Shown here: positions 1 through 64,000 of the stretch, one piece after another | How positions within the stretch are numbered: position 1 is the stretch's first letter | Layout of the letters: every line of letters starts with the position of its first letter | Source of the DNA: a virus | Reading direction: 5' to 3' (one strand) | IMG/VR virus record: IMGVR_UViG_3300042557_000098 | Length of the DNA stretch: 64,000 nucleotides | Translations under genes and position numbers: made by a program | The notes under the pieces: generated by a model | What the model was told of the DNA's origin: nothing | The model's input: the letters and a program-made list of their open reading frames with translations, nothing else | The model's database searches: none

Positions 1-3000
1 AAGTTTTCCATTACAGATAACTTACCATCCCAAACAAGACTCTCTGCCATTGTCTTTCTAACAAATGGTAAGAAGAAAGAAGATATAGAGTTTTGAATAA
101 ATCCTTCATCTTTAGCTTTTTTATTAGTCTTGCTAATAAAGTTATACAACGCAAATAGATCTGGATCATTCTTAATGTCCTTATACTCAGCTGATTCCCA
201 CTTACTTAAAGGATGGTTTTTAATGATGTAGTTGTTCCAACCATTAAAATCCTTTCTAGTTATATCATACTTACGACTCTCTTGAATAATTGCTTTCTCT
301 CTTTTCTCTACAATCTCTGGACTGTTACCAGGGAAGTCATCATTGATACGCTTAAGATTCTTTTCTAATACAGCATCAGCTTCTTTCTTATATGCTTCTA
401 TGTCAATGTTATTTTTAAGCCAAGTTATATCTCCTCCTGCTGCAGCTTTGGCATCAACTTCACTACGAAACTTTTCATCATACTTGTAGATCAGTCTGTT
501 TATCCATTGTCCCTTCTCATCCTTTTGATATACCTTCTTGATAGTTTGTCTGATATCACCACCTCTTTTAACAAACCTCTCTCTGATCTCCATTAGCTCT
601 TTAATCTCTTCTAAGGAATCAGCATTAGCATTGCTTCTAGCTTGTCTATTTAATTTAGCAAGTACATTCAAAGATCTTTGTCCAAGGTCTTCTACACCTC
701 TAAAGTTAGCAGCCAATCCTTTTGTAACAACCTCAGGCTTGGTTAATCCTGTTGTTAAGTTTCTTTGACCTATATGTTTATCTGCAAACTTAAAAGCAAT
801 GTCAATAAGCTCTTGCTTAGACTTGTAGATGTTCTTAGCTTCCTTTTCAAGGTTAGCTCTTAATTCTCTTAACTCAGTAAGTAACTTTTTATCTTCATCA
901 GTCTTAGCGTCTATTTCCATCTCAGGACTATATATAAGATCACCAATCTCAGCATCAACTCTATCAAAGATTTCAGCAGTCTCTATATAGTTTCTTAACT
1001 CTCCTGCAAACTCAGACAGTTCTTCATTAGTAGAGTCTTCAGAAGAAGCATCTCTATCTTTGAATATAGTGTCATATGTATTGATGATTTGCTCTCCCTT
1101 AGCTCTAGTTGTTAGAATTACATTGATTAATTCAGCAATGTTTCCTGTTCCTTGTGCAAGACGAATAGCTCTCTTAAGTTCTCTCATACGAGCATACTTA
1201 AATTGACGCTCTTCCTCTTCAGCTTTCTGACCAGAGATACGCTCGTATAGAGTATTTAACTTTGCCAAATACTTATCAAGTTTTTCATAACCAGTAGACT
1301 CTGTCTTTTCAGATACAGGAAGTAATCTTAAGTCTGTAATCTCTTTTGCATTTACAGAACCTATTGCTATACCTTTTATAACATTCTCAGATGTACCATC
1401 TGGTTTGTTCTGTGTTTCCATCTTCATCATTATAGGAATAGCTCTAGTCATACCAAAGCTCTTAACTCCATAATAGTTACGTAAGATGTCTTTGTAAGTT
1501 CCTAACTGTATATCATATGCCCCTTGTTTAAAGAACGCTACATCTTCTGAACCTTCTGCAAACTGCAAGAACTTCCAGTCTAGTATATGCGTTTTACCAT
1601 CTGGCTCAATTGCTAAGAAGTCAATTGTACCAGCTTCTTTATCTTTAGGATTGTATATAATAACCTCAGCTCTAATGATTGTACCCTCTGGGAAACTATC
1701 AATTAATTTTACATAATAGTTTTCAAGAAGTTGATACATCTGTTTAGTCTCTAAGTTAAATGTGCTTGGAGCATCTACAGGTTTTACTCTTCTTGTACCA
1801 TCTTCATTATAGTATCTATGATGGATATCCTCAAGATCTTGGTGTCCTTTAACACCAAACTTTCTTTTTAGTTCATTGAACTCTTTCTCTTGTTTAGTAA
1901 ACACCTTACCAGGAAACTTCTTTTTATACCAAGCCTTTACTCTGTCAGTAACTCTCTTGAGTACTTTTTCAGTTGTACCATCAGGTTTCTGAGCTTGATA
2001 AAAGTTACTTGCTTCTTCTGAATCTAATAGAATAGGATCTACCTTTTCTTGATCTTCATAAACCTTAGTTATAGTATTCTTAGTTTGATCTAAGCTATCT
2101 GTAATTTTTTTCTGAGCATCAGACAATTGGAAGAATATACCTCCTTGTTTGATGTCAGCTATATCACCACTGATATCTCCTGATCCTATCTGAGAAGCTA
2201 CCTCTGTAAATATATCAATGTTTGCTTTTCTATACATTCCATTAATGAAATCAAGAATAGCATTCCATAGGTTTCTTACAAAAGATTGATTAATTTCTTC
2301 TCTTAACTCAGGGAACTGATCTGTGTTCTCCATTTGGTTAACAATCAGTTCAGTTATTAACTTATCTACAGCCTCCTTCTTTATCTTACGAATGTCAGGT
2401 TTGCCATTAGGAAGTGTATAAGTGTCTTTATATGCATCATATGTTTCCTTGTAGATTTTAAATCTATCTATCTTAGAAATCATTTGAGTGATTAATCCAG
2501 GATTAGTTTGTTCTATCATAGCTGTAGCTATGTGTACCATCTCCTCTGTTAATGCTTGTCCTTCTTGTTGATTAGCTATGGCTATGACACCTCTAGTAAG
2601 GTCAGCTAATGCTGTCTTACCTTTTACATCAATGTCTGTGTTTTTTGCATATTCATATAAGTCTTCTATGCTAACACCCATTTTAGCAAGCACTTCTTTT
2701 ATCTTAGCCACAGTCTGTGGAGAAGCAATAGAACTTGCCATGTTCTTATCTTGGAAATAAATATTAGTAGGATCAAAGCTATACTTAATCCCTCCTTCAA
2801 CAAACTGTACATTGAATGCACCAAGTGATTCAAGTTCTTGTCTTCTTGCTGTCTTACGTGCTACCACCCCTTCTCCACTAGGGATAGCTTCAGTTCTCAC
2901 TTGTGTATTATCATATCCACCTTTGTCAATAGCAAATGATCCTTCATTAAGTACAGACTTAAATTGATTAGGTCCAGGTGTTACTATATCTGATTGAAAT

Positions 3001-3245
3001 TTATCACCATTTACTATTAATGGTTCACCATTTTCATCAACTACTTTAGAACCTTGCTTTCTTTCCCAATCACCAAACCAGTTCTTAAATGAACCAGTGT
3101 ACACCTGTGCCCATAGACGTAAGGCTTGCTCCTTGTCTTTTACAAGATCTTGCAGAGTTTTATATAGAGTAGAAGGCTGCCCATTAGGAGCTTCTACTCT
3201 TTCAATTACACCATCATCATTTCTAAATACTTGACATTCAGCCAT
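1..3245 (-). CDS. Giant virion-associated protein, partial (ATG at 3245..3243; ORF runs off the window start, more than 1081 aa). Contains a RecB-family PD-(D/E)xK nuclease motif GTIDFLAIEPDGKTHILDWKF
   Basis: Manual translation of the minus strand from ATG 3245 stays open to position 1. It is in frame with the motif at about 1565..1630, which matches the RecB/AddA/Cas4 consensus G.ID....DG...I.DYK. It sits 14 nt downstream of the 4145-aa ORF stop, with no long plus-strand ORFs across it. Confidence 0.6.
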   Translation of the reverse strand, partial: MAECQVFRNDDGVIERVEAPNGQPSTLYKTLQDLVKDKEQALRLWAQVYTGSFKNWFGDWERKQGSKVVDENGEPLIVNGDKFQSDIVTPGPNQFKSVLNEGSFAIDKGGYDNTQVRTEAIPSGEGVVARKTARRQELESLGAFNVQFVEGGIKYSFDPTNIYFQDKNMASSIASPQTVAKIKEVLAKMGVSIEDLYEYAKNTDIDVKGKTALADLTRGVIAIANQQEGQALTEEMVHIATAMIEQTNPGLITQMISKIDRFKIYKETYDAYKDTYTLPNGKPDIRKIKKEAVDKLITELIVNQMENTDQFPELREEINQSFVRNLWNAILDFINGMYRKANIDIFTEVASQIGSGDISGDIADIKQGGIFFQLSDAQKKITDSLDQTKNTITKVYEDQEKVDPILLDSEEASNFYQAQKPDGTTEKVLKRVTDRVKAWYKKKFPGKVFTKQEKEFNELKRKFGVKGHQDLEDIHHRYYNEDGTRRVKPVDAPSTFNLETKQMYQLLENYYVKLIDSFPEGTIIRAEVIIYNPKDKEAGTIDFLAIEPDGKTHILDWKFLQFAEGSEDVAFFKQGAYDIQLGTYKDILRNYYGVKSFGMTRAIPIMMKMETQNKPDGTSENVIKGIAIGSVNAKEITDLRLLPVSEKTESTGYEKLDKYLAKLNTLYERISGQKAEEEERQFKYARMRELKRAIRLAQGTGNIAELINVILTTRAKGEQIINTYDTIFKDRDASSEDSTNEELSEFAGELRNYIETAEIFDRVDAEIGDLIYSPEMEIDAKTDEDKKLLTELRELRANLEKEAKNIYKSKQELIDIAFKFADKHIGQRNLTTGLTKPEVVTKGLAANFRGVEDLGQRSLNVLAKLNRQARSNANADSLEEIKELMEIRERFVKRGGDIRQTIKKVYQKDEKGQWINRLIYKYDEKFRSEVDAKAAAGGDITWLKNNIDIEAYKKEADAVLEKNLKRINDDFPGNSPEIVEKREKAIIQESRKYDITRKDFNGWNNYIIKNHPLSKWESAEYKDIKNDPDLFALYNFISKTNKKAKDEGFIQNSISSFFLPFVRKTMAESLVWDGKLSVMEN

Positions 3246-3259
3246 TTGGATTGATTTTA

Positions 3260-6200
3260 TTATTTTTTACAGCCTTTATCTTTCTTATTTAATACGTCAT
3301 CTATTTCTGAAGCTTCAACAGGAGGAGTTTTTTGACCACCTATGAATACTGATTTAATAGTATCATCACTAACCTCATCTACCTTTATGAACCCATTATC
3401 AATCTTAGACTTGTTAGCAAAGTCATAGAACTCATTAGCTCTAAAACTATCACCCCAAGCATTGATTGCTTTGTAGACAATGAATGTATATCCTGATCTA
3501 TTATATGTAATTAAAGGATCAACACCATCATCTATTACCTTCTTAAATAACCCTTTCTTAATGAAAGAGAAATCTGATGCTTTGACCATCTCTGCTCTTG
3601 TCTTTCCTTGAGGTATTTCTTCCCAACTATATACAATAATATCCTTAGTGCTCTCTCTAGACAACGTTGATATCTTAATCAATTGAGGAATCTTCTTATC
3701 TCTCATTGCAATATTTGCACCAGTGTTTAAGATAGTCAATGCATTATTATCATATCTAGTCTTTAACTTACCATCTTTTTGCTTCTCTGTTTTCCATTGT
3801 GCTTTCTTGTGAGGAACAATTTCATCATCATTCCAGTTGTTTCTTTCAAAAACATTCAATGTAGCAAAGTCAGCTAAGTTAGGTAAAGTTTCTAACTTGG
3901 ACAAAATATCATTGTATTCTTCTACAAAGTCATCATAAGGAATAAGAGAAGTAAAAGATATAGCAGATGTAGATAAACCAGATTGTAATATAGAAAGCTT
4001 TACTAACTTCTTATACAAAGGAAGATCACCTGTAGACTCCATATAGTTTCTCAACTCTTCAAAGCCATATATAACTTTGTTTTGATCATATACTTTGTTA
4101 TCCTTACCTGGCATGTAAAGATTATTAGGACGCTCTTCTTCTGTTCCTGCAAACTTAGGAGCTAAAGAGTTTACAATAACATTGTTATGTAAAACGTGCT
4201 CAGGATCATTTTTAATATCATTAAAATAATCTGTAATCTGTTTTGCTGTACCATCTTTAGATAGTAGGTCTCTCTCCATATTGATCTTAAATGTAGGATT
4301 GATTTGCACAGCCCAGTCAAAAAGATCATTAACAGCTTTTCTAGCCACCTTAACAAACTGTCTATCGTTCAAGTTAACGTAAGGTCTTAGTACGCTTTGA
4401 AGCACACCTCTTACCCTTCTTGTATCAGAAGTCAAAGCTGTCTGACCAATAGCATTTCTACTATCACGTAATCCTATTCTAACTCTACCTATGAAAGATT
4501 TATTTAATAAGTTATCTACAGAAGATATAATAGTTTCTCTAGCTTGAGATAACTGCTCTTCTTTCTTAAAGATTAACATTGGGTCATTGAACGCTGTTGT
4601 ATCAAAGTTAGATCCTTGTACCACTTTAAACAATTGATTAGCCATCATGCCATACTTCAAGAACTCATTTAATATGAATTGTTGTTCAGCTTTTCCAGCA
4701 ACATCAAAAGACTTCTTACCTATGTTCTTCTCAAGAGCAGCAACGTTAGGAATACTATTCAATCCTTGTACTTTGCTTGGGTCCACCTTATATTTCTCAG
4801 AGTCTTTAATAGCAGCTACAGTTGAGTCATTAAATAACCAAGTGTATCCACTGTTTTCTAACTCACGTACATAATCACGAATGATTGGCTGGTTCATAAA
4901 GTAGGCCACCTCTTTAATTGGAACTCCAATCTTAACTAAGAACAACCATGTAGGAGCTACGTTAGGACTTGCACCTAACTCCATAATCCAAGGTCCCTTA
5001 GCAATATCCACATATCCATCAATAAACTGACCAATGATATCAGATATGTCATATTTATTGTTAGCATCTTTAATACCAGAAAGACTAGGCACTGTTCTAC
5101 CACCAACCCTCACTGTATTATATTTGCTAAAGTTAACATTAGCATCTCCTAACCACTTCTGATCAGACTTGCTTAATTTGTACATCATTGATTTATCAAC
5201 ATACATATTAGAACGTTGGTTCTGAGCATGGTTAGTTTGAGCTACAGCAGCAAGACCAATTGCATATTTACCACGTACAAACGCTTGTCTAAGTCTAGAC
5301 ATGAATATTTGATTCAACATATTGTCAGTGGAAGAATAATCAAATGAACCAAGACCTAACTTGTCTGTAATATCAATTGACATGTCTTTTAATAACTTAG
5401 CATTGTTTGGTGTAACCAATCTAGTGTAGTTAGCCTCACTTCCAATAATGTTTTCTAAAGACTGAATGTATTGATTCTCAATAGACTTCTTGTATAATAG
5501 ATTGATTATTTGATCTTTAGCTTTGATACCTCTAGTAAATTCTTGTGTTAATTCATCTTCATTAATAAGACCATTTAAGTTTCCAACTATTGCTGTAATT
5601 AACTTACTTGCATTAGACTTCTCTTCAATCAAGTCTTCCAACATGATTTGTTCTTCTGCTATGTATCTGTCAAGCTCTTGTAATTGTTCTTTAGTTAAGA
5701 ACTCTCCTTTGTCAAACATTTCTTCAAACTTCTTGATAGCATCCTTACCCATTCCAAAGTATGGAATCAACTTAGGCTTACCATCTTTTCCTTTGTAGAT
5801 GTTCTTGAAATACATAGATAACTTATCTATGTCAAAGTCAGATCCAACCTTCTGAACTAATGCAGCTGGTACAACAACAGAGTCTCCAAACTCTTTAGGA
5901 AGGAACTTAGCTATCTTAATTACATCCACAGAGTTTTGCTTCTGTGTAGGAATACGAAACGCAACACCTTTCAATAGTGCCTGACCTTCCTTAGTCTCAT
6001 TCAAATATTCTAACAAAGCTTCATCAGACATGTCGCTATCAAACCATCTTCCTACCATCACCTCAGCTACACGCTCTCCACCTTTCTCATAAAACTTTAA
6101 TACATCTGACTCAAACAATCCATTCTTTCCTACAGGTCTTACTGATTCAAATCCTGTAGAAGGAATCTGTACTTTTAATCCACCATTAATCTTTGGACGT

Positions 6201-9200
6201 ACAATGTTCTTATCCACTATAGAATAAAGAATGTTTCTCACTTGACTGTACATAGGGCTAGCTTCAATCAAAACTTGACCTTTCTCAAAGCCCACAAGTG
6301 CAGCAACTATATTACGATTCACTTCTCTTTTGAATAACTCAGAACGTAATGTTTGAGCAATCTTCTCAGGATCTACAATCTCAAATCCTGCTTTGGTTTG
6401 TTTAATACCTAATCTATCAAGAAGGTTTTTATAACCAATGTCAGTCATTTCCTCTAGTAAGTCTTGGTTCTCCAATATCTCTTTGAAGAATGGAGATGCA
6501 TTAGCCATAGCTGTTTCATCTTCTAAATTTTCCCAAGCTTCTAAACGCTTGTTAAAATCCTTCTCATCAGACATGAAGTCAAAAGGCACACCAGCTTGTA
6601 AGAAGTCTAATGTTACCAACTTAGTAATCTGAGAACCTCTTGTTACAAAAGCCTCATCTTTAGAAGGCACCTCAGACTGTACACTTATAATACTAAATGG
6701 TATATTAATCTTATCTGTATCTGCAATAGGAGCATCATTAAAGTTACCCTTGCTATCATATAATTTAACCAATACATCAGCTCCCACCTTTCTACCACTG
6801 TCAAATACAGCGTAGTCAATGTTATTCTCTTGCATCTTGTTGTATAACTTGATAGCATTTGAATCCTTATTGATTTCATGTAACACTCTGTAACTCAATG
6901 GATAAAGAGCAAACTTATCTAATACAACATCATTGTAAGATTGTTTACTCATCTTAGCCCCAGCTACAATAGGTTTCAATGGAGTGTATGCACTTTTAAC
7001 TTGAGGATTGCCTGCTTCTAATAAATTTGATTCATTAGGAGAAAGATCTTGACCCTTGTCTCTTTTCTCAAAAGCAACATCATATCTGTATTGTCTTTCC
7101 TCATTAGGGTTCCAGTTTGAAGCACGTATTCTAAAGTTGCGATATGCTTGCATACTAATCATACCACCACCATCTGTTTCAGTGAATGATGAATACTCTT
7201 TAGCAAATCCTTCTACATCTGCTACACCTTTGACATCCTCTAATGTGATGGTTTTGAAATAGTCAGCTGTGAAGTCAGTGTATCCAAGATCATCAATATC
7301 TGTATAGTCATCATTATATACATTATTCATTACAGCATTTAAACCTGCTGAACCATATATGATAGCCTGACGTGGAGATAAGAAACTCTTAATACGCTTC
7401 AATTCATCTTTGTAGAAATATGGATCTGAGTATACAAGCTTATGTAACTCTATGTTATTAATCATATAGTTAACAGATAAGTACTTGATATTCACATCAA
7501 CATCATTCTCACTTAAAGATCTTTTCTTTTCAAATTCCACTCCATTAAAGTTAAAACCATTCTCATCTTCAGAAAGAATATTGTAATTAGAATACACAGC
7601 TTTTCTTCTCTCAATATCCTTCTTAACAAATGCGTCTATAGCAGTGTTTATTCTTGATTCAAAGTGTGTGTAAACATCCTCAAGAGATTTCTCTTTGCTT
7701 GGATCATATGATACAATATCTTCATGTAATGATGGTCCTAATATATTCTTGAAGAAACGTAGGTCTGTAGACTTTCTAGTCTCGTTTTCATCTTGTACAA
7801 TCTTACGACCTTCTCTAGAAACAGCTAACTCTGACAAGAAGTATCCTTTAAATACTTTATGTATTGAGCTATTGTCTTTCTTTAAACTATTTAATGTAAC
7901 TGTATTACCTACATAGTTTGCCCAGTCCAAAGAGGCATCTCCTGGAACAAGGTTCATATAGTATCCTGCTAGGTTAAGATTTAACTCTTCCTTCAAACGC
8001 TCACTAGGTGTAAGACTAGCTGGGTCTTTTCTTTTGCCAAGGCCCTCATCAATCATACCACCTGCATACGCTGTGCTTAATATCTCATCACCCTTAGGTA
8101 ATTTGTTTCCTGAATCTTTATCAAATATCTTGTCCATGAATACAGAACCAGTGTTAGCAAAGTTATCTGTAAGTAAGTATTCATATCTAGAGCCAACTAA
8201 TTGTTTCTTATTGCTTATCTTAGTTAAGAAATCACGTAAGCTACTAATAGCATTACCACCTATGAAAGACTGTACTCTATCACCTTCAAGGTTAAAATAG
8301 GTACTTTCAAAGTCAGGATTTTGAATCTTAGCAAGCATGTCAGCAATCTCCTTAACTCTACCTGCAGTGTTAATTGTCTTACTAGAAATAAACTTAATCT
8401 GCTCAGCTTCTAATAAGTTCTTCTTTATACCAGCAACAGCTTTGTTAAAGTCAGATTCAAAGCCAAGTCTTCTAATCATTCTAATAGGAACATCCACTCC
8501 TAAAGACTTCATAAATAATACACTTCTTTCTAATGATCCTAACTGTTGATTCTCAATGTTCTTCTTAATAGCTACGTACATTTTGTTAGGAGCATCATAT
8601 CTATAGTACTTTCCTAAGTTCTTTTGTATAGAGCTAATGATACTGTTTTCCATATCAATAGCAATTTGCTTAGATGCTGTGCCTACAGACATATCAGTTG
8701 TCACTACAGTTCCATCAGGAGCTGTGTACACTGTAACCACGTCAGGAGCTTGTCCCTTCATTACATTGTAGAAAGAAGTAACCAGTTGAAGATCTGCATC
8801 AGTTTTTATATTAGCATAAGGATTCAACTTCTCAGAAGAAGGTTGTCCTGTAAGTCTTTGGTATATTACACCATATTCAGGTTTTTGAGACTCTACAAAC
8901 TCACGTAGTTTTTCCATCATATCATCTACTGTATCTGAGTTGTATAAAGCATTCTTAAGGTCTATATACACCTTGCTCATTGGTATTAATCTAACACCAT
9001 TGATTGAAGAAAGTGTTCTTTTACCTCTTGCATTTCTGTATGGAATGGTAGCTAACAATAATTTAATAGCAGCGTTAGCCTTCTTAAACTTGTCTATTTT
9101 CTCTGACTCTTGATAGTCTCCTCTACCTGTATTATTCTCATTTGTTGTTTGAGTACTATCGTTCTCATCAAATTCAATAGAATAAGATAACAATTGTTCT

Positions 9201-12200
9201 TCAAAGATTTGAGTTATCTCATCCCAGTTTTTATCTATGATTGCAAACAACTGCTCAGCTTTTGCTACCTCAGGAGCTACATCTTCTTTTGTAGCAATAC
9301 CTTCTTTCATTAGTTTAGCAGCAATGTTCTTAATCTTATCTACAACTGTATACTTAAGATTATCTTTAGCTTCTTTATATATTACAGCTCTGTTCTTAGC
9401 AGGGATATCAAATAGGCTTTGATTAGTAGCAATAAGATTTGTAAGAGTAGAATAGGTCATTTGTTGAATAGTATCATGTACTTGTTCTCCTGTAAGACCA
9501 TTAGCAATTAAACTATACTCACTAGTTGGGTCACCTATAGCATCTTCAACATCAATAATACCAGGCTTAGCTAATGCTAACTTAGATTGATATGGAGATG
9601 CGTTCTTATAATAACCTTCTCCTATTCTCTTAAATAACTCTTCTGTGTTTCTTGCAGCTTGAGGACCTAAGAAATATTCTTTAATAAAGTTTGCTAAATC
9701 AGTAAATAACTTAATGATGTAAGGTCTACCATCAGCAGGCTTAGGTGGAACTTTCTTATCTAATACATATTCTCTAAACTCTTCTGCTAGTTGTTCCTTG
9801 ATTTGACCAGGAGTTGCTTCTGAGTATTTAACTTCTTGTCCTGTAACTCTATCTACAAAGCTGCCCTTTCTATTCTTGAATTCATTTACAATAGCCTTGC
9901 GTTCCTTAGGGTCAGAGAACATATTCCAGATAGCATGAAACACTTCATGATATGCTGTCCCAGCCTCTGCATTAGTGTATACATAGATAGCACCATTCTT
10001 ATACATACCCCAAGCCTTTCTTCCTCCTGTAGCTTTGATGACATTCTTCACTCTATATACAGGAACATTAGGTAGGTTAGTTCTTAACCATTGTTCTAAC
10101 TTCTTCCAGTTTTCAGATTTGAATGTCTTTATTTCATTCTCTAATATCTCACGTAAGTCTCCATCTTCATCTTCTAATAATGCTTCTTTTATAGCACCAC
10201 TTCTTACACTAGGGCCCTTTGTTGTAATTTGTGCTGGTGCCTTTTCTTCAATCTCTATTACTACATCATCTGCATCTGCTTCATCAGGTATTGCAAAAGC
10301 TTCTTCATCTTCTTCTACAGCAGTTGCCTTCTGTACAGGTACATTTAAGAAGTTAGCAATAGGAGCTTTTAAAGCTCTTCCCATATCTTCCTTCTTAATA
10401 TTTGCAGCAATTAAAGCTTCCTCAGCTTTAGCTAAGTCTTCTCCTTTTAATATCTTAATACCATTATCAATATCTCCTTTAGCCAATAAATTACGATTAG
10501 CTGTGAAAGCTATTCTAGTTCCCTTTGGAGTAATAAATATATTCTTAGTCTTACCATCTAATACAAACTTTGAACCAGTCTTAGTTTCTATTGGAGCTTC
10601 TTGTGTTTCTCCTACAGTAAATGTTTCTTCTTCTTCTGCAGAAACAGGTGTTGCAGCTGTAGGCTTAATGCCACCAGGAACAACAGTCTTAGGCACAGTT
10701 CTAACTATCTCTGTAATAGTAAAGTTGTCAGCAGCATCGCTAAGTGTAAAGTATACACCCTCTCTATTAGTATCTTCAGGAGATTCTAACGCAGTAATAT
10801 CAGTAAACAAAGGAATCTCATCAGCTGTTCTTCCCTCATCTGATAACAAATATGTTTGATAGTTTTGCCATTCTTTTGTTTGTGGAATACCATTCTCACC
10901 AATACCTATGATTTCTTCATATGTTAAATTATATTCATCTGTGTTTTGTACCTTTCTAGCATTAACATTATTGTACATGTTTTGTAGAAGAGTGACAATT
11001 GCATCTTTCTGAGTTTCCATTGCTTGTGGTGTAAAAGAAAGACTCTCTCCTTTACCAGAGAAGAACAATCTTAATTCACCATCTGCTCTCTCAAACCATA
11101 TACTATTATAACCAGGGTCTTTGCCTTCTTTAGGTTTGCCCCAGAATGTAACACTTCTTAACCAGTCAATTAAATATTCACTTCTAGCTTCTACACCACC
11201 ATCATCAAACACATTGTTAGATAATTGATTAAGAACCTCATAGATAGTTTCAGCTTCTTTAGTATTGAACAGTCTGTTCTTTAACTTAACATAAGCATTA
11301 TCTAATACTAAGAATATTCTACCAAGCACATCTGTAAACTCTGTGCTTCCTTTACTAATATCTTTTGCAACAGTAGGCACTTCAATTAACTGCTTTTCAA
11401 CTAAGTCTTTGTCTTCAATTAATCCAGCAGCCTTTACAGACACAGCAGCACTTGGATCAGTAACCTTCTTACCATCAGGTAATGTAATACTAACTCTAGT
11501 AGGTCTTCCAAAAGAAGGAGTGATTGATTGTAATCTAACAGCAGGGTCTTTTAATGTTTCATTTCTGAAAGCAATATATTGATCTTTTAACTCCTTTCTA
11601 GTTTGCTCAGGTGTGTTGCTTCTGAACATTGTTTCATTACCAAAGTCAGGACCCCATTGTAAACTCTCGTCAGGCATTACTTGGAACACAGCATTCTCTA
11701 ACTTATCTTGACCTTCTGCAAGAGGTTGCCCATCTTGACCTACCAATACAAAGTTACCATTACCTTGATCTTCAACCATTACTAATGCAATAGTCTTTGT
11801 TGGATCTATGTCTGTATTGTTGTTCTGTAAATATGAAGTAAGTCCTGGTATAATGTTGTCTTCATTTGCAGAAGTAACTAAGACACCAAATATATTATTC
11901 TTATTAGGGAATGAGTTGAACTTATTACCAAAGTAATTTGCACGTGCATAGCCTAATATATTCTTACTAGCAACAGTAGATGTAACTAATATCTTTGGAC
12001 CTTTCTTAGAAGTAGGTTCGTACTTAACACTATATGGAGTATTGTCTAATTGTTCCTTACTTAATGTACCAATAACTGCATTAATAAGTTTACCATCACT
12101 CTTTAACTTTTTCTCTTGTTCTTTCTGTAACTTATAAGCTTTAGCAACATCTTGAAATCTAGTTAAAATTGCTTCTCTAGCTTTTAAGTCTTGTTCATAT

Positions 12201-15200
12201 TCCTTTAACTGATCTTGTAAACCTTGTAACTCTTCTCTTAATTCAGCAACACTGCGTTCATTAGGAGTTACATCTAACTCATCAATATTGGCAAGATCTC
12301 TTTCAAACTCAATTAAGTCTGACATTAATTCAGGGTTAGTTCTTCTAACTTCTGGATTAGCATTCAAATATTCTTGTAAAGCTAATGGAGTGTAAGGTAA
12401 GTTTGGATATTTAGCTTCAAACTTCTTAATCAGATCTAATGCCAAATCTACAGCAGTATCTAAAGCTTTCTCAACATTAGTTAAGAGCTTAGACAAAGCA
12501 TTAATATTTTTACCAGTATCTAATATTAAATCTTCAACAAGAGACTTTTGTTCTTTTAATTCATTGATAAAGTCTTCACTTTCTGCAGGAAGCTCACCTA
12601 TATTCTGAACCATGTCAGCAATGTAAGCTTGTGTAAACTCAAGTTCTTCTTGTTGAGATTCTAATTCTCTAATCTCATCAATTAACTTATCTCTTAGTTT
12701 AGATAATTTACTTGCAGCTCTAAGTGCGTTGGCTGTGGTTTTTTTGAACGCATTCTTCTTAGTCATCTCACCAGCCTTAAGCTTGGTTTCAACATTAGTA
12801 AGATCGCCTGTTATCTTCTCAAGTTCATTGTATTTTTGTTCTAATAACTTTTGTGTAGACATTAGCTTTGATGATGTTTCATCAAACATGTCATTTAGTA
12901 TTTTTAATCTAGCTTCTCTTTTAGCAGAAAATTTTGATTCTTTTAAACTAACAAATTCATCTAATGCTTGTTTTTGAATTGGTGTAAGTTCACCAACAGC
13001 CATAATCATAGGAACATCATATCCTTCTTGAGCTACAAATTGACTACCTGTAACCTCAATAGATTTAATCTTTCCTTTAGTGTCTCTGTACACAAAGTTT
13101 AATACTCCATCTTTAGGGGAGTATTCTAATCTACCTTTAACTTTCTTACCTTTACCAAAGTTAAATTGAAACACAGTGTTACTATGTTCCATATAGTATT
13201 TGGCTTTTTTATTATTTAAAGTGTCTGACACTTTGCCTAATTTATAGCCAGCTAATTCTTCTTTAGAGATGTCTCTTACAACACCATTAGAATCCTTAAT
13301 CTTAATAGTACCATCTTCATTTTCTCCAAGGATAGTTAATCTTGGAAATCCATAAACCTCATTACCATCTTTGTCATACTTAACAGTTCTACCTAAGTAG
13401 TATTCTGTATCTACTTCAATATCTTCTTCACCATCCTTAGTCTTAACTTTTACAGTTTCTTTCTTTGGAGCATCTTTATCCATAGTTTCTGCAGTGTCAT
13501 ACTTACTAGGATTGTTCTTTATATCATTATATTCAAACAAGAAGTTGTCTCTACGCAAAGCAAGCTCTGCAACATCTTCTAATGTCTGCATTAATTCATC
13601 TTCATTAATAGACTTTGATGCCTTAATTTTTTCAACAGCTGCTATGTAAGAATCACTGTCTCCATTAGTTAAGTCATTAACAACAGTAGTAGTATCAATA
13701 CCTACAGCATCTAACACTGTCATTAATTGAGGAAGTCTTTCATCATAGTCTGCCACCTTAGTTGCAGCATATATCATCTGATCCATCACCTTTGGTGAAT
13801 AGACAGGCTTACCATCAGCATTTACTAACCCACCATAGCGTACATCTAATGATTGATATAATGATTTAATGTTCTGAGCAGTAACTTCTAAGTTAGCTAA
13901 TCTTTGTAGATATGCTTCTTTAGTATCTGTATCTAATGCCTTACCTTCTGATTGTAACTGTGCAAATCCCTCATCAGTCATTGCTAGAGTTTTATACTGA
14001 GCAATGTCGCTTTGAACAAGATCAAATCTACCATACTTAATACGAGGAGTTAGATAGTTGATTATGTAATCACGCTCTAAGTCTTTGCTCTCTAGAATAT
14101 CACCTCTTCTTATTGTTGTTTCTCTTTCCTCTTGTATAATTGTACCTCTATTAACAGATCCTTTAACTTCTTTAGAGAAGTCAGACAAGATAGCATTATT
14201 AAATTCTGTAATAGCAGCTTGTGTATTCTTTGACTTTTCTTTTGCTTCACCAAACTTACCAGCACCTAACATTAATGCTCCAGACAATCCACCAATAAGT
14301 ATGTTCTCCATACCCTCATTAGTAGTTAATGTTTCACTAATTCCTGCAGCAACACCATCTAACCAATTAGTTGGTTCGTTGTTATATTTCTTATTGTAAT
14401 AGTTTTCTGTAGATTTGCCAATTGCGTATTGTGCACCTTCCTCAAATGCTTCTGAAGCAGAGAAGGTATATGGTCTCACCTTATTTAATGTAGATAAGAT
14501 TTTTCCAAATCTATTAGGAGCTGCTATATATTTACCAGTAGCGTCTGTTGTAATTTCACCAATTTCTTTTGTAAGAGAATTAACAATCCCTTTCTCCCCT
14601 TTGTATGTAGCTCCTAGTATTTTAGGAAACTGAATATAGTTAGTAGCAGTTAATAAACCAACGTTTGCAAAGTAAGAAGAATTACCCACTTCTTCAGAAA
14701 GTTGATTAATCTTTAACAGATCTTCTCCCATAGGAGCTTGACCACCATTTGCTTCTTTATATTCTTCAATCTTTTTATTTCTAAAATCATTAAGCGTATG
14801 GTATGCTTCAAAGCCAGCCTCACCCACTGTACCTAAAGCTGCAACAGTAATTCTACCTCCTTGACCTAATGAGCTATAAGATGATAAAAACTTATCAGAA
14901 AGTCCTTTAAGTTTACCATAAGTAGAAGCTGCTTTATCTGCAGCAAGCAATGCTTCTTCTGAAGCAGCTAAAGCTTGAGCACCCTTACCCACTGAGAACA
15001 GTCTAGCTGTAAGAGGGATTGATTTTAGAGCAGCAGCATATGCTCCTCCTGACAATGCAGCACCTGCAGCAAAGCCTAAGTTTTTAACAACTCCATCCCA
15101 AATAAAGTTAGCACTAAATAACTTACTTGGAGAATACCAATCTTGTTCTCTTTCTCCTGCTTTATAATAGTTAGGCATTATGTTTTCAGAAGCCTTTACA

Positions 15201-15697
15201 ACTTCCTCATCTAAAAACCTATTCATGTCATTATCATAAATATCTGCAAATCTTCCAGAGTTTGCAAAGTTAGCTAGACCATTTACTAGTCCTACAGTAG
15301 ATTGTAAGAAAGTAGTTCCTGTAAGAACTAAACCTTTACCTACACCATTAACCATTTTACTAGCCCAACTTTGACTTTGAGCATAAGCATCTTCATTATT
15401 ATAATCACCAGGCATGAAGCTCTTATATCTATCACTACTTACCTCTGTTAAAGTTCTATCAATGCCACCTGCCATCTTCTTACCATCATTTCTACCTGCA
15501 GTTAATACAGCATTCTCAAGAGCACTTAATGCAGTAGGAGTAGGTTCTCCATCCATCATAGGAATACCAGTTCCTTCGTATTGACTTCGCAAGCTTTGAT
15601 AAGGAACACTTGCAGGTCTTTCAGGAAGTTCAGTAGGTGTATAATCATTCAATGATGAATCTAATAATGCCCTGTCTATTAAAGGAGTATCTGCCAT
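3260..15697 (-). CDS. Giant 4145-aa virion protein. Zincin-like HEVFH motif at residues 1917-1921; DFDID at residues 3287-3291; long coiled-coil stretches. Candidate virion RNA polymerase or ejected cargo protein
   Basis: Single uninterrupted 12.4-kb ORF with an ATG start. HExxH lies in a hydrophobic context (AYHEVFHAIW). The DFDID motif recalls the catalytic triad of double-psi beta-barrel RNA polymerases. The position at the distal end of the structural operon matches where crAss-like phages place their giant proteins. Confidence 0.85.
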   Translation of the reverse strand: MADTPLIDRALLDSSLNDYTPTELPERPASVPYQSLRSQYEGTGIPMMDGEPTPTALSALENAVLTAGRNDGKKMAGGIDRTLTEVSSDRYKSFMPGDYNNEDAYAQSQSWASKMVNGVGKGLVLTGTTFLQSTVGLVNGLANFANSGRFADIYDNDMNRFLDEEVVKASENIMPNYYKAGEREQDWYSPSKLFSANFIWDGVVKNLGFAAGAALSGGAYAAALKSIPLTARLFSVGKGAQALAASEEALLAADKAASTYGKLKGLSDKFLSSYSSLGQGGRITVAALGTVGEAGFEAYHTLNDFRNKKIEEYKEANGGQAPMGEDLLKINQLSEEVGNSSYFANVGLLTATNYIQFPKILGATYKGEKGIVNSLTKEIGEITTDATGKYIAAPNRFGKILSTLNKVRPYTFSASEAFEEGAQYAIGKSTENYYNKKYNNEPTNWLDGVAAGISETLTTNEGMENILIGGLSGALMLGAGKFGEAKEKSKNTQAAITEFNNAILSDFSKEVKGSVNRGTIIQEERETTIRRGDILESKDLERDYIINYLTPRIKYGRFDLVQSDIAQYKTLAMTDEGFAQLQSEGKALDTDTKEAYLQRLANLEVTAQNIKSLYQSLDVRYGGLVNADGKPVYSPKVMDQMIYAATKVADYDERLPQLMTVLDAVGIDTTTVVNDLTNGDSDSYIAAVEKIKASKSINEDELMQTLEDVAELALRRDNFLFEYNDIKNNPSKYDTAETMDKDAPKKETVKVKTKDGEEDIEVDTEYYLGRTVKYDKDGNEVYGFPRLTILGENEDGTIKIKDSNGVVRDISKEELAGYKLGKVSDTLNNKKAKYYMEHSNTVFQFNFGKGKKVKGRLEYSPKDGVLNFVYRDTKGKIKSIEVTGSQFVAQEGYDVPMIMAVGELTPIQKQALDEFVSLKESKFSAKREARLKILNDMFDETSSKLMSTQKLLEQKYNELEKITGDLTNVETKLKAGEMTKKNAFKKTTANALRAASKLSKLRDKLIDEIRELESQQEELEFTQAYIADMVQNIGELPAESEDFINELKEQKSLVEDLILDTGKNINALSKLLTNVEKALDTAVDLALDLIKKFEAKYPNLPYTPLALQEYLNANPEVRRTNPELMSDLIEFERDLANIDELDVTPNERSVAELREELQGLQDQLKEYEQDLKAREAILTRFQDVAKAYKLQKEQEKKLKSDGKLINAVIGTLSKEQLDNTPYSVKYEPTSKKGPKILVTSTVASKNILGYARANYFGNKFNSFPNKNNIFGVLVTSANEDNIIPGLTSYLQNNNTDIDPTKTIALVMVEDQGNGNFVLVGQDGQPLAEGQDKLENAVFQVMPDESLQWGPDFGNETMFRSNTPEQTRKELKDQYIAFRNETLKDPAVRLQSITPSFGRPTRVSITLPDGKKVTDPSAAVSVKAAGLIEDKDLVEKQLIEVPTVAKDISKGSTEFTDVLGRIFLVLDNAYVKLKNRLFNTKEAETIYEVLNQLSNNVFDDGGVEARSEYLIDWLRSVTFWGKPKEGKDPGYNSIWFERADGELRLFFSGKGESLSFTPQAMETQKDAIVTLLQNMYNNVNARKVQNTDEYNLTYEEIIGIGENGIPQTKEWQNYQTYLLSDEGRTADEIPLFTDITALESPEDTNREGVYFTLSDAADNFTITEIVRTVPKTVVPGGIKPTAATPVSAEEEETFTVGETQEAPIETKTGSKFVLDGKTKNIFITPKGTRIAFTANRNLLAKGDIDNGIKILKGEDLAKAEEALIAANIKKEDMGRALKAPIANFLNVPVQKATAVEEDEEAFAIPDEADADDVVIEIEEKAPAQITTKGPSVRSGAIKEALLEDEDGDLREILENEIKTFKSENWKKLEQWLRTNLPNVPVYRVKNVIKATGGRKAWGMYKNGAIYVYTNAEAGTAYHEVFHAIWNMFSDPKERKAIVNEFKNRKGSFVDRVTGQEVKYSEATPGQIKEQLAEEFREYVLDKKVPPKPADGRPYIIKLFTDLANFIKEYFLGPQAARNTEELFKRIGEGYYKNASPYQSKLALAKPGIIDVEDAIGDPTSEYSLIANGLTGEQVHDTIQQMTYSTLTNLIATNQSLFDIPAKNRAVIYKEAKDNLKYTVVDKIKNIAAKLMKEGIATKEDVAPEVAKAEQLFAIIDKNWDEITQIFEEQLLSYSIEFDENDSTQTTNENNTGRGDYQESEKIDKFKKANAAIKLLLATIPYRNARGKRTLSSINGVRLIPMSKVYIDLKNALYNSDTVDDMMEKLREFVESQKPEYGVIYQRLTGQPSSEKLNPYANIKTDADLQLVTSFYNVMKGQAPDVVTVYTAPDGTVVTTDMSVGTASKQIAIDMENSIISSIQKNLGKYYRYDAPNKMYVAIKKNIENQQLGSLERSVLFMKSLGVDVPIRMIRRLGFESDFNKAVAGIKKNLLEAEQIKFISSKTINTAGRVKEIADMLAKIQNPDFESTYFNLEGDRVQSFIGGNAISSLRDFLTKISNKKQLVGSRYEYLLTDNFANTGSVFMDKIFDKDSGNKLPKGDEILSTAYAGGMIDEGLGKRKDPASLTPSERLKEELNLNLAGYYMNLVPGDASLDWANYVGNTVTLNSLKKDNSSIHKVFKGYFLSELAVSREGRKIVQDENETRKSTDLRFFKNILGPSLHEDIVSYDPSKEKSLEDVYTHFESRINTAIDAFVKKDIERRKAVYSNYNILSEDENGFNFNGVEFEKKRSLSENDVDVNIKYLSVNYMINNIELHKLVYSDPYFYKDELKRIKSFLSPRQAIIYGSAGLNAVMNNVYNDDYTDIDDLGYTDFTADYFKTITLEDVKGVADVEGFAKEYSSFTETDGGGMISMQAYRNFRIRASNWNPNEERQYRYDVAFEKRDKGQDLSPNESNLLEAGNPQVKSAYTPLKPIVAGAKMSKQSYNDVVLDKFALYPLSYRVLHEINKDSNAIKLYNKMQENNIDYAVFDSGRKVGADVLVKLYDSKGNFNDAPIADTDKINIPFSIISVQSEVPSKDEAFVTRGSQITKLVTLDFLQAGVPFDFMSDEKDFNKRLEAWENLEDETAMANASPFFKEILENQDLLEEMTDIGYKNLLDRLGIKQTKAGFEIVDPEKIAQTLRSELFKREVNRNIVAALVGFEKGQVLIEASPMYSQVRNILYSIVDKNIVRPKINGGLKVQIPSTGFESVRPVGKNGLFESDVLKFYEKGGERVAEVMVGRWFDSDMSDEALLEYLNETKEGQALLKGVAFRIPTQKQNSVDVIKIAKFLPKEFGDSVVVPAALVQKVGSDFDIDKLSMYFKNIYKGKDGKPKLIPYFGMGKDAIKKFEEMFDKGEFLTKEQLQELDRYIAEEQIMLEDLIEEKSNASKLITAIVGNLNGLINEDELTQEFTRGIKAKDQIINLLYKKSIENQYIQSLENIIGSEANYTRLVTPNNAKLLKDMSIDITDKLGLGSFDYSSTDNMLNQIFMSRLRQAFVRGKYAIGLAAVAQTNHAQNQRSNMYVDKSMMYKLSKSDQKWLGDANVNFSKYNTVRVGGRTVPSLSGIKDANNKYDISDIIGQFIDGYVDIAKGPWIMELGASPNVAPTWLFLVKIGVPIKEVAYFMNQPIIRDYVRELENSGYTWLFNDSTVAAIKDSEKYKVDPSKVQGLNSIPNVAALEKNIGKKSFDVAGKAEQQFILNEFLKYGMMANQLFKVVQGSNFDTTAFNDPMLIFKKEEQLSQARETIISSVDNLLNKSFIGRVRIGLRDSRNAIGQTALTSDTRRVRGVLQSVLRPYVNLNDRQFVKVARKAVNDLFDWAVQINPTFKINMERDLLSKDGTAKQITDYFNDIKNDPEHVLHNNVIVNSLAPKFAGTEEERPNNLYMPGKDNKVYDQNKVIYGFEELRNYMESTGDLPLYKKLVKLSILQSGLSTSAISFTSLIPYDDFVEEYNDILSKLETLPNLADFATLNVFERNNWNDDEIVPHKKAQWKTEKQKDGKLKTRYDNNALTILNTGANIAMRDKKIPQLIKISTLSRESTKDIIVYSWEEIPQGKTRAEMVKASDFSFIKKGLFKKVIDDGVDPLITYNRSGYTFIVYKAINAWGDSFRANEFYDFANKSKIDNGFIKVDEVSDDTIKSVFIGGQKTPPVEASEIDDVLNKKDKGCKK

Positions 15698-18297
15698 TAT
15701 AAAGGTTTTTGAGAAGCTTTTTGTATTTTTTGTAAGTCACCAGCTGTTGCTGGTCTTTCATTTATCAATCTAAATATCTCACTATCATTCATATTTTTTA
15801 TAGCCATATTAAGCCCTTCCTTAGTCATACTTCCTACACTTGGATAATACATCTCATCAACAGTCCATCCTCTTTTCTTAGGGTCAGGATTATAGGCTTT
15901 GATTGCTAATGTATAATTACCTGGACTAAGTTGTATGATATTTGCTTTCACACCATAGGTTTTTACATTTTCAAAATCAAGATTACCTAAGAAAGCATTG
16001 CTAACAGTTGTCCTGGCACTACCATCTTTGGCAGTGGTCATTCCTCCTGTTTTATTTATTTGATCTAAATATGGTCTTAGTTGTTGTGATGCTACATCAT
16101 CAAATTGAGTACCAAAGCCTCCTATTTTTTGTTCTGGAGTTAATCTAAAACTAGTTGCTTTTCCTCCTGGACCAACAGCTGTAACTTTATAATAAGGTTC
16201 TTGGAATTCAGTGCCTTCAGCAACATCTATTGAAAAGTTTGGATTTTCTGATCCTGCAATTTCTCTAGCAGTCTCAACATTAAAATCAGGAGAGCCTGCA
16301 AGTTTACCACCACTCTTCTCAGCAGCAGCAGCAGCAGCAATTAAAAAGCTTTTTAAACTTCCTTTTTGAGCAGGAGTTATTGAAGGGATGTTATATCCAG
16401 CAGCTTGACTTACAGAAATCCTATTTTTAAAAGTATCTTCCATAGTCTTATCAATCTTTTGTAAGGTTTCTTTATAAGGCTTATTTACAGTCTTTGCATA
16501 ATTGTCTAGTTGAGCTAATATAACCTTGTCAGAATCATATCTCTTGGCTGGCATCTTACTCCAAATCTTATACAAGTTATACATCTTAGGACTTAACTCT
16601 TGTCTAGCTTTAGCATCTGCTGAAGCTACAGGAGTTCCTGCCATACCAACAACAGATCCTCCACCTGGAGCTGTACCACCACCAGTACCTCTATATTTAT
16701 ATGCTACTGTATTAAAGTCTACAAAGTCTTTAGCTGTATATTGATATACTTCATTACCTTTTTTATAAGTAACAGTAGGAGCATTTTTAGGAATAAGCTT
16801 ATCTATTGTACCATGTTCAGCTTCTGCCTTTCTTCTAACATCTAATATTAATTCTTGATTAGCTTCAGCTTGTCTTCTTTCTTTTTCTGTAGTATTAAAA
16901 TAGTTAGCTACAACAGGACTAACCCCTGTAGGTCTTGTTTCCCACGCAGCTCTTTGTTGTTCAAACCATTCTTTAGTTTTACCTTGAGACTTTAAAAAAG
17001 CTTCATCTCTATCTTTAATTTTACCTAACTCTATATCTGTTGTTCTTGTAAGTTCACCAACAGTTAATTTAGGAAGAGTATCCTGATCTACAGGAGCTGC
17101 AAAAGCACCATATCCTTCTGCTGTTTTCTTTGCTATTTTATTAGCCTCTTCTGCAGCTTTGACTTCTCTACTTTTCCAATACATATTATCTTTATGTATC
17201 ATCCAAGCTTGATTTTTTGTTTCCCTTTGCATTTGCATTTGAGCTGCAGGACTATCTTCTTTTGTGATCTCAACTTCTGTATGAGAGAAAGGTTTAGCAA
17301 AGTTGTTAATAGAGTTAAGAGTAAATAAGTTTGCCTTAGCTCTTTCCAAATCTCCTCTATCAACAAGACCTAATATACTATCTCTTTCTTTATTAAGTTT
17401 GTTAATTGTAGAATCAAGACCATTTATCTTATCTTGAATCATTTGTTTCTGAACATTTGAATTTGTAGAACTTAAAGAATTTTGAAGAAGTTCTTTTTGT
17501 TTAGTGAAGTATTCAGACTTATCTAAGTATTCACTATTAACATTCTCTTTAAATAAATTAGGATCAGTAACATTACTATATGTATATACACCATCTATCT
17601 CTAACTGTCTCCAGTCAGCAGGTGTTAAACCTACAGATAGTGCTTGTTTGATTTGGTCAGGAGACACACCTGCAAGTTTTGTTCTTGTAACAGCATCTGC
17701 TAAGACCACTTGAGGTTTCCCATCTTTACCAACAACTGTTGTAAAATCTTCTTCTGTAATAGTTGAATCTCCAGTGAGATCCTTTATAATATCTAATGCA
17801 TTTTTTCTCCAGTTTGTGTATGGATCATACCCTCCACTAAATGTTTCTTTTACATCTCCATTCATCCACTTGTTAGTTTTTTGTTGAAACAACCAGTCAT
17901 TTGATGGAGAAGTCTTGCCATCTTTTAGATATTCTTCTCTTTCCTTAACAGCTTTTTTATATTGTTGCGTAGATGATACAGCGTTTATGATGTTTTCATC
18001 TTTAATAATTTGACCTGTCATACCAGCAACTGAGTTAACTAGTTGTTGATTAGAGAAGTCTCCTGCTGCCACAGTCTTTAATCTACTACCTAACTCATTG
18101 AGTTTAGATTGTAATACCTGTTTGTCTTGGGGTCTGTATAATTCTATACCACCAACTCGATCAATTTCATTCTGAATTTTTTGCACACCTTGATCATACT
18201 GGGCTTGCTTTTGCATGCCCACTTGCACCATGGCCTCCACAGGGAGCTCTTGGATGTAAGGGTTGAATTGTAAGGATTTATCAGTAAACGATGCCAT
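15697..18297 (-). CDS. 866-aa virion protein of unknown function; first of three large distal genes, TAATG-coupled to the 4145-aa gene
   Basis: Long ORF with an ATG start; its stop overlaps the next start by 1 nt; sits in the structural operon. Confidence 0.8.
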   Translation of the reverse strand: MASFTDKSLQFNPYIQELPVEAMVQVGMQKQAQYDQGVQKIQNEIDRVGGIELYRPQDKQVLQSKLNELGSRLKTVAAGDFSNQQLVNSVAGMTGQIIKDENIINAVSSTQQYKKAVKEREEYLKDGKTSPSNDWLFQQKTNKWMNGDVKETFSGGYDPYTNWRKNALDIIKDLTGDSTITEEDFTTVVGKDGKPQVVLADAVTRTKLAGVSPDQIKQALSVGLTPADWRQLEIDGVYTYSNVTDPNLFKENVNSEYLDKSEYFTKQKELLQNSLSSTNSNVQKQMIQDKINGLDSTINKLNKERDSILGLVDRGDLERAKANLFTLNSINNFAKPFSHTEVEITKEDSPAAQMQMQRETKNQAWMIHKDNMYWKSREVKAAEEANKIAKKTAEGYGAFAAPVDQDTLPKLTVGELTRTTDIELGKIKDRDEAFLKSQGKTKEWFEQQRAAWETRPTGVSPVVANYFNTTEKERRQAEANQELILDVRRKAEAEHGTIDKLIPKNAPTVTYKKGNEVYQYTAKDFVDFNTVAYKYRGTGGGTAPGGGSVVGMAGTPVASADAKARQELSPKMYNLYKIWSKMPAKRYDSDKVILAQLDNYAKTVNKPYKETLQKIDKTMEDTFKNRISVSQAAGYNIPSITPAQKGSLKSFLIAAAAAAEKSGGKLAGSPDFNVETAREIAGSENPNFSIDVAEGTEFQEPYYKVTAVGPGGKATSFRLTPEQKIGGFGTQFDDVASQQLRPYLDQINKTGGMTTAKDGSARTTVSNAFLGNLDFENVKTYGVKANIIQLSPGNYTLAIKAYNPDPKKRGWTVDEMYYPSVGSMTKEGLNMAIKNMNDSEIFRLINERPATAGDLQKIQKASQKPL

Positions 18298-18373
18298 AAT
18301 ACAAAATTAATTTAAAATATTAGAATTACCAAGAGCTATAACAAATTTTAGTAATTCACTATAACTTAATTAG

Positions 18374-21265
18374 TTAGAGATTTTTTAAAGCTTTTACAAG
18401 TGAACCATGTCTAGCTTCTTTGACTTTATATCCTGTAATGTCTCCTTTCTTATTATAGATAGGAAGAAGATCATTTCCTTTTGCATCTGTAGATTTTTGA
18501 GACCCTCCTGCTCCAGGAATATTAAACTGAGCAGGAGCATTCATATTAATTGCTCTACCACTTGGAGTGAATCTAAAGTTGTACATGTTCTCCATAACAG
18601 CAAGTTGTCTATTAGCAGCTCTTTGTTGTGCTGTCTTAGCAGCTATAGAACTTAAGGCATTGAATGCTTGTTCTCTAGTATTAGATCTAGCCTTAGCTTG
18701 GTTAACGTATTGATTATCAAGGATTTGTAAATTTTTAAGCTGAGCATCATTTAACATTGCTCTATTCTTATCATAGGTCTGCATCTTGTTTGCAGCATTG
18801 ATTCTTGTTTGTTCTCCTAAGACTTTGTTCTTAGCTTCTAAGCTTTGAGCCATAATCATTGCTTGGGCAGCTGGATTTTGACCTGCTGCTCTGATAGCTG
18901 CTCTAGATTGAGAATCAATAGCATTAAGCTGATCATTCAAAGAAATGTCCATAGGAGTATCTAACATTGGCTGGAACGTCTGAGCCTGTACAGGTTCTAA
19001 CTGATTGGTAGCCAATGCAAAGTATTCTGGATATAACTGATCTGGAGATAACTCTTCCCTAGCATTGCTAGGTCTTAGGAATGGTGCTAAGTTAGATAAA
19101 AGAGTGGGACCATATTTCTCAAGTCCTTTACCTAAAGTACTTCCTAATGACTTTAATGCTTGTCCAAATCCTCCACCTTCACCTCCATCTCCACCTACTC
19201 CAGCTATTTCAACTACTCCAGGAAGATCTCCAGATTGATCTACTAGATTTCCTGACTGATCAAAGTAATTCATATTTTGATCATATCCAGACATTACACC
19301 ACCAGTATTTTGTGAAGTGTTAATTTCTTCTTCTAAATAATTATTTTTAGGATCAAAATATTCATACTCTCCATTTTGAGCCTTCTTTAATTTCTTACCA
19401 TGTTTAGCCATCATACGTTTGTCATATTCTTTTTCAAGCTTACCTTCAGCAAGTTTGTCACTCTTAACTCCTAATTGACTAGCTGTATCAAGAATGGCAT
19501 TTTGTACAATACCTGCTTCTTTAATCTTATCAGCATTTATCTTTTGATAAGACTCAGCTCCTTTTTTCATAAGAGCTCCTGTTAATAAAGTTAAATGACC
19601 AGCTGTACTATTGTTATCAGCACTATTAATCATTTCAGTAGCCTTGTCAATTCTTTTTAATTGCTTTGCATCATTCTTAGCTATGTCAGCTACATAATGT
19701 TTAAACTTCTTACCCTTTGCTTTTGAATCTCCCATAAGGTCTGCTATGTTTTTATCAATCTTCATGTTACCAAATACAACCATATTGCTTTCTTCACCAC
19801 CATTTTCTAATTTAACAGCTGGTTCACCACCTTCAACCTCTACACCATTCTCACCAAAGTTAATAGGAATGCCACCATTGTCATGAGATCTTCCTTTAAA
19901 CATAACTGTCTCACCACCATCTGGTAGGAAAGGATTGTAAGAGATAGTTTCTGCCTTACCACCTTCTAATATTTCTAAGTCACCACCCATAGCCATCTGT
20001 CCACCCTGTTCCATAGTTAAAGGCTTTCGCTCAGGTCTGCCAGTAAACATTGCTTCTGCACTAGGAGGTGTATAATACTCATCTTTTAAATGACCACCAC
20101 TTCTTAACATATCTGCATCTGTAGGTGGCTTTAACAAGTCTTTAATATTATACTCACCAAACTTAGCAATTGTCTGTGGTTGCCATGTATGACTAACCCA
20201 CTTATATTCATCACCTACATCCACCTTACCACCTTGTTCCATATATGCACCAAACTGATTTTGTTGAGCTTGTTGGAACGCAGCTTGTTGAGTGTTCATC
20301 TCAGCTTTCTTTTTCTCTGCTTCTAGTTCTCTAGCATTTTTAGCACCACCTAATAGGTTACCACCCACTGTACCAATAAGTCCACCAATTGCACCACCTA
20401 AAGGTCCACCTATAAGACTACCTGCTGCTGTACCTACAGCACTACCAATCTGTGCTTGACCAGAACTTTGGAAGTAATCTCCAAATGCTGCTTCAGGAAG
20501 ATTGCCACCTTTTTTAAATTGTTTCAATGTTTCTCCCATTGGTTCAAATCCAAGGTCAGTGTACATATCACCAGGATTGTACATGTTCTGAATCTCTGTA
20601 GGATTGCCACCAATCATTCTACCATTCTTAGATAAAAAGTTTGTACCTGATCCATAAGGATTACCTAACTGTCCAGGTTGTGCAATATAATCTTCTGGTC
20701 TTACATACTTACGTTTAACTTTCTCTCTTGTAGAGCTAGCTTGTAAAGCTAGTTCTGATAACTCTCTAGCTTGATATGCTTTGTTTATTGCTTTTCTTTG
20801 TGAACCAATTGCTTCGATACCTCCTATGATTCCTGGCAATGCACCAATAGCTGCTGTTGCTGCTCCTGCTGCCATGCCACCACCACCAGCACCCTCAGGA
20901 AGACCACCTTCACCAAATGCAGCATCTGTAGCTGCTTTTGTAACTACTTCTTGTCCAGCAGCATTCTGTGATCCACCAACAAGTCCTGTCCAGTTACTAT
21001 AAGTAGCAGGTTGTACAGCAGGTTGAGCATTTCCCCAGCCCATAAGATTTAGCACATTTCCATTAGCACTACCACCACCCTGAAACTTAGGAGGATTACC
21101 AAAGTCTGTAAGTTGGTGTAACTGGTCATATACCATAGCTTTACCCATAGCAGCTTTTTTAAGTTGCTTACCATGAACTTTCATAAATGCTTCTTCTGTA
21201 GGAAACTTCTTGTAGAATTCCTTCTCAGACTTTACTTTAGCAATCTTTAATATTTGGTCTTTCAT
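18374..21265 (-). CDS. 963-aa Gly-rich virion protein (internal, ejection or tape-measure-like)
   Basis: Long ORF with an ATG start, several poly-Gly/Ala low-complexity tracts, and its position in the tail/cargo module. Confidence 0.8.
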   Translation of the reverse strand: MKDQILKIAKVKSEKEFYKKFPTEEAFMKVHGKQLKKAAMGKAMVYDQLHQLTDFGNPPKFQGGGSANGNVLNLMGWGNAQPAVQPATYSNWTGLVGGSQNAAGQEVVTKAATDAAFGEGGLPEGAGGGGMAAGAATAAIGALPGIIGGIEAIGSQRKAINKAYQARELSELALQASSTREKVKRKYVRPEDYIAQPGQLGNPYGSGTNFLSKNGRMIGGNPTEIQNMYNPGDMYTDLGFEPMGETLKQFKKGGNLPEAAFGDYFQSSGQAQIGSAVGTAAGSLIGGPLGGAIGGLIGTVGGNLLGGAKNARELEAEKKKAEMNTQQAAFQQAQQNQFGAYMEQGGKVDVGDEYKWVSHTWQPQTIAKFGEYNIKDLLKPPTDADMLRSGGHLKDEYYTPPSAEAMFTGRPERKPLTMEQGGQMAMGGDLEILEGGKAETISYNPFLPDGGETVMFKGRSHDNGGIPINFGENGVEVEGGEPAVKLENGGEESNMVVFGNMKIDKNIADLMGDSKAKGKKFKHYVADIAKNDAKQLKRIDKATEMINSADNNSTAGHLTLLTGALMKKGAESYQKINADKIKEAGIVQNAILDTASQLGVKSDKLAEGKLEKEYDKRMMAKHGKKLKKAQNGEYEYFDPKNNYLEEEINTSQNTGGVMSGYDQNMNYFDQSGNLVDQSGDLPGVVEIAGVGGDGGEGGGFGQALKSLGSTLGKGLEKYGPTLLSNLAPFLRPSNAREELSPDQLYPEYFALATNQLEPVQAQTFQPMLDTPMDISLNDQLNAIDSQSRAAIRAAGQNPAAQAMIMAQSLEAKNKVLGEQTRINAANKMQTYDKNRAMLNDAQLKNLQILDNQYVNQAKARSNTREQAFNALSSIAAKTAQQRAANRQLAVMENMYNFRFTPSGRAINMNAPAQFNIPGAGGSQKSTDAKGNDLLPIYNKKGDITGYKVKEARHGSLVKALKNL

Positions 21266-21285
21266 ATTATACTCTATTGTATGAT

Positions 21286-24200
21286 TTATTTATATTTGTT
21301 TAACCAGCCACCTTTGTTATATTTTTCCCAACCTTTACCCAGATTTTTATATGCAGGTTTAAATGATTTAAAAACCTTTTGTGGATTAAGAATGTTATAT
21401 TCACTATTATCTCTAAGACCATATATACCAAGATCTTCTGCTATTTTAGCAGCCTCAGGACTTAGTCTTCTAAAGTCAGGATTAAGATTCTTAACTGGTT
21501 CCATTTGACTAAATGTTTTCCAGTCAACTATTCTAGGATTTTCAACAAACTCACCTCTATGTATGTATGCATCTCCTCTTCCCATTGCATAGTTTTCAGC
21601 ATTCTCACTAGCAAGTTTTGGATAAAATCCTTCTACATCTCTAAGAGGATTTGGAGAACCTTCCATATGCATCCAAGTATTAGGAGTTGCATAGAATCCT
21701 CTTGAAGTTGGAGAAGTTGCACTTTGAATAGGCAATCCTTCTCTAGTTGTTCTAATAGCACCTGCGTCTGAAATAACACTAGGACCACCATGATATACAG
21801 TTTTAGGTAATTCACTATATGGAATTGCTTCAAACTCTGGTGTCATGTATGGAGCTAGTTCTCCTGTTGCTGGTTCCTTATATCCAACGTTATCATAAGG
21901 TAAAGTTGTTCCTTTGTAAGGAGCAGGAATTGGACCTCTTACAACTTGTTCTGAAGCAGTTGGTTTAGGAACTTCTTTATATCCTTTTAACCAATCTTTC
22001 TTTAATATTTTTCCTTCAGTTATAGGTACATCTCTTTGAGCTATTTGACTCCATTCTTTTTTACCATATCTTTTTCCCCAGTCAGAAGCTGCTCTTGGTA
22101 CCTCAGCAATAAAACCTTGTCCATACTGATCTGCTATATCAAATCTAGGAGTATAGTAAGCTTTACTAAATTGTCTAGTAGTATTAAAGTTACCTATACT
22201 AGTAGGAGTTACATTTTGTTTAGCTCTAAACAGACCACTCTGTACTGCATCTTCCATTCCTTCTTTACCAATTCCTCTAAACATTGCATCCTTAGGAATA
22301 TTATATTGATATGCTTTAGGATTAAGTCTCCAAGCGTTGGAAAGTAATCCAGACTCCATTGATTGAGTAACCTTTCCTGGAACTTTCAAAGCACTTCCTA
22401 AAGGATCTATTCCTAATGCTCCTGTACCAGCAGCCAATGCTAAAGATGTTGCAATAGCTTTAGGATCTCTTGCTGCAACTGATTCTCCTAGAGCATCTGC
22501 TAAGACACCTACGTATGTAGCTGGATTAATATATTCATCAAATATTTCTCCTGCCCCACCAACACTACTAGGAAACAATCTAGCTTTATCTTCTGTATAC
22601 CAAGATCCAGGAGTATTCAAATCTCCTTTTGTAGCTATGTTCTTTTTTCTTTCTGCTATAACTTCTTTAGCAGTATTTAATGCTTTCTTCTGAGCTTGGT
22701 CAGAAGTAGCTACTGCTTCTAGTCTTTCTCTATCTGTCATCTTTCTAGGAATGACATTTCTTGTAGCATCTTGACGCATTGGTTCAGTAGCATATTTCTT
22801 TAACCAATCTCCATTCTGAGCCATTGGATACTCTGTAACCTTCTCACCATCAAACTTATAATCTTGATCAGGATACATCATTTGTGTATCACCTGTATCA
22901 GATACACCAAGTACAGGATAGTCAACTCCCTGCATAGTGATTTCATTAGAACCTATCTCTGTTACCTCACCTGGGTATGCCCATTGTCCTCTGTCATCTC
23001 TTATTGGTTCACTGTAGTTATCTAACCATCCACCATTTTTCTTTTTATTCAACGTTCTATACATTGCTTCTTGTGGAGATTCAGAAAAGTCAACTGTATT
23101 TATTCTCTCTAGGTTTCTTTTAAACATAGGATCTGATTCATAAATACGTCTTTCTTCTTCTATTGCAGCTTTTCTTAATTGTGATGGAGTTAGTTTTTTA
23201 GCAGGTTCACCACTTTGTTTTGCAAGTTCTTGGTAATCCTTTTCTAGTATTTTCATTCTTCTTTGAATCGCCTTCTCCATATTGTAATTAAACCAAGTGT
23301 TTGTTATACCACTTGGATCATTTGCACTTGCATCTCTTATTTCTGTTGCCTTTTGATCACCTACTCTAAATACATTAATTTTTTTACCTTTATAGTCTTG
23401 TGCTTCAGGATTTAATGTATATACATAAGGTTCTTTACTTTCTCCTCTTGTTGCCTGTCCATGTTTATATGAATTATAAACCTCAACACTGCCATCAGGG
23501 TTTGAACCTAATACAATATTAGTATGATCTGGAATACCTTTTTCATTATAGTATTGTATAAAATCTCCTGGATTTAAGTTTCCTTTTTGTATTATATCAG
23601 TTAACTCATTAAATTCAATAGGTCTTCCTTTTACTTTTTCAAATCCAGCAGCTTTATAGTTTTTATCAAATGTTGGATTATATTCTACTACTTTACCTTT
23701 TGTTCTTGATTCTCTTACACCTTGTTTTTCATTTCCTACACCAGAGAAGTCAACACCCAAATCTTTATACACATTACATACACCACCTATACATGTTAAT
23801 GATTGATCTATTCCAGACTTTACAGCACTTTCTGATAATTGATATGGAGTGTTAGCTTTAATAGCTTCTATTACTTTCCATGCTGCAGCTTGTCCTATGT
23901 TTCTTTGAGAAGTTGTAATTGGTTTTATTTCCTCTTTCTCATTAGGAATAGTTTTTCCATCTTGACTTATGCTCTTAGGTTTGAAGTCTAATCCTTCTTG
24001 GTAGAACTTCATCTCTTGACCATTCTGAGCACTTGCTTTTGTCTTCTTAGTATACTTACCATTAGCAGGAGCTGAGCCAGCTACACGTGCGTACGTGAAT
24101 CCTACAGCACCTGGCATGCTACCACCCATAGCAAATCGCCCACCCCATGCAGGAGAATAGTCCCTACCCTTAATGTTATATCCAAGTCCTACAAAGTCAG

Positions 24201-24312
24201 GACCTACAGACGCTTGGACATCATTAGGATTAGCTTTCTTGCCATAGTTATCCTTAGTCTTTTTCTTTAAGACTAAGCCTCCTTGTTCATATTTGTCTAA
24301 CCAGTTAGCCAT
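21286..24312 (-). CDS. 1008-aa virion-associated protein with an NlpC/P60- or CHAP-like cysteine peptidase domain (Cys174/Cys178 ... His263). Shares a GFTYARVA octapeptide with the capsid protein and has an internal G[GD]WLxxY..EP.R.D repeat
   Basis: Cys...His papain-fold signature (LTCIGGVCNVY ... PDHTNIVLG) between roughly residues 140 and 300; long ORF with an ATG start; TAATG-coupled to the downstream gene. Confidence 0.75.
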   Translation of the reverse strand: MANWLDKYEQGGLVLKKKTKDNYGKKANPNDVQASVGPDFVGLGYNIKGRDYSPAWGGRFAMGGSMPGAVGFTYARVAGSAPANGKYTKKTKASAQNGQEMKFYQEGLDFKPKSISQDGKTIPNEKEEIKPITTSQRNIGQAAAWKVIEAIKANTPYQLSESAVKSGIDQSLTCIGGVCNVYKDLGVDFSGVGNEKQGVRESRTKGKVVEYNPTFDKNYKAAGFEKVKGRPIEFNELTDIIQKGNLNPGDFIQYYNEKGIPDHTNIVLGSNPDGSVEVYNSYKHGQATRGESKEPYVYTLNPEAQDYKGKKINVFRVGDQKATEIRDASANDPSGITNTWFNYNMEKAIQRRMKILEKDYQELAKQSGEPAKKLTPSQLRKAAIEEERRIYESDPMFKRNLERINTVDFSESPQEAMYRTLNKKKNGGWLDNYSEPIRDDRGQWAYPGEVTEIGSNEITMQGVDYPVLGVSDTGDTQMMYPDQDYKFDGEKVTEYPMAQNGDWLKKYATEPMRQDATRNVIPRKMTDRERLEAVATSDQAQKKALNTAKEVIAERKKNIATKGDLNTPGSWYTEDKARLFPSSVGGAGEIFDEYINPATYVGVLADALGESVAARDPKAIATSLALAAGTGALGIDPLGSALKVPGKVTQSMESGLLSNAWRLNPKAYQYNIPKDAMFRGIGKEGMEDAVQSGLFRAKQNVTPTSIGNFNTTRQFSKAYYTPRFDIADQYGQGFIAEVPRAASDWGKRYGKKEWSQIAQRDVPITEGKILKKDWLKGYKEVPKPTASEQVVRGPIPAPYKGTTLPYDNVGYKEPATGELAPYMTPEFEAIPYSELPKTVYHGGPSVISDAGAIRTTREGLPIQSATSPTSRGFYATPNTWMHMEGSPNPLRDVEGFYPKLASENAENYAMGRGDAYIHRGEFVENPRIVDWKTFSQMEPVKNLNPDFRRLSPEAAKIAEDLGIYGLRDNSEYNILNPQKVFKSFKPAYKNLGKGWEKYNKGGWLNKYK

Positions 24313-25178
24313 TACTTATAAGAGATTTGAGCAGGTGCAATAATGAATTGAGAAACTATATGTGCTTCAGAGCTATTGTCAAGGATGTGTCTCACCTTAA
24401 GATCTTTGGCTCTCAATGGTTCTTTCTTAAATGAACGTTTTCCATAATCCATATTCACTTGATTTACAATCTTATCTATTGATAAAGATTCACAACTTAT
24501 TCTAAACAAAGGTATGGATTTATTCTTAACTAATCCCCAGAATGTATTGTATTGATAGAAGTTATCTGACTTAGTATAAGTGATAGTCTTGCTAAAGTCA
24601 TTGTATATTGGGTAAGCTAAGTATTGTTTTAGGTTGTTGATTGGCTTTGGTACAAGTTCTAATATACCTGTAGACTGCTGTCCATTGTATAGAACAGCTT
24701 TGTTAAACCATTGATTATCAACCTCTATCTTAGCAGTTTCATTAACCACTCCATCTACAGATGGTATATAGTTATACACCTTACTATAGTCTTTAACATT
24801 CTGAAGTATCTCATCATAGCTTTGATAAGCAAATGGATATTCAATTATGTATGGTTCTACATTACCATAGTATTTGTTATAATGTATTGTATCATCTAAA
24901 TGCTTCCATATAGATCCTGTGTTACATACAGTGTAGTCTAAAGCAGCTAGTTGTTCTTTTGTAGCTGTACCAATTGTAACATTAATGCTAGTAGAACATT
25001 TACCTTTAGATCTTATAATTATTGTAGTAACAGAGTCAGCAACACTAACAGTATATCCATCAATAAGGTCTTGTTTAGTAATGTCAATGCCCAAGACTGT
25101 CCCTAAGTTATCAGAGATATCAAAGGGTCCTGTTCTGCCACCTGAGCATGTTAATCTTATTATTACTGTTTTAGCCAT
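24312..25178 (-). CDS. 288-aa fibre/spike-like protein carrying the shared N-terminal GPF[DN]-SN module (most divergent member)
   Basis: Its N-terminal 70 aa align with the N-termini of the 25189..25623 and 34746..35369 products. Confidence 0.7.
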   Translation of the reverse strand: MAKTVIIRLTCSGGRTGPFDISDNLGTVLGIDITKQDLIDGYTVSVADSVTTIIIRSKGKCSTSINVTIGTATKEQLAALDYTVCNTGSIWKHLDDTIHYNKYYGNVEPYIIEYPFAYQSYDEILQNVKDYSKVYNYIPSVDGVVNETAKIEVDNQWFNKAVLYNGQQSTGILELVPKPINNLKQYLAYPIYNDFSKTITYTKSDNFYQYNTFWGLVKNKSIPLFRISCESLSIDKIVNQVNMDYGKRSFKKEPLRAKDLKVRHILDNSSEAHIVSQFIIAPAQISYK

Positions 25179-25188
25179 TTATATTAGT

Positions 25189-25623
25189 TTAATTACATAT
25201 ACAAGGAAAAGCAATTAAAGTATTATTAATTGTTAAACTTGGATAGGCAATAGTCATAGCTGATTGTAATCCTTGAGCAACATATTGATAACAATTTGGT
25301 GTAGGTGCATTATCATCTTGTACATTTCCTGTTGTTATTAATCCTATCTTATAGTAATAATCCAATGTATCACATCTTTGATATACAAATATGTAAGGAT
25401 CATCAATAGGCATGTCTACAAAATTAGCACACGCTCCTGTAGATTTAACTCTACAAATTGTTGTTAAATCAGGAACAGCATTTGATAAATATCCTGTAAG
25501 CAAAGACGCTTTAGGAACTGCTGATTCAAATGCTACAGCATAAGCATCTGCATTTGAAAAAAGATCAAAAGGACCAGTATTTGCTCCTGCAAAATTTAAA
25601 CTTATTGTTGCTGAAAATGGCAT
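25189..25623 (-). CDS. 144-aa small fibre-like protein with the shared N-terminal GPFDLFSN module
   Basis: Paralogous N-terminus shared with 34746..35369 (motifs GPF[DN]L[FY]SN..Y, GY..N.VPD, R[VK].STG.C.N[FY]). Confidence 0.7.
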   Translation of the reverse strand: MPFSATISLNFAGANTGPFDLFSNADAYAVAFESAVPKASLLTGYLSNAVPDLTTICRVKSTGACANFVDMPIDDPYIFVYQRCDTLDYYYKIGLITTGNVQDDNAPTPNCYQYVAQGLQSAMTIAYPSLTINNTLIAFPCICN

Positions 25624-25644
25624 ATTGTTTTATTTTATATTATT

Positions 25645-28600
25645 TTAACATTCAAACCCAGTGAAAACTACATTTACGTTATCACAACCTGCAATACATT
25701 GACCATCAATTGCAGAAGGAAGACTTCCTATTCCAACAAAAGTTGAACCACTGCCTGATGAATTGTTATTAAGTATTGTAACAAATACAGTGACATCACC
25801 ATATGGAACAGTAGATACAACTACATCTACTATAGTATCTGCATTCACATTACCATTAAGAATTACTGTTGAATCTATATAAATTTCTCCTAATATATCA
25901 GAAGCAGTTCCAGTAACAGTAGTTACATTTCTTGTAACAGGGGCTGCAGTTGTAGTGGTAGTAGTAGTAGAGGAAGTACTAGTTGTAGTTGTACATACAA
26001 CACATGTTCCTACATCAAATGTAGCAATTCCAGATACATTAGGATCATTAATTATTGCAGCTCTATAACTATTACCAGTGCGAACCCATACTGGTACACC
26101 AGCTGGAGCTAATACAAACTCATCACATTGAATTGCAGTTGCAGAACAGAATGGAGGATCAGTTAATATTACGTTTGTCATTGCTAAAGCAGTACCACAA
26201 GCATCATCAGGACCTGCTGAACTATATCTATAAAGAGATGGTTGTGGTGTAGTGGTAGTGCTAGTTGTAGGAGTAGGAGTTGTTGTACTTGTTGTAGTAA
26301 CAGCTACACGTATAAATTCTCCTGCTGTTAATCTACAATCAGGTTCTGTTGTAAAAGATCCTGGAATTAACATACAGTCAAAAGGCACAGCAGTTGTGGT
26401 AGTAGTAGTAGTACTAGTAGAAGTAGAAGTTGTTGTGGTAGTAGTTTGTTGTGAAGCTGTTCCTCCTAAAAGACAAGGATATCCTACCACTACAGCTGTA
26501 CCAGTTAGGTTACAGTATATAATTCTTGTTGTTGTTGTAGTTGTGGTTGGAGAAGGTATTGGTACAACTGCCACTGCTGTGACATCACAACCTTCATTTA
26601 ATCCAGAATAGAAGAAACTGTTTTCTCCTATATAGAAGTTAGGAAGATATGTATGAAAACTCACCCAACTCTTTGTATTGAAATTAAATGAAACAGTCCA
26701 TGATTTGTTACAGAAGTATTCAAGATCTGTCACCTCGATATATTTCTTAACTACAAGATCACCAGCTACTGGTTGGTCAACATAAAACTGTTTAACCACC
26801 TCATCATAAAATACCTCTTTACCTGGTTGTGGAACATAGTCTAACTTAGTAATTATTACTCTTTCAAATACACTATCATACACACCATGAATACCAATAT
26901 TCTTGAAATGATTATCTGTGTTAACTGTTGGGAAGTATCCTAGTATTTCAAATGCTAAATGATTTGTAAAGAATCTATTAAGACCAGAACCAAATCCTGA
27001 AATATCAGTTGCTTGTGTTCCTTGAATTAAAAATACTTGACATCTCTTAGCATCAATAGTTATCTGCCCTTGAGGTATCTTAAGCAACATCTTATTTTGA
27101 CAACCAACATATCCAAGATCTGTCTCAGCATAATCAATAGGAGGAGCACCACTAAATAATGAAGGATTACCTAAATAAGCTGCTTGAGGATTACTTGTAT
27201 CAATAGTTAACAAGTTACCATATAGTAATGTCTTGTTTTCAAATCTAGCTAATGTAGCTCTATTTTGAATACCATCTAAAGATATAAGATTACCATAGTT
27301 TTGAGGGAAATCAAAGAAGCTCACTGGACGATATATCAACCAGCTATTTATTCTATTATCAGAATAGCTTTCTTGTCTGTCAGAATATATTGCTCTGAAT
27401 GGGAAGTTTTTATAACACAATTGCTGTACCCAATCTGCAGGTAAGTGAGAGAAGAAGTTCTCTACGTTCTGTTTAGAGAAGGTTGTATTGTAATAATAAG
27501 TATTATCAAAAGCAATAGGAACTCTACTTTCTTGGAACCAACTGTCAGGAATACCTGAACTTACGTGTGGATAGAAATCACCTTCTAAGTTATTAAATGC
27601 CTGACGTAAGTCTACATTAATAGAACTCTCTACATAATAGTAAGGAATACCATAAGCAAATAAATACATCTTACCACTATATACATAATTCAAAGAACCA
27701 GCTGTCACTGTTCCTGGAGCAGGTGTAGTTGATGTAGTTGTTGTAGCATTGTCAGCAATATCATCATTAGGACAATCAAGATAATGTGCTTTGGTAGAGA
27801 TTATATTCTTCATTACAGTAGCATTTACTGTATAATCAGATAATATAGATCTTGCTGAGTACCAATATTGTGGGTAAGCTACATTACCTATCTCATCATA
27901 GTATATATCAGAATCATCTGGAGCATTCACTCTATTGTCAATAAAGAATGGAAGCTTTGTTTTAAATCCAAACTTACCAATATATGTATCACCACCAAAT
28001 ACCACTTCAGGATCATTAGCAGATATTGCACTGAATATTCTTTGGAATCCTGTGTCAATGGTTTGATATGAATAGATTTGTCCATATTGAGCATTATTAA
28101 TAGCCTTTATAGAACCATAGTAAGATACTACTTTGATATTTCTCTGAGCTTCAGGACTAGCACAGTTTTCTGCTTCTGAAATTGTAAATCTTGAATTGTC
28201 ACTAATTTGACTTATACCTGCTACAACAAGAGAAGGAGTATCATTAGGATATGGTAAAGGTGATACAGGTATTCCATTTCTAACATCAATAGTTTTAACA
28301 TAAACTGAAGACTCTCTGTTCCAGTTATTAAGATCATAATTATCACCTACATTCTGTACACCTGGAAATACGTATTGAGCTAGATCAAGTTGTCTTTGTT
28401 TAATTCCTTGATTATTAGAAACATCTGCACTATAGTCATAACTAGATATAGAGTTAAATGAATATGCAAAGTTTTGTCTACTAATACCATTGATATAAAT
28501 CTGTAAGTAAGTTTGATATGCTGTAAAAAATGCTATAGGACTAAATCCCCCAAGATCAGCTATTCTCTTACTAGAGTTCAAAGCATCAACTTGTGTTTGT

Positions 28601-31194
28601 TCAGTGATAAGCTTATACATAGCATGTTTCTGCACTTCAACAAAATGAGCTCTTCCTCCACCAAATAATACACTCTCTAACTTAAGAACATTACCTAGTG
28701 TAGGTTGTCCAAAAGAAGTCTCTGGAGAATTAAATACTTGTCTGTAAGCAGACTCAGGATTATTAAATCCATCTAATTTATTAGGATAACAATTTAAGTT
28801 TTCACTTGTGTTGCTAGCTACTATTTTATAATTAGTTGTTCCTGATACTCTTACAGGGAAAGTGGTAGAATTAAATGTTTTAACGTTGTTACCACTTACA
28901 AAAGTACCTACTGTTATACTTTGTAATGCTCCTGTAACTGAATTTGTATAATTAAATGTAACAGAAAGAAAAGAGGAATTATTTGTAATTGTATAAGTAG
29001 TAGTTGTAGTATTTGTAAATGTTGCAGAACCACTATTTACAACAGGAAGTGTAATAGAACATATTTCAGTGGTGCTACTATCAAATGCTTGTGTATCTGG
29101 TTCTCCTGTAAAACAGTTTGTGTATTGTAAGATACCAGCAGTTGTCACTGATACAGAGAACGTATCACATTGAGAATTATACGCATTGTTTCTCTCAAGC
29201 AAGAATGGATCTTCATTTAAGTCATTGTATGGATAGTTAGGATAGTAGTAGTATGTAGCATTAGGATCAGCAGGATCTTCTCTAGTGTATTTACCTACAT
29301 TTCTAAGAATACCTTTAGCAATAATAGATTTGTTTGTACTTCTATTACCCCTTACTATTTTAAATCCAGCAATAGATGCCTTCTCTTCATTTGTTAAACT
29401 AGAGCTTTGAATAGCAAATGCCACTTGTTGTACATCTATCTTCACACCTATTGGATAGATGGCATTAGCAACTTGCATTACAGGTTCTATTTGACCTCCA
29501 GAATATATAATACTTGGACTCTCAAAGTAAGGACTTACAAGAACATCAGGAAACTTATGGTGTCTAATTGGTTTACCAGCTAAGTCTCCCCATACGTCTA
29601 CGTTACATGGATACTCTTCAGTAGATTCCCAATATGCAAAGTCTCCAGATTGATAAGGATAGGCATCTCCTATCTTCCTAGTATTGTCTGTAGGAACAGG
29701 ATAGGTTGTAGATACACTAGCTGTGTTATATATTTTCCAATTAGGACTATATTTATAAAGTGTAACAGGTTCAACATCAGTAGCAGTACCTATAAAGTCA
29801 GGAGTTGCGTTAGGACCAGTTTCATAAACAGGAGTTAAATCATTAGAAATTGGTGCTCTACCAGGAATATGAAAACCATCTGTTTGCTTACCATTGGTTA
29901 ATAAGAATACAATTTCAAATGCATAGACCTCATCTCTTAAATATCCTCTTAAGTTGGAAGTATAAAAACCATTAGCATAGGTATTACCAGCTGGTAGTTT
30001 ATATGTCTCCCATTGAAGTTGTACTTGATTAGCAACGCTTTGATAGTTGATTCTATCAATAGAAGTTAAGTTGTCCCAAACAATAACATCTTGTACGTTT
30101 GTTACATCTTGAGCAATCTCATAATAAGGAAACTTTTCAAGAACATCTGCAAGACTCAAAGGAATCTGAGTTGTGTTCTGTCCTGTATAAGTGATTGATG
30201 TAGACCTTTCTTCAATGTTATATGTTCCCACTAATTCTACAGTGGTACCATTATTAATGGTTTTTATAACAGCTAAGTTAAAGTATTGGAAGTATCCTGT
30301 AACATCTAAGTTAGTAATATTTAATACAATAGATTCACCTACAGAATATTGAAAATCAGGAGTTGTTATTTCTGTATTAGCAATAGATGTAGGATTAGTT
30401 ATAGAGAAGTAGGATGTATAAGCATCTCCTGAAGCATTGCCATATTGAATAGCAAACTGATAAGTACCAGCTTTTAAATCTCCTCCTACAACAATTTCAG
30501 AAACTTCTATATTAGGAATTTGAAAGTTAGGTTGTACATCTAACTTATTACAATCAAGAACTCCTTGTCCATTTACTACTAGAATAGTTGGAGCACAAGT
30601 GTTATCTCCTTCATATGAAAAAACATATGGAACTTGCTCAATATTAATATATCTTCTTGGGTTCAATCCATCAGTCCAATAAACCTCAGTGGTACAGTTA
30701 GTTATCTTATGTACAGCTTTGTGTATTGGATAGTTTATATCAAAGTTTAAACAGTCTGAGTTAGCACAAACTGTCAACTCTGTATCAGGAATAGGAGTAC
30801 AAAGTGTGCGATATACACAATCATTGTTATCCATATATCCAATCTCACTTCCTCCTGTTTGAGGATTCGCTAAGAAGAATATGTGTTTGTTTTTCTCTTG
30901 TATGAAATGAGTTCCAATAAGCTGAAAACCTTCAGGAAACTCTAAGCAAGCTTCATTACTTGGTTCATTCTGATAGCTTACAGAATTAGCGTCAAAGTTT
31001 TCTAATGCTGCGTTTAGAGCATAAGAAAGCTTACCCTTCTGTATTTGATTTACAGAAGAGTCCATGTCTAATCCAACTCTGCCAAGATTAAATTCTTGTC
31101 TTACGTTAGATGTTCCTTGATTATCTATTCCATCCTCTGCCATATCTTGAGCTTCTATTTGGTAATTCATATTGTCCAAAGCGTTGTAAGTCAT
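25645..31194 (-). CDS. 1849-aa tail protein with Thr-rich linkers and Cys-containing small domains in the C-terminal third (tail hub or receptor-binding candidate)
   Basis: Long ORF with an ATG start at 31194; the start overlaps the upstream gene by 74 nt, so the true start may be an internal Met. Poly-Thr/Ser stretches lie at roughly 25900..26600 in DNA coordinates. Confidence 0.8.
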   Translation of the reverse strand: MTYNALDNMNYQIEAQDMAEDGIDNQGTSNVRQEFNLGRVGLDMDSSVNQIQKGKLSYALNAALENFDANSVSYQNEPSNEACLEFPEGFQLIGTHFIQEKNKHIFFLANPQTGGSEIGYMDNNDCVYRTLCTPIPDTELTVCANSDCLNFDINYPIHKAVHKITNCTTEVYWTDGLNPRRYINIEQVPYVFSYEGDNTCAPTILVVNGQGVLDCNKLDVQPNFQIPNIEVSEIVVGGDLKAGTYQFAIQYGNASGDAYTSYFSITNPTSIANTEITTPDFQYSVGESIVLNITNLDVTGYFQYFNLAVIKTINNGTTVELVGTYNIEERSTSITYTGQNTTQIPLSLADVLEKFPYYEIAQDVTNVQDVIVWDNLTSIDRINYQSVANQVQLQWETYKLPAGNTYANGFYTSNLRGYLRDEVYAFEIVFLLTNGKQTDGFHIPGRAPISNDLTPVYETGPNATPDFIGTATDVEPVTLYKYSPNWKIYNTASVSTTYPVPTDNTRKIGDAYPYQSGDFAYWESTEEYPCNVDVWGDLAGKPIRHHKFPDVLVSPYFESPSIIYSGGQIEPVMQVANAIYPIGVKIDVQQVAFAIQSSSLTNEEKASIAGFKIVRGNRSTNKSIIAKGILRNVGKYTREDPADPNATYYYYPNYPYNDLNEDPFLLERNNAYNSQCDTFSVSVTTAGILQYTNCFTGEPDTQAFDSSTTEICSITLPVVNSGSATFTNTTTTTYTITNNSSFLSVTFNYTNSVTGALQSITVGTFVSGNNVKTFNSTTFPVRVSGTTNYKIVASNTSENLNCYPNKLDGFNNPESAYRQVFNSPETSFGQPTLGNVLKLESVLFGGGRAHFVEVQKHAMYKLITEQTQVDALNSSKRIADLGGFSPIAFFTAYQTYLQIYINGISRQNFAYSFNSISSYDYSADVSNNQGIKQRQLDLAQYVFPGVQNVGDNYDLNNWNRESSVYVKTIDVRNGIPVSPLPYPNDTPSLVVAGISQISDNSRFTISEAENCASPEAQRNIKVVSYYGSIKAINNAQYGQIYSYQTIDTGFQRIFSAISANDPEVVFGGDTYIGKFGFKTKLPFFIDNRVNAPDDSDIYYDEIGNVAYPQYWYSARSILSDYTVNATVMKNIISTKAHYLDCPNDDIADNATTTTSTTPAPGTVTAGSLNYVYSGKMYLFAYGIPYYYVESSINVDLRQAFNNLEGDFYPHVSSGIPDSWFQESRVPIAFDNTYYYNTTFSKQNVENFFSHLPADWVQQLCYKNFPFRAIYSDRQESYSDNRINSWLIYRPVSFFDFPQNYGNLISLDGIQNRATLARFENKTLLYGNLLTIDTSNPQAAYLGNPSLFSGAPPIDYAETDLGYVGCQNKMLLKIPQGQITIDAKRCQVFLIQGTQATDISGFGSGLNRFFTNHLAFEILGYFPTVNTDNHFKNIGIHGVYDSVFERVIITKLDYVPQPGKEVFYDEVVKQFYVDQPVAGDLVVKKYIEVTDLEYFCNKSWTVSFNFNTKSWVSFHTYLPNFYIGENSFFYSGLNEGCDVTAVAVVPIPSPTTTTTTTRIIYCNLTGTAVVVGYPCLLGGTASQQTTTTTTSTSTSTTTTTTTAVPFDCMLIPGSFTTEPDCRLTAGEFIRVAVTTTSTTTPTPTTSTTTTPQPSLYRYSSAGPDDACGTALAMTNVILTDPPFCSATAIQCDEFVLAPAGVPVWVRTGNSYRAAIINDPNVSGIATFDVGTCVVCTTTTSTSSTTTTTTTAAPVTRNVTTVTGTASDILGEIYIDSTVILNGNVNADTIVDVVVSTVPYGDVTVFVTILNNNSSGSGSTFVGIGSLPSAIDGQCIAGCDNVNVVFTGFEC

Positions 31195-32092
31195 TTCTTA
31201 CTCTTCTTTGTTTAGTCCATGCGTCTTGCTTCTTAATTTCAGTGTAAGCCATAATGAATGCTTCATCATGTAGCTGTTTGTAATATGCTAGCTTCTGTTG
31301 TATTTGATTAAAAGTTTCATCATTGATTTGATTAGCCAATGTCTCAAACACCTTGTATTTAATAAACGCTTCTACAAACTCTCTAATACGATAGTTATCA
31401 GGAATTAACTGATTACCAATAGCATCATAGTCTGTAGCATAGAATATCATATGAACTATACCACAACCAAAGTTGGTGACAAACTTATTATCTCTAATAT
31501 CAAAGCTATCATATCCTGCTGATCCTGGAGTGAACTCATGTATAGGAGGAGCAGGTGTGTAGAATTCCCAAGCATCTGTATAACTTACATCACACTTACC
31601 TTGACAAGATATATTACCTGGTTTTAATAAGTATTCTCTCTTTATTGATCTAGCAATCTGTTGATTGGTTTTATATACTGCTTGGATGATATCAGGCATA
31701 CACGTAGGACATCCTGTTGTACATTGTGGATTTGTACATGGTACAGTTCCACTAATAATAGGAGAGACTTGTATTGTTGTTTGAGAAGCAGCTTGAGAAT
31801 AGAACGAGTTAGCTGTTTGATATGGGTAGTTAGATGGTATCTCTGTACACATCCAAGCTTCCCTAACAGCAAAGAAGTTGTCAGGAAGTCTAGCCTCAAA
31901 GCCAGAAATATCCAAGGTTTGTTCAGCAATGACATAACTTGACCTACCCAACTTCTGTAGACACTTGTCTAAATAAGTAGGGAAAAGCAAATCATCCACT
32001 GCTCCTGTGTCAAAGTAAGATTTTAACTCTTCCTTAACAATTGAATAAACTGGTTCAGGTGAGACAAAATTGTATTTGTAGTAGTATGACAT
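31121..32092 (-). CDS. 323-aa structural protein (tail module)
   Basis: ORF with an ATG start, tiled within the operon. Confidence 0.7.
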   Translation of the reverse strand: MSYYYKYNFVSPEPVYSIVKEELKSYFDTGAVDDLLFPTYLDKCLQKLGRSSYVIAEQTLDISGFEARLPDNFFAVREAWMCTEIPSNYPYQTANSFYSQAASQTTIQVSPIISGTVPCTNPQCTTGCPTCMPDIIQAVYKTNQQIARSIKREYLLKPGNISCQGKCDVSYTDAWEFYTPAPPIHEFTPGSAGYDSFDIRDNKFVTNFGCGIVHMIFYATDYDAIGNQLIPDNYRIREFVEAFIKYKVFETLANQINDETFNQIQQKLAYYKQLHDEAFIMAYTEIKKQDAWTKQRRVRNDLQRFGQYELPNRSSRYGRGWNR

Positions 32093-32098
32093 GTTCTT

Positions 32099-32575
32099 TT
32101 ATTTTTTCCACTCACAATAAATGTGCTGGTATTTATCATCTGTTTTTATGTAATGTGACAGCAATCTAGAAGTGGTACGAGAAGGTTTGAAATACCAAAG
32201 ATTTATATTACGAATCCTAGTGGACTCTTTAAACCACATCCATCCAAAGAAGAACCCTTCTGTATGGAAGTTGAAGTTGTAGATAATCTTTCCTTTTTGT
32301 TTTGTCTTTTGCCAATCAACTGGTAGGTTAACTATCTCCTTTCCATCAACTGTCTTTGTTTTTCTTCTCTTCTTTTTATTGATAGAGAACTCACCAAAGC
32401 CAAAAGGAAGTCTTGCTTTCTCTCCTGTTTCTAGAATGTAGTTTTTAAAATTGTCATTATATAAATATATAATGTTTCGCCACTCATCAAATGTAATTTT
32501 TATGGTGGGATGTTTCTTACAAAAGTTACTATAGTTTTCTTTACTAGAGCTTCTCCAGTCTATCTTAGTACGCAT
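32099..32575 (-). CDS. 158-aa hypothetical protein
   Basis: ORF with an ATG start; TAATG-coupled to the upstream gene. Confidence 0.6.
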   Translation of the reverse strand: MRTKIDWRSSSKENYSNFCKKHPTIKITFDEWRNIIYLYNDNFKNYILETGEKARLPFGFGEFSINKKKRRKTKTVDGKEIVNLPVDWQKTKQKGKIIYNFNFHTEGFFFGWMWFKESTRIRNINLWYFKPSRTTSRLLSHYIKTDDKYQHIYCEWKK

Positions 32576-33312
32576 TAGCTTGTTGGTTTTGCATTGGGAG
32601 CTTGTCCATCAATGCCATCAAATGTTTGGTCTGTTTTAATGCTAAAGTATGTCGATAATAGTTTTTGAGAAGTAAGTTGTAACACTTGTGTTATTAAGTA
32701 TCCTGGGCATCCAAATTCTTTGTCTAATGGATTTATACAATATTCCTCATCAGTTACAGTGGGAATATTTCCACAACTACAATCATCAGGATATAAAATA
32801 CTGTTTGGAACATCTTCTTCAAAGAATGCAGATATTCTAACTGATTGTAAGTTAGGATTGTTAATATATAAATACCCACCATTAGCTATCCAATAGTATT
32901 GTTCAGCTCTGATAATAGGTAGCTTTAATAGATTTAAGTATCTATTGATTGTAATCTCTTTGAATCTTTTTCCTTTACCACCCATAGCGTTGATAGAATA
33001 AACACCTTGGATTAAGTATTGATAGTTTCCTTCACTGATACGAGGAAGCTTATATTTGCTTCTTGCAACTTGACAAGGGTCCACATATTCACAACAATCA
33101 GAAATAGGTACCTCTATCATTTCCAAACAAGGAAGTGTTTGGAATACAGTATCAGTAGCCCAAAGCTTTCTGAGATTAGTCTCACGCTTGATTAGTAAAA
33201 ATGTGTTGTTCTTGATTTCAGACGCAACCACTCTATCAGTAATTAGATTATCTGTAGTGAGCAATTTATGTACTGAACGTACATCTGAAACCATTTGTCT
33301 TAATGTTGCCAT
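32575..33312 (-). CDS. 245-aa hypothetical structural protein
   Basis: ORF with an ATG start; TAATG coupling on both sides. Confidence 0.65.
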   Translation of the reverse strand: MATLRQMVSDVRSVHKLLTTDNLITDRVVASEIKNNTFLLIKRETNLRKLWATDTVFQTLPCLEMIEVPISDCCEYVDPCQVARSKYKLPRISEGNYQYLIQGVYSINAMGGKGKRFKEITINRYLNLLKLPIIRAEQYYWIANGGYLYINNPNLQSVRISAFFEEDVPNSILYPDDCSCGNIPTVTDEEYCINPLDKEFGCPGYLITQVLQLTSQKLLSTYFSIKTDQTFDGIDGQAPNAKPTS

Positions 33313-34562
33313 TATAAATACTGTTTGAATATATTTGTCATTCCATCACAGTCATCTATTAAAAATCCTGTTACTTCTGCCTTGGACATTGTGTGACCCA
33401 TCTTGTCGTCCCAAAGACTTTTAGCATTTGAAAATGCTGGAATTTGATAAAACTTTATACCATTAAAATCATGACTCACCTCATGGTGTTTGTCTCCTGT
33501 GAAGATGTAGAACTTGCTATGACTAGACCAATGTTCTCTAAACTCTATTGGGAACAAAGCTGCAAGCTTAGCTGGTTTGATAGCATCTCCATGGTTAAAC
33601 ATCAATGCTGAATCACCATAGCTTACATACTTTCTATACTTAGGAGATAAATCAAATGCTAATCTCTCTGTATTTCTGAAGTAGGTTTGTAACCAGTTAA
33701 CTAAATGCCAACCTACAAACTCATCATGATTACCTGCCACATAGATTACATTTACATTCTGAGCATATTGTAATAACATTGTAATCATCAAAACCTCATG
33801 TCCACAGATGTATTCAAAAGATGTATGATATGTATGTGTGTTCTGTTGAGGAGTTCCTTTTGTAGTGGCATTGGTATACTCACTGTTAAACTCATCAGAT
33901 CCTATTATGTAAGTTATGTTCTGCAAGTTGTTGGATAACTGAGCTTGATTAGCTATCAGTTCCACCTTGTACATAATGTTAGCTAGTCTATCTGCCACAT
34001 TATTGTTACCATCTATGTCCCATTTGTTTAAGTGAGAGTCTTGTTTGTTGATAACTAACATACCATTTGGTTTGTTAAAGTCAACCTTAGGACTCATAAC
34101 TTCTTGAGACACAGGCTTATATGAAGCTAAAAAGTCTACAAAAACATCTTGAAAAACTTGCTCTGTAGACTTCTTCCCTAACCATGCTTTGACTTGCCAA
34201 TGAGGATTGTTTCCATTTCCCCAGAAGTTTTGGACATATTTGGTTATCTCCCACTTCTCTGTATCTATCTTACATTTCTCAATAAGCTCATCAAGACTCT
34301 TAACCTCTTCGCTAAAGTTGGCTACAACTTCTCCTGTACCCTTAGCCAAATCTTCTGTAAACTTAATTACCCTGTCTTCCAACTCAGCAATATAGTTTCC
34401 TATCTCAGCATCTTCTTCACTCTTCTCTTGATTTCTTAATTCTTTTAATAGCTCATCCACCTCAAACTCTGTAATTCCAAGCTTATCAGCATAGAACTTT
34501 TTACTTTTTTTCCAGTGTAGAATCTCTTCTAGCTGTTGCAGCAAGGATTGATTTTCAGGCAT
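33312..34562 (-). CDS. 416-aa calcineurin-like metallophosphoesterase
   Basis: Motifs QDSHLNK (DxH), IIGSDE, YVAGNHDEF (GNHD/E), FNHGDA and TGDKHHE (GHxH-like) appear in the canonical order. Confidence 0.7.
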   Translation of the reverse strand: MPENQSLLQQLEEILHWKKSKKFYADKLGITEFEVDELLKELRNQEKSEEDAEIGNYIAELEDRVIKFTEDLAKGTGEVVANFSEEVKSLDELIEKCKIDTEKWEITKYVQNFWGNGNNPHWQVKAWLGKKSTEQVFQDVFVDFLASYKPVSQEVMSPKVDFNKPNGMLVINKQDSHLNKWDIDGNNNVADRLANIMYKVELIANQAQLSNNLQNITYIIGSDEFNSEYTNATTKGTPQQNTHTYHTSFEYICGHEVLMITMLLQYAQNVNVIYVAGNHDEFVGWHLVNWLQTYFRNTERLAFDLSPKYRKYVSYGDSALMFNHGDAIKPAKLAALFPIEFREHWSSHSKFYIFTGDKHHEVSHDFNGIKFYQIPAFSNAKSLWDDKMGHTMSKAEVTGFLIDDCDGMTNIFKQYL

Positions 34563-34590
34563 ATGTAGTTTAGTTTAGTTAAAATTACTG

Positions 34591-34622
34591 TAAAGGTAGG
34601 AATTATTTTTGACATTTTCAAA
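34591..34622 (-). promoter_or_regulatory. Promoter-like element TTTG-N20-TACCTTTA, 28 nt upstream of the phosphoesterase gene and directly after a terminator
   Basis: Near-consensus; same spacing and the same downstream AACTACATATG leader as the 46830 element. Confidence 0.4.
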
Positions 34623-34676
34623 ATTTTGTTAACTAATTTAATTATATAGAATAACTTTTTTAGTTAGAGTTTAAAC

Positions 34677-34706
34677 AAAAAACCCCCAGGGTAGAAACCC
34701 TAGGGG
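34677..34706 (-). terminator. Intrinsic terminator on the minus strand: CCCCTAGGG-tttcta-CCCTGGGGG followed by TTTTTT
   Basis: 9-bp stem with one G-U wobble, 6-nt loop and T6, lying 40 nt after the 34746..35369 stop. Confidence 0.75.
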
Positions 34707-34745
34707 AGACCTTCTGTAAACCAACAAACAGAGGTTTTTAACTAT

Positions 34746-35369
34746 TTATGAATTACAGCTAGCATTTAGACTGAATGAACCAGAGGCACTGAAACAGTTC
34801 ACTGTATCTGTTCTTAAGCGATAGCTACCTGCAGATAAGATGTTAGAAGGTAATGTTGATGTCCAAGTTCCTGGACTCATGCTTGTCTGAGTGTAAGTGA
34901 ACGTATATAAAACTGTATCATTAGCAGCATTCATAATATAACATGCATATGTTCTTGTACCACTTCCACTATAATAGTATCCATTAGGAGTGATCAATGC
35001 TGTTCTTCCTGCACTTACTGTGAACAACGCTGATTCTCCACCTGCACAAGATCCTACAGCACTTGTGTCACCAGTGAGACAAGGTACAGTAAATGTAGTT
35101 GTAGATGTTGTTGTAGTAGATGAAGTGCTACTAGTTGTAGTGGTTGTTGCACCACTTAAAAGTATATCAAGATAATTTGTACAAGTGCCTGTAGATTGTA
35201 CTCTGATAACAGAAGCATTATCAGGCACATTTAAAAGATTGTATCCTGCTACTAGTGCAGCTCTAGATACCCCTGTTGCTAGAGCAGTGGTATATCCATC
35301 TACATTTGAATAAAGGTTAAAGGGACCTACGTCTGTCCCTGCTAAAGTTAATGTTACTAAGACTGTCAT
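34746..35369 (-). CDS. 207-aa fibre-like protein: shared N-terminal GPFNLYSN module, then a poly-Thr linker and a Cys-containing C-terminal domain
   Basis: N-terminal paralogy with the 25189..25623 product; followed 40 nt downstream by a strong intrinsic terminator. Confidence 0.7.
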   Translation of the reverse strand: MTVLVTLTLAGTDVGPFNLYSNVDGYTTALATGVSRAALVAGYNLLNVPDNASVIRVQSTGTCTNYLDILLSGATTTTTSSTSSTTTTSTTTFTVPCLTGDTSAVGSCAGGESALFTVSAGRTALITPNGYYYSGSGTRTYACYIMNAANDTVLYTFTYTQTSMSPGTWTSTLPSNILSAGSYRLRTDTVNCFSASGSFSLNASCNS

Positions 35370-35399
35370 ATTATTGATTTGTTTGGTTTATTTATTAAT

Positions 35400-36737
35400 C
35401 TAAGTATTTAATAATGCCTTTCTATATATTTGCTGCCATCCAAGACCTGTTGTTGCTTTTGGTATAAACGATGTTCCTCCATTTATACTATAATTAAACT
35501 GTCCTACGTTGTTAAGCATCATTGCAATGTAATTATTTGTAATACCTCCAGTGACTGCTGTACCACCAGCTATAGCAATATTATTATTATACCCACTACT
35601 TACTGTAAAAGAACTACCTGAATTAGATGATGCTATGACTAAAGGTGAAAAATTTGAGGGATTATAAAATGGTGTGTTTGTAAACTCATTTGTAGCTCCC
35701 ACCATAACTTGACCATTATCTGATATAGTGGCAGAGACAAATCCAGAATGTCTTGGCTGAGAAATTCCAACAGTGTTTGAATATCTTTCAGCATCGCTTG
35801 CACCAAAATTATTTGAAACATACGCTTTCACACCTTGTGATCCACCTATTCCAGGTCTCATCCAATCAGTTGTTAAAAACTGATTTTGACCTGTTCCATC
35901 TAATGCAATATCAAAAAATCTTGAAAACTCAGTACCTGAACTTCTAGTCCAAGAAGCTCCATAATTACTTGAGTAAATTCTAAATGACCAAGGTCTTGGT
36001 CTATTAATACCTCCAGGGTCTACTTGGTAAGAATAAACAGCAGTCATATATTGACCATTACCTGATACAGATATTTTAAATGGATAGTCTTGATACATAT
36101 CAACATTCATAGAATCTGTGTATATAGTACTAAATGAATTACCATAATCTGATGATGCTGTAAGTACAGCTTGTTTAAGACCTGATGCAGTTAAAGTGTT
36201 TGTTAGACCTGCTATACCTATGTATTGTCCATTATTAGACATGGCCACACTTGTTGGATAAAAGTTGCCACCAAAAACCCCACTTATTAACTTTTGTGTG
36301 AATGTTGAACCACCATCACTAGATAGATAAACTACAAGATTTAATGAATTAGTAACAACTGCAATATATGTTCCTGTACTATCTCCTGCTATTCCCATCC
36401 AGTTGTAAGCTGACGTAAGACCTGATAATGCTGTAAAAGTGTTTCCTCCATCTAATGATTTATAAGCAGCTGTATTTCCTACTCCATACATTGTGTAGGG
36501 AGACGAACTAACAACAATACCTGATAAGTCTTCTTTAGTTACTAATTGATTTGATGCTTTGGCAGCAAATGATGGCAGTGATGTATTTATATTTACATAT
36601 GTATCAGCATCAGTTTTTGTTATTTGTTCAGTACTAACTGGTATACTAGTCTTAGCAGTAAATGCACCTTGATCTACACCACTTTGTAAATTATTAAAAC
36701 TAATTGTCTGATTTTGACCTAAATCATTATATGCCAT
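35400..36737 (-). CDS. 445-aa BNR/Asp-box repeat beta-propeller protein (sialidase- or glycosidase-like receptor-binding or depolymerase candidate)
   Basis: Four to five S-x-D-x-G-x-T-[WF] repeats: SLDGGNTFT, SSDGGSTFT, SSDYGNSFS, SSNYGASWT, INGGTSFI. Confidence 0.7.
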   Translation of the reverse strand: MAYNDLGQNQTISFNNLQSGVDQGAFTAKTSIPVSTEQITKTDADTYVNINTSLPSFAAKASNQLVTKEDLSGIVVSSSPYTMYGVGNTAAYKSLDGGNTFTALSGLTSAYNWMGIAGDSTGTYIAVVTNSLNLVVYLSSDGGSTFTQKLISGVFGGNFYPTSVAMSNNGQYIGIAGLTNTLTASGLKQAVLTASSDYGNSFSTIYTDSMNVDMYQDYPFKISVSGNGQYMTAVYSYQVDPGGINRPRPWSFRIYSSNYGASWTRSSGTEFSRFFDIALDGTGQNQFLTTDWMRPGIGGSQGVKAYVSNNFGASDAERYSNTVGISQPRHSGFVSATISDNGQVMVGATNEFTNTPFYNPSNFSPLVIASSNSGSSFTVSSGYNNNIAIAGGTAVTGGITNNYIAMMLNNVGQFNYSINGGTSFIPKATTGLGWQQIYRKALLNT

Positions 36738-36739
36738 AG

Positions 36740-38629
36740 TTATTTTAATTTAGCTTCTAACTCTGCAATACGTTTTTCTAATGCTGCTATTTTTAATGTG
36801 TGAACATCCATATAGTTTACACTTAACTTTTTTTCTCCTGAAACAGCATCTGGTAATACAGACTGCACCTGTTGTGCTGAATATCCATATCTAACTTGAT
36901 TAGATTCTTCATCTGTACGAATAAACTTAATTACATCTATTGCAGATAAGTCTATGCTTGGATTAGTCTCAAGCACATTCTTATATCTAATGTCAGAGGT
37001 TTCAAAGAATCCTGTAGCACTGATTGCTGTATTAGATACCCATCCTGAAGCTGTAAATGCATAAAATGAAAAACCTAATGCTGAGTTATATATACCTTTA
37101 TCTACAACATCATTTACAAAGTTACCAGCAGTCTTTACTTCTGTAGCACTATATACACCTCCACTACATTCAAGACTTTGTCCTGAGCCACCAACAGCAT
37201 TAATAGATACATATCTAGTAAAATTAACTACAGTTCCATTATCTGTTATAGGAGCATCACCAAGTGTTGAAGCACTTGTAAATTTACCTATTGTATTAGT
37301 TGTTCCAGAAAGTGCTACTGATGATCCTGATGATCCTGAAGTTCCAGATGTACCATTTCCACCATTAGCACCACTTGTACCACTTGAACCAGATGTTCCA
37401 CTTGAACCAACCCCACCATTTGCACCTGAAGTTCCACTAGTTCCACTAGTTCCATTTGGACCAGTAGGTCCAGCACCACCATTTGCACCTGAGGTACCAG
37501 ATGTACCATTTGTTAATCCACTAGATCCTGATGTTGCAGAAGTACCTGAAGAACCAGAAGTACCACTTGTTCCAGTAGTTCCAGAAGACCCAGAAGACCC
37601 AGAAGATGCACTTGTACCAGACGAACCAGAAGACGCACTTGTTCCTGAAGAACCAGAGGTAGCAGATGTACCACTAGTTCCAGAAGTTCCACTTGTTCCA
37701 GAGGAACCAGAAGATGCACTCGTCCCAGATGATCCAGAAGATGCAGACGTTCCAGAACTTGCTGAAGTTCCAGCAGTTCCAGTTGTTCCATTAGTACCAG
37801 AAGTTCCAGTGCTGCCTGAAGTACCAGAAGATCCATTACCTCCAGCAGCTCCTGCTAAGTTTACATTCCAAGAAGTATAAGTTCCTGAACCTAAAACTGC
37901 TCCAATATTTACTACTAAAACTCCTGTTAAACTATCATATGATGTAACAGATCCTGTCATAGTATTACTAACATCATATGCTATAGTTGCAGATTGAGCA
38001 ACACTGTATGCTAGGTTTGTTCCAACAGTTAATGTTTTTGAACCTAAACCTATTGATAATGAATCAGTAGAAGTAGTTCTATATCTATCTCCATCTTGAC
38101 CAGCAGTTCCACTTGTTCCAACAGTTCCAGATGTACCAGCTTCACCACTAGTGCCACTTGCACCAGCAGTACCACTTGTGGCACTAGTTCCATTACTACC
38201 ACTTATACCAGAAGAACCATCAACTCCACTAGATCCATCTTTTCCAGCTGTACCAGCTGTACCACTAGTTCCATCAGAAGATATACCAGAACTTCCATCT
38301 TTTCCAGAAGAACCAGATGAGCCATCAGTACCAGAAGAACCAGAAGAACCTGATGTACCTCCAGAACCATTTACTCCAGAAGTTCCAGTTTTACCACTAG
38401 AACCAGATGTTCCAGAAGTACCATTCAAACCAACTACACCATTACTAAATGCGTCATCTATTTTTGATAGAGCACAGTCTAGATTATCTCCAGTTTGAAT
38501 TCCTGAATATGGTAAGTTAGGTCCATTATATATAACACGATCTGCTGTTGTTTCACAAGGGAAAGAACCACAGTTTTCGTTTGGATGATAGTATGCGTTG
38601 TAGCAAGGATCGCCAGGATTACAAGCCAT
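36740..38629 (-). CDS. 629-aa tail fibre with long collagen-like G-x-x repeats and a C-terminal peptidase S74 intramolecular chaperone auto-processing domain
   Basis: About 300 aa of GTS/GSS triplets. The C-terminus reads SDIRYKN...GYSAQQVQSVLPDAV...LEKRIAELEAKLK, the S74 SD.R.K signature plus its terminal coiled coil. Confidence 0.85.
   Translation of the reverse strand: MACNPGDPCYNAYYHPNENCGSFPCETTADRVIYNGPNLPYSGIQTGDNLDCALSKIDDAFSNGVVGLNGTSGTSGSSGKTGTSGVNGSGGTSGSSGSSGTDGSSGSSGKDGSSGISSDGTSGTAGTAGKDGSSGVDGSSGISGSNGTSATSGTAGASGTSGEAGTSGTVGTSGTAGQDGDRYRTTSTDSLSIGLGSKTLTVGTNLAYSVAQSATIAYDVSNTMTGSVTSYDSLTGVLVVNIGAVLGSGTYTSWNVNLAGAAGGNGSSGTSGSTGTSGTNGTTGTAGTSASSGTSASSGSSGTSASSGSSGTSGTSGTSGTSATSGSSGTSASSGSSGTSASSGSSGSSGTTGTSGTSGSSGTSATSGSSGLTNGTSGTSGANGGAGPTGPNGTSGTSGTSGANGGVGSSGTSGSSGTSGANGGNGTSGTSGSSGSSVALSGTTNTIGKFTSASTLGDAPITDNGTVVNFTRYVSINAVGGSGQSLECSGGVYSATEVKTAGNFVNDVVDKGIYNSALGFSFYAFTASGWVSNTAISATGFFETSDIRYKNVLETNPSIDLSAIDVIKFIRTDEESNQVRYGYSAQQVQSVLPDAVSGEKKLSVNYMDVHTLKIAALEKRIAELEAKLK
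37300..38450. repeat. Degenerate tandem 9-nt (GGN-ACN-AGN) repeats encoding the collagen-like Gly-x-x array
   Basis: Visible periodicity (ccagaagaaccagaag..., gttccagaagttccact...). It also generates the spurious opposite-frame ORFs. Confidence 0.7.
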
Positions 38630-38649
38630 TTTATAGTTAGTTTAAAAGA

Positions 38650-39819
38650 TTAAGGAATGTACATTATATAGTATGCAGCAATCACAGGTTGTATGTTAGG
38701 ATGAGATCCTCCACCACCTGCATTACCATTAGCAACACTTACACTAAGTGATACAGGGCCAGCTCCACTTGCACTACTTATACCAGAGTTATGTACTTGA
38801 ACATTGGCAGGTTTTATTTTATAACTTGTTGTGTTATTTGCACCATTATCATTTGCAGCAACTTGCAATGCAGTTGGTACACCACCAGACTCACCAGGAC
38901 CTCCTCCTCCCATTATTATGTGAGTGTGGTCTGGCACTGATCCAGATGCCACTACAGTGGCATTGTGAGTGTGTGCAGGAATTTGTGATGTAATCAAAGT
39001 TACAGTGTTTGCTCCTGCTGTGGTATACAAAGCATAGTTTGGATTACCAGCATTAGCTGGATTCACTGCAGCATCTAATGGAGCACCTGGTACATTTTGA
39101 ATAGCACCAACAGCAACACGTCCTCTTTTATCAGGAGTGCCATTTAGACCATTACATAAATATACTTTGAAGAAACCATTTGCTGGGATACCAATACCTG
39201 ATCCATCAAAGTTTGTTAATGGTCCATAGTATTCATAAGCTACAAATGGAACCATCTTTAAATATTGTTGATTAGACCCACCACCTGAACTGCTAGCTAT
39301 ATACGCTGCAATCAAAGCATCTAAGTCTGCCAATTTAACATAGTTTGTATTTACATTAAGTTCAAGAGCAGTTAGTTGAACTATAGTAGCACAAAGTCTG
39401 GTTATAACTGCTTGAACTATTTCATGTGTGTCAGAAGAAGCAGTTACTCCTGTAAGACAACCAATTGTATAATCAGCATTTAATATAGTTATATCAGCAG
39501 CAACAGCAGTAACTTGTGTTTGTAAACTACACACAGATCTTGTTAATGCTTGAAATACTTGTGAGGATGTCCAAGTATTAGGTTGAGAAGTAGCAGGTAA
39601 AAAAGCGTTTATTAAAGCACAACGAATGCTTGAAGCCAAAGTAATTGCATCACCACTTCCAGTAAGAAGAGGTCCTAAATTAGAAATTAAATCTTCTATT
39701 ACAATTTGAAGGTTATCTCCTGTTTGTATTTCTAAAGGAAGACTACTAATCCCTGTATATCTAACACATTGATCAGAAGTAATTTCCACACAGCCATTAT
39801 AGCAACTTTCGCAAGACAT
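38650..39819 (-). CDS. 389-aa tail fibre protein with a phage tail-collar (MdpB-like) domain
   Basis: FFKVYLCNGLNGTPDKRGRVAVGA ... NTVTLITSQIPAHTHN matches the tail-collar consensus (CdG...PDlRGr...LT..qlP.HtH). The N-terminus shares the IQTGDNL module with the collagen-like fibre. Confidence 0.8.
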   Translation of the reverse strand: MSCESCYNGCVEITSDQCVRYTGISSLPLEIQTGDNLQIVIEDLISNLGPLLTGSGDAITLASSIRCALINAFLPATSQPNTWTSSQVFQALTRSVCSLQTQVTAVAADITILNADYTIGCLTGVTASSDTHEIVQAVITRLCATIVQLTALELNVNTNYVKLADLDALIAAYIASSSGGGSNQQYLKMVPFVAYEYYGPLTNFDGSGIGIPANGFFKVYLCNGLNGTPDKRGRVAVGAIQNVPGAPLDAAVNPANAGNPNYALYTTAGANTVTLITSQIPAHTHNATVVASGSVPDHTHIIMGGGGPGESGGVPTALQVAANDNGANNTTSYKIKPANVQVHNSGISSASGAGPVSLSVSVANGNAGGGGSHPNIQPVIAAYYIMYIP

Positions 39820-39827
39820 GGTTTAAT

Positions 39828-40103
39828 TTATTTATAGATTAACACTTTAACTCTGCTTATAACTTCTGAAGTGGTAGGAAGACCACATACCATAGCATAG
39901 TCAGGATTACAAAGTCTATATGTTAATATTTGTTTATAATTTAATAGGTCATTGATTACTTCTCCAGGAATATAATTACTCATGGAGAATACAATATTGT
40001 TATACTGGCGATTTGCCCAGTAAGTAAGTCTTTCATCAATCTGTGTTAATGTAGCTGGAATGCTACCATTAACTACACAATCTGTTAATCTTGGTGATAA
40101 CAT
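39828..40103 (-). CDS. 91-aa hypothetical protein
   Basis: ORF with an ATG start between fibre genes; its first ~35 nt overlap the small Cys-rich ORF in another frame. Confidence 0.5.
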   Translation of the reverse strand: MLSPRLTDCVVNGSIPATLTQIDERLTYWANRQYNNIVFSMSNYIPGEVINDLLNYKQILTYRLCNPDYAMVCGLPTTSEVISRVKVLIYK

Positions 40104-40215
40104 CTTTTATTCTATTTGTAGCGTTCTTAAGTTTGTTGTTGCATGCTGAACATAGGCCATTAATTAATTGACAGCCACATCCCACTCTCATGCCACATCC
40201 TCTACAGTTTGCCAT
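40069..40215 (-). CDS. 48-aa Cys-rich mini-protein (MANCRGCGMRVGCGCQLINGLCSACNNKLKNATNRIKDVITKINRLCS), zinc-ribbon-like. Absent from the ORF track because it is under 60 aa
   Basis: Its ATG lies 1 nt after the stop of the upstream gene. It exactly fills an otherwise empty 113-nt gap and carries C4-x2-C7, C13-x-C15 and C22-x2-C25 spacings. Confidence 0.35.
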   Translation of the reverse strand: MANCRGCGMRVGCGCQLINGLCSACNNKLKNATNRIKDVITKINRLCS

Positions 40216-40216
40216 A

Positions 40217-40774
40217 TTAAGGGAAATTAATTATGTAATTGTTTCCTGTACAACCACATTGGTTTGCAATAAAATAATCTAATTGTCTATTAGCTTGCAT
40301 GTATAACTTATTGGCTGTATCTATAGCACAGTTATTAGCTGCTGCTATTGAGCCTTGAATCATAAAATTGATACTACTTAAAACCACCTTTGCTTGAGTT
40401 CTAATAGCTGAGTCACATTCCATCATATCAAGCTTCATAAATGCACTATCAAACTTTTCTTGTATAAGTGCTGTACGCATAATGTTCTTCTCTACAAAGT
40501 TTGTAGTAGCTGGAGCCACAGAGTACTTCATAAAATACACACCATCAGGTAGTGGATTTATTGCAGGGAATGGGCTCAGTCCTAAAATGATTGAGTTATA
40601 AACATTAAAGCTATTAACATTAAATGGAATAGAAACAGGACTAGTAAAACCAGGTACAGTGATCTGCATAGTTGGAGCACTAACATTAGGAGGATTTGTA
40701 TTATAAACTGATGTATCAGCTACACCCAATGTTGTGGTCTCGTATGTATTGATTACTAAAAAATCTAGTGTCAT
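40217..40774 (-). CDS. 185-aa structural protein, trimmed to the ATG at 40774
   Basis: The ORF-track version begins at a GTG (40819) that lies inside a terminator hairpin. The first ATG (MTLDFLV...) follows directly after that terminator. Confidence 0.6.
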   Translation of the reverse strand: MTLDFLVINTYETTTLGVADTSVYNTNPPNVSAPTMQITVPGFTSPVSIPFNVNSFNVYNSIILGLSPFPAINPLPDGVYFMKYSVAPATTNFVEKNIMRTALIQEKFDSAFMKLDMMECDSAIRTQAKVVLSSINFMIQGSIAAANNCAIDTANKLYMQANRQLDYFIANQCGCTGNNYIINFP

Positions 40775-40780
40775 GGTTTG

Positions 40781-40827
40781 TATAATAAAAATGCCAGAGG
40801 ATTTGAGATATCCTCTCACCCTCTGGC
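40781..40827 (-). terminator. Intrinsic terminator on the minus strand: GCCAGAGG-(19-nt loop)-CCTCTGGC followed by ATTTTTATTAT
   Basis: Perfect 8-bp stem downstream of the 40856..42016 stop; a T-rich tract follows. Confidence 0.6.
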
Positions 40828-40855
40828 ATAGGTTAATATGATCTTACCTTAATTC

Positions 40856-42016
40856 TTAAGGGATCAAAGTAGTTGTTGTTGAAGTGCTAGGCCATACAGT
40901 AGTTGTAGTACTAGTTGTAGTGATACAAGATGTGTCACCTGCAACCTGTCCTAAAGCAGCTTCTAATATAGCTTCGATACCAGATGTTTGGTTGCTAGGA
41001 ACAGCAATAATCACCATGCTATCTTCCATAATATAGTCACCCCATTGGTAAGCAGATTTGTTATACTCATTGAATCTGATATAGTACAAATCATAGATTT
41101 GACCATCAGTTACCCAAGACTCAAAGTTCTCGTTGTAACCACCCATTCTGTATAAATGCTTTAAGTAACCAGCTTGGTAGCTATAGAAGTTCTTCTCTAA
41201 TTGTTGAACTTCAGCAGAAGTACCAACTGGATAGTTAGAACGTTGTCTAATCACTGGAGTAGCAACTCTATTACAAGGATCATCAACAATGAAGTCAGCA
41301 GTTGTAGCTGGACCAGAGAAGATGAAAGTTCTGAAGTAGAATCTGTCATACTCCCAAGGGAATGCAGCAACGTCACAAGGCTGACCATATTTAGTTAATG
41401 GCTTACCAGTAATACGTAAGAACGCATCTTGATCGTTACCCAATCTTTGGAATTGATAGAACTCACTCAAATAAATGTTGTCTGGGTTATCACCAGGAGC
41501 TCTAGATTCTAACTTAAGAATCAAAGCATCAATCAATGCAGGTACATCTACATCTGTACAAGGATCGTCACCACATCCAAGACATGGAGCGTTCACTGTT
41601 ACAGAACGAGTGAAACCATTGAAGTACAATGTTTCTAAGTAGCTAGAGAAGCCACGTAAAGTTAATGTAACAATCTCACCAGGTTTAACTGTGAAATCAA
41701 CTACATCAGTAACTTGGTTTACAGCAGTTGCACAACCTGCAGACTTGTACCATTCAGTTACATTTGAGTTACAAGCAGCACCAGTTACACATCCAGCAAT
41801 TTTGTCTGAACGCTTAGAGCCTTGTAAATACGTGTTTGTTCTACCTTGAGCAACATAGAAATAAGGGGCATCAGCGATGTTACTAGATGTAGCAACACTA
41901 TAGTCATTTAGGAAAATACCTACTTGACCAGCTGTTAAATTCTGTGTAGATCCAGAGCTAGGTAATGTGTTTCCTACTGGTACTACAAAGAGGGTGGTTA
42001 ATGAAAAATCAGCCAT
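40856..42016 (-). CDS. 386-aa structural protein with a C-terminal poly-Thr tail
   Basis: ORF with an ATG start; followed by an intrinsic terminator. Confidence 0.75.
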   Translation of the reverse strand: MADFSLTTLFVVPVGNTLPSSGSTQNLTAGQVGIFLNDYSVATSSNIADAPYFYVAQGRTNTYLQGSKRSDKIAGCVTGAACNSNVTEWYKSAGCATAVNQVTDVVDFTVKPGEIVTLTLRGFSSYLETLYFNGFTRSVTVNAPCLGCGDDPCTDVDVPALIDALILKLESRAPGDNPDNIYLSEFYQFQRLGNDQDAFLRITGKPLTKYGQPCDVAAFPWEYDRFYFRTFIFSGPATTADFIVDDPCNRVATPVIRQRSNYPVGTSAEVQQLEKNFYSYQAGYLKHLYRMGGYNENFESWVTDGQIYDLYYIRFNEYNKSAYQWGDYIMEDSMVIIAVPSNQTSGIEAILEAALGQVAGDTSCITTTSTTTTVWPSTSTTTTLIP

Positions 42017-42042
42017 TTTGCTTTATATTTAATTGTGAAAAA

Positions 42043-42774
42043 TTATTCGTTTGTTTGTATTCTGTAGATTGAGCTTTGAACAGCACTTTGGTTTTCTGTA
42101 TACATTGCCAAGTTTTGTACTGTAAGATCTAACAACTCATCTTCTAAGTAAGTCTCAAGTTCACAGTCTTGATCAAAAGAAGGCAAGCCATCTAACATGA
42201 TATATCCTGTCTTGTTAATGTACACTGGATATCTCATATATGATATGTAAATATCTTTTGGTGTAAATGTACCATCTGTAAATACAGATATCTCGTCAGA
42301 GGATAAGAAGTTAAATGTTTCTTGATATTCGAAAGAAGGCTTGTAGTTGTCATTAGTTAATATAAACTGAATGTCACCATGTTTAGCCAAGTCTCTATTT
42401 ATCCATATCTTTCTATCTGTACATCTTCCTTTGTCTGCTAATATATAACTATCAAGATAGAACATATATTTTGGAACCAAAGCATTTAGACTTGCAAAAT
42501 ACTGATTCAACTCATCATTCTTTAGCACTAATGGCAAAGGTTGATGGTTGTAGGTGATAACTAAACTTTGAAGGTCTTCATAGCGTTTTTTAAACGCATC
42601 CAACCCATAACCAGAGTTTGTACTAGTACCATCAACCTTTTGCTTTATTAGCTTTATCTGAGCTTCGTTAAGTGCTAGAATCTTATCTTCTAGGTTAATT
42701 TGTTGGTGCTCGTTTGTTGATAGTTTATTTAGTTTCTGATCAATCTTATATAATAAACTATCTACTGGGATCAT
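42043..42774 (-). CDS. 243-aa head-tail region protein
   Basis: ORF with an ATG start; overlaps the upstream gene by 4 nt. Confidence 0.7.
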   Translation of the reverse strand: MIPVDSLLYKIDQKLNKLSTNEHQQINLEDKILALNEAQIKLIKQKVDGTSTNSGYGLDAFKKRYEDLQSLVITYNHQPLPLVLKNDELNQYFASLNALVPKYMFYLDSYILADKGRCTDRKIWINRDLAKHGDIQFILTNDNYKPSFEYQETFNFLSSDEISVFTDGTFTPKDIYISYMRYPVYINKTGYIMLDGLPSFDQDCELETYLEDELLDLTVQNLAMYTENQSAVQSSIYRIQTNE

Positions 42775-43736
42775 AATGAGGCTATTTTTTTTCCTTTCAA
42801 TTTGCCTTCCAAAGTCAATAACTGATCTTGGTTGTCTTCATCTGCAAGGAATTTAACTAAATCATCTTCATCAACTGCTATTTCAAATTCACCTTCGAAA
42901 ACTCTACCATTAGGTCTCACTCTATAAATTGAATGAGCAACAGCTTGTTTTACTAGGTCTTTAATATGGAGCAAGTTTTCTTTCATATCTGCAAATCTGT
43001 TGAACACTTCTATAGGATTCAAACCTTGATATTTGCCATTCTTGAATTCTGTTTGTTTTAGGAGGTTATCCACCTGATTGTAAACTGCTTCTTCTTTAGA
43101 ATCATCAGATACTGGAAGACCAAGTAGACGAGCCACTTTCTTCTTCTTCTCAGGAGTCATAGAATCAAACTTAACAATAGCTTTATTAATAAGTTGTTTC
43201 TTTTTAAACATCACCTTGTTTTCAATCTCATCATCTGCAACATAATATTGAATGTCTGCAGGGAATTCACCACGCTCCCAAGCTTGATAGCTAGAAGCAA
43301 TTGTTGGATGAACTCTCAACCATGAGAATGCTAGCTCTTGCAATGGCATTGACAAATCATAATAATTGTCGCCATCCATAAGCTTAACAGGTTGTACGTG
43401 TAAGGAATCATCAACAGAAGTTGATAAGCCATAGTTCCAGAACTGAGAACGAGGATTTAAGTCAACATTCAAAGCAGCTTCAAGTCTATCTCTTAACTCT
43501 GTTACTCTTTCAATCTCCATCTCTCTTTCAAGAGGATCAGAGATTCTTCTGATGTAAGCAGCCTTTGGATCTAAGCCTGTTCTGTACTGACCATCCAATT
43601 CTTTATAAGGATATTTAAAAACTCCTGTACCAGGAATTCTTGTATAGCCTCTTGATGCAAGACCACCTTGCATTGTTTGTAACTGAGAATTGTTGTAGTC
43701 TTTTTTAATAGTAGAGATTTTTCCTATCTTGCCCAT
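42771..43736 (-). CDS. 321-aa head-tail region protein. Its start carries the conserved AACTACATATG leader
   Basis: ORF with an ATG start; sits downstream of the structured intergenic region. Confidence 0.7.
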   Translation of the reverse strand: MGKIGKISTIKKDYNNSQLQTMQGGLASRGYTRIPGTGVFKYPYKELDGQYRTGLDPKAAYIRRISDPLEREMEIERVTELRDRLEAALNVDLNPRSQFWNYGLSTSVDDSLHVQPVKLMDGDNYYDLSMPLQELAFSWLRVHPTIASSYQAWERGEFPADIQYYVADDEIENKVMFKKKQLINKAIVKFDSMTPEKKKKVARLLGLPVSDDSKEEAVYNQVDNLLKQTEFKNGKYQGLNPIEVFNRFADMKENLLHIKDLVKQAVAHSIYRVRPNGRVFEGEFEIAVDEDDLVKFLADEDNQDQLLTLEGKLKGKKIASL

Positions 43737-43806
43737 ATGTAGTTGTTTTTATTTGGTTTATTTGCAGATGGTTCCCATCGAAGGGAACACTGTACAGAAT
43801 TTACTT

Positions 43807-43856
43807 GTACATGTCCATCTGTGTTAGAAGACTCCCCCACTGGGATGTGGGGGGAA
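43807..43856 (+). terminator. Strong bipartite hairpin AGAAGAC-t-CCCCCAC-tgggat-GTGGGGG-gaac-GTCTTCT followed by GATTTTTTT, oriented as a plus-strand terminator inside the minus-strand operon
   Basis: Two stacked 7-bp stems; the T7 tract follows on the plus strand only. Confidence 0.5.
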
Positions 43857-43926
43857 CGTCTTCTGATTTTTTTATGCGAAACACCATTGGTGTCAGTCTA
43901 AGAATACTATCCTTAGAGGGGCATTA

Positions 43927-45480
43927 TTAGAATTGAGGAATTTCTTCAATCAATACTGTTCTAGATAAATCTTCAATGAATACATCACAACGATCCTTCA
44001 TCCAAATCTCATATCCAGGGAACTTGTTCGCAGAACTCATACCTTGAGACTTAGCAAAACCTAAGTGGTGACGAGTACCATCGATATAACCCCAAGTCAT
44101 AGAAGGTGCACCCTTCATACGTACTTCACGAATATTATTGATCATAGAACCATCAGACATTGGAGATACATCAAACACCATAAATACTGGAGTTGACTTC
44201 TTGTTCTGTCCAAATTCTAAGTTTGTTTGAGGAAGGTCTAACTCTTTCAAGTGGATTAATTCAACACGACCAGTCTCACGAGTTACCATTGCATCGAATG
44301 CAAAGTTGTAAGTGATGTGTTGTCCTTCTCCTTGCATGTATCTGTTACCAGAATCAGCCATGAAAGTTAAGCCAGAATTCAAAGCATCTGTCTTTAAAGC
44401 TTGTTGGAATACGTCAAAGCCAGCTTCATTAGTGTACATTTTAACACGTCTGTCTTTAACATCCACACGTCTGTAGAATAAGTCACCAAATACAGAACGA
44501 ATTAAGTTCGCAGTGAACTCACCTCTGTTGTACTGTACTAAGTTACCATTGTTACGCATTCTGTGATATACACCAGCAGAAGTACGCTTTAATTCTTGCT
44601 TAGAACCATTAGTCTTCACAGTTCCAGGACGAGCCCAGATCATACGCTTAACTTTTAATTCTAACATAGACTTACGCATCCAGAACTCAATAAATGGTTC
44701 CCACTTAACATCATTACGAGTTAAAGGTAATTGGTTACGTCTTTGAGGAGCATATACTAAGATATCCAATGGATTACCTTTTGTATCTCTCATCATCTTA
44801 TCATCAGCCCACTCAGTGATCTTGTGCTCATAACCATATGCAGAACCTAAAGATTCAAACATTGTGATTTGCTCACCTAAACGAGGAAGACCTAATAAGT
44901 CTTGGTCAAATTCACCAATTGCAGCATCAACCAATTCTAATTCGATACCTACTTGTAAGAATGTAGCACTTACGAAATCTACTGTAGGGTTATCACTTAC
45001 TAAAGTGAAAGTGTATAAGAAACCTACGTTCCAAGGAACAGGATCTTTTACTACGTAGAAACGAGGACCATACTGACGAGTACCTACAGAAATAATTGCA
45101 TTCTTAGAGAACTCATTAGTGTCAATGATCAATTGAAACTCTTGACCATCAATACCAGGTTTGTTTAATTCTAATGTGCTTGTAGGAACATCAATGATTT
45201 TTGGGAATTTGTAAGGAACTTGTACTTGCCATTTCCAAGCATCACTGTTGTTATCAATATAGTAAGGAGTAGACTTGTTGATCATGTCTAAGAAGTCATT
45301 ACTATAAAGAGAACTCTGAGTGTACAAACTGATAATCTTCTTATCATAGTCTGCAGGCTCTGTAGAGTGAAAGCTCTCTAAATGGTTTGCATCAGTTAAC
45401 TTACCTACTGCACGCTTATCCATAGAAGCGACACGAGCATAAGTAAATCCAGTTAAACCTGGAATTGTTTGAATTGCCAT
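43927..45480 (-). CDS. 517-aa major capsid protein candidate
   Basis: Size and position (after portal and scaffold-like genes; own promoter-type element upstream of the scaffold/capsid pair; strong hairpins downstream). Fold not verified. Confidence 0.65.
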   Translation of the reverse strand: MAIQTIPGLTGFTYARVASMDKRAVGKLTDANHLESFHSTEPADYDKKIISLYTQSSLYSNDFLDMINKSTPYYIDNNSDAWKWQVQVPYKFPKIIDVPTSTLELNKPGIDGQEFQLIIDTNEFSKNAIISVGTRQYGPRFYVVKDPVPWNVGFLYTFTLVSDNPTVDFVSATFLQVGIELELVDAAIGEFDQDLLGLPRLGEQITMFESLGSAYGYEHKITEWADDKMMRDTKGNPLDILVYAPQRRNQLPLTRNDVKWEPFIEFWMRKSMLELKVKRMIWARPGTVKTNGSKQELKRTSAGVYHRMRNNGNLVQYNRGEFTANLIRSVFGDLFYRRVDVKDRRVKMYTNEAGFDVFQQALKTDALNSGLTFMADSGNRYMQGEGQHITYNFAFDAMVTRETGRVELIHLKELDLPQTNLEFGQNKKSTPVFMVFDVSPMSDGSMINNIREVRMKGAPSMTWGYIDGTRHHLGFAKSQGMSSANKFPGYEIWMKDRCDVFIEDLSRTVLIEEIPQF

Positions 45481-45515
45481 TGTTATACTTTTTTAATTTT
45501 TGTTATATAAATTTG

Positions 45516-46799
45516 TTATTGAAACCAAGAAGAAGTAGGTCTAGCTGACTGTTTAGATTTCACTGAACTCTTCTGGGCTTGTCTGGCAACCTCACCAAAT
45601 AACTCATTTGATTTTTTGGTGATACCTGTCTTTTGAATAGTAGATAGTGTAGGATCTTTCTCAATGATTTTCATCAATAGAGCAAGTTTGACCTTCTTCT
45701 CATGATTCTCAGGACGTTTCAGCTCCAGTATAGTACGATCAAAGTCTGTGAGAGTTTCTCCAGATGCTGTCTTGTACTTGTCTGTTACTAGGAAATCTTG
45801 TAGTTCACCAGCTAATTTAGGGTTAATTGGTATGCCATCAAATTCTTTAGCTTTAATCTTCTCTTGTAAAACATTGTTTACATTCTGTAAGTATTGTTGC
45901 TTGATGGCTTGTTGCTGTTGTAATTGAGCTTGTTTATCTTGCTCTAATTGTTGAAGCTTTGACGCTTCCTTTTTTATCAAGACTTTGTGGTGTTTAGCAG
46001 CAACAGTTTCTAAGTCACCATAATTTTTAAGTCTTTCAATCTCTGTTGTAACATCTTCAGGCTCAAATCCTTGATCTGTCAATGCTTGTTTAATAACAGC
46101 AACTTGATTACTCTCATCGCTTAAATCCATATCAGAGAAAGATTGGATTTGATTATATGCACCAAAGTAGTCTTTTGGACTAACTCCTTTTACAAATATG
46201 GCATCAAATGCTTCTTGATAATCTTCTCCAAACTGACCAATGAAGTTGTTTACTATTTCAATAGCTCCCTTTTTCTTCTCTGCTTGGAACTTTTCCAAGA
46301 AAGCTTCAGGGCTATCAATAACTGTTTCTTCTTCATCTTCGTCTTGTGAAAAGACACCTAGTTTTAAAAGATCTTTTGATAAAGCTTCGAATTGGTTAGG
46401 AACTGCTTCTTCACCATCTTCACCATCTTCATTACTATCTTCTTGATTATCAGCACCTTTTGCAACTGGTTTTTTATCTGTTGCAGGAGCGTCATCATCT
46501 TCTTCAGCATCTTCATCATCTTCATCTCCATATAAGAAACTTTGAATGTCCTTTACAGGAGCTTCGTCTTTCTTATCTTCTTCTGGAGCAGGAGCTGATG
46601 CAGCTGGTTGTTTAGAAGTAGTTTTCTTTGTGGATGCAGGTGCAGGTTCATCTTTAATATCCTGAATGTCATCAGGGTTAGATGTAGCACTATCAGGAGA
46701 TAGTAAATCATTTAATAACTCTTGATTTCCCATTCCCATATCCATAGTATCTTGAATACTAAAGTTGCCCATTTGGGGCATATCTAGATTTTCAGCCAT
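45516..46799 (-). CDS. 427-aa highly acidic protein (disordered D/E-rich N-half, helical Q/K-rich C-half); scaffold-like candidate
   Basis: Composition and position directly upstream of the capsid gene. Preceded by a TTTG-N19-TACTTTTA element and the AACTACATATG leader. Confidence 0.7.
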   Translation of the reverse strand: MAENLDMPQMGNFSIQDTMDMGMGNQELLNDLLSPDSATSNPDDIQDIKDEPAPASTKKTTSKQPAASAPAPEEDKKDEAPVKDIQSFLYGDEDDEDAEEDDDAPATDKKPVAKGADNQEDSNEDGEDGEEAVPNQFEALSKDLLKLGVFSQDEDEEETVIDSPEAFLEKFQAEKKKGAIEIVNNFIGQFGEDYQEAFDAIFVKGVSPKDYFGAYNQIQSFSDMDLSDESNQVAVIKQALTDQGFEPEDVTTEIERLKNYGDLETVAAKHHKVLIKKEASKLQQLEQDKQAQLQQQQAIKQQYLQNVNNVLQEKIKAKEFDGIPINPKLAGELQDFLVTDKYKTASGETLTDFDRTILELKRPENHEKKVKLALLMKIIEKDPTLSTIQKTGITKKSNELFGEVARQAQKSSVKSKQSARPTSSWFQ

Positions 46800-46829
46800 A
46801 TGTAGTTGAGTTTTAATTGGTTTTGTATG

Positions 46830-46860
46830 TAAAAGTAAAGTAACTTAAGTTAATAGCAAA
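46830..46860 (-). promoter_or_regulatory. Promoter-like element TTTG-N19-TACTTTTA, 30 nt upstream of the scaffold-like/capsid gene pair
   Basis: Near-consensus; lies in a 119-nt intergenic gap. Confidence 0.4.
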
Positions 46861-46918
46861 GAGAGGAGCCTTTATATTGACCATTATTCAATATAATATA
46901 GCATTAATATTTTTTACT

Positions 46919-47449
46919 CTAATCTAATTTGTTAAGAAAGTTGTCATTTATAAACCTATAACTTCTGATTGGAGCAAGATCTGTAAGTGTAACTTGTTGA
47001 ACCTCAACTCCCCACTTCCTAGCTTCCACTCTAACTTTCTTTGTCAAAGTGTTGTCAAGTTCCTGATCTGTACATTCCTCCATGGTCATTGACATAATAA
47101 CGTTTTTTATTATACTTTGAGACATGTCTGACAATGCGTCTTGTGCATCAAACACCTCAAGTAGGAATATCTTTACATCAGCTATCTTGTATTTTACAAC
47201 TCCCTTGACAACAATGTTTTGTTTGTCCAAGGTGTATAAAGATTGAGCATCAAGACTAAGTGTAGTAGTTACTACGTGGTGATCTATCACCTCATCAAAC
47301 AAAGGAATCTTAAAATGTAGTCCAGGTTCAAGAACACTGTAGAATTTTCCACACCTTAGTAATACAGCTCCTTCATAGTCTCTGACAATAATAACTGGGG
47401 TTAGTTGTAACCACCAGTTAGTTATTATCTCAATCAGTTTATCAAACAT
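46919..47449 (-). CDS. 176-aa SPFH/band-7 (stomatin/prohibitin/HflKC-like) domain protein
   Basis: YEGAVLLRCGKFYSVLEPGLHFKIPLFDEVIDHHVVTTTLSLDAQSLYTLDKQNIVVKGVVKYKIADVKIF matches the SPFH core (E.AVV.RFGK...L.PGLHF.IP.ID.V..VD.R....D...TKD...V.VD.VV.YRI.D). Confidence 0.75.
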   Translation of the reverse strand: MFDKLIEIITNWWLQLTPVIIVRDYEGAVLLRCGKFYSVLEPGLHFKIPLFDEVIDHHVVTTTLSLDAQSLYTLDKQNIVVKGVVKYKIADVKIFLLEVFDAQDALSDMSQSIIKNVIMSMTMEECTDQELDNTLTKKVRVEARKWGVEVQQVTLTDLAPIRSYRFINDNFLNKLD

Positions 47450-50037
47450 TATTTAGGTTTTTTAGCAGCTCTACCCTTGGCATTTTCCTTAGCAATAGCT
47501 AAATCATTTGCTTGGTTTTCTCTAGCCACTTGTAATTTTTCTCTTTCAACTTCAAGTTTTTGTGAAGCCATTCTGTTCTTAGATTGAATATCAGCCATCT
47601 TGCTTTGATAATCTTTTATAGCTTTTGATTCTTCTGTAGCTAATTTATTGATTTCCAATACATCAGGAACACCAGAAGCATCTTCATCGCTTAATGGTCC
47701 CATGTTCTTAGCCTCAGCTGCAATAAGAGCAATCTCTTTCTTGTTGATTCTATCAAGTTCAGCTTGATAGTTATCATTAGCAATCTTCTCAGCTTGTTGT
47801 TGTTGAGCAAGTTGTAGTTGAGCATCAGCCTGTTGCTGTTGTTGATCCAATTGTTGTTGCTGTTGTTGTAACTTAGTAACTTCCAATTCTTCTTGTCTGC
47901 TCTTGAGAGTTTTGAACACCTTCTTCATCTGACGAATAGAGTTAGTGCTATAAAGCTCAATGATGTCATGTAATGAACCACCATTTTGTAGAACAGCTTG
48001 AGACAAACCTCTGATTTCATTAAACATCTGCTTATCTTCAGGTCTGTTGGTCAAGAATATTTTTAAATCTCTAAAGCGTAAGTCTGAACCATTTACAGAA
48101 ACAAATGCAGATTCTCCTTCAGAAGTCACATAAGAAATAGTAGATTGTGGTTTAGAACTTTCTACATATAAGGCAGCATCAATAATAGATTGATATAATT
48201 GACCCATGATATATTCATGAGCTACAAATAAAGGTTCTGTCTGAGCATAAGATTGTGTAATGGCTGCATTGGTTGCTGTAGCTGATTCACTAGCTTGTAT
48301 AGCACCAAGTCTTTGTCTTGACATACCTATTAGTTCCCAACACTCATTCTTAAGTTGTTGTGCTAGAGTGTATCTTGCTTGGATCTCCTGCGTACGTGTA
48401 AGGTCTAAGCTAGTGTATTGGTTAAATGAACTTGGACTCTTTAAGTTCTCTGGGCTGTCATCAACAAATACCACACCTCTGTTACGAGCTTCCATTTCCC
48501 AAATGTCAAGAGCATCTTGAGCGTCTCCATCTTTAGGAATAGGAATGTGTCTGATAGACATTAACTGTACCTTACCCACTTCCTTCTCAAGCAACTTATA
48601 TAATTGGTTCATACATACATTATATAAAACTTGGAATGGCTTCATCATATCTACAAGGCTCCTAGCCTCTGTATTCTTAACTTCAAATGTTTGACCTATG
48701 ATAGGACAATAAGGTAATAAGTTATAAGGTTTGACATGATAGATATCTGGACCAATTTTAACACCTTGATACCATTGGTTAATCCAACCCCACTCTAAAG
48801 ACTGTTGTGTAGGAAGCATTCCAGATTTATAGTTTTCATCTACAAGTTGAGATTGTTCATTACCCATCTCATCTAAGTAAATAACTTTACCTATCTTCTT
48901 TTTAGAAATCCAATAAGATCTTACTACAACATACTTATAACCAAAAGAGCTTACATTAGATGTAAGTCCTAAGAAGTCCTGAAGACCATCATCATTCTGT
49001 TTCATCTCAGACTCAATGATCATTCTAGTCTGTAAGACTAATGGGTCAAATGTATCGTATTGAATAGATTCATTACCAGGAATAGCATTAGGATTGCCCA
49101 AGTTAGATTCACGTACATTGATCAATCCATAGTCTTGTAATGAACTACGTAAGTGATCAATCTCATCTTTAGTTAAGTCTGGGATAGATTCAATAATCTC
49201 AGACAATTCCATAACTTGTACAATACCAGCAGCATATGCACCTTGTGCACGACCTGTAGGATCAGATATCCATTTTCTATCAGGAGTAGTTAAGAACCAA
49301 GTGTTCTTAGGATTAGCCACCTCAACGTTAAATCCAAGCTTAGAGTTATCTTCATATATGTGAAAGAACTCTCTAGCAGAAATTAAAAGATCTCTAAAAG
49401 AGTCTTCTCCTTTCTCCTTTAAATTAAACTCAGCCTTCTGAGCTGTAAGAATATGGTTTGCCCACTTTTCTGCTGTAGATGTATAAGAGTCTAATTCATC
49501 TTTAACTTGATCTAAAGTCATTTGATTTAATTCTTCCTCTTCAATCTCTTCTCCATTCATAGCAGCCTTTTCTAATATCTTTCTCTTGGCTGTATTAACT
49601 ACATAATCATTTAACATTTGAGTTTTAAACTCAAGCTCTTCAGCTTTACTATCATCATCAAATGCTTTGACACGAAATGCATCAGGTCGTTTAGATATCT
49701 CTCCTACTAACTCATTAATAGGAGTGGTCATTATAGAATAATGTTTTACATAGGCAGGAAGAGCTAAATCTGCTGTGAGCACATCTGTAAAACTTCTTAC
49801 TTCTGGTTCTTGATAAAAATCTTCTCTTCTTAGAATACCTTTTACTAAGTCATAGTTTTTAACAAATGTATCTCTGCTCTTAACATACTCAGCATATGCC
49901 TTGTTAGCAAAATAGTCCATTGTGTTTTTAATCCAACTCTCATCCATCTTTTCTCTCTCAGTCTTAAACTGATCAGGAAAAATATTAAGGTAGGCATACC
50001 TAATTGTTGCGTCTTTCGTGTATCTTATAATTGCCAT
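47449..50037 (-). CDS. 862-aa portal protein with a Q-rich C-terminal coiled coil
   Basis: Size; position immediately downstream of and TAATG-coupled to the terminase large subunit. The C-terminal (CAA/CAG)n tract encodes QQQQQQLDQQQQQ. Confidence 0.7.
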   Translation of the reverse strand: MAIIRYTKDATIRYAYLNIFPDQFKTEREKMDESWIKNTMDYFANKAYAEYVKSRDTFVKNYDLVKGILRREDFYQEPEVRSFTDVLTADLALPAYVKHYSIMTTPINELVGEISKRPDAFRVKAFDDDSKAEELEFKTQMLNDYVVNTAKRKILEKAAMNGEEIEEEELNQMTLDQVKDELDSYTSTAEKWANHILTAQKAEFNLKEKGEDSFRDLLISAREFFHIYEDNSKLGFNVEVANPKNTWFLTTPDRKWISDPTGRAQGAYAAGIVQVMELSEIIESIPDLTKDEIDHLRSSLQDYGLINVRESNLGNPNAIPGNESIQYDTFDPLVLQTRMIIESEMKQNDDGLQDFLGLTSNVSSFGYKYVVVRSYWISKKKIGKVIYLDEMGNEQSQLVDENYKSGMLPTQQSLEWGWINQWYQGVKIGPDIYHVKPYNLLPYCPIIGQTFEVKNTEARSLVDMMKPFQVLYNVCMNQLYKLLEKEVGKVQLMSIRHIPIPKDGDAQDALDIWEMEARNRGVVFVDDSPENLKSPSSFNQYTSLDLTRTQEIQARYTLAQQLKNECWELIGMSRQRLGAIQASESATATNAAITQSYAQTEPLFVAHEYIMGQLYQSIIDAALYVESSKPQSTISYVTSEGESAFVSVNGSDLRFRDLKIFLTNRPEDKQMFNEIRGLSQAVLQNGGSLHDIIELYSTNSIRQMKKVFKTLKSRQEELEVTKLQQQQQQLDQQQQQADAQLQLAQQQQAEKIANDNYQAELDRINKKEIALIAAEAKNMGPLSDEDASGVPDVLEINKLATEESKAIKDYQSKMADIQSKNRMASQKLEVEREKLQVARENQANDLAIAKENAKGRAAKKPK

Positions 50038-52079
50038 TATGAAAACAATTTATTTCGTTTATATTTATTTCTTGATTGTCCAAACATGTTGTTCCTAGCT
50101 TCAGTGAAAAGTATATTGCCTCTTTTCTTATTAAACATAGAAGCTACTCTTTCATCTGACGTACCACCTATCTTACCCATTATTGGGTCCATCTTTAATG
50201 CTTGTGCTATGGCTAACTCTGCAGCAATGATTCTATCAAAGTTACCTTGATCATTGTATTGAATAATCTCTTCAAGCAATACAGGATCAAATATCTTACT
50301 CACACCCAAGACTTCTCTAATCACTTCACCTGCGTCATTCTTCTCTACAAAGATTGGAGCTTCCATATACTTCTTTAAACAGGTGTGAAGATAGTCAATT
50401 ATCTTCTGACTTGAACGATGAATTCCATAATCTCTTTTTACAGTGGTATTAGGAACAATCTCTTTAAGCCATTCAGGTTGTCTCTCTAGATAGTGAGCAT
50501 CACCTTTTGCCTTCATATATTCAATAAAAGATATATCATCATTCTCACACAAAGTTCTAGCGTTGTAGTATTTAATAAGAAGTCTAGCTTGTTCTTCCCA
50601 AGTTTCTTTCTTATCAGGTCTTGCACAATACGAAGCTACGAACATATCTTGATACTTCTCACCTGAGATTTCATGCATCCTTTTATATATGTATACAGAT
50701 CCAAGTGAACTTGAATATGCAGATTTACCTTGTCTATATGGATCGACTCCTGCTACATACAATCCATAAGGTGGATTATCCACAGGGAATTCATATATAA
50801 CAACAGGTGCTTCTTTTAGGTCTGAGTTCTTTAGAGGGAAGTTAGAGATGGGTAATTTATCTGTAAACTCATGAGCTATCTTCTCTCCATCATTAAACAA
50901 GATAACAGGAGTTCCTGTTCTTTCTTGTTGCAACAATCTAAACTTCTGTCTCTTAGCACTGTCAATATCAAATATATTAGTATCCTCATTTAAGAAAATG
51001 TCATCTACTTCCTGAGGATAGTACATCTTTTCTTTTAGATAGGCTATTCTATCTCCAGCTTTCTTAAGTCTTTCTAAATTATCATTAGTAATCTGTGTTG
51101 CCTTTTCTTCATCACTTACAAGCATTTTTACATTGTGTAAGTCTGAGGTGGATGGTTCATTCAAATATGCTCCTAGTGTAGAATCCTCCTTTGCCTCCAT
51201 TCTATATTTATGGGAGATGAACAATCCATGTATACGTTTGTCATCTTTACTATTATTATATGTAAGGAAGTTAAAGTTGTCTACGTCAAACATCAAGGAC
51301 TTAGCGTCCATGAATTTCTTCATGTCACCACCAGTACCTGTAAGAATTGGAGAACATCCCCAGCCATAGGGTGTAGTGAAACCTGGAATAGCTGCTTGTA
51401 ACCCTCTAAGAAAGTTTCCTTTACCAATTTCATCTATAATTAATTTACGTGGTTTTGTACCTGCAATGGCCTCTTCATTATTACCTTCATCAAGGTTACG
51501 TATTAGAATGGAAGAGAATGGGATACGTTCACCAGACTTGGTCTTTATACCTAGAGTCACTTGGTTCTTCCAGTTGTCCTCAATTCTCTGCCATCTCCAA
51601 TACTCAGGAATGAAATTCAATCCTTTGTCAATCTTATCAGTAATCAGTTTTATATCTGGGGCATTTAAGCCTGCTATGATATTCTGACTGTTTTCATCAA
51701 AGGTTGCACCCCATGCAATATAGGATGCTTCTAAAACTGACTTGGCAAAACGTCTAATACCTAGAATGACTAAGCCCCTCTTTTCTTGTTGAGCTCTGTC
51801 AATTTCATTTGTCACAAGCCATTCATTATCTCTTAAAAAAGGATTGGCATATTTCTGTGCAATCCTTCCTCTTTCATCTATTACATCTACCTCTGTATGC
51901 CATATGTTTAGGTGCCAATACAAAAAGGGGTTGATATAAACACCCCCCATCATAGCTCCATTCAAACATAGCTCTCTGTGAAAGTCAAAGAATGGCTTAC
52001 ACTCCTGAGAGTCTTTGTCAGGAATACGCTTCTGATTTATAAACCAGTCTTTGTAATCTATATTTTGTAGTTCTATCAT
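50037..52079 (-). CDS. terL: 680-aa terminase large subunit
   Basis: Walker A-like LGIRRFAKS, Walker B KLIIDEIG, size, and position upstream of the portal gene. Confidence 0.8.
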   Translation of the reverse strand: MIELQNIDYKDWFINQKRIPDKDSQECKPFFDFHRELCLNGAMMGGVYINPFLYWHLNIWHTEVDVIDERGRIAQKYANPFLRDNEWLVTNEIDRAQQEKRGLVILGIRRFAKSVLEASYIAWGATFDENSQNIIAGLNAPDIKLITDKIDKGLNFIPEYWRWQRIEDNWKNQVTLGIKTKSGERIPFSSILIRNLDEGNNEEAIAGTKPRKLIIDEIGKGNFLRGLQAAIPGFTTPYGWGCSPILTGTGGDMKKFMDAKSLMFDVDNFNFLTYNNSKDDKRIHGLFISHKYRMEAKEDSTLGAYLNEPSTSDLHNVKMLVSDEEKATQITNDNLERLKKAGDRIAYLKEKMYYPQEVDDIFLNEDTNIFDIDSAKRQKFRLLQQERTGTPVILFNDGEKIAHEFTDKLPISNFPLKNSDLKEAPVVIYEFPVDNPPYGLYVAGVDPYRQGKSAYSSSLGSVYIYKRMHEISGEKYQDMFVASYCARPDKKETWEEQARLLIKYYNARTLCENDDISFIEYMKAKGDAHYLERQPEWLKEIVPNTTVKRDYGIHRSSQKIIDYLHTCLKKYMEAPIFVEKNDAGEVIREVLGVSKIFDPVLLEEIIQYNDQGNFDRIIAAELAIAQALKMDPIMGKIGGTSDERVASMFNKKRGNILFTEARNNMFGQSRNKYKRNKLFS

Positions 52080-52408
52080 TTTCTATTTGCTAAGAACTCA
52101 GCAGCAGCTCCTGATAATTCACCTTTTCCTCTCACTTCTACCTTAGCTTCTTCCATGTTTCTTAACTTATCTACCACTTCTACCAATGCTAGGTAGTTTT
52201 TCATTGTCTCTTGGACAAATTTACCTTGAGCTTCAATAGAGGCTATGACCATAGGTAACATGCCTCCTTTAGCTGTAGGTTTCCACTCAATCCTATCTTT
52301 CAATTCATGTAGTGGATTAGCATCAACGTATGCTTTCCAAGACTTTAGCTGTACTTCTGCCCATTCAAGCTCTGTATTTACGTATGTAGTTTTCTTAATA
52401 GTCGCCAT
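52076..52408 (-). CDS. 110-aa hypothetical protein (small terminase or accessory candidate)
   Basis: ORF with an ATG start directly upstream of terL. Confidence 0.55.
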   Translation of the reverse strand: MATIKKTTYVNTELEWAEVQLKSWKAYVDANPLHELKDRIEWKPTAKGGMLPMVIASIEAQGKFVQETMKNYLALVEVVDKLRNMEEAKVEVRGKGELSGAAAEFLANRK

Positions 52409-52679
52409 CTTCTTCCTCCTCCTTCAGGATGTTATCAAGGTCCATACCTTCTTTTATAATCTTTTCTAACTCAGATTCATCTGTGTGAGGCACATCCATC
52501 TCTATCTCACTCTTATATTTGCTTAGAGCAAATGCAAGTTCTTTATCTGTTATACCCCAAATATCGCCATAATCTGCAAGAGCTGTAGCTAAGTGTCTGC
52601 CCAAATTGTATGTAGGGAAGTCTTTATGTAGTTCCTGCAGTATAGATATCACTTCTGTATAGTGAGTCTTTTTACTCAT
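52395..52679 (-). CDS. 94-aa acidic hypothetical protein
   Basis: ORF with an ATG start. Confidence 0.55.
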   Translation of the reverse strand: MSKKTHYTEVISILQELHKDFPTYNLGRHLATALADYGDIWGITDKELAFALSKYKSEIEMDVPHTDESELEKIIKEGMDLDNILKEEEEDGDY

Positions 52680-52683
52680 TGTA

Positions 52684-52941
52684 TTATATTAACTGGTTTA
52701 TATCGTCATCTGTTAGTTTGCTTGGACCAATCTCCAAGTCTAACTCATCTATCTCTCCAAAATTCTTTTTTCCTTCTTCTGTCATATAGTCTTTTGTAAA
52801 TACTATTGCCATACTATCAAAGTCAGTACCTGGCTTTCCAGCTATGTCAATATAATCTATTCCCTGATTATAAAGGCTAACTAACGTCTCAATCAGAACG
52901 TCCAGTGGAATCTTCTGAATCTTCACTTCCTTGTTTTCCAT
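52684..52941 (-). CDS. 85-aa hypothetical protein
   Basis: ORF with an ATG start; overlaps the upstream ORF by about 50 nt. Confidence 0.5.
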   Translation of the reverse strand: MENKEVKIQKIPLDVLIETLVSLYNQGIDYIDIAGKPGTDFDSMAIVFTKDYMTEEGKKNFGEIDELDLEIGPSKLTDDDINQLI

Positions 52942-53236
52942 ATACTGTTTGTATTAATTGTTCTTCTTCCTCTCTTGATTCCATCTCTGCCACCCACTTT
53001 TCTATAGGGCAAGCACAAGATAAACACCTAGTTTTTGCTGATAGAACGCACCCACAATGTGTACAATGCTTATCAAACCTTCGAGGTTTCTTAGGTCTGT
53101 TCTCAGAACACCATTCACAGGTATCACAAATAGCCATACGTTGTTGGCTAATTTCCCTGATGCGTTCCTTCATGTCATTAGCTGGAAACAGATTATTCTT
53201 CCAGCCCTCGTAAATCTGAGAGAAGTTGATCTTCAT
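52889..53236 (-). CDS. 115-aa Zn-ribbon protein (CDTCEWC ... CTHCGC ... CLSCAC) with an acidic tail
   Basis: Three Cys pairs with zinc-ribbon spacing; ATG start. Confidence 0.6.
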   Translation of the reverse strand: MKINFSQIYEGWKNNLFPANDMKERIREISQQRMAICDTCEWCSENRPKKPRRFDKHCTHCGCVLSAKTRCLSCACPIEKWVAEMESREEEEQLIQTVYGKQGSEDSEDSTGRSD

Positions 53237-53579
53237 ATGTAATTTTACTTTTTAGTAAGTTGATCAGAGCTTCTGTTTTTTCTAGTGTCACCTGAGAGGA
53301 ACGTTTCTTTTGTTCTGAGGTTTCAGCACTGGCTAGGAACTCAAGCATTAGGTTTTTCTTCCTAGTCAAGTCTTCTAGACGTTTCTTGGCTTTCTTCTCA
53401 TTGAAATAAAACTTCCCAAACCCAGAGATTTCAATACTGTTATTTGTGTCCATCGCCTCGTTGGCAGATTGAAACTGGTGGTTTATCACTGTCTCAATCG
53501 TTTTCTCAGAAATCATCATCTTCACAGCAAGGGTCCTAACTAGGTAGTCCTTGACAGACATACTTATAGGCTTATCCAT
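53193..53579 (-). CDS. 128-aa HU/IHF-like (DNABII-like) DNA-binding protein. The N-terminal helices and SGFGKF turn are conserved; the beta-arm is replaced
   Basis: ISEKTIETVINHQFQSANEAMDTNNSIEISGFGKFYFNEKKAK aligns with the HU core [43 protein letters not shown]. Confidence 0.55.
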   Translation of the reverse strand: MDKPISMSVKDYLVRTLAVKMMISEKTIETVINHQFQSANEAMDTNNSIEISGFGKFYFNEKKAKKRLEDLTRKKNLMLEFLASAETSEQKKRSSQVTLEKTEALINLLKSKITYEDQLLSDLRGLEE

Positions 53580-53922
53580 GTGCTAAAGTTATTTGCAATA
53601 CAATATTCTTTTCGAAGTTTAGCAAGATGATGGGATTAACCTTCACCTTTGTCCCATCCTTTACAAATATCCCCATCTTCTTTAGTTTGGAGATAATGTT
53701 ATTTATGGCTGGAGATGTACTGTCGTATCTTTCACAAAACTCCTTACGTATATTAGCATAAGAGATGTTTCCTTTTATGGCAGCAAAGGCTATCAATTGT
53801 ATTTCCCTCTTGGTAAGCTTCAAGTCATTCACAGCTGACAGTATTCTATAATACTTCTCAGCCATAGGAATGACGTCTTCCACTGAAGTCTTTAGTCGTT
53901 GTACAATTGGTTTTGCTTCCAT
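53572..53922 (-). CDS. 116-aa putative HTH DNA-binding protein, trimmed to the ATG at 53922
   Basis: The ORF-track start at 53937 is TTG. The ATG at 53922 lies 12 nt downstream of a perfect TTTG-N19-TACCTTTG promoter. Confidence 0.55.
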   Translation of the reverse strand: MEAKPIVQRLKTSVEDVIPMAEKYYRILSAVNDLKLTKREIQLIAFAAIKGNISYANIRKEFCERYDSTSPAINNIISKLKKMGIFVKDGTKVKVNPIILLNFEKNIVLQITLAHG

Positions 53923-53934
53923 AATTAGTTGATA

Positions 53935-53965
53935 CAAAGGTATGTATATCTGGACGATCTACAAA
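53935..53965 (-). promoter_or_regulatory. Bacteroidetes-type sigma-A promoter: TTTG-N19-TACCTTTG, 12 nt upstream of the ATG at 53922
   Basis: Exact match to the Bacteroides/Flavobacterium consensus TTTG-N19-21-TAnnTTTG. Confidence 0.55.
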
Positions 53966-54000
53966 TAACTATTTTAGTTATTATAAAAGTTAATGCTATA

Positions 54001-54243
54001 TTATGCATCAAATCTCCTGAAGATCATTAAAAAGGTAAATAATAACAGACCTATCCTAAGCTCTTGCTCTAGTCCTCCATCTGTCAGCTCATAGTTTCTA
54101 TTGCTGATCCCTAGCTCAAAGTTGTTGTAATTCTTAGGTAGGAATTCTATCCCTACTTCCCATTCCTCAAAGTGCATAAATCCCCATATCACTACAATCA
54201 CACTCAAGAGACCAACAATACAACCAAGTAATAATACTACCAT
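54001..54243 (-). CDS. 80-aa membrane protein with two predicted TM helices; first gene of the minus-strand block
   Basis: Hydrophobic N- and C-terminal segments; ATG start. Confidence 0.55.
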   Translation of the reverse strand: MVVLLLGCIVGLLSVIVVIWGFMHFEEWEVGIEFLPKNYNNFELGISNRNYELTDGGLEQELRIGLLLFTFLMIFRRFDA

Positions 54244-54555
54244 ATGTCTAAGCTTTAATTAATAGAGAGGTATTAGATGGGGCCCCCCCTAAATCCCCCC
54301 CAAAGATACAGGTAAATATTCTTACCCACCAAATTTATTTTTGTAAAGCTATCCCTTGACTAAACATCCCCTAGGGTAAAGCTATAGCTTGACAATGTTC
54401 CACATGGAACATACCCCTGCTTTGATCCCCAAAATTTTCCCAGCCCAAAACCTTTTGTGTCCATGGGAGGATAGGGTACTTCCAGCTTGCCACCCCTCCT
54501 ACAATTGGGGGATCGACACATCCCCCCTATTAATTAACAGCCTAAAACGAAAAAC

Positions 54556-54963
54556 ATGGCACTAATGTACAAAGAGTTTGTTAGCACTCCTAAGCTAACT
54601 GAATTGGGAACAGTTGCAAGTCTTCACGCAGGTGGAAGCGTTAAGTTTTGTCCAGGTACTATCAGCAGGTTCAATGATGGTGTCATCAAAGCAATGTCAA
54701 TGGTATTAACACTAAAAGATGGTACAAGCACCACTTGTCCATTAAGTAAGAGAGTTAGCTTGACTGTGAAGAACGCTCTTGATAATGGGGCACCTAAAAG
54801 AGACGTGATTGCTGCCATCTTGAAGCTTAACATTTGTGAAAGCCTTGATGGTAAGATCACTACAATCTGTGCACCAGTTGGTAAAGGTGGTGAAGAAGAA
54901 GAATTTGTAATTGATAGCACTGCTAAGCAAGCTGTTAGTTACGAAGAGCTAGCTGCTTACTAG
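54556..54963 (+). CDS. 135-aa hypothetical early protein; first plus-strand gene, with its own strong terminator
   Basis: ATG start; followed 5 nt later by a GC hairpin plus T6. Confidence 0.65.
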   Translation: MALMYKEFVSTPKLTELGTVASLHAGGSVKFCPGTISRFNDGVIKAMSMVLTLKDGTSTTCPLSKRVSLTVKNALDNGAPKRDVIAAILKLNICESLDGKITTICAPVGKGGEEEEFVIDSTAKQAVSYEELAAY

Positions 54964-54967
54964 CATT

Positions 54968-54992
54968 AAGGGGGCCTCGTGCCCCCTTTTTT
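54968..54992 (+). terminator. Intrinsic terminator AAGGGGGC-ctcgt-GCCCCCTT followed by TTTTTT
   Basis: Perfect 8-bp GC-rich stem, 5-nt loop and T6, lying 5 nt after the 54556..54963 stop. Confidence 0.8.
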
Positions 54993-55173
54993 ATACAACA
55001 TCAAGACTTCAGACAATATAACACACTGATAATCAATATATTTCGTGTGAATGTTTGAAGAGGTGTGTGCTTAATCACCACTTATTGCCACATATTCACA
55101 ACACATTAATAACAGCTATACAATACAATATATATAGCATTAACATACACTAACTAACACAAAACACACGATT

Positions 55174-55395
55174 ATGAAACTAATCAAACATCTCATTAAC
55201 ATTATGTTCCTATGGAGCATACCTTTCATTCTATTAGGTTTCTTAAACCTGCTTACGTGGTTCTCATTCAGCTATACAGCTGCTGTGACCTCTAATGTAT
55301 GGATAGTTGTAATGTTCTTCTATTGTCTTATGGCTTCCATATTATATGTGGTGGCTTCTGGCGAAGTGGACGATATGTCAATCCTTAAACCATAA
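55174..55395 (+). CDS. 73-aa membrane protein
   Basis: Two hydrophobic helices; preceded by the TAACATACACTAA...AAACACACGAT motif. Confidence 0.6.
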   Translation: MKLIKHLINIMFLWSIPFILLGFLNLLTWFSFSYTAAVTSNVWIVVMFFYCLMASILYVVASGEVDDMSILKP

Positions 55396-55699
55396 TACAA
55401 TGAACGAATTACCTGACTTTATAACAATACAATATTAGTGGTTAGTTTGTGTGAGATATATAGGACTCTGCTTCCCCTAGCAGGGTCCTTATATTAACAA
55501 ACTGAAGAAATTCCCACACACTCACATATTAATCACCTTGGACCATTGCCTCGTGGTTGGGTTAGACATAGCTTTCCTGATATTCAATTGAGTGTATGTA
55601 TGGGTAGGTTTTGATTTTATGTTGATAAGGAAAGCAGGGGGGCTTATAGTTGTGCCAGAACAACTACATTTTTACTAACATACACTAAAAACACACGAT

Positions 55700-56269
55700 A
55701 TGTTTACATTAGCCAAGCTTGTGTTCAAATCATATATGCCTAGACAACTAGAGAAAGGCATGTGGTTTGTATCAAAGCAAAAGGATGTGGTTTATGGACA
55801 GATATATGAATATCTACAGCTCCATGAACTAACACACATACCACAAGATATGGAAAGCTACATTGCTTTCAATGGTGCACCAGTTGAACCATACATTGTT
55901 ATGCCAACACAGAATAAGGATGATAAAGAAGAAATCCTTGCAACACCTGACCAAATAGGTTGGTGGGACCAAGGTGATACTTCTGATGACTTGGAAGACC
56001 TCACAGTTCAAATCATTAATGCCTATGTTTATGGTGAAGATGGTGAGAATGGTGATATAGCATTAGAAGTATTTGACTCTGAAGATGAAGAAGGTATACA
56101 TAGAAATGTAGTCTTCTTTCATAATAAGGTGACTATTAGACATGTAAGTTTTGTGGACGAGCACGAGTATGATGATGAAGATGATGAGGATTGGGAGGAT
56201 GATATAGATGAAGATGATCTCACTGAATACGATCCTGAACCAAATGATGCAGACCATGAAACAGAATAA
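55700..56269 (+). CDS. 189-aa protein with an extremely acidic C-terminal half (DNA-mimic-like)
   Basis: ATG start preceded by the same motif; D/E-rich tail EHEYDDEDDEDWEDDIDEDDLTEYDPEPNDADHETE. Confidence 0.65.
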   Translation: MFTLAKLVFKSYMPRQLEKGMWFVSKQKDVVYGQIYEYLQLHELTHIPQDMESYIAFNGAPVEPYIVMPTQNKDDKEEILATPDQIGWWDQGDTSDDLEDLTVQIINAYVYGEDGENGDIALEVFDSEDEEGIHRNVVFFHNKVTIRHVSFVDEHEYDDEDDEDWEDDIDEDDLTEYDPEPNDADHETE

Positions 56270-56468
56270 TATTAACATTCAAAACGAAGTAGCTATGAGA
56301 AATATCTTAGAATTATTTAAAAACAAGCAGAGAACAGAAGAAAGACCCAAAATCACTATAAAAATCAACAAACCATTTACACCTACAGAGCGTGAAAGAT
56401 TCAATCAATGGTGTAAAGAGTTGAATGTCAGTGCATTATGGGATGATAATAAATTAAGGTTAGGTTAA
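56256..56468 (+). CDS. 70-aa hypothetical protein, trimmed to the ATG overlapping the upstream stop
   Basis: The ORF-track start at 56208 lies inside the upstream gene; the in-frame ATG at 56256 gives a short overlap. Confidence 0.45.
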   Translation: MKQNNINIQNEVAMRNILELFKNKQRTEERPKITIKINKPFTPTERERFNQWCKELNVSALWDDNKLRLG

Positions 56469-56487
56469 TGTGTGGTTAGTAAAGCAA

Positions 56488-56516
56488 GAGCCCTGCAGAA
56501 ATGTGGGGCTTTTTTA
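56488..56516 (+). terminator. Candidate intrinsic terminator (GAGCCC ... GGGGCT plus T5) after 56256..56468
   Basis: 5-6 bp GC stem with a 12-nt loop and a T-run. Confidence 0.45.
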
Positions 56517-56539
56517 TTACACATAAAATAGAAGAGCAT

Positions 56540-56941
56540 ATGATATTGAAAGGAAATACAAGAAAGAGAAGGATTAAAAACCCTCCACGTTTGGTGAAAG
56601 AGATTGATTTAAGCGTTGATACTGGTCATATGAGTCATCATAATATACCTTTACCATTGAAGCCTAGAACAGCTTTATCAGCTAAAATAGGTGAAACGTT
56701 AACTAGTCTTGATACAACACCAAAACAAATATTAAGACAGCAACAGGCTGGACCTATTAATAAGAAGCGTAATAAGAAAAGAAAGGAAGCTAGAATTAAA
56801 AGAAAACAGTATTTACTAAACAAAAAAATAAAGCAAAATGAGAAAGAAAGGATCAAACAACTATTCCAAGAAGGAATTAAGAACAATCAAGACAATGATG
56901 ATGGACAACAAAAAGACTGCAAAGCCTATGTCCATGGCTAA
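56540..56941 (+). CDS. 133-aa highly basic protein with a K/R-rich C-terminal half, trimmed to an internal ATG
   Basis: The ORF-track start at 56501 sits inside a terminator hairpin. Composition KKRNKKRKEARIKRKQYLLNKKIKQ. Confidence 0.5.
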   Translation: MILKGNTRKRRIKNPPRLVKEIDLSVDTGHMSHHNIPLPLKPRTALSAKIGETLTSLDTTPKQILRQQQAGPINKKRNKKRKEARIKRKQYLLNKKIKQNEKERIKQLFQEGIKNNQDNDDGQQKDCKAYVHG

Positions 56942-57146
56942 GTTATCAAAGTTTGTAGCTAACAGTCTTAACAGACCAGTTAATGGTGTTTACATTAAAA
57001 TGTTAGACATGGCACCACAACGCACTAGACGTCAACCAGTTATGACAAAGACAGTATCTACAAAGATGCCTCTTAAAAGATCTGTTACGTTTAGAAAGCC
57101 TACAAAGATAGAGATATCTGAGACAGGTATGACATTCTTCTTTTAA
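56926..57146 (+). CDS. About 73-aa basic protein; start uncertain (ORF track gives 56838)
   Basis: Overlaps the upstream ORF in another frame; the ATG at 56926 gives a 16-nt overlap. Confidence 0.4.
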
Positions 57147-57163
57147 CCACTAATACCACACAC

Positions 57164-57403
57164 ATGTCTTACAGCCTAATCTTTAGTGCAAAACCACATT
57201 GCACACATACAATTACAGTGTACGAACCAGACCAACAAGATTCTTCTTATAGAAGAACAATTAATTCTTGTTCTAAACTAATAGATAGTATATTTGCTGT
57301 GAAAGCAAATTATAAACCATCTAAGAGATTACACATCAAAGGACGCAGATATATGTACATCAGCTCTGATGAGTATAAACTTATTAGATTTAAAAACTAT
57401 TGA
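57164..57403 (+). CDS. 79-aa hypothetical early protein
   Basis: ORF with an ATG start. Confidence 0.5.
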   Translation: MSYSLIFSAKPHCTHTITVYEPDQQDSSYRRTINSCSKLIDSIFAVKANYKPSKRLHIKGRRYMYISSDEYKLIRFKNY

Positions 57404-57465
57404 AATGATTTATTTTATTATCTTTGTATTGTTAATTTGGGTATGGGTCATAGTAGAATGGATGA

Positions 57466-57708
57466 ATGCTCCACTCATGGAAGACAATACAAATAAAGAT
57501 GATGATTCTGCAATTAAATCCAATGATACCAATAGTAAGGGTGTCTGATAAAATGGAAGGTTATGCTTTTTTGGTTATAGATTATAGCCAGGAGCATAAC
57601 CTTTTGTTTACATGTGCTATGGACGATGGTGAGATATGGACATTAACAAACAAAGAGATTAGATTCTGTAAGAACATCTCATTAGAAAGATATAATATAA
57701 ATTTATGA
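57466..57708 (+). CDS. 80-aa hypothetical early protein (start uncertain)
   Basis: ORF-track entry. Confidence 0.4.
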   Translation: MLHSWKTIQIKMMILQLNPMIPIVRVSDKMEGYAFLVIDYSQEHNLLFTCAMDDGEIWTLTNKEIRFCKNISLERYNINL

Positions 57709-57792
57709 TTTTATTCTACATTCAATTAGTCTTAGCAGTGATATGCTGGGCATATATGGTAACTTATGTTTATCAACGTTTAAAAGATAAAT

Positions 57793-58059
57793 ATGGCAAA
57801 AAGTAAAGCACAAATAGCAAAGCTCAAAGCTCATTTCTTTATGTCTATAGGTGATGGCACTGTACACACATTATATGATGACAATGATGATAAAACAATA
57901 TTAGCTGCAGGATTTGCATCAGCTATGATGGAAAATACATATTTATATGATGTTATTAGCACAGCGTTTCTTGTATTATTAGAGGATAAAGAGAAATATA
58001 GTTCTAAAAAGAGCAATGACGTGCCTAAAACAGTGAAAAAAGTGGCAAAAAAGAAATAA
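57793..58059 (+). CDS. 88-aa hypothetical early protein with a Lys-rich C-terminus
   Basis: ORF with an ATG start. Confidence 0.5.
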   Translation: MAKSKAQIAKLKAHFFMSIGDGTVHTLYDDNDDKTILAAGFASAMMENTYLYDVISTAFLVLLEDKEKYSSKKSNDVPKTVKKVAKKK

Positions 58060-58216
58060 ATTTCTAATTTAGTGCATTAAATTACACATTATGAATGAAT
58101 ATTTTAGTTATTATGAGAGCTTACACAAGCTTCCTAAGTCTAAGCAAAGATATTATCTATGGGACATGATTAAATGGTGTGTTAAAGAGTATTTTAAAAC
58201 ATACACAAAATAATCA

Positions 58217-58423
58217 ATGGAAACATATATAGCAGCAGCAGATGTAATAGCTAATATCAAAGCATATAGAAACTCTCTAAACTATGATGACCAGTTTGAT
58301 TTTGACATGGAAACAAAGAGAATAAAACTGAGTGATAAGCGTAGAGACACGCTCAAGAACACAATACGTGCTTCAGAGTATAGAATGAATAGATATGGTA
58401 TACACAAAGATAAAATTAAATAG
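58217..58423 (+). CDS. 68-aa hypothetical protein
   Basis: ORF with an ATG start; flanked by two ~40-aa unlisted ORFs (58091..58216 and 58425..58544) that fill the gaps. Confidence 0.5.
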   Translation: METYIAAADVIANIKAYRNSLNYDDQFDFDMETKRIKLSDKRRDTLKNTIRASEYRMNRYGIHKDKIK

Positions 58424-58556
58424 TATGAAACTAATAGTTAAAGAAGGATCATATGAAGCTGATACACTTTGGGGTATAATAGTTGCAGTGTTAAGTCATA
58501 GATTTTGGCATCTTAGAAAACATGGTAAATGGATGGACTAACAAAAATAAACGATT

Positions 58557-60509
58557 ATGAATATACTCATCTATGATATTGAGACAATGCAGGAGTTATT
58601 CCTCATTGGCATATATAATCCTGAGAGCAAAACTTATACAGAGTTTGAAGTGAGTAAGGATAAGAACCAACTAGATGGGTATATGAGGTTTATTGAACAA
58701 TACCCTGAATACTATTGGGTTGGTTATAACAACTTACGCTTTGACTCTCAAGTGATTGAGTGGATCTTACGTAACTATGACAATTGGCATGAGCTCACAG
58801 CTCTTGAGACAGCTGCTAAGATAGCACAAAAAGCTGCTGATATTATCCATGATGCTAACTACGATGTATTCCCTGAATACAGAGAAGAATGGCTCACACT
58901 TAAGCAGATAGATGTATTCAGAGTGAATCATTATGATAACAAGAACAGAATGGTCTCACTGAAACGACTAGAGTTTGAGATGGATCTAGAGAACATTGAA
59001 GAGATGCCTATTCATCATACAAAGACTAACATGACAGATGAAGACATTCAGCTGACTAAAGACTATTGTAAGAATGATGTTATGGCTACCTATGAGTTCT
59101 ACAAGGTAACGATAGGTCAAACTGAGCATCCATTGTATAAGGGTAATAATCAAATAGAGCTCAGACAAGACATTGAAGAAGAGTTTGGTATACCATGCTT
59201 AAACTATTCTGATAGTAAGATTGGTGATGAGATGATTAAGAAGTTTTATTGTCAAGAGAAGAACATATTATATTCTGATCTACCAAAGAAAGGCTTGTTT
59301 AGAACTGAAGTGAAAGTGAGACATTGTATTGCTGATTACATTACATTCCAGACACCAAAGCTACAACAGTTTTTAAAAGCAATTAGTAAAGAGAAACTAA
59401 CTATCAAAGATGAATTTAAAGAATCAGTAGAGTTTTATGACAACATATACACTTTTGCAAAGGGTGGCTTACATACAGAAAACAAGCCTAAGATATTTGA
59501 AGCTGATGCTGATCGTATTATTGTGGATTGGGATGTATCCAGTTACTATCCTGCTATCATTATTAATAATGGTAAATATCCTCATCATTTGGGCCCTGAG
59601 TTCCTTAGAGGATACAAAACTATGTTTGATAAACGATTGGAGCTCAAGCCTCTTGCTAAGAAGGATAAAAAGATTAAAGGTATTGTTGGAGCACTCAAAC
59701 TCGCAGTTAATTCAGTTTATGGTAAGTCTTCTGACATGCAGTCTTGGATCTATGACAGACAGCTCACAATGTTCACAACCATTACAGGAGAACTAAGTCT
59801 TCTCATGCTCATTGAAGCGTATGAACTAGCTGGTATACATGTTATATCTGCAAATACAGATGGAGTGACAATACTTGTAAAAAATGCAAGTTTTGATACT
59901 ATGACTGCTATTAATAAGTGGTGGATGGAGCTGACTAGCTATGAACTAGAGCGTACAGACTATTCTAAGATTATATTCTCAACAGTAAATGACTATCTAG
60001 CAATCAAAACAGATGGAGAAATCAAAAAGAAAGGTGACTTCCTTACAGACTTTGAGCTACACAAGAATAAGTCTGCCAGGATTGTACCTATTGCATTGGA
60101 GCAGTTTTTTGTTAATGATGTGCCTGTGGCTGATACCATTCGCAATCATACAAATATTTATGACTTTTGCCTCAGGCAGAAAGCTAGTAAAGACTTTCAC
60201 TATGAAGGCCATAGCAAAGAGACAAAGACAGTCTATAACAAGCTGATTAGATATTATGTATCTAATACAGGAGAGAAGCTACTGAAAGTGAAGAATGAGA
60301 ACTCAGATAGCACAGCTGTTGATGTGTCACAAGTGGAGGCAGGTGAATGGTTGATGACAGTATGTAATCATCTAACACCAGATCATCCTCTTGACAATAT
60401 CAATCATGCATATTATATTGAGCGTGCTGAACGCATAATACATAAGATACAACTAGAAGGTAAGAAAAGAAAAATTATTGTTAACCCTAATCAAATAAGC
60501 TTATTCTAA
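58557..60509 (+). CDS. 650-aa family-B DNA polymerase with 3'-5' proofreading exonuclease
   Basis: Exo I YDIET, Exo II YNNLRFDSQVI, Exo III YCKNDVMATYEFY, motif A DWDVSSYYPAII, motif B KLAVNSVYGKS, motif C ISANTDGV, all in canonical order. Confidence 0.9.
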   Translation: MNILIYDIETMQELFLIGIYNPESKTYTEFEVSKDKNQLDGYMRFIEQYPEYYWVGYNNLRFDSQVIEWILRNYDNWHELTALETAAKIAQKAADIIHDANYDVFPEYREEWLTLKQIDVFRVNHYDNKNRMVSLKRLEFEMDLENIEEMPIHHTKTNMTDEDIQLTKDYCKNDVMATYEFYKVTIGQTEHPLYKGNNQIELRQDIEEEFGIPCLNYSDSKIGDEMIKKFYCQEKNILYSDLPKKGLFRTEVKVRHCIADYITFQTPKLQQFLKAISKEKLTIKDEFKESVEFYDNIYTFAKGGLHTENKPKIFEADADRIIVDWDVSSYYPAIIINNGKYPHHLGPEFLRGYKTMFDKRLELKPLAKKDKKIKGIVGALKLAVNSVYGKSSDMQSWIYDRQLTMFTTITGELSLLMLIEAYELAGIHVISANTDGVTILVKNASFDTMTAINKWWMELTSYELERTDYSKIIFSTVNDYLAIKTDGEIKKKGDFLTDFELHKNKSARIVPIALEQFFVNDVPVADTIRNHTNIYDFCLRQKASKDFHYEGHSKETKTVYNKLIRYYVSNTGEKLLKVKNENSDSTAVDVSQVEAGEWLMTVCNHLTPDHPLDNINHAYYIERAERIIHKIQLEGKKRKIIVNPNQISLF

Positions 60510-60715
60510 TGGAATCAAAAAAGAAAGCAGAATATTTTATTGCAGTGTTCTCATTAGCAGTATTATCTGAAATGGGACATGAATTAGATATGGATAAAGT
60601 AACAGCAATAGCTAAAGAATCATCAATTATTGCAGTAAACGAAATATTACGTAATACAGATACACCATTTTGGCAAGAAGTAAAACAACATGTAAAAGAT
60701 GGCAAAGATCAATAG
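60509..60715 (+). CDS. 68-aa hypothetical protein (hydrophobic N-terminal segment)
   Basis: ATGA overlap with the polymerase stop. Confidence 0.5.
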   Translation: MESKKKAEYFIAVFSLAVLSEMGHELDMDKVTAIAKESSIIAVNEILRNTDTPFWQEVKQHVKDGKDQ

Positions 60716-60953
60716 AGAGAACATAGCTGACCACTTGGTAGACTATCAATTAGGAATGGTTGGTAAGTCTACACAAGAGGCATTTATGACTAGAGAATGG
60801 TATAGTAAATGGACCATGACACAAGAACAACATGATCAGTTCAAAGCTTATGCTATTCCCTTGTTAAAGAAGGTATTTAAAATAAACAAATCAAGAGCTG
60901 AAGGTGTGTTCGCATGGTTTGATTTACAATTTGGATTACGTATAAAAGATTAA
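60699..60953 (+). CDS. 84-aa hypothetical protein
   Basis: ORF with an ATG start. Confidence 0.5.
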   Translation: MAKINRENIADHLVDYQLGMVGKSTQEAFMTREWYSKWTMTQEQHDQFKAYAIPLLKKVFKINKSRAEGVFAWFDLQFGLRIKD

Positions 60954-60955
60954 CT

Positions 60956-61582
60956 ATGGATATTAGATTATTAAAAGTGTTTCCTCAGGCAATAATGTGC
61001 ATGACTATGGAAAGAGAGATTACACAACAAGAACTAGATTTTATAATGAGTCATCACAATGAGTTATTAGAAAACATGGGTAACAACTCGTCTGAGGATA
61101 TGCATATTCTTAGACATGAACCACTTGCTGAGCTTAGAAAGTTTGTACAAAAGTGTTTAGATATATACTTTTTAAATGTATATCAACCTAGAACACCAAA
61201 GCATGCTAGATTAACGCTCACACAGTCTTGGTTAAACTTTACTAAGACAGGTGAACATCATCATTTGCATTCACACCCAAACAGTGTTGTCAGTGGTTGT
61301 TTATACATATCAGCTAAAAAAGGCCACGATATGATAACCTTTCAGAAGAGAGACATACCTCATTTTCAAATAGAAACTGAGAAGACAAATGAGTTTAACT
61401 CTTTAGAAATGAGTGTGGCTGTTGGTACAAATGATATAGTTATGTTTCCATCAAATATGTTACACAGAGTGCCAGAGACAACAAACACTGACATGAGAAT
61501 AAGTCTTGCATTCAATTCTTTCTTTAGAGGTAAAATAGGTAATGTTGATTCAACTGGTGTTAACTATTTAGAAATTAATTAA
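60956..61582 (+). CDS. 208-aa 2OG-Fe(II) oxygenase superfamily protein (PF13759/TIGR02466-like)
   Basis: GEHHHLHSHPNSVVSGCLYI and NDIVMFPSNMLHRVPETTNTDMRISLAFNSF match the H.HP...SGVYY and LFPS.L.H.V.....RIS..FN signatures of that family. Confidence 0.6.
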   Translation: MDIRLLKVFPQAIMCMTMEREITQQELDFIMSHHNELLENMGNNSSEDMHILRHEPLAELRKFVQKCLDIYFLNVYQPRTPKHARLTLTQSWLNFTKTGEHHHLHSHPNSVVSGCLYISAKKGHDMITFQKRDIPHFQIETEKTNEFNSLEMSVAVGTNDIVMFPSNMLHRVPETTNTDMRISLAFNSFFRGKIGNVDSTGVNYLEIN

Positions 61583-61584
61583 TT

Positions 61585-61986
61585 ATGCGTATATATCCAT
61601 CAACAAAGATTTATATAGCTCAAAGCAAAATACATGGATTAGGTGTATTTGCAGACAGAGTCATAACAGAAGGAGAAATAATAGAAGAAACTCCTTTATT
61701 TGATATAGGAATGAATCCAGGTGAAGCTTCTTTCTGTGTATTACACTATAGATTCAATTGGCCCCATGATGCTGGAGACAGTTGGACTAAACAGGTTATA
61801 GCAGGAGGGTTTGGTTCATTTTACAATCATTCAGCTAATAATAATGCTGCATGGAGGTCTAATTTAGAAAAAGGCACATTTGAATTTGTTGCCTTAAGAC
61901 ATATAATAATGGATGAAGAAATCACTGTATGTTATGGTGGTGATAACTACTGGAACGATGGTAGGAACACTATTGAAGTAAAATAA
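61585..61986 (+). CDS. 133-aa minimal SET-domain protein lysine methyltransferase (vSET-like)
   Basis: HGLGVFADRVITEGEIIEE (GxG motif), GGFGSFYNHSANNNA (NHS motif) and MDEEITVCYGGDNYW (post-SET-like) line up with the Chlorella-virus vSET blocks GGYGVFARKSFEKGELVEE, LGFGAIFNHSKDPNA and IGEEITISYGDDYW. Confidence 0.8.
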   Translation: MRIYPSTKIYIAQSKIHGLGVFADRVITEGEIIEETPLFDIGMNPGEASFCVLHYRFNWPHDAGDSWTKQVIAGGFGSFYNHSANNNAAWRSNLEKGTFEFVALRHIIMDEEITVCYGGDNYWNDGRNTIEVK

Positions 61987-61997
61987 AACTAAAATTT

Positions 61998-62189
61998 ATG
62001 GCTTATTCAACATGTTGTGGGGCATACTCTCGTATGCCTGAGATAGACATTTGTCCTGAATGTAGGGATCATTGCGATTGGGAAGATGATGAGGAAGAAG
62101 ATGATGAACCATCTGACAATCAGATTAATAACAATCATAGAACAGAAGGAGGAATTTCATTTACATCACCTGCTTGGAATGGCAGATAA
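61998..62189 (+). CDS. 63-aa Cys-rich and acidic small protein (CCGAYSRMPEIDICPECRDHCDWEDDEEEDDE)
   Basis: ORF with an ATG start. Confidence 0.45.
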   Translation: MAYSTCCGAYSRMPEIDICPECRDHCDWEDDEEEDDEPSDNQINNNHRTEGGISFTSPAWNGR

Positions 62190-62200
62190 AATAAATAATC

Positions 62201-62758
62201 ATGGGAGCATGTCAATTTAAAGGAAGATATGGTGGTAAAACAGCAGAAGAAGCATATAATAGAGCTTGTGAAGAAGCTGAACTAGAGTATGGTCATCAAG
62301 ATGGATATAATGGTACAATTAGTACTACACATGGATTTAGAGATGAAACAGAGTTATATAATAAAAGTAAGTTCAATGATGTGTCTGTTTATATACGTCA
62401 TAGATTTGATAGTCACACTATGAACAAACGTGATTGTTCAGCTATATGCGTTGTAAAACCTGTAGGTAATAAGAACAAGACTAAGTCACAAGTGGAGCAC
62501 ATAGTTACACCAGGTACGAAGAAGTGGGTACTTAAATATGTTGTTCAACGTGGTGATCATGTTATTGGTTCATGGAATACAAAAGGTGATGCTGTAAAAG
62601 ATGCTCGTAAATATACAGAAAAGCACCAAGTACCTACATCAATAGTAATTAAAAAGTATTTAGAGAAAGGTGATAACTTAGTAGCTAAGATAACATACAA
62701 GAAATCACCAACAGAAAGAGATGGTGAGTGGATATTCTTTGGTTACGCAGCAGAATAA
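62201..62758 (+). CDS. 185-aa hypothetical protein
   Basis: ORF with an ATG start. Confidence 0.6.
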   Translation: MGACQFKGRYGGKTAEEAYNRACEEAELEYGHQDGYNGTISTTHGFRDETELYNKSKFNDVSVYIRHRFDSHTMNKRDCSAICVVKPVGNKNKTKSQVEHIVTPGTKKWVLKYVVQRGDHVIGSWNTKGDAVKDARKYTEKHQVPTSIVIKKYLEKGDNLVAKITYKKSPTERDGEWIFFGYAAE

Positions 62759-62760
62759 TT

Positions 62761-62976
62761 ATGAAACATAAACCAATGACAACCAGGGAGATATACAGAG
62801 GAGGAGCAAGACTACCCACAAAGAACATACTTAACACAACATTAGTTACACAGCTTGAGGTTGTAGAAGATGGTGTAGTTAAGTATTATAATTGGGATAA
62901 GAATGCCAAAGTGATAGCTTTGATAGAAGATACACATAAGACATTACGTATATACATTAATCATAAAAACAAATAA
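62761..62976 (+). CDS. 71-aa hypothetical protein, trimmed to the first ATG after the upstream stop
   Basis: The ORF-track start at 62728 overlaps the upstream gene. Confidence 0.45.
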   Translation: MKHKPMTTREIYRGGARLPTKNILNTTLVTQLEVVEDGVVKYYNWDKNAKVIALIEDTHKTLRIYINHKNK

Positions 62977-62977
62977 G

Positions 62978-63205
62978 ATGCCAGATATTTCATGTTGTAA
63001 AGGTGGTAGTTGTATGCTAAGACTAAATTGTCACAGATATACAGCAACTCCTGATGAGTTGGGACAATCATATTTTTCAGATCCCCCATATAAAGTGAAC
63101 ATGATGTTAGACGACAACATAAGTAGTCTAGGTGTTGTAACATTAAGTTGTGCTTATTTTTGGAACAATGACAGATATAAAAATGAACAAAAACCTACAA
63201 ATTAA
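62978..63205 (+). CDS. 75-aa Cys-rich hypothetical protein
   Basis: ORF with an ATG start. Confidence 0.45.
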   Translation: MPDISCCKGGSCMLRLNCHRYTATPDELGQSYFSDPPYKVNMMLDDNISSLGVVTLSCAYFWNNDRYKNEQKPTN

Positions 63206-63345
63206 TGATGATTGGGAGAGAGAATCTCTCAAAGATTTAGTATATTTGCAAGAGACACAACAGATACTTGAAGAGGAGTTTAGAAGAATAAAACTACCTG
63301 CTCAGATAGTAGTAATTGATAAAGACAACATACTAAACAGAGAAC

Positions 63346-63972
63346 ATGAACATCAAAGTAACCCCTTACCATTTTGAGCAACTACTCAAAGATGGATATA
63401 CATTAGACATGATATTTCTTCTCAAGCTTATTGATGAAGAATTTGATATCAAGACATTAGCAGAAGGAGGACCAAAGACAGACATGCTATGTCAAACCTT
63501 ACGCAGAAAAGGATTAGTGTCTGAACAATTTAAGATTACAGTCCTTGGTAGGAATCTATTGGAATTCATGAACACACGTGCTAAGACTAGCAAGATTGTA
63601 AAGAAAACACAAACCTTTGCTGAGTTTGAGAGATGGTGGGCTGCCTATCCAGGAACAGATATCTTTACACATAAAGGTAAAAGCTTCTCAGGTGGTAGAA
63701 CACTGCGTGTTTACAAAGATGACTGCCAACTAAAACTAGATGCTATCCTTGCTGAAGGAGAATACACAGTTGATCAGCTCATAGCAGCATTAGAATATGA
63801 AGTGTTACAGAAGAAAGAGAATTCTTTCAAGACAGGTACAAATAGATTAAGTTACATGCAAGGTAGTCTTACATATTTGAATCAACGCTCATTTCAAAAC
63901 TATATAGAGCTTATCAATCAGGGTGTGGTAATTAAAGAGGCTGACGAACCAATTAAAGGAATGGACATATGA
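63346..63972 (+). CDS. 208-aa hypothetical protein. A further ORF starts at 63969 (ATGA overlap) and runs off the window
   Basis: ORF with an ATG start. Confidence 0.6.
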   Translation: MNIKVTPYHFEQLLKDGYTLDMIFLLKLIDEEFDIKTLAEGGPKTDMLCQTLRRKGLVSEQFKITVLGRNLLEFMNTRAKTSKIVKKTQTFAEFERWWAAYPGTDIFTHKGKSFSGGRTLRVYKDDCQLKLDAILAEGEYTVDQLIAALEYEVLQKKENSFKTGTNRLSYMQGSLTYLNQRSFQNYIELINQGVVIKEADEPIKGMDI

Positions 63973-64000
63973 GTTTTGAAGATTTAAAACGAGAAGTTCA

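Follow-up and report, generated by a model that had tools for sequence, protein, structure and literature searches.

We identified a short peptide element, [ILM]-P-G-x-x-G-F-[TM]-Y-A-R-[VT], that is common to the major capsid protein and to a mosaic cargo protein encoded in the window (the whole 64,000-nucleotide stretch of viral DNA analysed here). The element is conserved in both protein families, and on sequence evidence we tentatively read it as an uncleaved linear peptide through which the cargo protein docks and is brought in as the particle assembles.

The cargo protein is the 1008-residue product of 21286..24312 on the minus strand (−), and the octapeptide GFTYARVA occupies its residues 71–78 (24079..24102, −). 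The second copy lies at residues 11–18 (45427..45450, −) of the 517-residue major capsid protein (43927..45480, −). Coordinates, strand and codons of both copies were as a sequence-only reading of this DNA had given them, with synonymous differences at five of the eight codons. No further occurrences were found in the window in any of the six frames, even with up to three mismatches allowed, and a regular-expression scan with the pattern PG..G....R returned the same two proteins only. In a chance model in which residues were shuffled within each of 53 non-overlapping open reading frames (ORFs), 0.017 8-mers common to different proteins were expected, and at least one appeared in 5 of the 300 shuffles. 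At the profile level, the capsid and cargo families aligned over 16 columns (hhalign; probability 93%, E = 3.5e-7), which correspond to GSMPGAVGFTYARVAG in the cargo protein (residues 64–79; 24076..24123, −) and to QTIPGLTGFTYARVAS in the N-terminal arm (N-arm) of the capsid protein (residues 4–19; 45424..45471, −). The functional unit is wider and looser than the octapeptide first noticed, of which the ‘VA’ ending is a lineage variant, with GFTYART in most cargo homologues. The flanking pattern [SG]....GK, first given as common to both copies, does not keep its spacing: five residues precede GK in the cargo protein and six in the capsid protein.

Both copies rank among the most conserved positions of their own families. 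Capsid proteins that are 38–100% identical have P7, G8, G11 and R16 as invariants; those of the cargo family are P67, G68, G71 (with Y74 and A75) and R76, at the same spacing as in the capsid protein. Among 34 distinct capsid and 72 distinct cargo DNA versions, all of them chosen for matching the core motif, six codons are used for the motif arginine. With fixed residues and freely varying codons in the capsid and cargo versions alike, the earlier proposal of selection on the peptide, and not of a recent DNA duplication, is upheld.

The distribution of the motif in databases follows the same two families. All 47 matches to the PGxxGFMYAR DNA pattern in IMG/VR are capsid N-termini or the cargo module, as are all ten matches to the GFTYAR pattern that have a recognisable gene context in GTDB (185,579 species genomes; capsid or cargo-module families). 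No bacterial protein with [x]PGxxGFTYAR was found in these 185,579 genomes, in a scan that misses degenerate host motifs. Among 50,697 phage records, a tblastn search for cultured relatives gave only one capsid, that of Leptolyngbya phage Lbo-JY46 (26% identical). Searches of PDB sequences with the capsid and cargo proteins (phmmer) gave no matches, and a full-text literature search for the strings GFTYAR, WLDKY or ASAQNG returned no relevant paper.

We also looked in IMG/VR for the variants GFMYAR and GFSYGR, and matched the capsid gene of each contig to its module gene. Across the 26 genomes in which the two genes were paired, the capsid protein constantly reads GFTYAR[VI]AS and the cargo motif drifts to GFMYAR, GMMYAR, GNMYARH or GFSYGR. 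No covariation was seen in the 26 pairs, and covariation therefore lends the docking model no support. In a more distant relative, with a capsid protein 68% identical, the N-arm motif is kept as PGLTGLTYGR, and no recognisable cargo copy was found after the muzzle gene, either in a 172-residue protein or in the first 1115 residues of the next protein.

The 517-residue protein, previously a capsid candidate, is securely a Crassvirus-type major capsid protein. It matches the Pfam profile Crass_capsid (PF23898; 96.8 bits, curated cut-off 27; E = 1.3e-27) and the PHROG major head protein (E = 1e-32), and its HK97 fold is closest to that of phicrAss001 gp32 (Foldseek; 7qoi, 7qoh and 7qof; E = 4e-24, TM about 0.65). 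Residues 1–34 (45379..45480, −) form an arm that is flexible in the monomer model, with pLDDT below 50 and no secondary structure, and the capsid copy of the motif sits in this N-arm, which is predicted to be disordered. In the mature phicrAss001 capsid, 503 of the 504 residues of the capsid protein are modelled, with chain lengths of 451 to 503, a range that we read as an N-arm that is retained and is ordered only in some environments.

Gene order in the window is that of the crassvirus structural block: terminase, portal, capsid, ring proteins, muzzle and cargo. The source is an uncultured crAss-like phage from a clade that is abundant in freshwater and whose hosts are likely to be Bacteroidota, and its genome is roughly 100–115 kb long, of which the window covers about 64 kb. 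The portal is P22-like (Pfam). Directly upstream of the capsid gene, in the position of crAss001 gp31, is the gene for a candidate scaffolding protein of 427 residues (45516..46799, −). Its N-terminus is acidic and disordered, its middle part helical and rich in Gln, and its C-terminus basic, and this candidate is one possible common partner of the two motif copies. Between the portal and the scaffold and capsid genes, 46919..47449 encodes an SPFH/Band-7 protein and no protease. The cargo block, immediately downstream of the gene for the muzzle protein (1849 residues; 25645..31194, −), contains the gene for the 1008-residue protein, and in relatives, too, the motif-bearing module gene comes directly after the muzzle gene.

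Judged from its sequence, the cargo protein is a mosaic multidomain protein of the polyvalent type, a chain of modules that is encoded among virion genes and has effector-type domains in its homologues. Modules are bounded by GGWLDKY junctions, and the window protein has four copies of this junction motif (all −): NWLDKY at the N-terminus (24289..24303), GGWLDNY (23014..23028) and NGDWLKKY (22792..22806) internally, and GGWLNKYK at the C-terminus (21292..21306), followed by the stop codon. More than 100 of 119 homologues conserve residues 1–115 and 430–650, and residues 125–400 and 800–1008 are variable payload. The motif lies in a conserved core, M62–G98 (MGGSMPGAVGFTYARVAGSAPANGKYTKKTKASAQNG; 24019..24129, −), on both sides of which relatives diverge; these 37 residues read MGGS..PG..GFTYAR..AKKT.ASAQNG, in which ‘ASAQNG’ is a module junction. 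Exactly one copy of the motif is present in 118 of the 120 best homologues, in a build of single address and variable payload. It starts anywhere from residue 6 to residue 872 (residue 67 in the window protein) and is not at module junctions.

The N-terminal module of the cargo protein (residues 1–119; 23956..24312, −) is predicted to be disordered, motif included, with an AlphaFold2 pLDDT of 48.8 and almost no secondary structure. In some relatives this module is a stand-alone protein of 95–142 residues, and the form of 137 residues that directly follows the muzzle gene has no payload; the module might therefore act in its own right, in the tail lumen for instance. An internal start at M62, which would give a capsid-like N-terminus (MGGSMPG...), was considered and not adopted, given that the Met is not invariant and that the upstream region is conserved as protein. 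In one relative the ORF is split at the position of M62.

A variable payload at residues about 150–330 of the window protein (23323..23865, −) is weakly similar to NlpC/P60-CHAP/Amidase_6 enzymes and is a possible cell-wall hydrolase. This region is common to only about 15 of the 119 homologues, and the ‘lysin-domain’ label that the protein was first given rests only on sub-threshold Pfam matches (Amidase_6, E = 0.002; CHAP, E = 0.09). Payloads of the homologues include ART-PolyVal (PF18760) and Amidase_2. From synteny with gp45 and gp46 of phicrAss001 (PMC10172136), we infer that the 1008-residue protein is packaged and ejected.

We hypothesize, with due caution, that [ILM]PGxxGF[TM]YAR[VT] is a docking peptide that both proteins use without being cleaved. 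The two segments combine predicted disorder with high conservation, which is what one would expect of peptides that fold on binding to a partner. The capsid copy would act as part of the flexible N-arm, which in phage P22 is the scaffold docking site of the coat protein and later reaches into the neighbouring subunit (PMC9965877). In P22-like systems with the HK97 fold, the contact of the N-arm is with the scaffolding protein at the procapsid stage and with an adjacent subunit once the shell is mature. The N-arm-like peptide of the cargo protein, in its disordered 37-residue core, would bind the same acceptor as the capsid arm; candidates for this acceptor are the scaffold and an N-arm site on either the capsid protein or an auxiliary protein. 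Through this binding the cargo protein would enter the assembling particle together with its payloads, which vary (cell-wall hydrolase, amidase or ADP-ribosyltransferase). The identical invariants and spacing, the purifying selection and the near-exclusive occurrence of the motif in two families point in this direction, and the conserved address with variable payload and the position in the cargo block fit the earlier suggestion of a capsid-targeting signal. By its position after the muzzle gene, the cargo module could equally well reside in the tail lumen. Set against docking are the lack of covariation, the relative in which no cargo copy was recognised, the payload-free stand-alone module and phicrAss001, in which no such motif pair was seen.

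A possible, if unlikely, alternative is that each copy has a function independent of the other. The capsid motif would then be an inter-subunit or scaffold contact only, and the cargo motif would have a different partner, which might be tail ring or muzzle proteins inside the tail lumen, or the portal channel, or, once ejected, a component of the host envelope; the likeness would stem from old recombination or from convergence on a peptide with a Gly/Pro turn and a β-strand. Independence is consistent with the 26 pairs, in which the copies do not covary, with the relative that has the capsid motif and no recognisable cargo copy, and with a module gene that directly follows the muzzle gene and can stand alone. 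In phicrAss001, moreover, the N-terminal part of gp45 is in the tail barrel and not on the capsid wall (PMC10172136). An unrelated family of tail-tip proteins ends in GGFPGTDGFSYGRN, and similar Gly-rich peptides can therefore recur independently. However, two protein families of a single virion have identical invariants, equally spaced along 10 residues, which convergence alone would hardly produce, and the pattern is otherwise almost exclusive to the capsid and cargo families in IMG/VR and GTDB.

It is possible, though rather unlikely, that loading works by mimicry of the capsid arm, whereby the cargo protein acquired a copy of the N-arm docking peptide that occupies N-arm acceptor sites. 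Those sites could be on the scaffold, or on capsid subunits around the portal vertex where the partner arm is missing, and any payload fused between GGWLDKY junctions would be packaged and delivered.

Cleavage at the motif is improbable. The sequence-only reading had offered a prohead-protease site as one explanation, in which a protease would trim the capsid N-terminus and cut the cargo protein at the motif; the enzyme could be encoded by the host, by the part of the roughly 100–115-kb genome beyond the window of about 64 kb, or by the cargo protein itself, in its weakly CHAP/Amidase_6-like (papain-fold) region. There is precedent in phage 80alpha, where the host protease Prp, unaided by any phage protease, cuts the capsid and scaffolding proteins, which have an N-terminal motif in common with ribosomal protein L27 (PMC5744158), and polyvalent phage proteins are often processed (PMC5512222). 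That no protease gene is evident, as was already noted, agrees with our scan of the larger ORFs of the window against Pfam or PHROGs, which found no protease domain. The phicrAss001 capsid protein is essentially full length in the mature capsid (503 of 504 residues modelled), and its N-terminus therefore appears not to be removed. The core motif is in no bacterial protein among the 185,579 genomes scanned, degenerate host motifs apart, although cleavage by a host enzyme, as Prp cleaves the 80alpha proteins, would require one. Nor does it behave as a head-module site that recurs in scaffold, portal and internal proteins, as just two window proteins have it. The cargo proteins have a single site each, at very variable depth and away from the module junctions, most motif-bearing homologues lack the CHAP-like region, and in one relative that keeps the capsid motif no cargo copy was seen in the proteins retrieved. 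A prepilin-peptidase site (G|FT...), which the letters ‘GFT’ suggest, was also rejected, as both a Glu at +5 and a downstream hydrophobic helix are lacking.

Chance coincidence without biological meaning is very improbable, for although the identical stretch is only eight residues long and the cargo family has its ‘VA’ ending in some lineages only, the conservation of both copies largely refutes it, together with the shuffling expectation and the profile-level E value given above.

Crassvirus particles hold megadaltons of cargo protein, RNA polymerase included. The structural paper on phicrAss001 does not state how cargo is selected for packaging and mentions neither a protease nor a scaffold (PMC10172136), and our literature search found no study of a crassvirus procapsid or scaffold. 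A concrete hypothesis for cargo selection comes from a 10-residue peptide that is common to the N-arm of the capsid protein and to the only constant element in a very variable family of cargo proteins. If the docking model is true, this element would explain how the clade freely swaps hydrolase, amidase and toxin payloads, and foreign proteins might be tagged with it for loading into crass-like particles, a use to which the T4 capsid targeting sequence is put. If the mimicry of the capsid arm is true, no packaging signal of crassvirus cargo proteins would have been defined before this peptide, which would also be a portable tag.

Encapsulins, the shells of which are among the fold matches of the capsid protein (Foldseek), load cargo through a short conserved disordered peptide that binds to the inner face of an HK97-fold shell. 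Unlike the motif described here, encapsulin peptides are terminal, have no sequence similarity to it and are no copy of a shell segment.

Among crassviruses, phicrAss001 gp45 (cargo protein 1) resembles the protein studied here in its gene position after the muzzle and in its Gly-rich low-complexity N-terminal region, and parts of gp45 bind tail and portal proteins as short segments (PMC10172136). However, sequence similarity is not significant: the module profile, compared with gp45, gp46, gp44, gp31 and gp32, gave a best match to gp45 of 22 residues (ANWLD..G.VLK..TK..Y, E = 0.013) and matched nothing else. The phicrAss001 capsid protein and gp45 also lack a common N-arm motif, and no k-mer from the N-terminus of gp32 recurs in another gene in the first 50 kb of that genome. 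In their general build, the cargo proteins are like polyvalent phage proteins, which are large, mosaic and virion-associated and combine effector domains (Iyer et al. 2017, PMC5512222); a full-text literature search gave no match for GGWLDKY-bounded cassettes with a single GFTYAR core.

The assembly of P22 offers a parallel in that the N-arm of an HK97-fold coat protein docks the scaffold C-terminus and then refolds onto a neighbouring subunit (PMC9965877), and the window phage has both a P22-like portal and a scaffold-like gene preceding the capsid gene. The P22 N-arm, however, has no sequence similarity to the motif, and P22 ejection proteins are not known to carry a copy of that N-arm. In Staphylococcus phage 80alpha, the capsid protein and a second assembly protein likewise have a short motif in common, with no phage-encoded protease (PMC5744158). 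There both proteins have the motif at the N-terminus, and it imitates an essential protein of the host (ribosomal L27), whereas the cargo copy here is internal and no motif-bearing host protein was found.

The T4 capsid targeting sequence, which binds the scaffolding core, differs in being strictly N-terminal, whereas the element here can start anywhere from residue 6 to residue 872; in being removed by the gp21 prohead protease, whereas no protease is evident in the window; and in being no copy of a capsid sequence, whereas the peptide here duplicates the capsid N-arm. The likeness lies in the principle. The targeting sequence is the sole common feature of the T4 internal proteins (IPI–III and Alt), a short peptide that directs otherwise diverse packaged proteins into the head (PMC3012670), and here one conserved element is found on hundreds of mosaic payload proteins.

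The window is DNA of a crAss-like phage and encodes a terminase (50037..52079), a P22-like portal (47449..50037), the major capsid protein (Crass_capsid, 43927..45480), ring proteins 1 and 2, a muzzle protein (25645..31194, minus strand) and, downstream of the muzzle gene, very large proteins, in the same gene order as phicrAss001, a crassvirus with a solved structure. An HU/IHF-type DNA-binding protein (53193..53579, minus strand) is encoded in the late block, close to its terminase end, a tail-fibre-like protein (36740..38629, minus strand) has collagen triple-helix repeats (Pfam E 2e-29) and, at its C-terminus, a weak match to Peptidase_S74, an intramolecular chaperone, and a 2OG-Fe(II) oxygenase (60956..61582, plus strand; Pfam E 1e-20) occurs in an oppositely oriented gene block. 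Thr/Ser-rich low-complexity runs (TTTTST, TSTTTT and the like) recur in the muzzle protein and in two smaller proteins of the structural region (34746..35369 and 40856..42016, minus strand); relatives (L519) have similar TTTTTT tails, and such runs may serve as linkers or as tracts for glycosylation. L519 also has a 258-aa ORF (10001..10777), absent from the window, that separates ring protein 2 from an IHF-like gene; its N-terminal sequence, judged by eye, resembles a GIY-YIG homing endonuclease, and the ORF may represent a mobile element inserted into the structural module.

The peptide GFTYARVA occurs at residues 11-18 of the capsid protein and at residues 71-78 of a 1008-aa ORF (21286..24312, minus strand), the cargo protein. 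The two copies have synonymous differences in five of their eight codons, just as the sequence-only reading stated, and no third copy exists in any window frame with up to three mismatches allowed. Throughout a large clade, represented by more than 600 IMG/VR relatives and by 638 clusters of the protein database, the N-terminus of the capsid protein shows strong conservation: P7, G8, G11 and R16 are invariant in the first 20 positions of capsid proteins down to 38% identity. Cargo homologues are highly mosaic, with one near-constant block, [FM][AQ]MGGS[LMI]PG[AS][VT]G[FM][TMS]YAR[TV]x(2-4)P[SA][NE]G[KP]YAKKTxASAQNG, in which P67, G68, G71, Y74, A75 and R76 are invariant. The two families therefore have common invariant positions at equal spacing, PGxxGxxYxR, and hhalign of the two family alignments matched QTIPGLTGFTYARVAS to GSMPGAVGFTYARVAG over 16 columns (probability 93%, E 3.5e-7). 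The ‘VA’ ending that stretches the window match to eight residues is a lineage variant, the majority of cargo copies having GFTYART instead. In DNA versions chosen for matching the core motif, codons at motif positions vary freely, Arg appearing with six, so comparison of these sequences bears out the earlier claim that selection acts on the peptide.

The motif is also specific. Among 2.9 million viral contigs, 47 sites match PGxxGFMYAR at the DNA level, and every one is either a capsid N-terminus or the cargo block. A scan of 185,579 species genomes for [x]PGxxGFTYAR gave 20 sites, of which the 10 with recognisable gene context are 8 crass-type capsid genes and 2 cargo blocks, carried by phage contigs that had been binned into MAGs; the remainder are out-of-frame or context-free noise. 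The GFSYGR variant also matched an unrelated tail-tip protein family ending in GGFPGTDGFSYGRN, so similar Gly-rich peptides can arise elsewhere. These ~700-aa proteins of viral contigs L264-L335 (for example, L264 4161..6320 and L273 5790..7901) end ...NPTPxxPRFGGFPGTDGFSYGR[ND]xx-stop, with downstream gene order like that of the lambda L-K-I-J tail-tip genes; their resemblance to PGxxGFxYxR is probably independent. Near-identical phage contigs (L338/L351 (JBBAJS010000010.1, 111,986 bp), L348, L342, L355 and L346/L356) occur in MAG bins of Sediminibacterium (twice), Cytophagales, Bacteroidetes and Kapaibacterium, which hints at a freshwater Bacteroidota host; Clostridium, Tissierellales and Aquiluna bins are probably mis-binned.

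Four GGWL[DN]KY-type motifs, found in no other window ORF, mark the first residues (24289..24303), residues 430 (23014..23028) and 504 (22792..22806) and the last residues (21292..21306) of the cargo protein. The sequence begins MxxWLDKY and finishes GGWLNKYK in nearly all of the best 120 of 1647 homologues. Along the query, homologue coverage reveals constant regions at residues 1-115 and 430-650 (in more than 100 of 119 homologues) and variable payloads at 125-400 (~15 of 119) and 800-1008 (13 of 119), and payloads among homologues include ART-PolyVal and Amidase_2. The ‘lysin domain’ proposed earlier for the window protein is plausible but weak, because its Amidase_6 and CHAP matches are sub-threshold only. 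Some relatives encode the N-terminal module by itself, as a protein of 95-142 aa, and in one 112,946-bp genome its gene directly follows the muzzle gene. ‘ASAQNG’ (residues 93-98; 24019..24036) behaves as a junction beyond which relatives diverge or carry insertions. ‘KNG|GWLDKY’ also acts as a module boundary, with divergence or whole-domain insertion right after it; such boundaries were seen in the relatives L106, L113, L119, L126-L128 and L148-L152, and the Asn-Gly that recurs in them could in principle mark a site of self-cleavage or one prone to deamidation. GGWL[DN]KY motifs bound every module of the cargo protein, in what looks like a cassette system that exchanges payloads between conserved junctions. 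In one relative (L358 5880..6010), an in-frame TGA breaks the module ORF just upstream of the AMGG..PG..GFTYAR core, and the downstream gene call begins with the first residue of MGGALPG, so that its N-terminus has the layout seen in the capsid protein; a genuine split, a pseudogene or recoding of the stop codon could account for this.

AlphaFold2 predicts a confident HK97-type capsid body with an N-arm (residues 1-34) of pLDDT <50 and no secondary structure, and a cargo module (residues 1-135) that is disordered throughout (pLDDT 48.8), though conserved. Because both segments are predicted to be disordered, both copies look like linear motifs that would become ordered only on a partner. We tentatively favour an uncleaved linear docking motif that the capsid N-arm has in common with a polyvalent cargo protein, where it lies in the constant core, and that is likely used for incorporation. 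The coat protein of P22 uses its N-arm to bind the C-terminus of the scaffold in the procapsid, and after expansion the arm reaches into a neighbouring subunit (PMC9965877); T4 internal proteins are diverse except for a common capsid targeting sequence (PMC3012670). Both are evidence for docking, as is the gene directly upstream of the capsid gene, which encodes a scaffold-like protein whose N-terminus is acidic and disordered, whose middle is helical and rich in Gln, and whose C-terminus is basic.

The two copies may instead have independent functions, a doubtful but substantial possibility. In 26 genomes with both genes paired, the capsid motif is constant whereas the cargo motif varies (GFTYAR, GFMYAR, GMMYAR, GNMYARH and GFSYGR), a pattern that weakens the idea of a shared partner. 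So does a more distant relative, whose capsid protein is 68% identical and has the N-arm IPGLTGLTYGRVSS: of the proteins encoded after its muzzle gene, one of 172 aa and the other SLT-like and >1115 aa long, neither has a WLDKY or PGxxGxxxxR element, and the larger has other junction-like repeats, KAQQG and EDGG. It follows that the motif of the capsid protein predates the cargo copy and is more widespread, which fits a cargo protein acquiring an N-arm-like peptide but equally allows independent functions.

That the motif is a proteolytic site, as the sequence-only reading suggested, is improbable and disfavoured on four counts. No window ORF scanned against Pfam or PHROGs has a protease domain, and the usual prohead protease position in many phages, here between the portal and scaffold-like genes, is occupied by an SPFH/Band-7 (stomatin/prohibitin-like) protein (46919..47449, minus strand; Pfam E 1e-25). 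The best structural match of the capsid protein is that of phicrAss001, deposited as 504 aa with modelled chains of 451-503 residues; at least one quasi-equivalent subunit therefore keeps essentially the whole chain, N-terminus included, and we read the differences, from chain lengths rather than residue ranges, as reflecting whether a terminal arm is ordered or disordered. The 80alpha/Prp precedent would require a host protein with the same motif (PMC5744158), and none was found in the 185,579 species genomes. Finally, 118 of the 120 best homologues (of 1647) have exactly one GFTYAR element, at positions 6-872, variable in depth and away from module junctions. Coincidence is very hard to credit: the pair is confirmed and not chance, with 0.017 shared 8-mers expected between different proteins when residues are shuffled within 53 non-overlapping ORFs, and the only other one seen is a Thr/Ser low-complexity run.

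The layout of the cargo protein is like that of polyvalent virion proteins (PMC5512222), and its genomic position is that of the phicrAss001 cargo proteins gp45 and gp46 (PMC10172136). In the C-terminal region of gp45, residues 799-820 (L111 44381..44446), ANWLDTLAKSGVLKMNTKGEYT, resemble the N-terminus of the module, ANWLDKYEQGGLVLKKKTKDNYG (55% identity over 22 columns, E 0.013, low probability), which may be a remnant of a shared origin of the junction element. Neither the GGWLDKY cassette system nor the motif pair is described in the literature searched, and the motif would be a variation on known capsid-targeting or cargo-loading signals.

Follow-up and report, generated by a model that had tools for sequence, protein, structure and literature searches.

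The 64,000-nt stretch of viral DNA from IMG/VR record IMGVR_UViG_3300042557_000098 (hereafter, the window) carries adjacent genes for a 2OG-Fe(II) oxygenase and a minimal SET-domain protein. The two are probably independent accessory genes with separate functions that share one hypervariable slot, and their adjacency would reflect a common landing site and linkage. Each enzyme belongs to a known family. The slot appears to lie within the replication-gene module of a freshwater tailed phage with a genome of probably ~115 kb, between conserved genes for proteins of 84 aa and 185 aa.

Genome Context and Putative Host

The window derives from a tailed phage, with genes for terminase, portal, major head protein and tail fibers on the minus strand and a replication module on the plus strand. 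A giant ORF of 4145 aa in the structural module (3260–15697, minus strand) had no match in Pfam. The G–C content is 35% in the window and 33–34% in the oxygenase and SET genes, and no Shine-Dalgarno motifs were found before the plus-strand genes between positions 55700 and 64000. The terminase is nearest to that of Leptolyngbya phage Lbo-JY46 (40%), followed by those of Cellulophaga and Flavobacterium phages (~32%) and crAss-like phages (27%). Based on these terminase neighbors, the lack of Shine-Dalgarno motifs and the G–C content, the sequence suggests a host from the Bacteroidota (or a cyanobacterial one). Related contigs reach 113–117 kb. Most of them bear JGI-style names and a few come from Tara and marine assemblies, and the assembly names point to a mainly freshwater lineage.

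An HU-like protein had been proposed for the ORF at 53193..53579 on the minus strand, and its identity was borne out by a match to PF00216 (37.9 bits; cut-off, 22.4). It is adjoined by a small ORF (53572–53937) with weak, below-threshold matches to Sigma70_r1_1 and to one HTH family.

Organization of the Locus

The preliminary description had reported a 133-aa and a 208-aa ORF lying almost end to end, and the ORF reading of the window found both where they had been placed (Table 1). The two genes are adjacent and co-directional: the oxygenase gene ends with a TAA codon at 61580–61582 and the ATG codon of the SET gene begins at 61585, leaving a spacer of 2 nt. The same description had put the pair directly after the DNA polymerase gene, which is not quite the case, as two small ORFs (68 aa and 84 aa) intervene. 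Both the oxygenase and the SET ORF are real genes, each with many metagenome homologues of conserved length and 50–98% identity.

Table 1. Features of the locus and of its borders in the window.
Feature	Position	Strand	Remarks
DNA polymerase	58557..60509		phrog_1252
Small ORF, 68 aa	60509..60715		Between polymerase and oxygenase
84-aa gene	60699..60953	+	Conserved; left border of the variable slot; census anchor
Repeated gene junction, left copy, ATTAACTATG	60949..60958	+	Stop of 84-aa gene, 2 nt, ATG of oxygenase gene; read from sequence; start of the oxygenase insertion in the DNA alignment
2OG-Fe(II) oxygenase, 208 aa	60956..61582	+	PF13759 family; variable cassette, missing in most relatives
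Repeated gene junction, right copy, ATTAATTATG	61578..61587	+	Stop of oxygenase gene, 2 nt, ATG of SET gene; 629 nt from left copy
Minimal SET-domain protein, 133 aa	61585..61986	+	Putative SAM-dependent protein lysine methyltransferase; variable cassette; divergent allele in the window
63-aa ORF, acidic, Cys-rich N-terminal	61998..62189	+	Variable cargo of the slot; only in some relatives
185-aa gene	62201..62758	+	Conserved; right border of the variable slot

Megablast found nothing similar to the region among 50,697 phage records, and a scan for promoters and terminators gave no signal above shuffled controls. No PADLOC model matched the oxygenase, the SET protein or the two ORFs downstream of them, and the Cys-rich 63-aa ORF had no match in Pfam, PHROG or PADLOC.

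The SET-Domain Protein

The 133-aa protein matches Pfam family PF00856 with 47.8 bits (gathering cut-off, 22.4) over profile positions 1–105 of 105. This single Pfam domain spans residues 18–118; the protein has two Cys residues only and lacks the Cys-rich zinc clusters of pre-SET and post-SET regions. No PHROG family was matched, and the NCBIfam search gave no match either. In an alignment of 20 family members, residues G18, G20, N81, H82, Y117 and Y122-W123 are invariant, and the signature blocks read HGxGVFA (G18, G20), YNHS (N81, H82) and EEIxVxYG (Y117). The corresponding motifs of the window protein are HGLGVFA, YNHS and EEITVCYG, and they align with those of vSET. Two further motifs that are invariant among the 20 members, YRFNWP and YWxDGR, are specific to the phage family.

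The Chlorella-virus protein vSET (PBCV-1 A612L; 1n3j, 3kma) is a minimal SET protein that acts as an H3K27 methyltransferase. The earlier claim that the 133-aa ORF matches it block for block is fair, since the GxG, NHS and EEIxxSYG/DYW blocks are aligned in the profile match. Like vSET, the phage protein is virus-encoded, consists of a single domain of ~120–130 aa and has no Cys-rich pre-SET or post-SET region. The identity between them is only ~24%, and vSET does not share the YRFNWP and YWxDGR motifs. Searched against the PDB, the family profile had its best matches to Set7 of S. pombe (5h6z; E-value, 2 × 10−17) and PFL0690c of Plasmodium (4rz0; 7 × 10−17), followed by PBCV-1 vSET (1n3j; 4 × 10−15). 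Set7 and PFL0690c are similar to the phage protein in size and fold, but they are eukaryotic histone methyltransferases that share ~29% identity and no genomic context with it.

Profile searches, proposed earlier as a check, and fold prediction gave concordant results. PF00856 and PF13759 were matched above their cut-offs by the respective proteins, and the AlphaFold2 model of the SET protein (pLDDT, 83.7) found its best Foldseek match in the PDB in vSET structure 3kma (E-value, 5 × 10−9; target TM, 0.85). The model had 339 PDB matches at E-values of 0.001 or below, and the best 50 of the 339 are all SET or PR-domain proteins. As far as profiles and a predicted structure can establish it, the description of the protein as a vSET-like minimal SET is confirmed.

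The allele in the window is unusually divergent, being 68–70% identical to the other alleles of its lineage, which cluster together in the SET tree. This divergence could be taken as a sign that the protein is catalytically dead or serves as a binding decoy. Such a reading is highly improbable, as the window allele keeps G18, G20, N81, H82, Y117, Y122 and W123, and the protein keeps its length in more than 200 clusters. The divergent allele sits in flanks that are 92–100% identical to those of relatives; it was found otherwise only in loci L174 and L088, and its donor is unsampled.

With the SAM-binding and catalytic motifs intact, the SET protein most likely transfers a methyl group from SAM, in the course of infection, to a lysine of some abundant protein of the host or the phage. 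vSET works as a homodimer on H3K27 of histone H3; the model of the phage protein is that of a single chain, and its presumed bacterial host has no histone H3. As the host of vSET possesses histones and a bacterial host does not, the substrate of the phage enzyme would have to be a different one. SET enzymes outside eukaryotes are exemplified by Go1-SET of Methanosarcina, chlamydial SET (NUE) and Legionella RomA/LegAS4. The chlamydial and Legionella enzymes, unlike the phage protein, are secreted effectors aimed at host histones. Archaeal Go1-SET methylates the native DNA-binding protein MC1-alpha (PMC3980110) and, by analogy, may be regarded as a precedent for a nucleoid-protein target. The best guess for the target of the phage enzyme would thus be a DNA-associated protein, considering the position of the gene in the replication module, the HU-like protein of the phage and such prokaryotic precedents.

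The 2OG-Fe(II) Oxygenase

The 208-aa protein belongs to PF13759 (2OG-FeII_Oxy_5), which it matches with 74.4 bits (cut-off, 27), and to phrog_81 (E-value, 8 × 10−33). With NCBIfam model TIGR02466 it scored 55.7 bits, below the cut-off of 62.5. Its family-invariant residues are H102, H105, H107, H170, R181 and S183. In place of the HxD/E...H iron triad that is canonical for 2OG oxygenases, members of PF13759 have an HxH...H arrangement (H105-x-H107...H170), along with an RxS motif (R181-x-S183), so that even the chemistry of the family is putative. The above-threshold profile match goes together with a double-stranded beta-helix fold, and both this fold and the conserved His and Arg residues are intact in the window protein.

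Prolyl hydroxylases and AlkB are the fold neighbors of the oxygenase. An identity as a JmjC lysine demethylase was rejected, as neither a JmjC profile nor a JmjC-type structural neighbor was found. The enzyme most likely hydroxylates a protein or a nucleic acid independently of the SET protein. That it is an AlkB-like enzyme for nucleic-acid repair or modification, serving the replication module, instead of a protein hydroxylase, is conceivable but the less probable option: protein prolyl hydroxylases score higher, if by small margins (OGFOD1, 16.5; EF-Tu P4H, 15.3), and the structure nearest to the oxygenase, 2rg4, is uncharacterized.

Oxygenase homologues were found in 138 GenBank phages, mostly cyanophages and pelagiphages. 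The PF13759/phrog_81 copies of cultured phages belong to the same family as the window oxygenase, but share only 25–37% identity with it. The family is widespread among aquatic phages, and in cyanophages and pelagiphages these oxygenases are typically accessory and often multi-copy genes. An expanded, multi-copy set of 2OG-Fe(II) oxygenases has been described in pelagiphages (PMC9599517). Among the 80 loci that were ascertained through the oxygenase (L254–L333), up to five PF13759 paralogues occur within 16 kb, and at least two are present in 10 loci.

Cassette Exchange in the Variable Slot

Comparison with relatives revealed that the interval between the 84-aa and 185-aa genes (60953–62201 in the window, and its equivalents in L097–L253) is a cassette hotspot. 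The 84-aa gene is 59–100% identical in the ~160 fetched loci, and the 185-aa homologue lies anywhere from 5 to 1409 nt downstream of it. At least 10 families other than the oxygenase and SET are found as cargo, including a 108-aa membrane protein (n = 14), a 58-aa basic protein (n = 10), the Cys-rich 63-aa ORF (n = 6) and, in L206, a 271-aa HNH-like endonuclease.

In the closest relatives, gene order is kept and the flanking proteins are 92–100% identical. DNA alignment with relatives showed the oxygenase gene to be a clean 629-nt insertion bounded by the repeated junction ATTAAyTATG. In L003 and L008–L015 the SET gene directly follows the 84-aa gene and there is no oxygenase; in L089–L092, L095 and L096 the oxygenase gene is followed at the same junction by a full 133-aa SET gene; and in L093 and L094 it is followed by a 40-aa hydrophobic ORF, with no SET gene. 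One junction of the stop-nn-ATG form (TAAnnATG-type) therefore joins the 84-aa gene to SET, the oxygenase to SET, and the oxygenase to the 40-aa ORF. SET genes that had been called as 123 aa are actually full 133-aa genes that start 2 nt after the oxygenase stop. The 40-aa ORF of L093 and L094 was considered as a SET remnant and rejected, being an unrelated small hydrophobic protein. A gain of the oxygenase and the divergent SET allele as one block was likewise rejected, since six other contigs pair the oxygenase with the common SET allele.

It seems that whole-gene cassettes are swapped at the short stop-nn-ATG junction, presumably through recombination between co-infecting relatives. The locus illustrates neatly how gene cassettes are exchanged at conserved junctions of this kind.

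Co-Occurrence of the Two Genes

For an unbiased census of slot content, the 84-aa gene served as the anchor; 160 loci were fetched from IMG/VR and JGI metagenomes, and 106 were informative after de-duplication. The slot held both genes in 3/106 loci, the oxygenase only in 1/106, SET only in 7/106, and neither in 95/106. The same counts were obtained by tblastn and with profile HMMs, and a profile-HMM recheck of the "empty" slots of ~416 nt for divergent SET genes found none, their cargo being of a different family. Overall, the pair is present in at least eight non-redundant contigs of the lineage, with oxygenases 71–99% identical. At least 11 non-redundant loci overall have SET only in this slot, and the oxygenase only is found there in L093 and L104.

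Within the lineage, SET accompanies the oxygenase in three of four loci and occurs in 7 of the 102 loci that lack it (Fisher one-sided p = 0.002, a value that ignores kinship and the linkage of neighboring cassettes). The enrichment is nominally real, and would be expected for physically adjacent cassettes with or without a common function. In neighbor-joining trees of SET, the 84-aa protein and the 185-aa protein, loci with both genes are interspersed with SET-only loci; the 84-aa genes of L235 (both genes) and L236 (SET only), for instance, are near-identical. This interspersion indicates that the oxygenase gene was gained and lost several times relative to SET.

Outside the lineage of the window, the pairing never recurs. 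Neither phmmer nor the family profile detected an oxygenase at up to 8 kb from SET in the 87 loci fetched through this gene, which comprise nine SET-only loci of the window lineage and 78 loci of other lineages. Conversely, none of the 80 loci ascertained by the oxygenase has SET within 8 kb, and the 138 deposited phages with an oxygenase include neither of the two records in which SET has a match. The pairing is thus absent from 78 SET loci, 80 oxygenase loci and 55 loci anchored on a helicase (see below).

The preliminary description had interpreted the pair as a two-gene protein-modification module and had named co-occurrence in related genomes as a way to check it. In such a module, SET and the oxygenase would be co-selected to act on one target, e.g., HU, ribosomal or virion proteins, combining for example methyl-lysine writing with hydroxylation or demethylation. 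The co-directional arrangement of the genes with a 2-nt spacer, the recurrence of the pair in several contigs, and the nominal association within the lineage are all consistent with it. However, all four states occur in the one slot and the pairing was found in no other lineage examined; the states are interspersed in the gene trees, the spacing is that of the slot junctions in general, the oxygenase does not resemble JmjC enzymes, and an association between neighboring cassettes requires no common function. The module is therefore not supported and must be considered quite improbable, the two genes coming and going separately in a hotspot. A weaker variant, in which the PF13759 oxygenase acts on the target of SET in the sub-lineage of the window, is conceivable but improbable.

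Distribution of the SET Family

The phage SET subfamily is encoded on ~360 IMG/VR contigs, and many members have already been labeled as "SET domain-containing protein" by the JGI pipeline. Deposited phages are nearly devoid of it, with matches in just two of 50,697 records; as both have the same length and the same match, they probably represent one 735-kb megaphage. No relative of the subfamily came up when its signature peptides were used to scan the genomes of 185,579 bacterial and archaeal species. In the searchable literature, no described phage SET family was found, with only a passing mention of ORF62 of Stenotrophomonas phage Ps15.

SET genes were found in two unrelated phage lineages, in the replication modules of each. 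In 60 of the 87 loci fetched through SET, the next gene, which begins after a 0-nt gap, encodes an SNF2-family helicase. The lineage of these loci is myovirus-like, carries T4 gp13-like, sheath and PolB genes, and is unrelated to that of the window. In a census anchored on the helicase (55 non-redundant loci), SET is immediately upstream in 41/55, absent from 14/55, and the oxygenase is present in 0/55. Based on these data, SET is an accessory gene that replication modules often carry but can do without, and this holds for at least two phage lineages that are unrelated.

Examples of the SET–SNF2 arrangement are L002 (6001–8153), L004–L007 and many of L016–L087, and it is much more recurrent than the adjacency of SET and the oxygenase. 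Some of the SET-adjoining helicases contain inteins, as judged from Intein_splicing Pfam matches in L004 (6417–8663) and L067 (8399–11278); the intein-bearing helicases are 748–959 aa long, compared with 585 aa. Tandem SET paralogues were observed in four loci, including L084 (7597–8004 and 8001–8393), where the family SET is immediately preceded by a second, divergent SET ORF (PF00856, 50.8 bits).

This distribution bears on another interpretation, which is possible though doubtful: that SET is a writer of phage "chromatin", methylating a nucleoid-associated protein (host HU/IHF or the HU-like protein of the phage), that the oxygenase is irrelevant to this role, and that in the other lineage SET has the SNF2 ATPase of the abutting gene as its partner. 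The presence of SET in the replication modules of both lineages, the frequency with which it adjoins the helicase, the reality of the phage HU-like protein and the activity of Go1-SET on MC1-alpha (PMC3980110) all argue for it. Against it stand the 14 helicase-anchored loci without SET and the rarity of the gene in the window lineage, where only ~10% carry it. Moreover, the helicase of the window lineage was rejected as a counterpart, being a generic SF2 enzyme, not SNF2-type, and located ~4 kb away. The more specific proposal that SET methylates an HU/IHF-type protein in order to remodel the host nucleoid or to organize replicating phage DNA, coupled to SNF2 in one lineage, is rather unlikely. 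If it were true, SET and the SNF2 ATPase would parallel the SET plus SNF2 chromatin machinery of eukaryotes.

Implications

Had the two-gene module proved genuine, it would have represented a novel type of protein-modification system in phages; the evidence says otherwise, and the adjacency is best regarded as a by-product of the hotspot. What survives is a coherent family of vSET-like putative lysine methyltransferases in uncultured freshwater tailed phages. To our knowledge, there is no phage SET protein with a known substrate, and lysine methylation as a tool of phage takeover is essentially unexplored. The phage SET protein is small and easily expressed, and a substrate screen on it could open the question of lysine methylation by phages.
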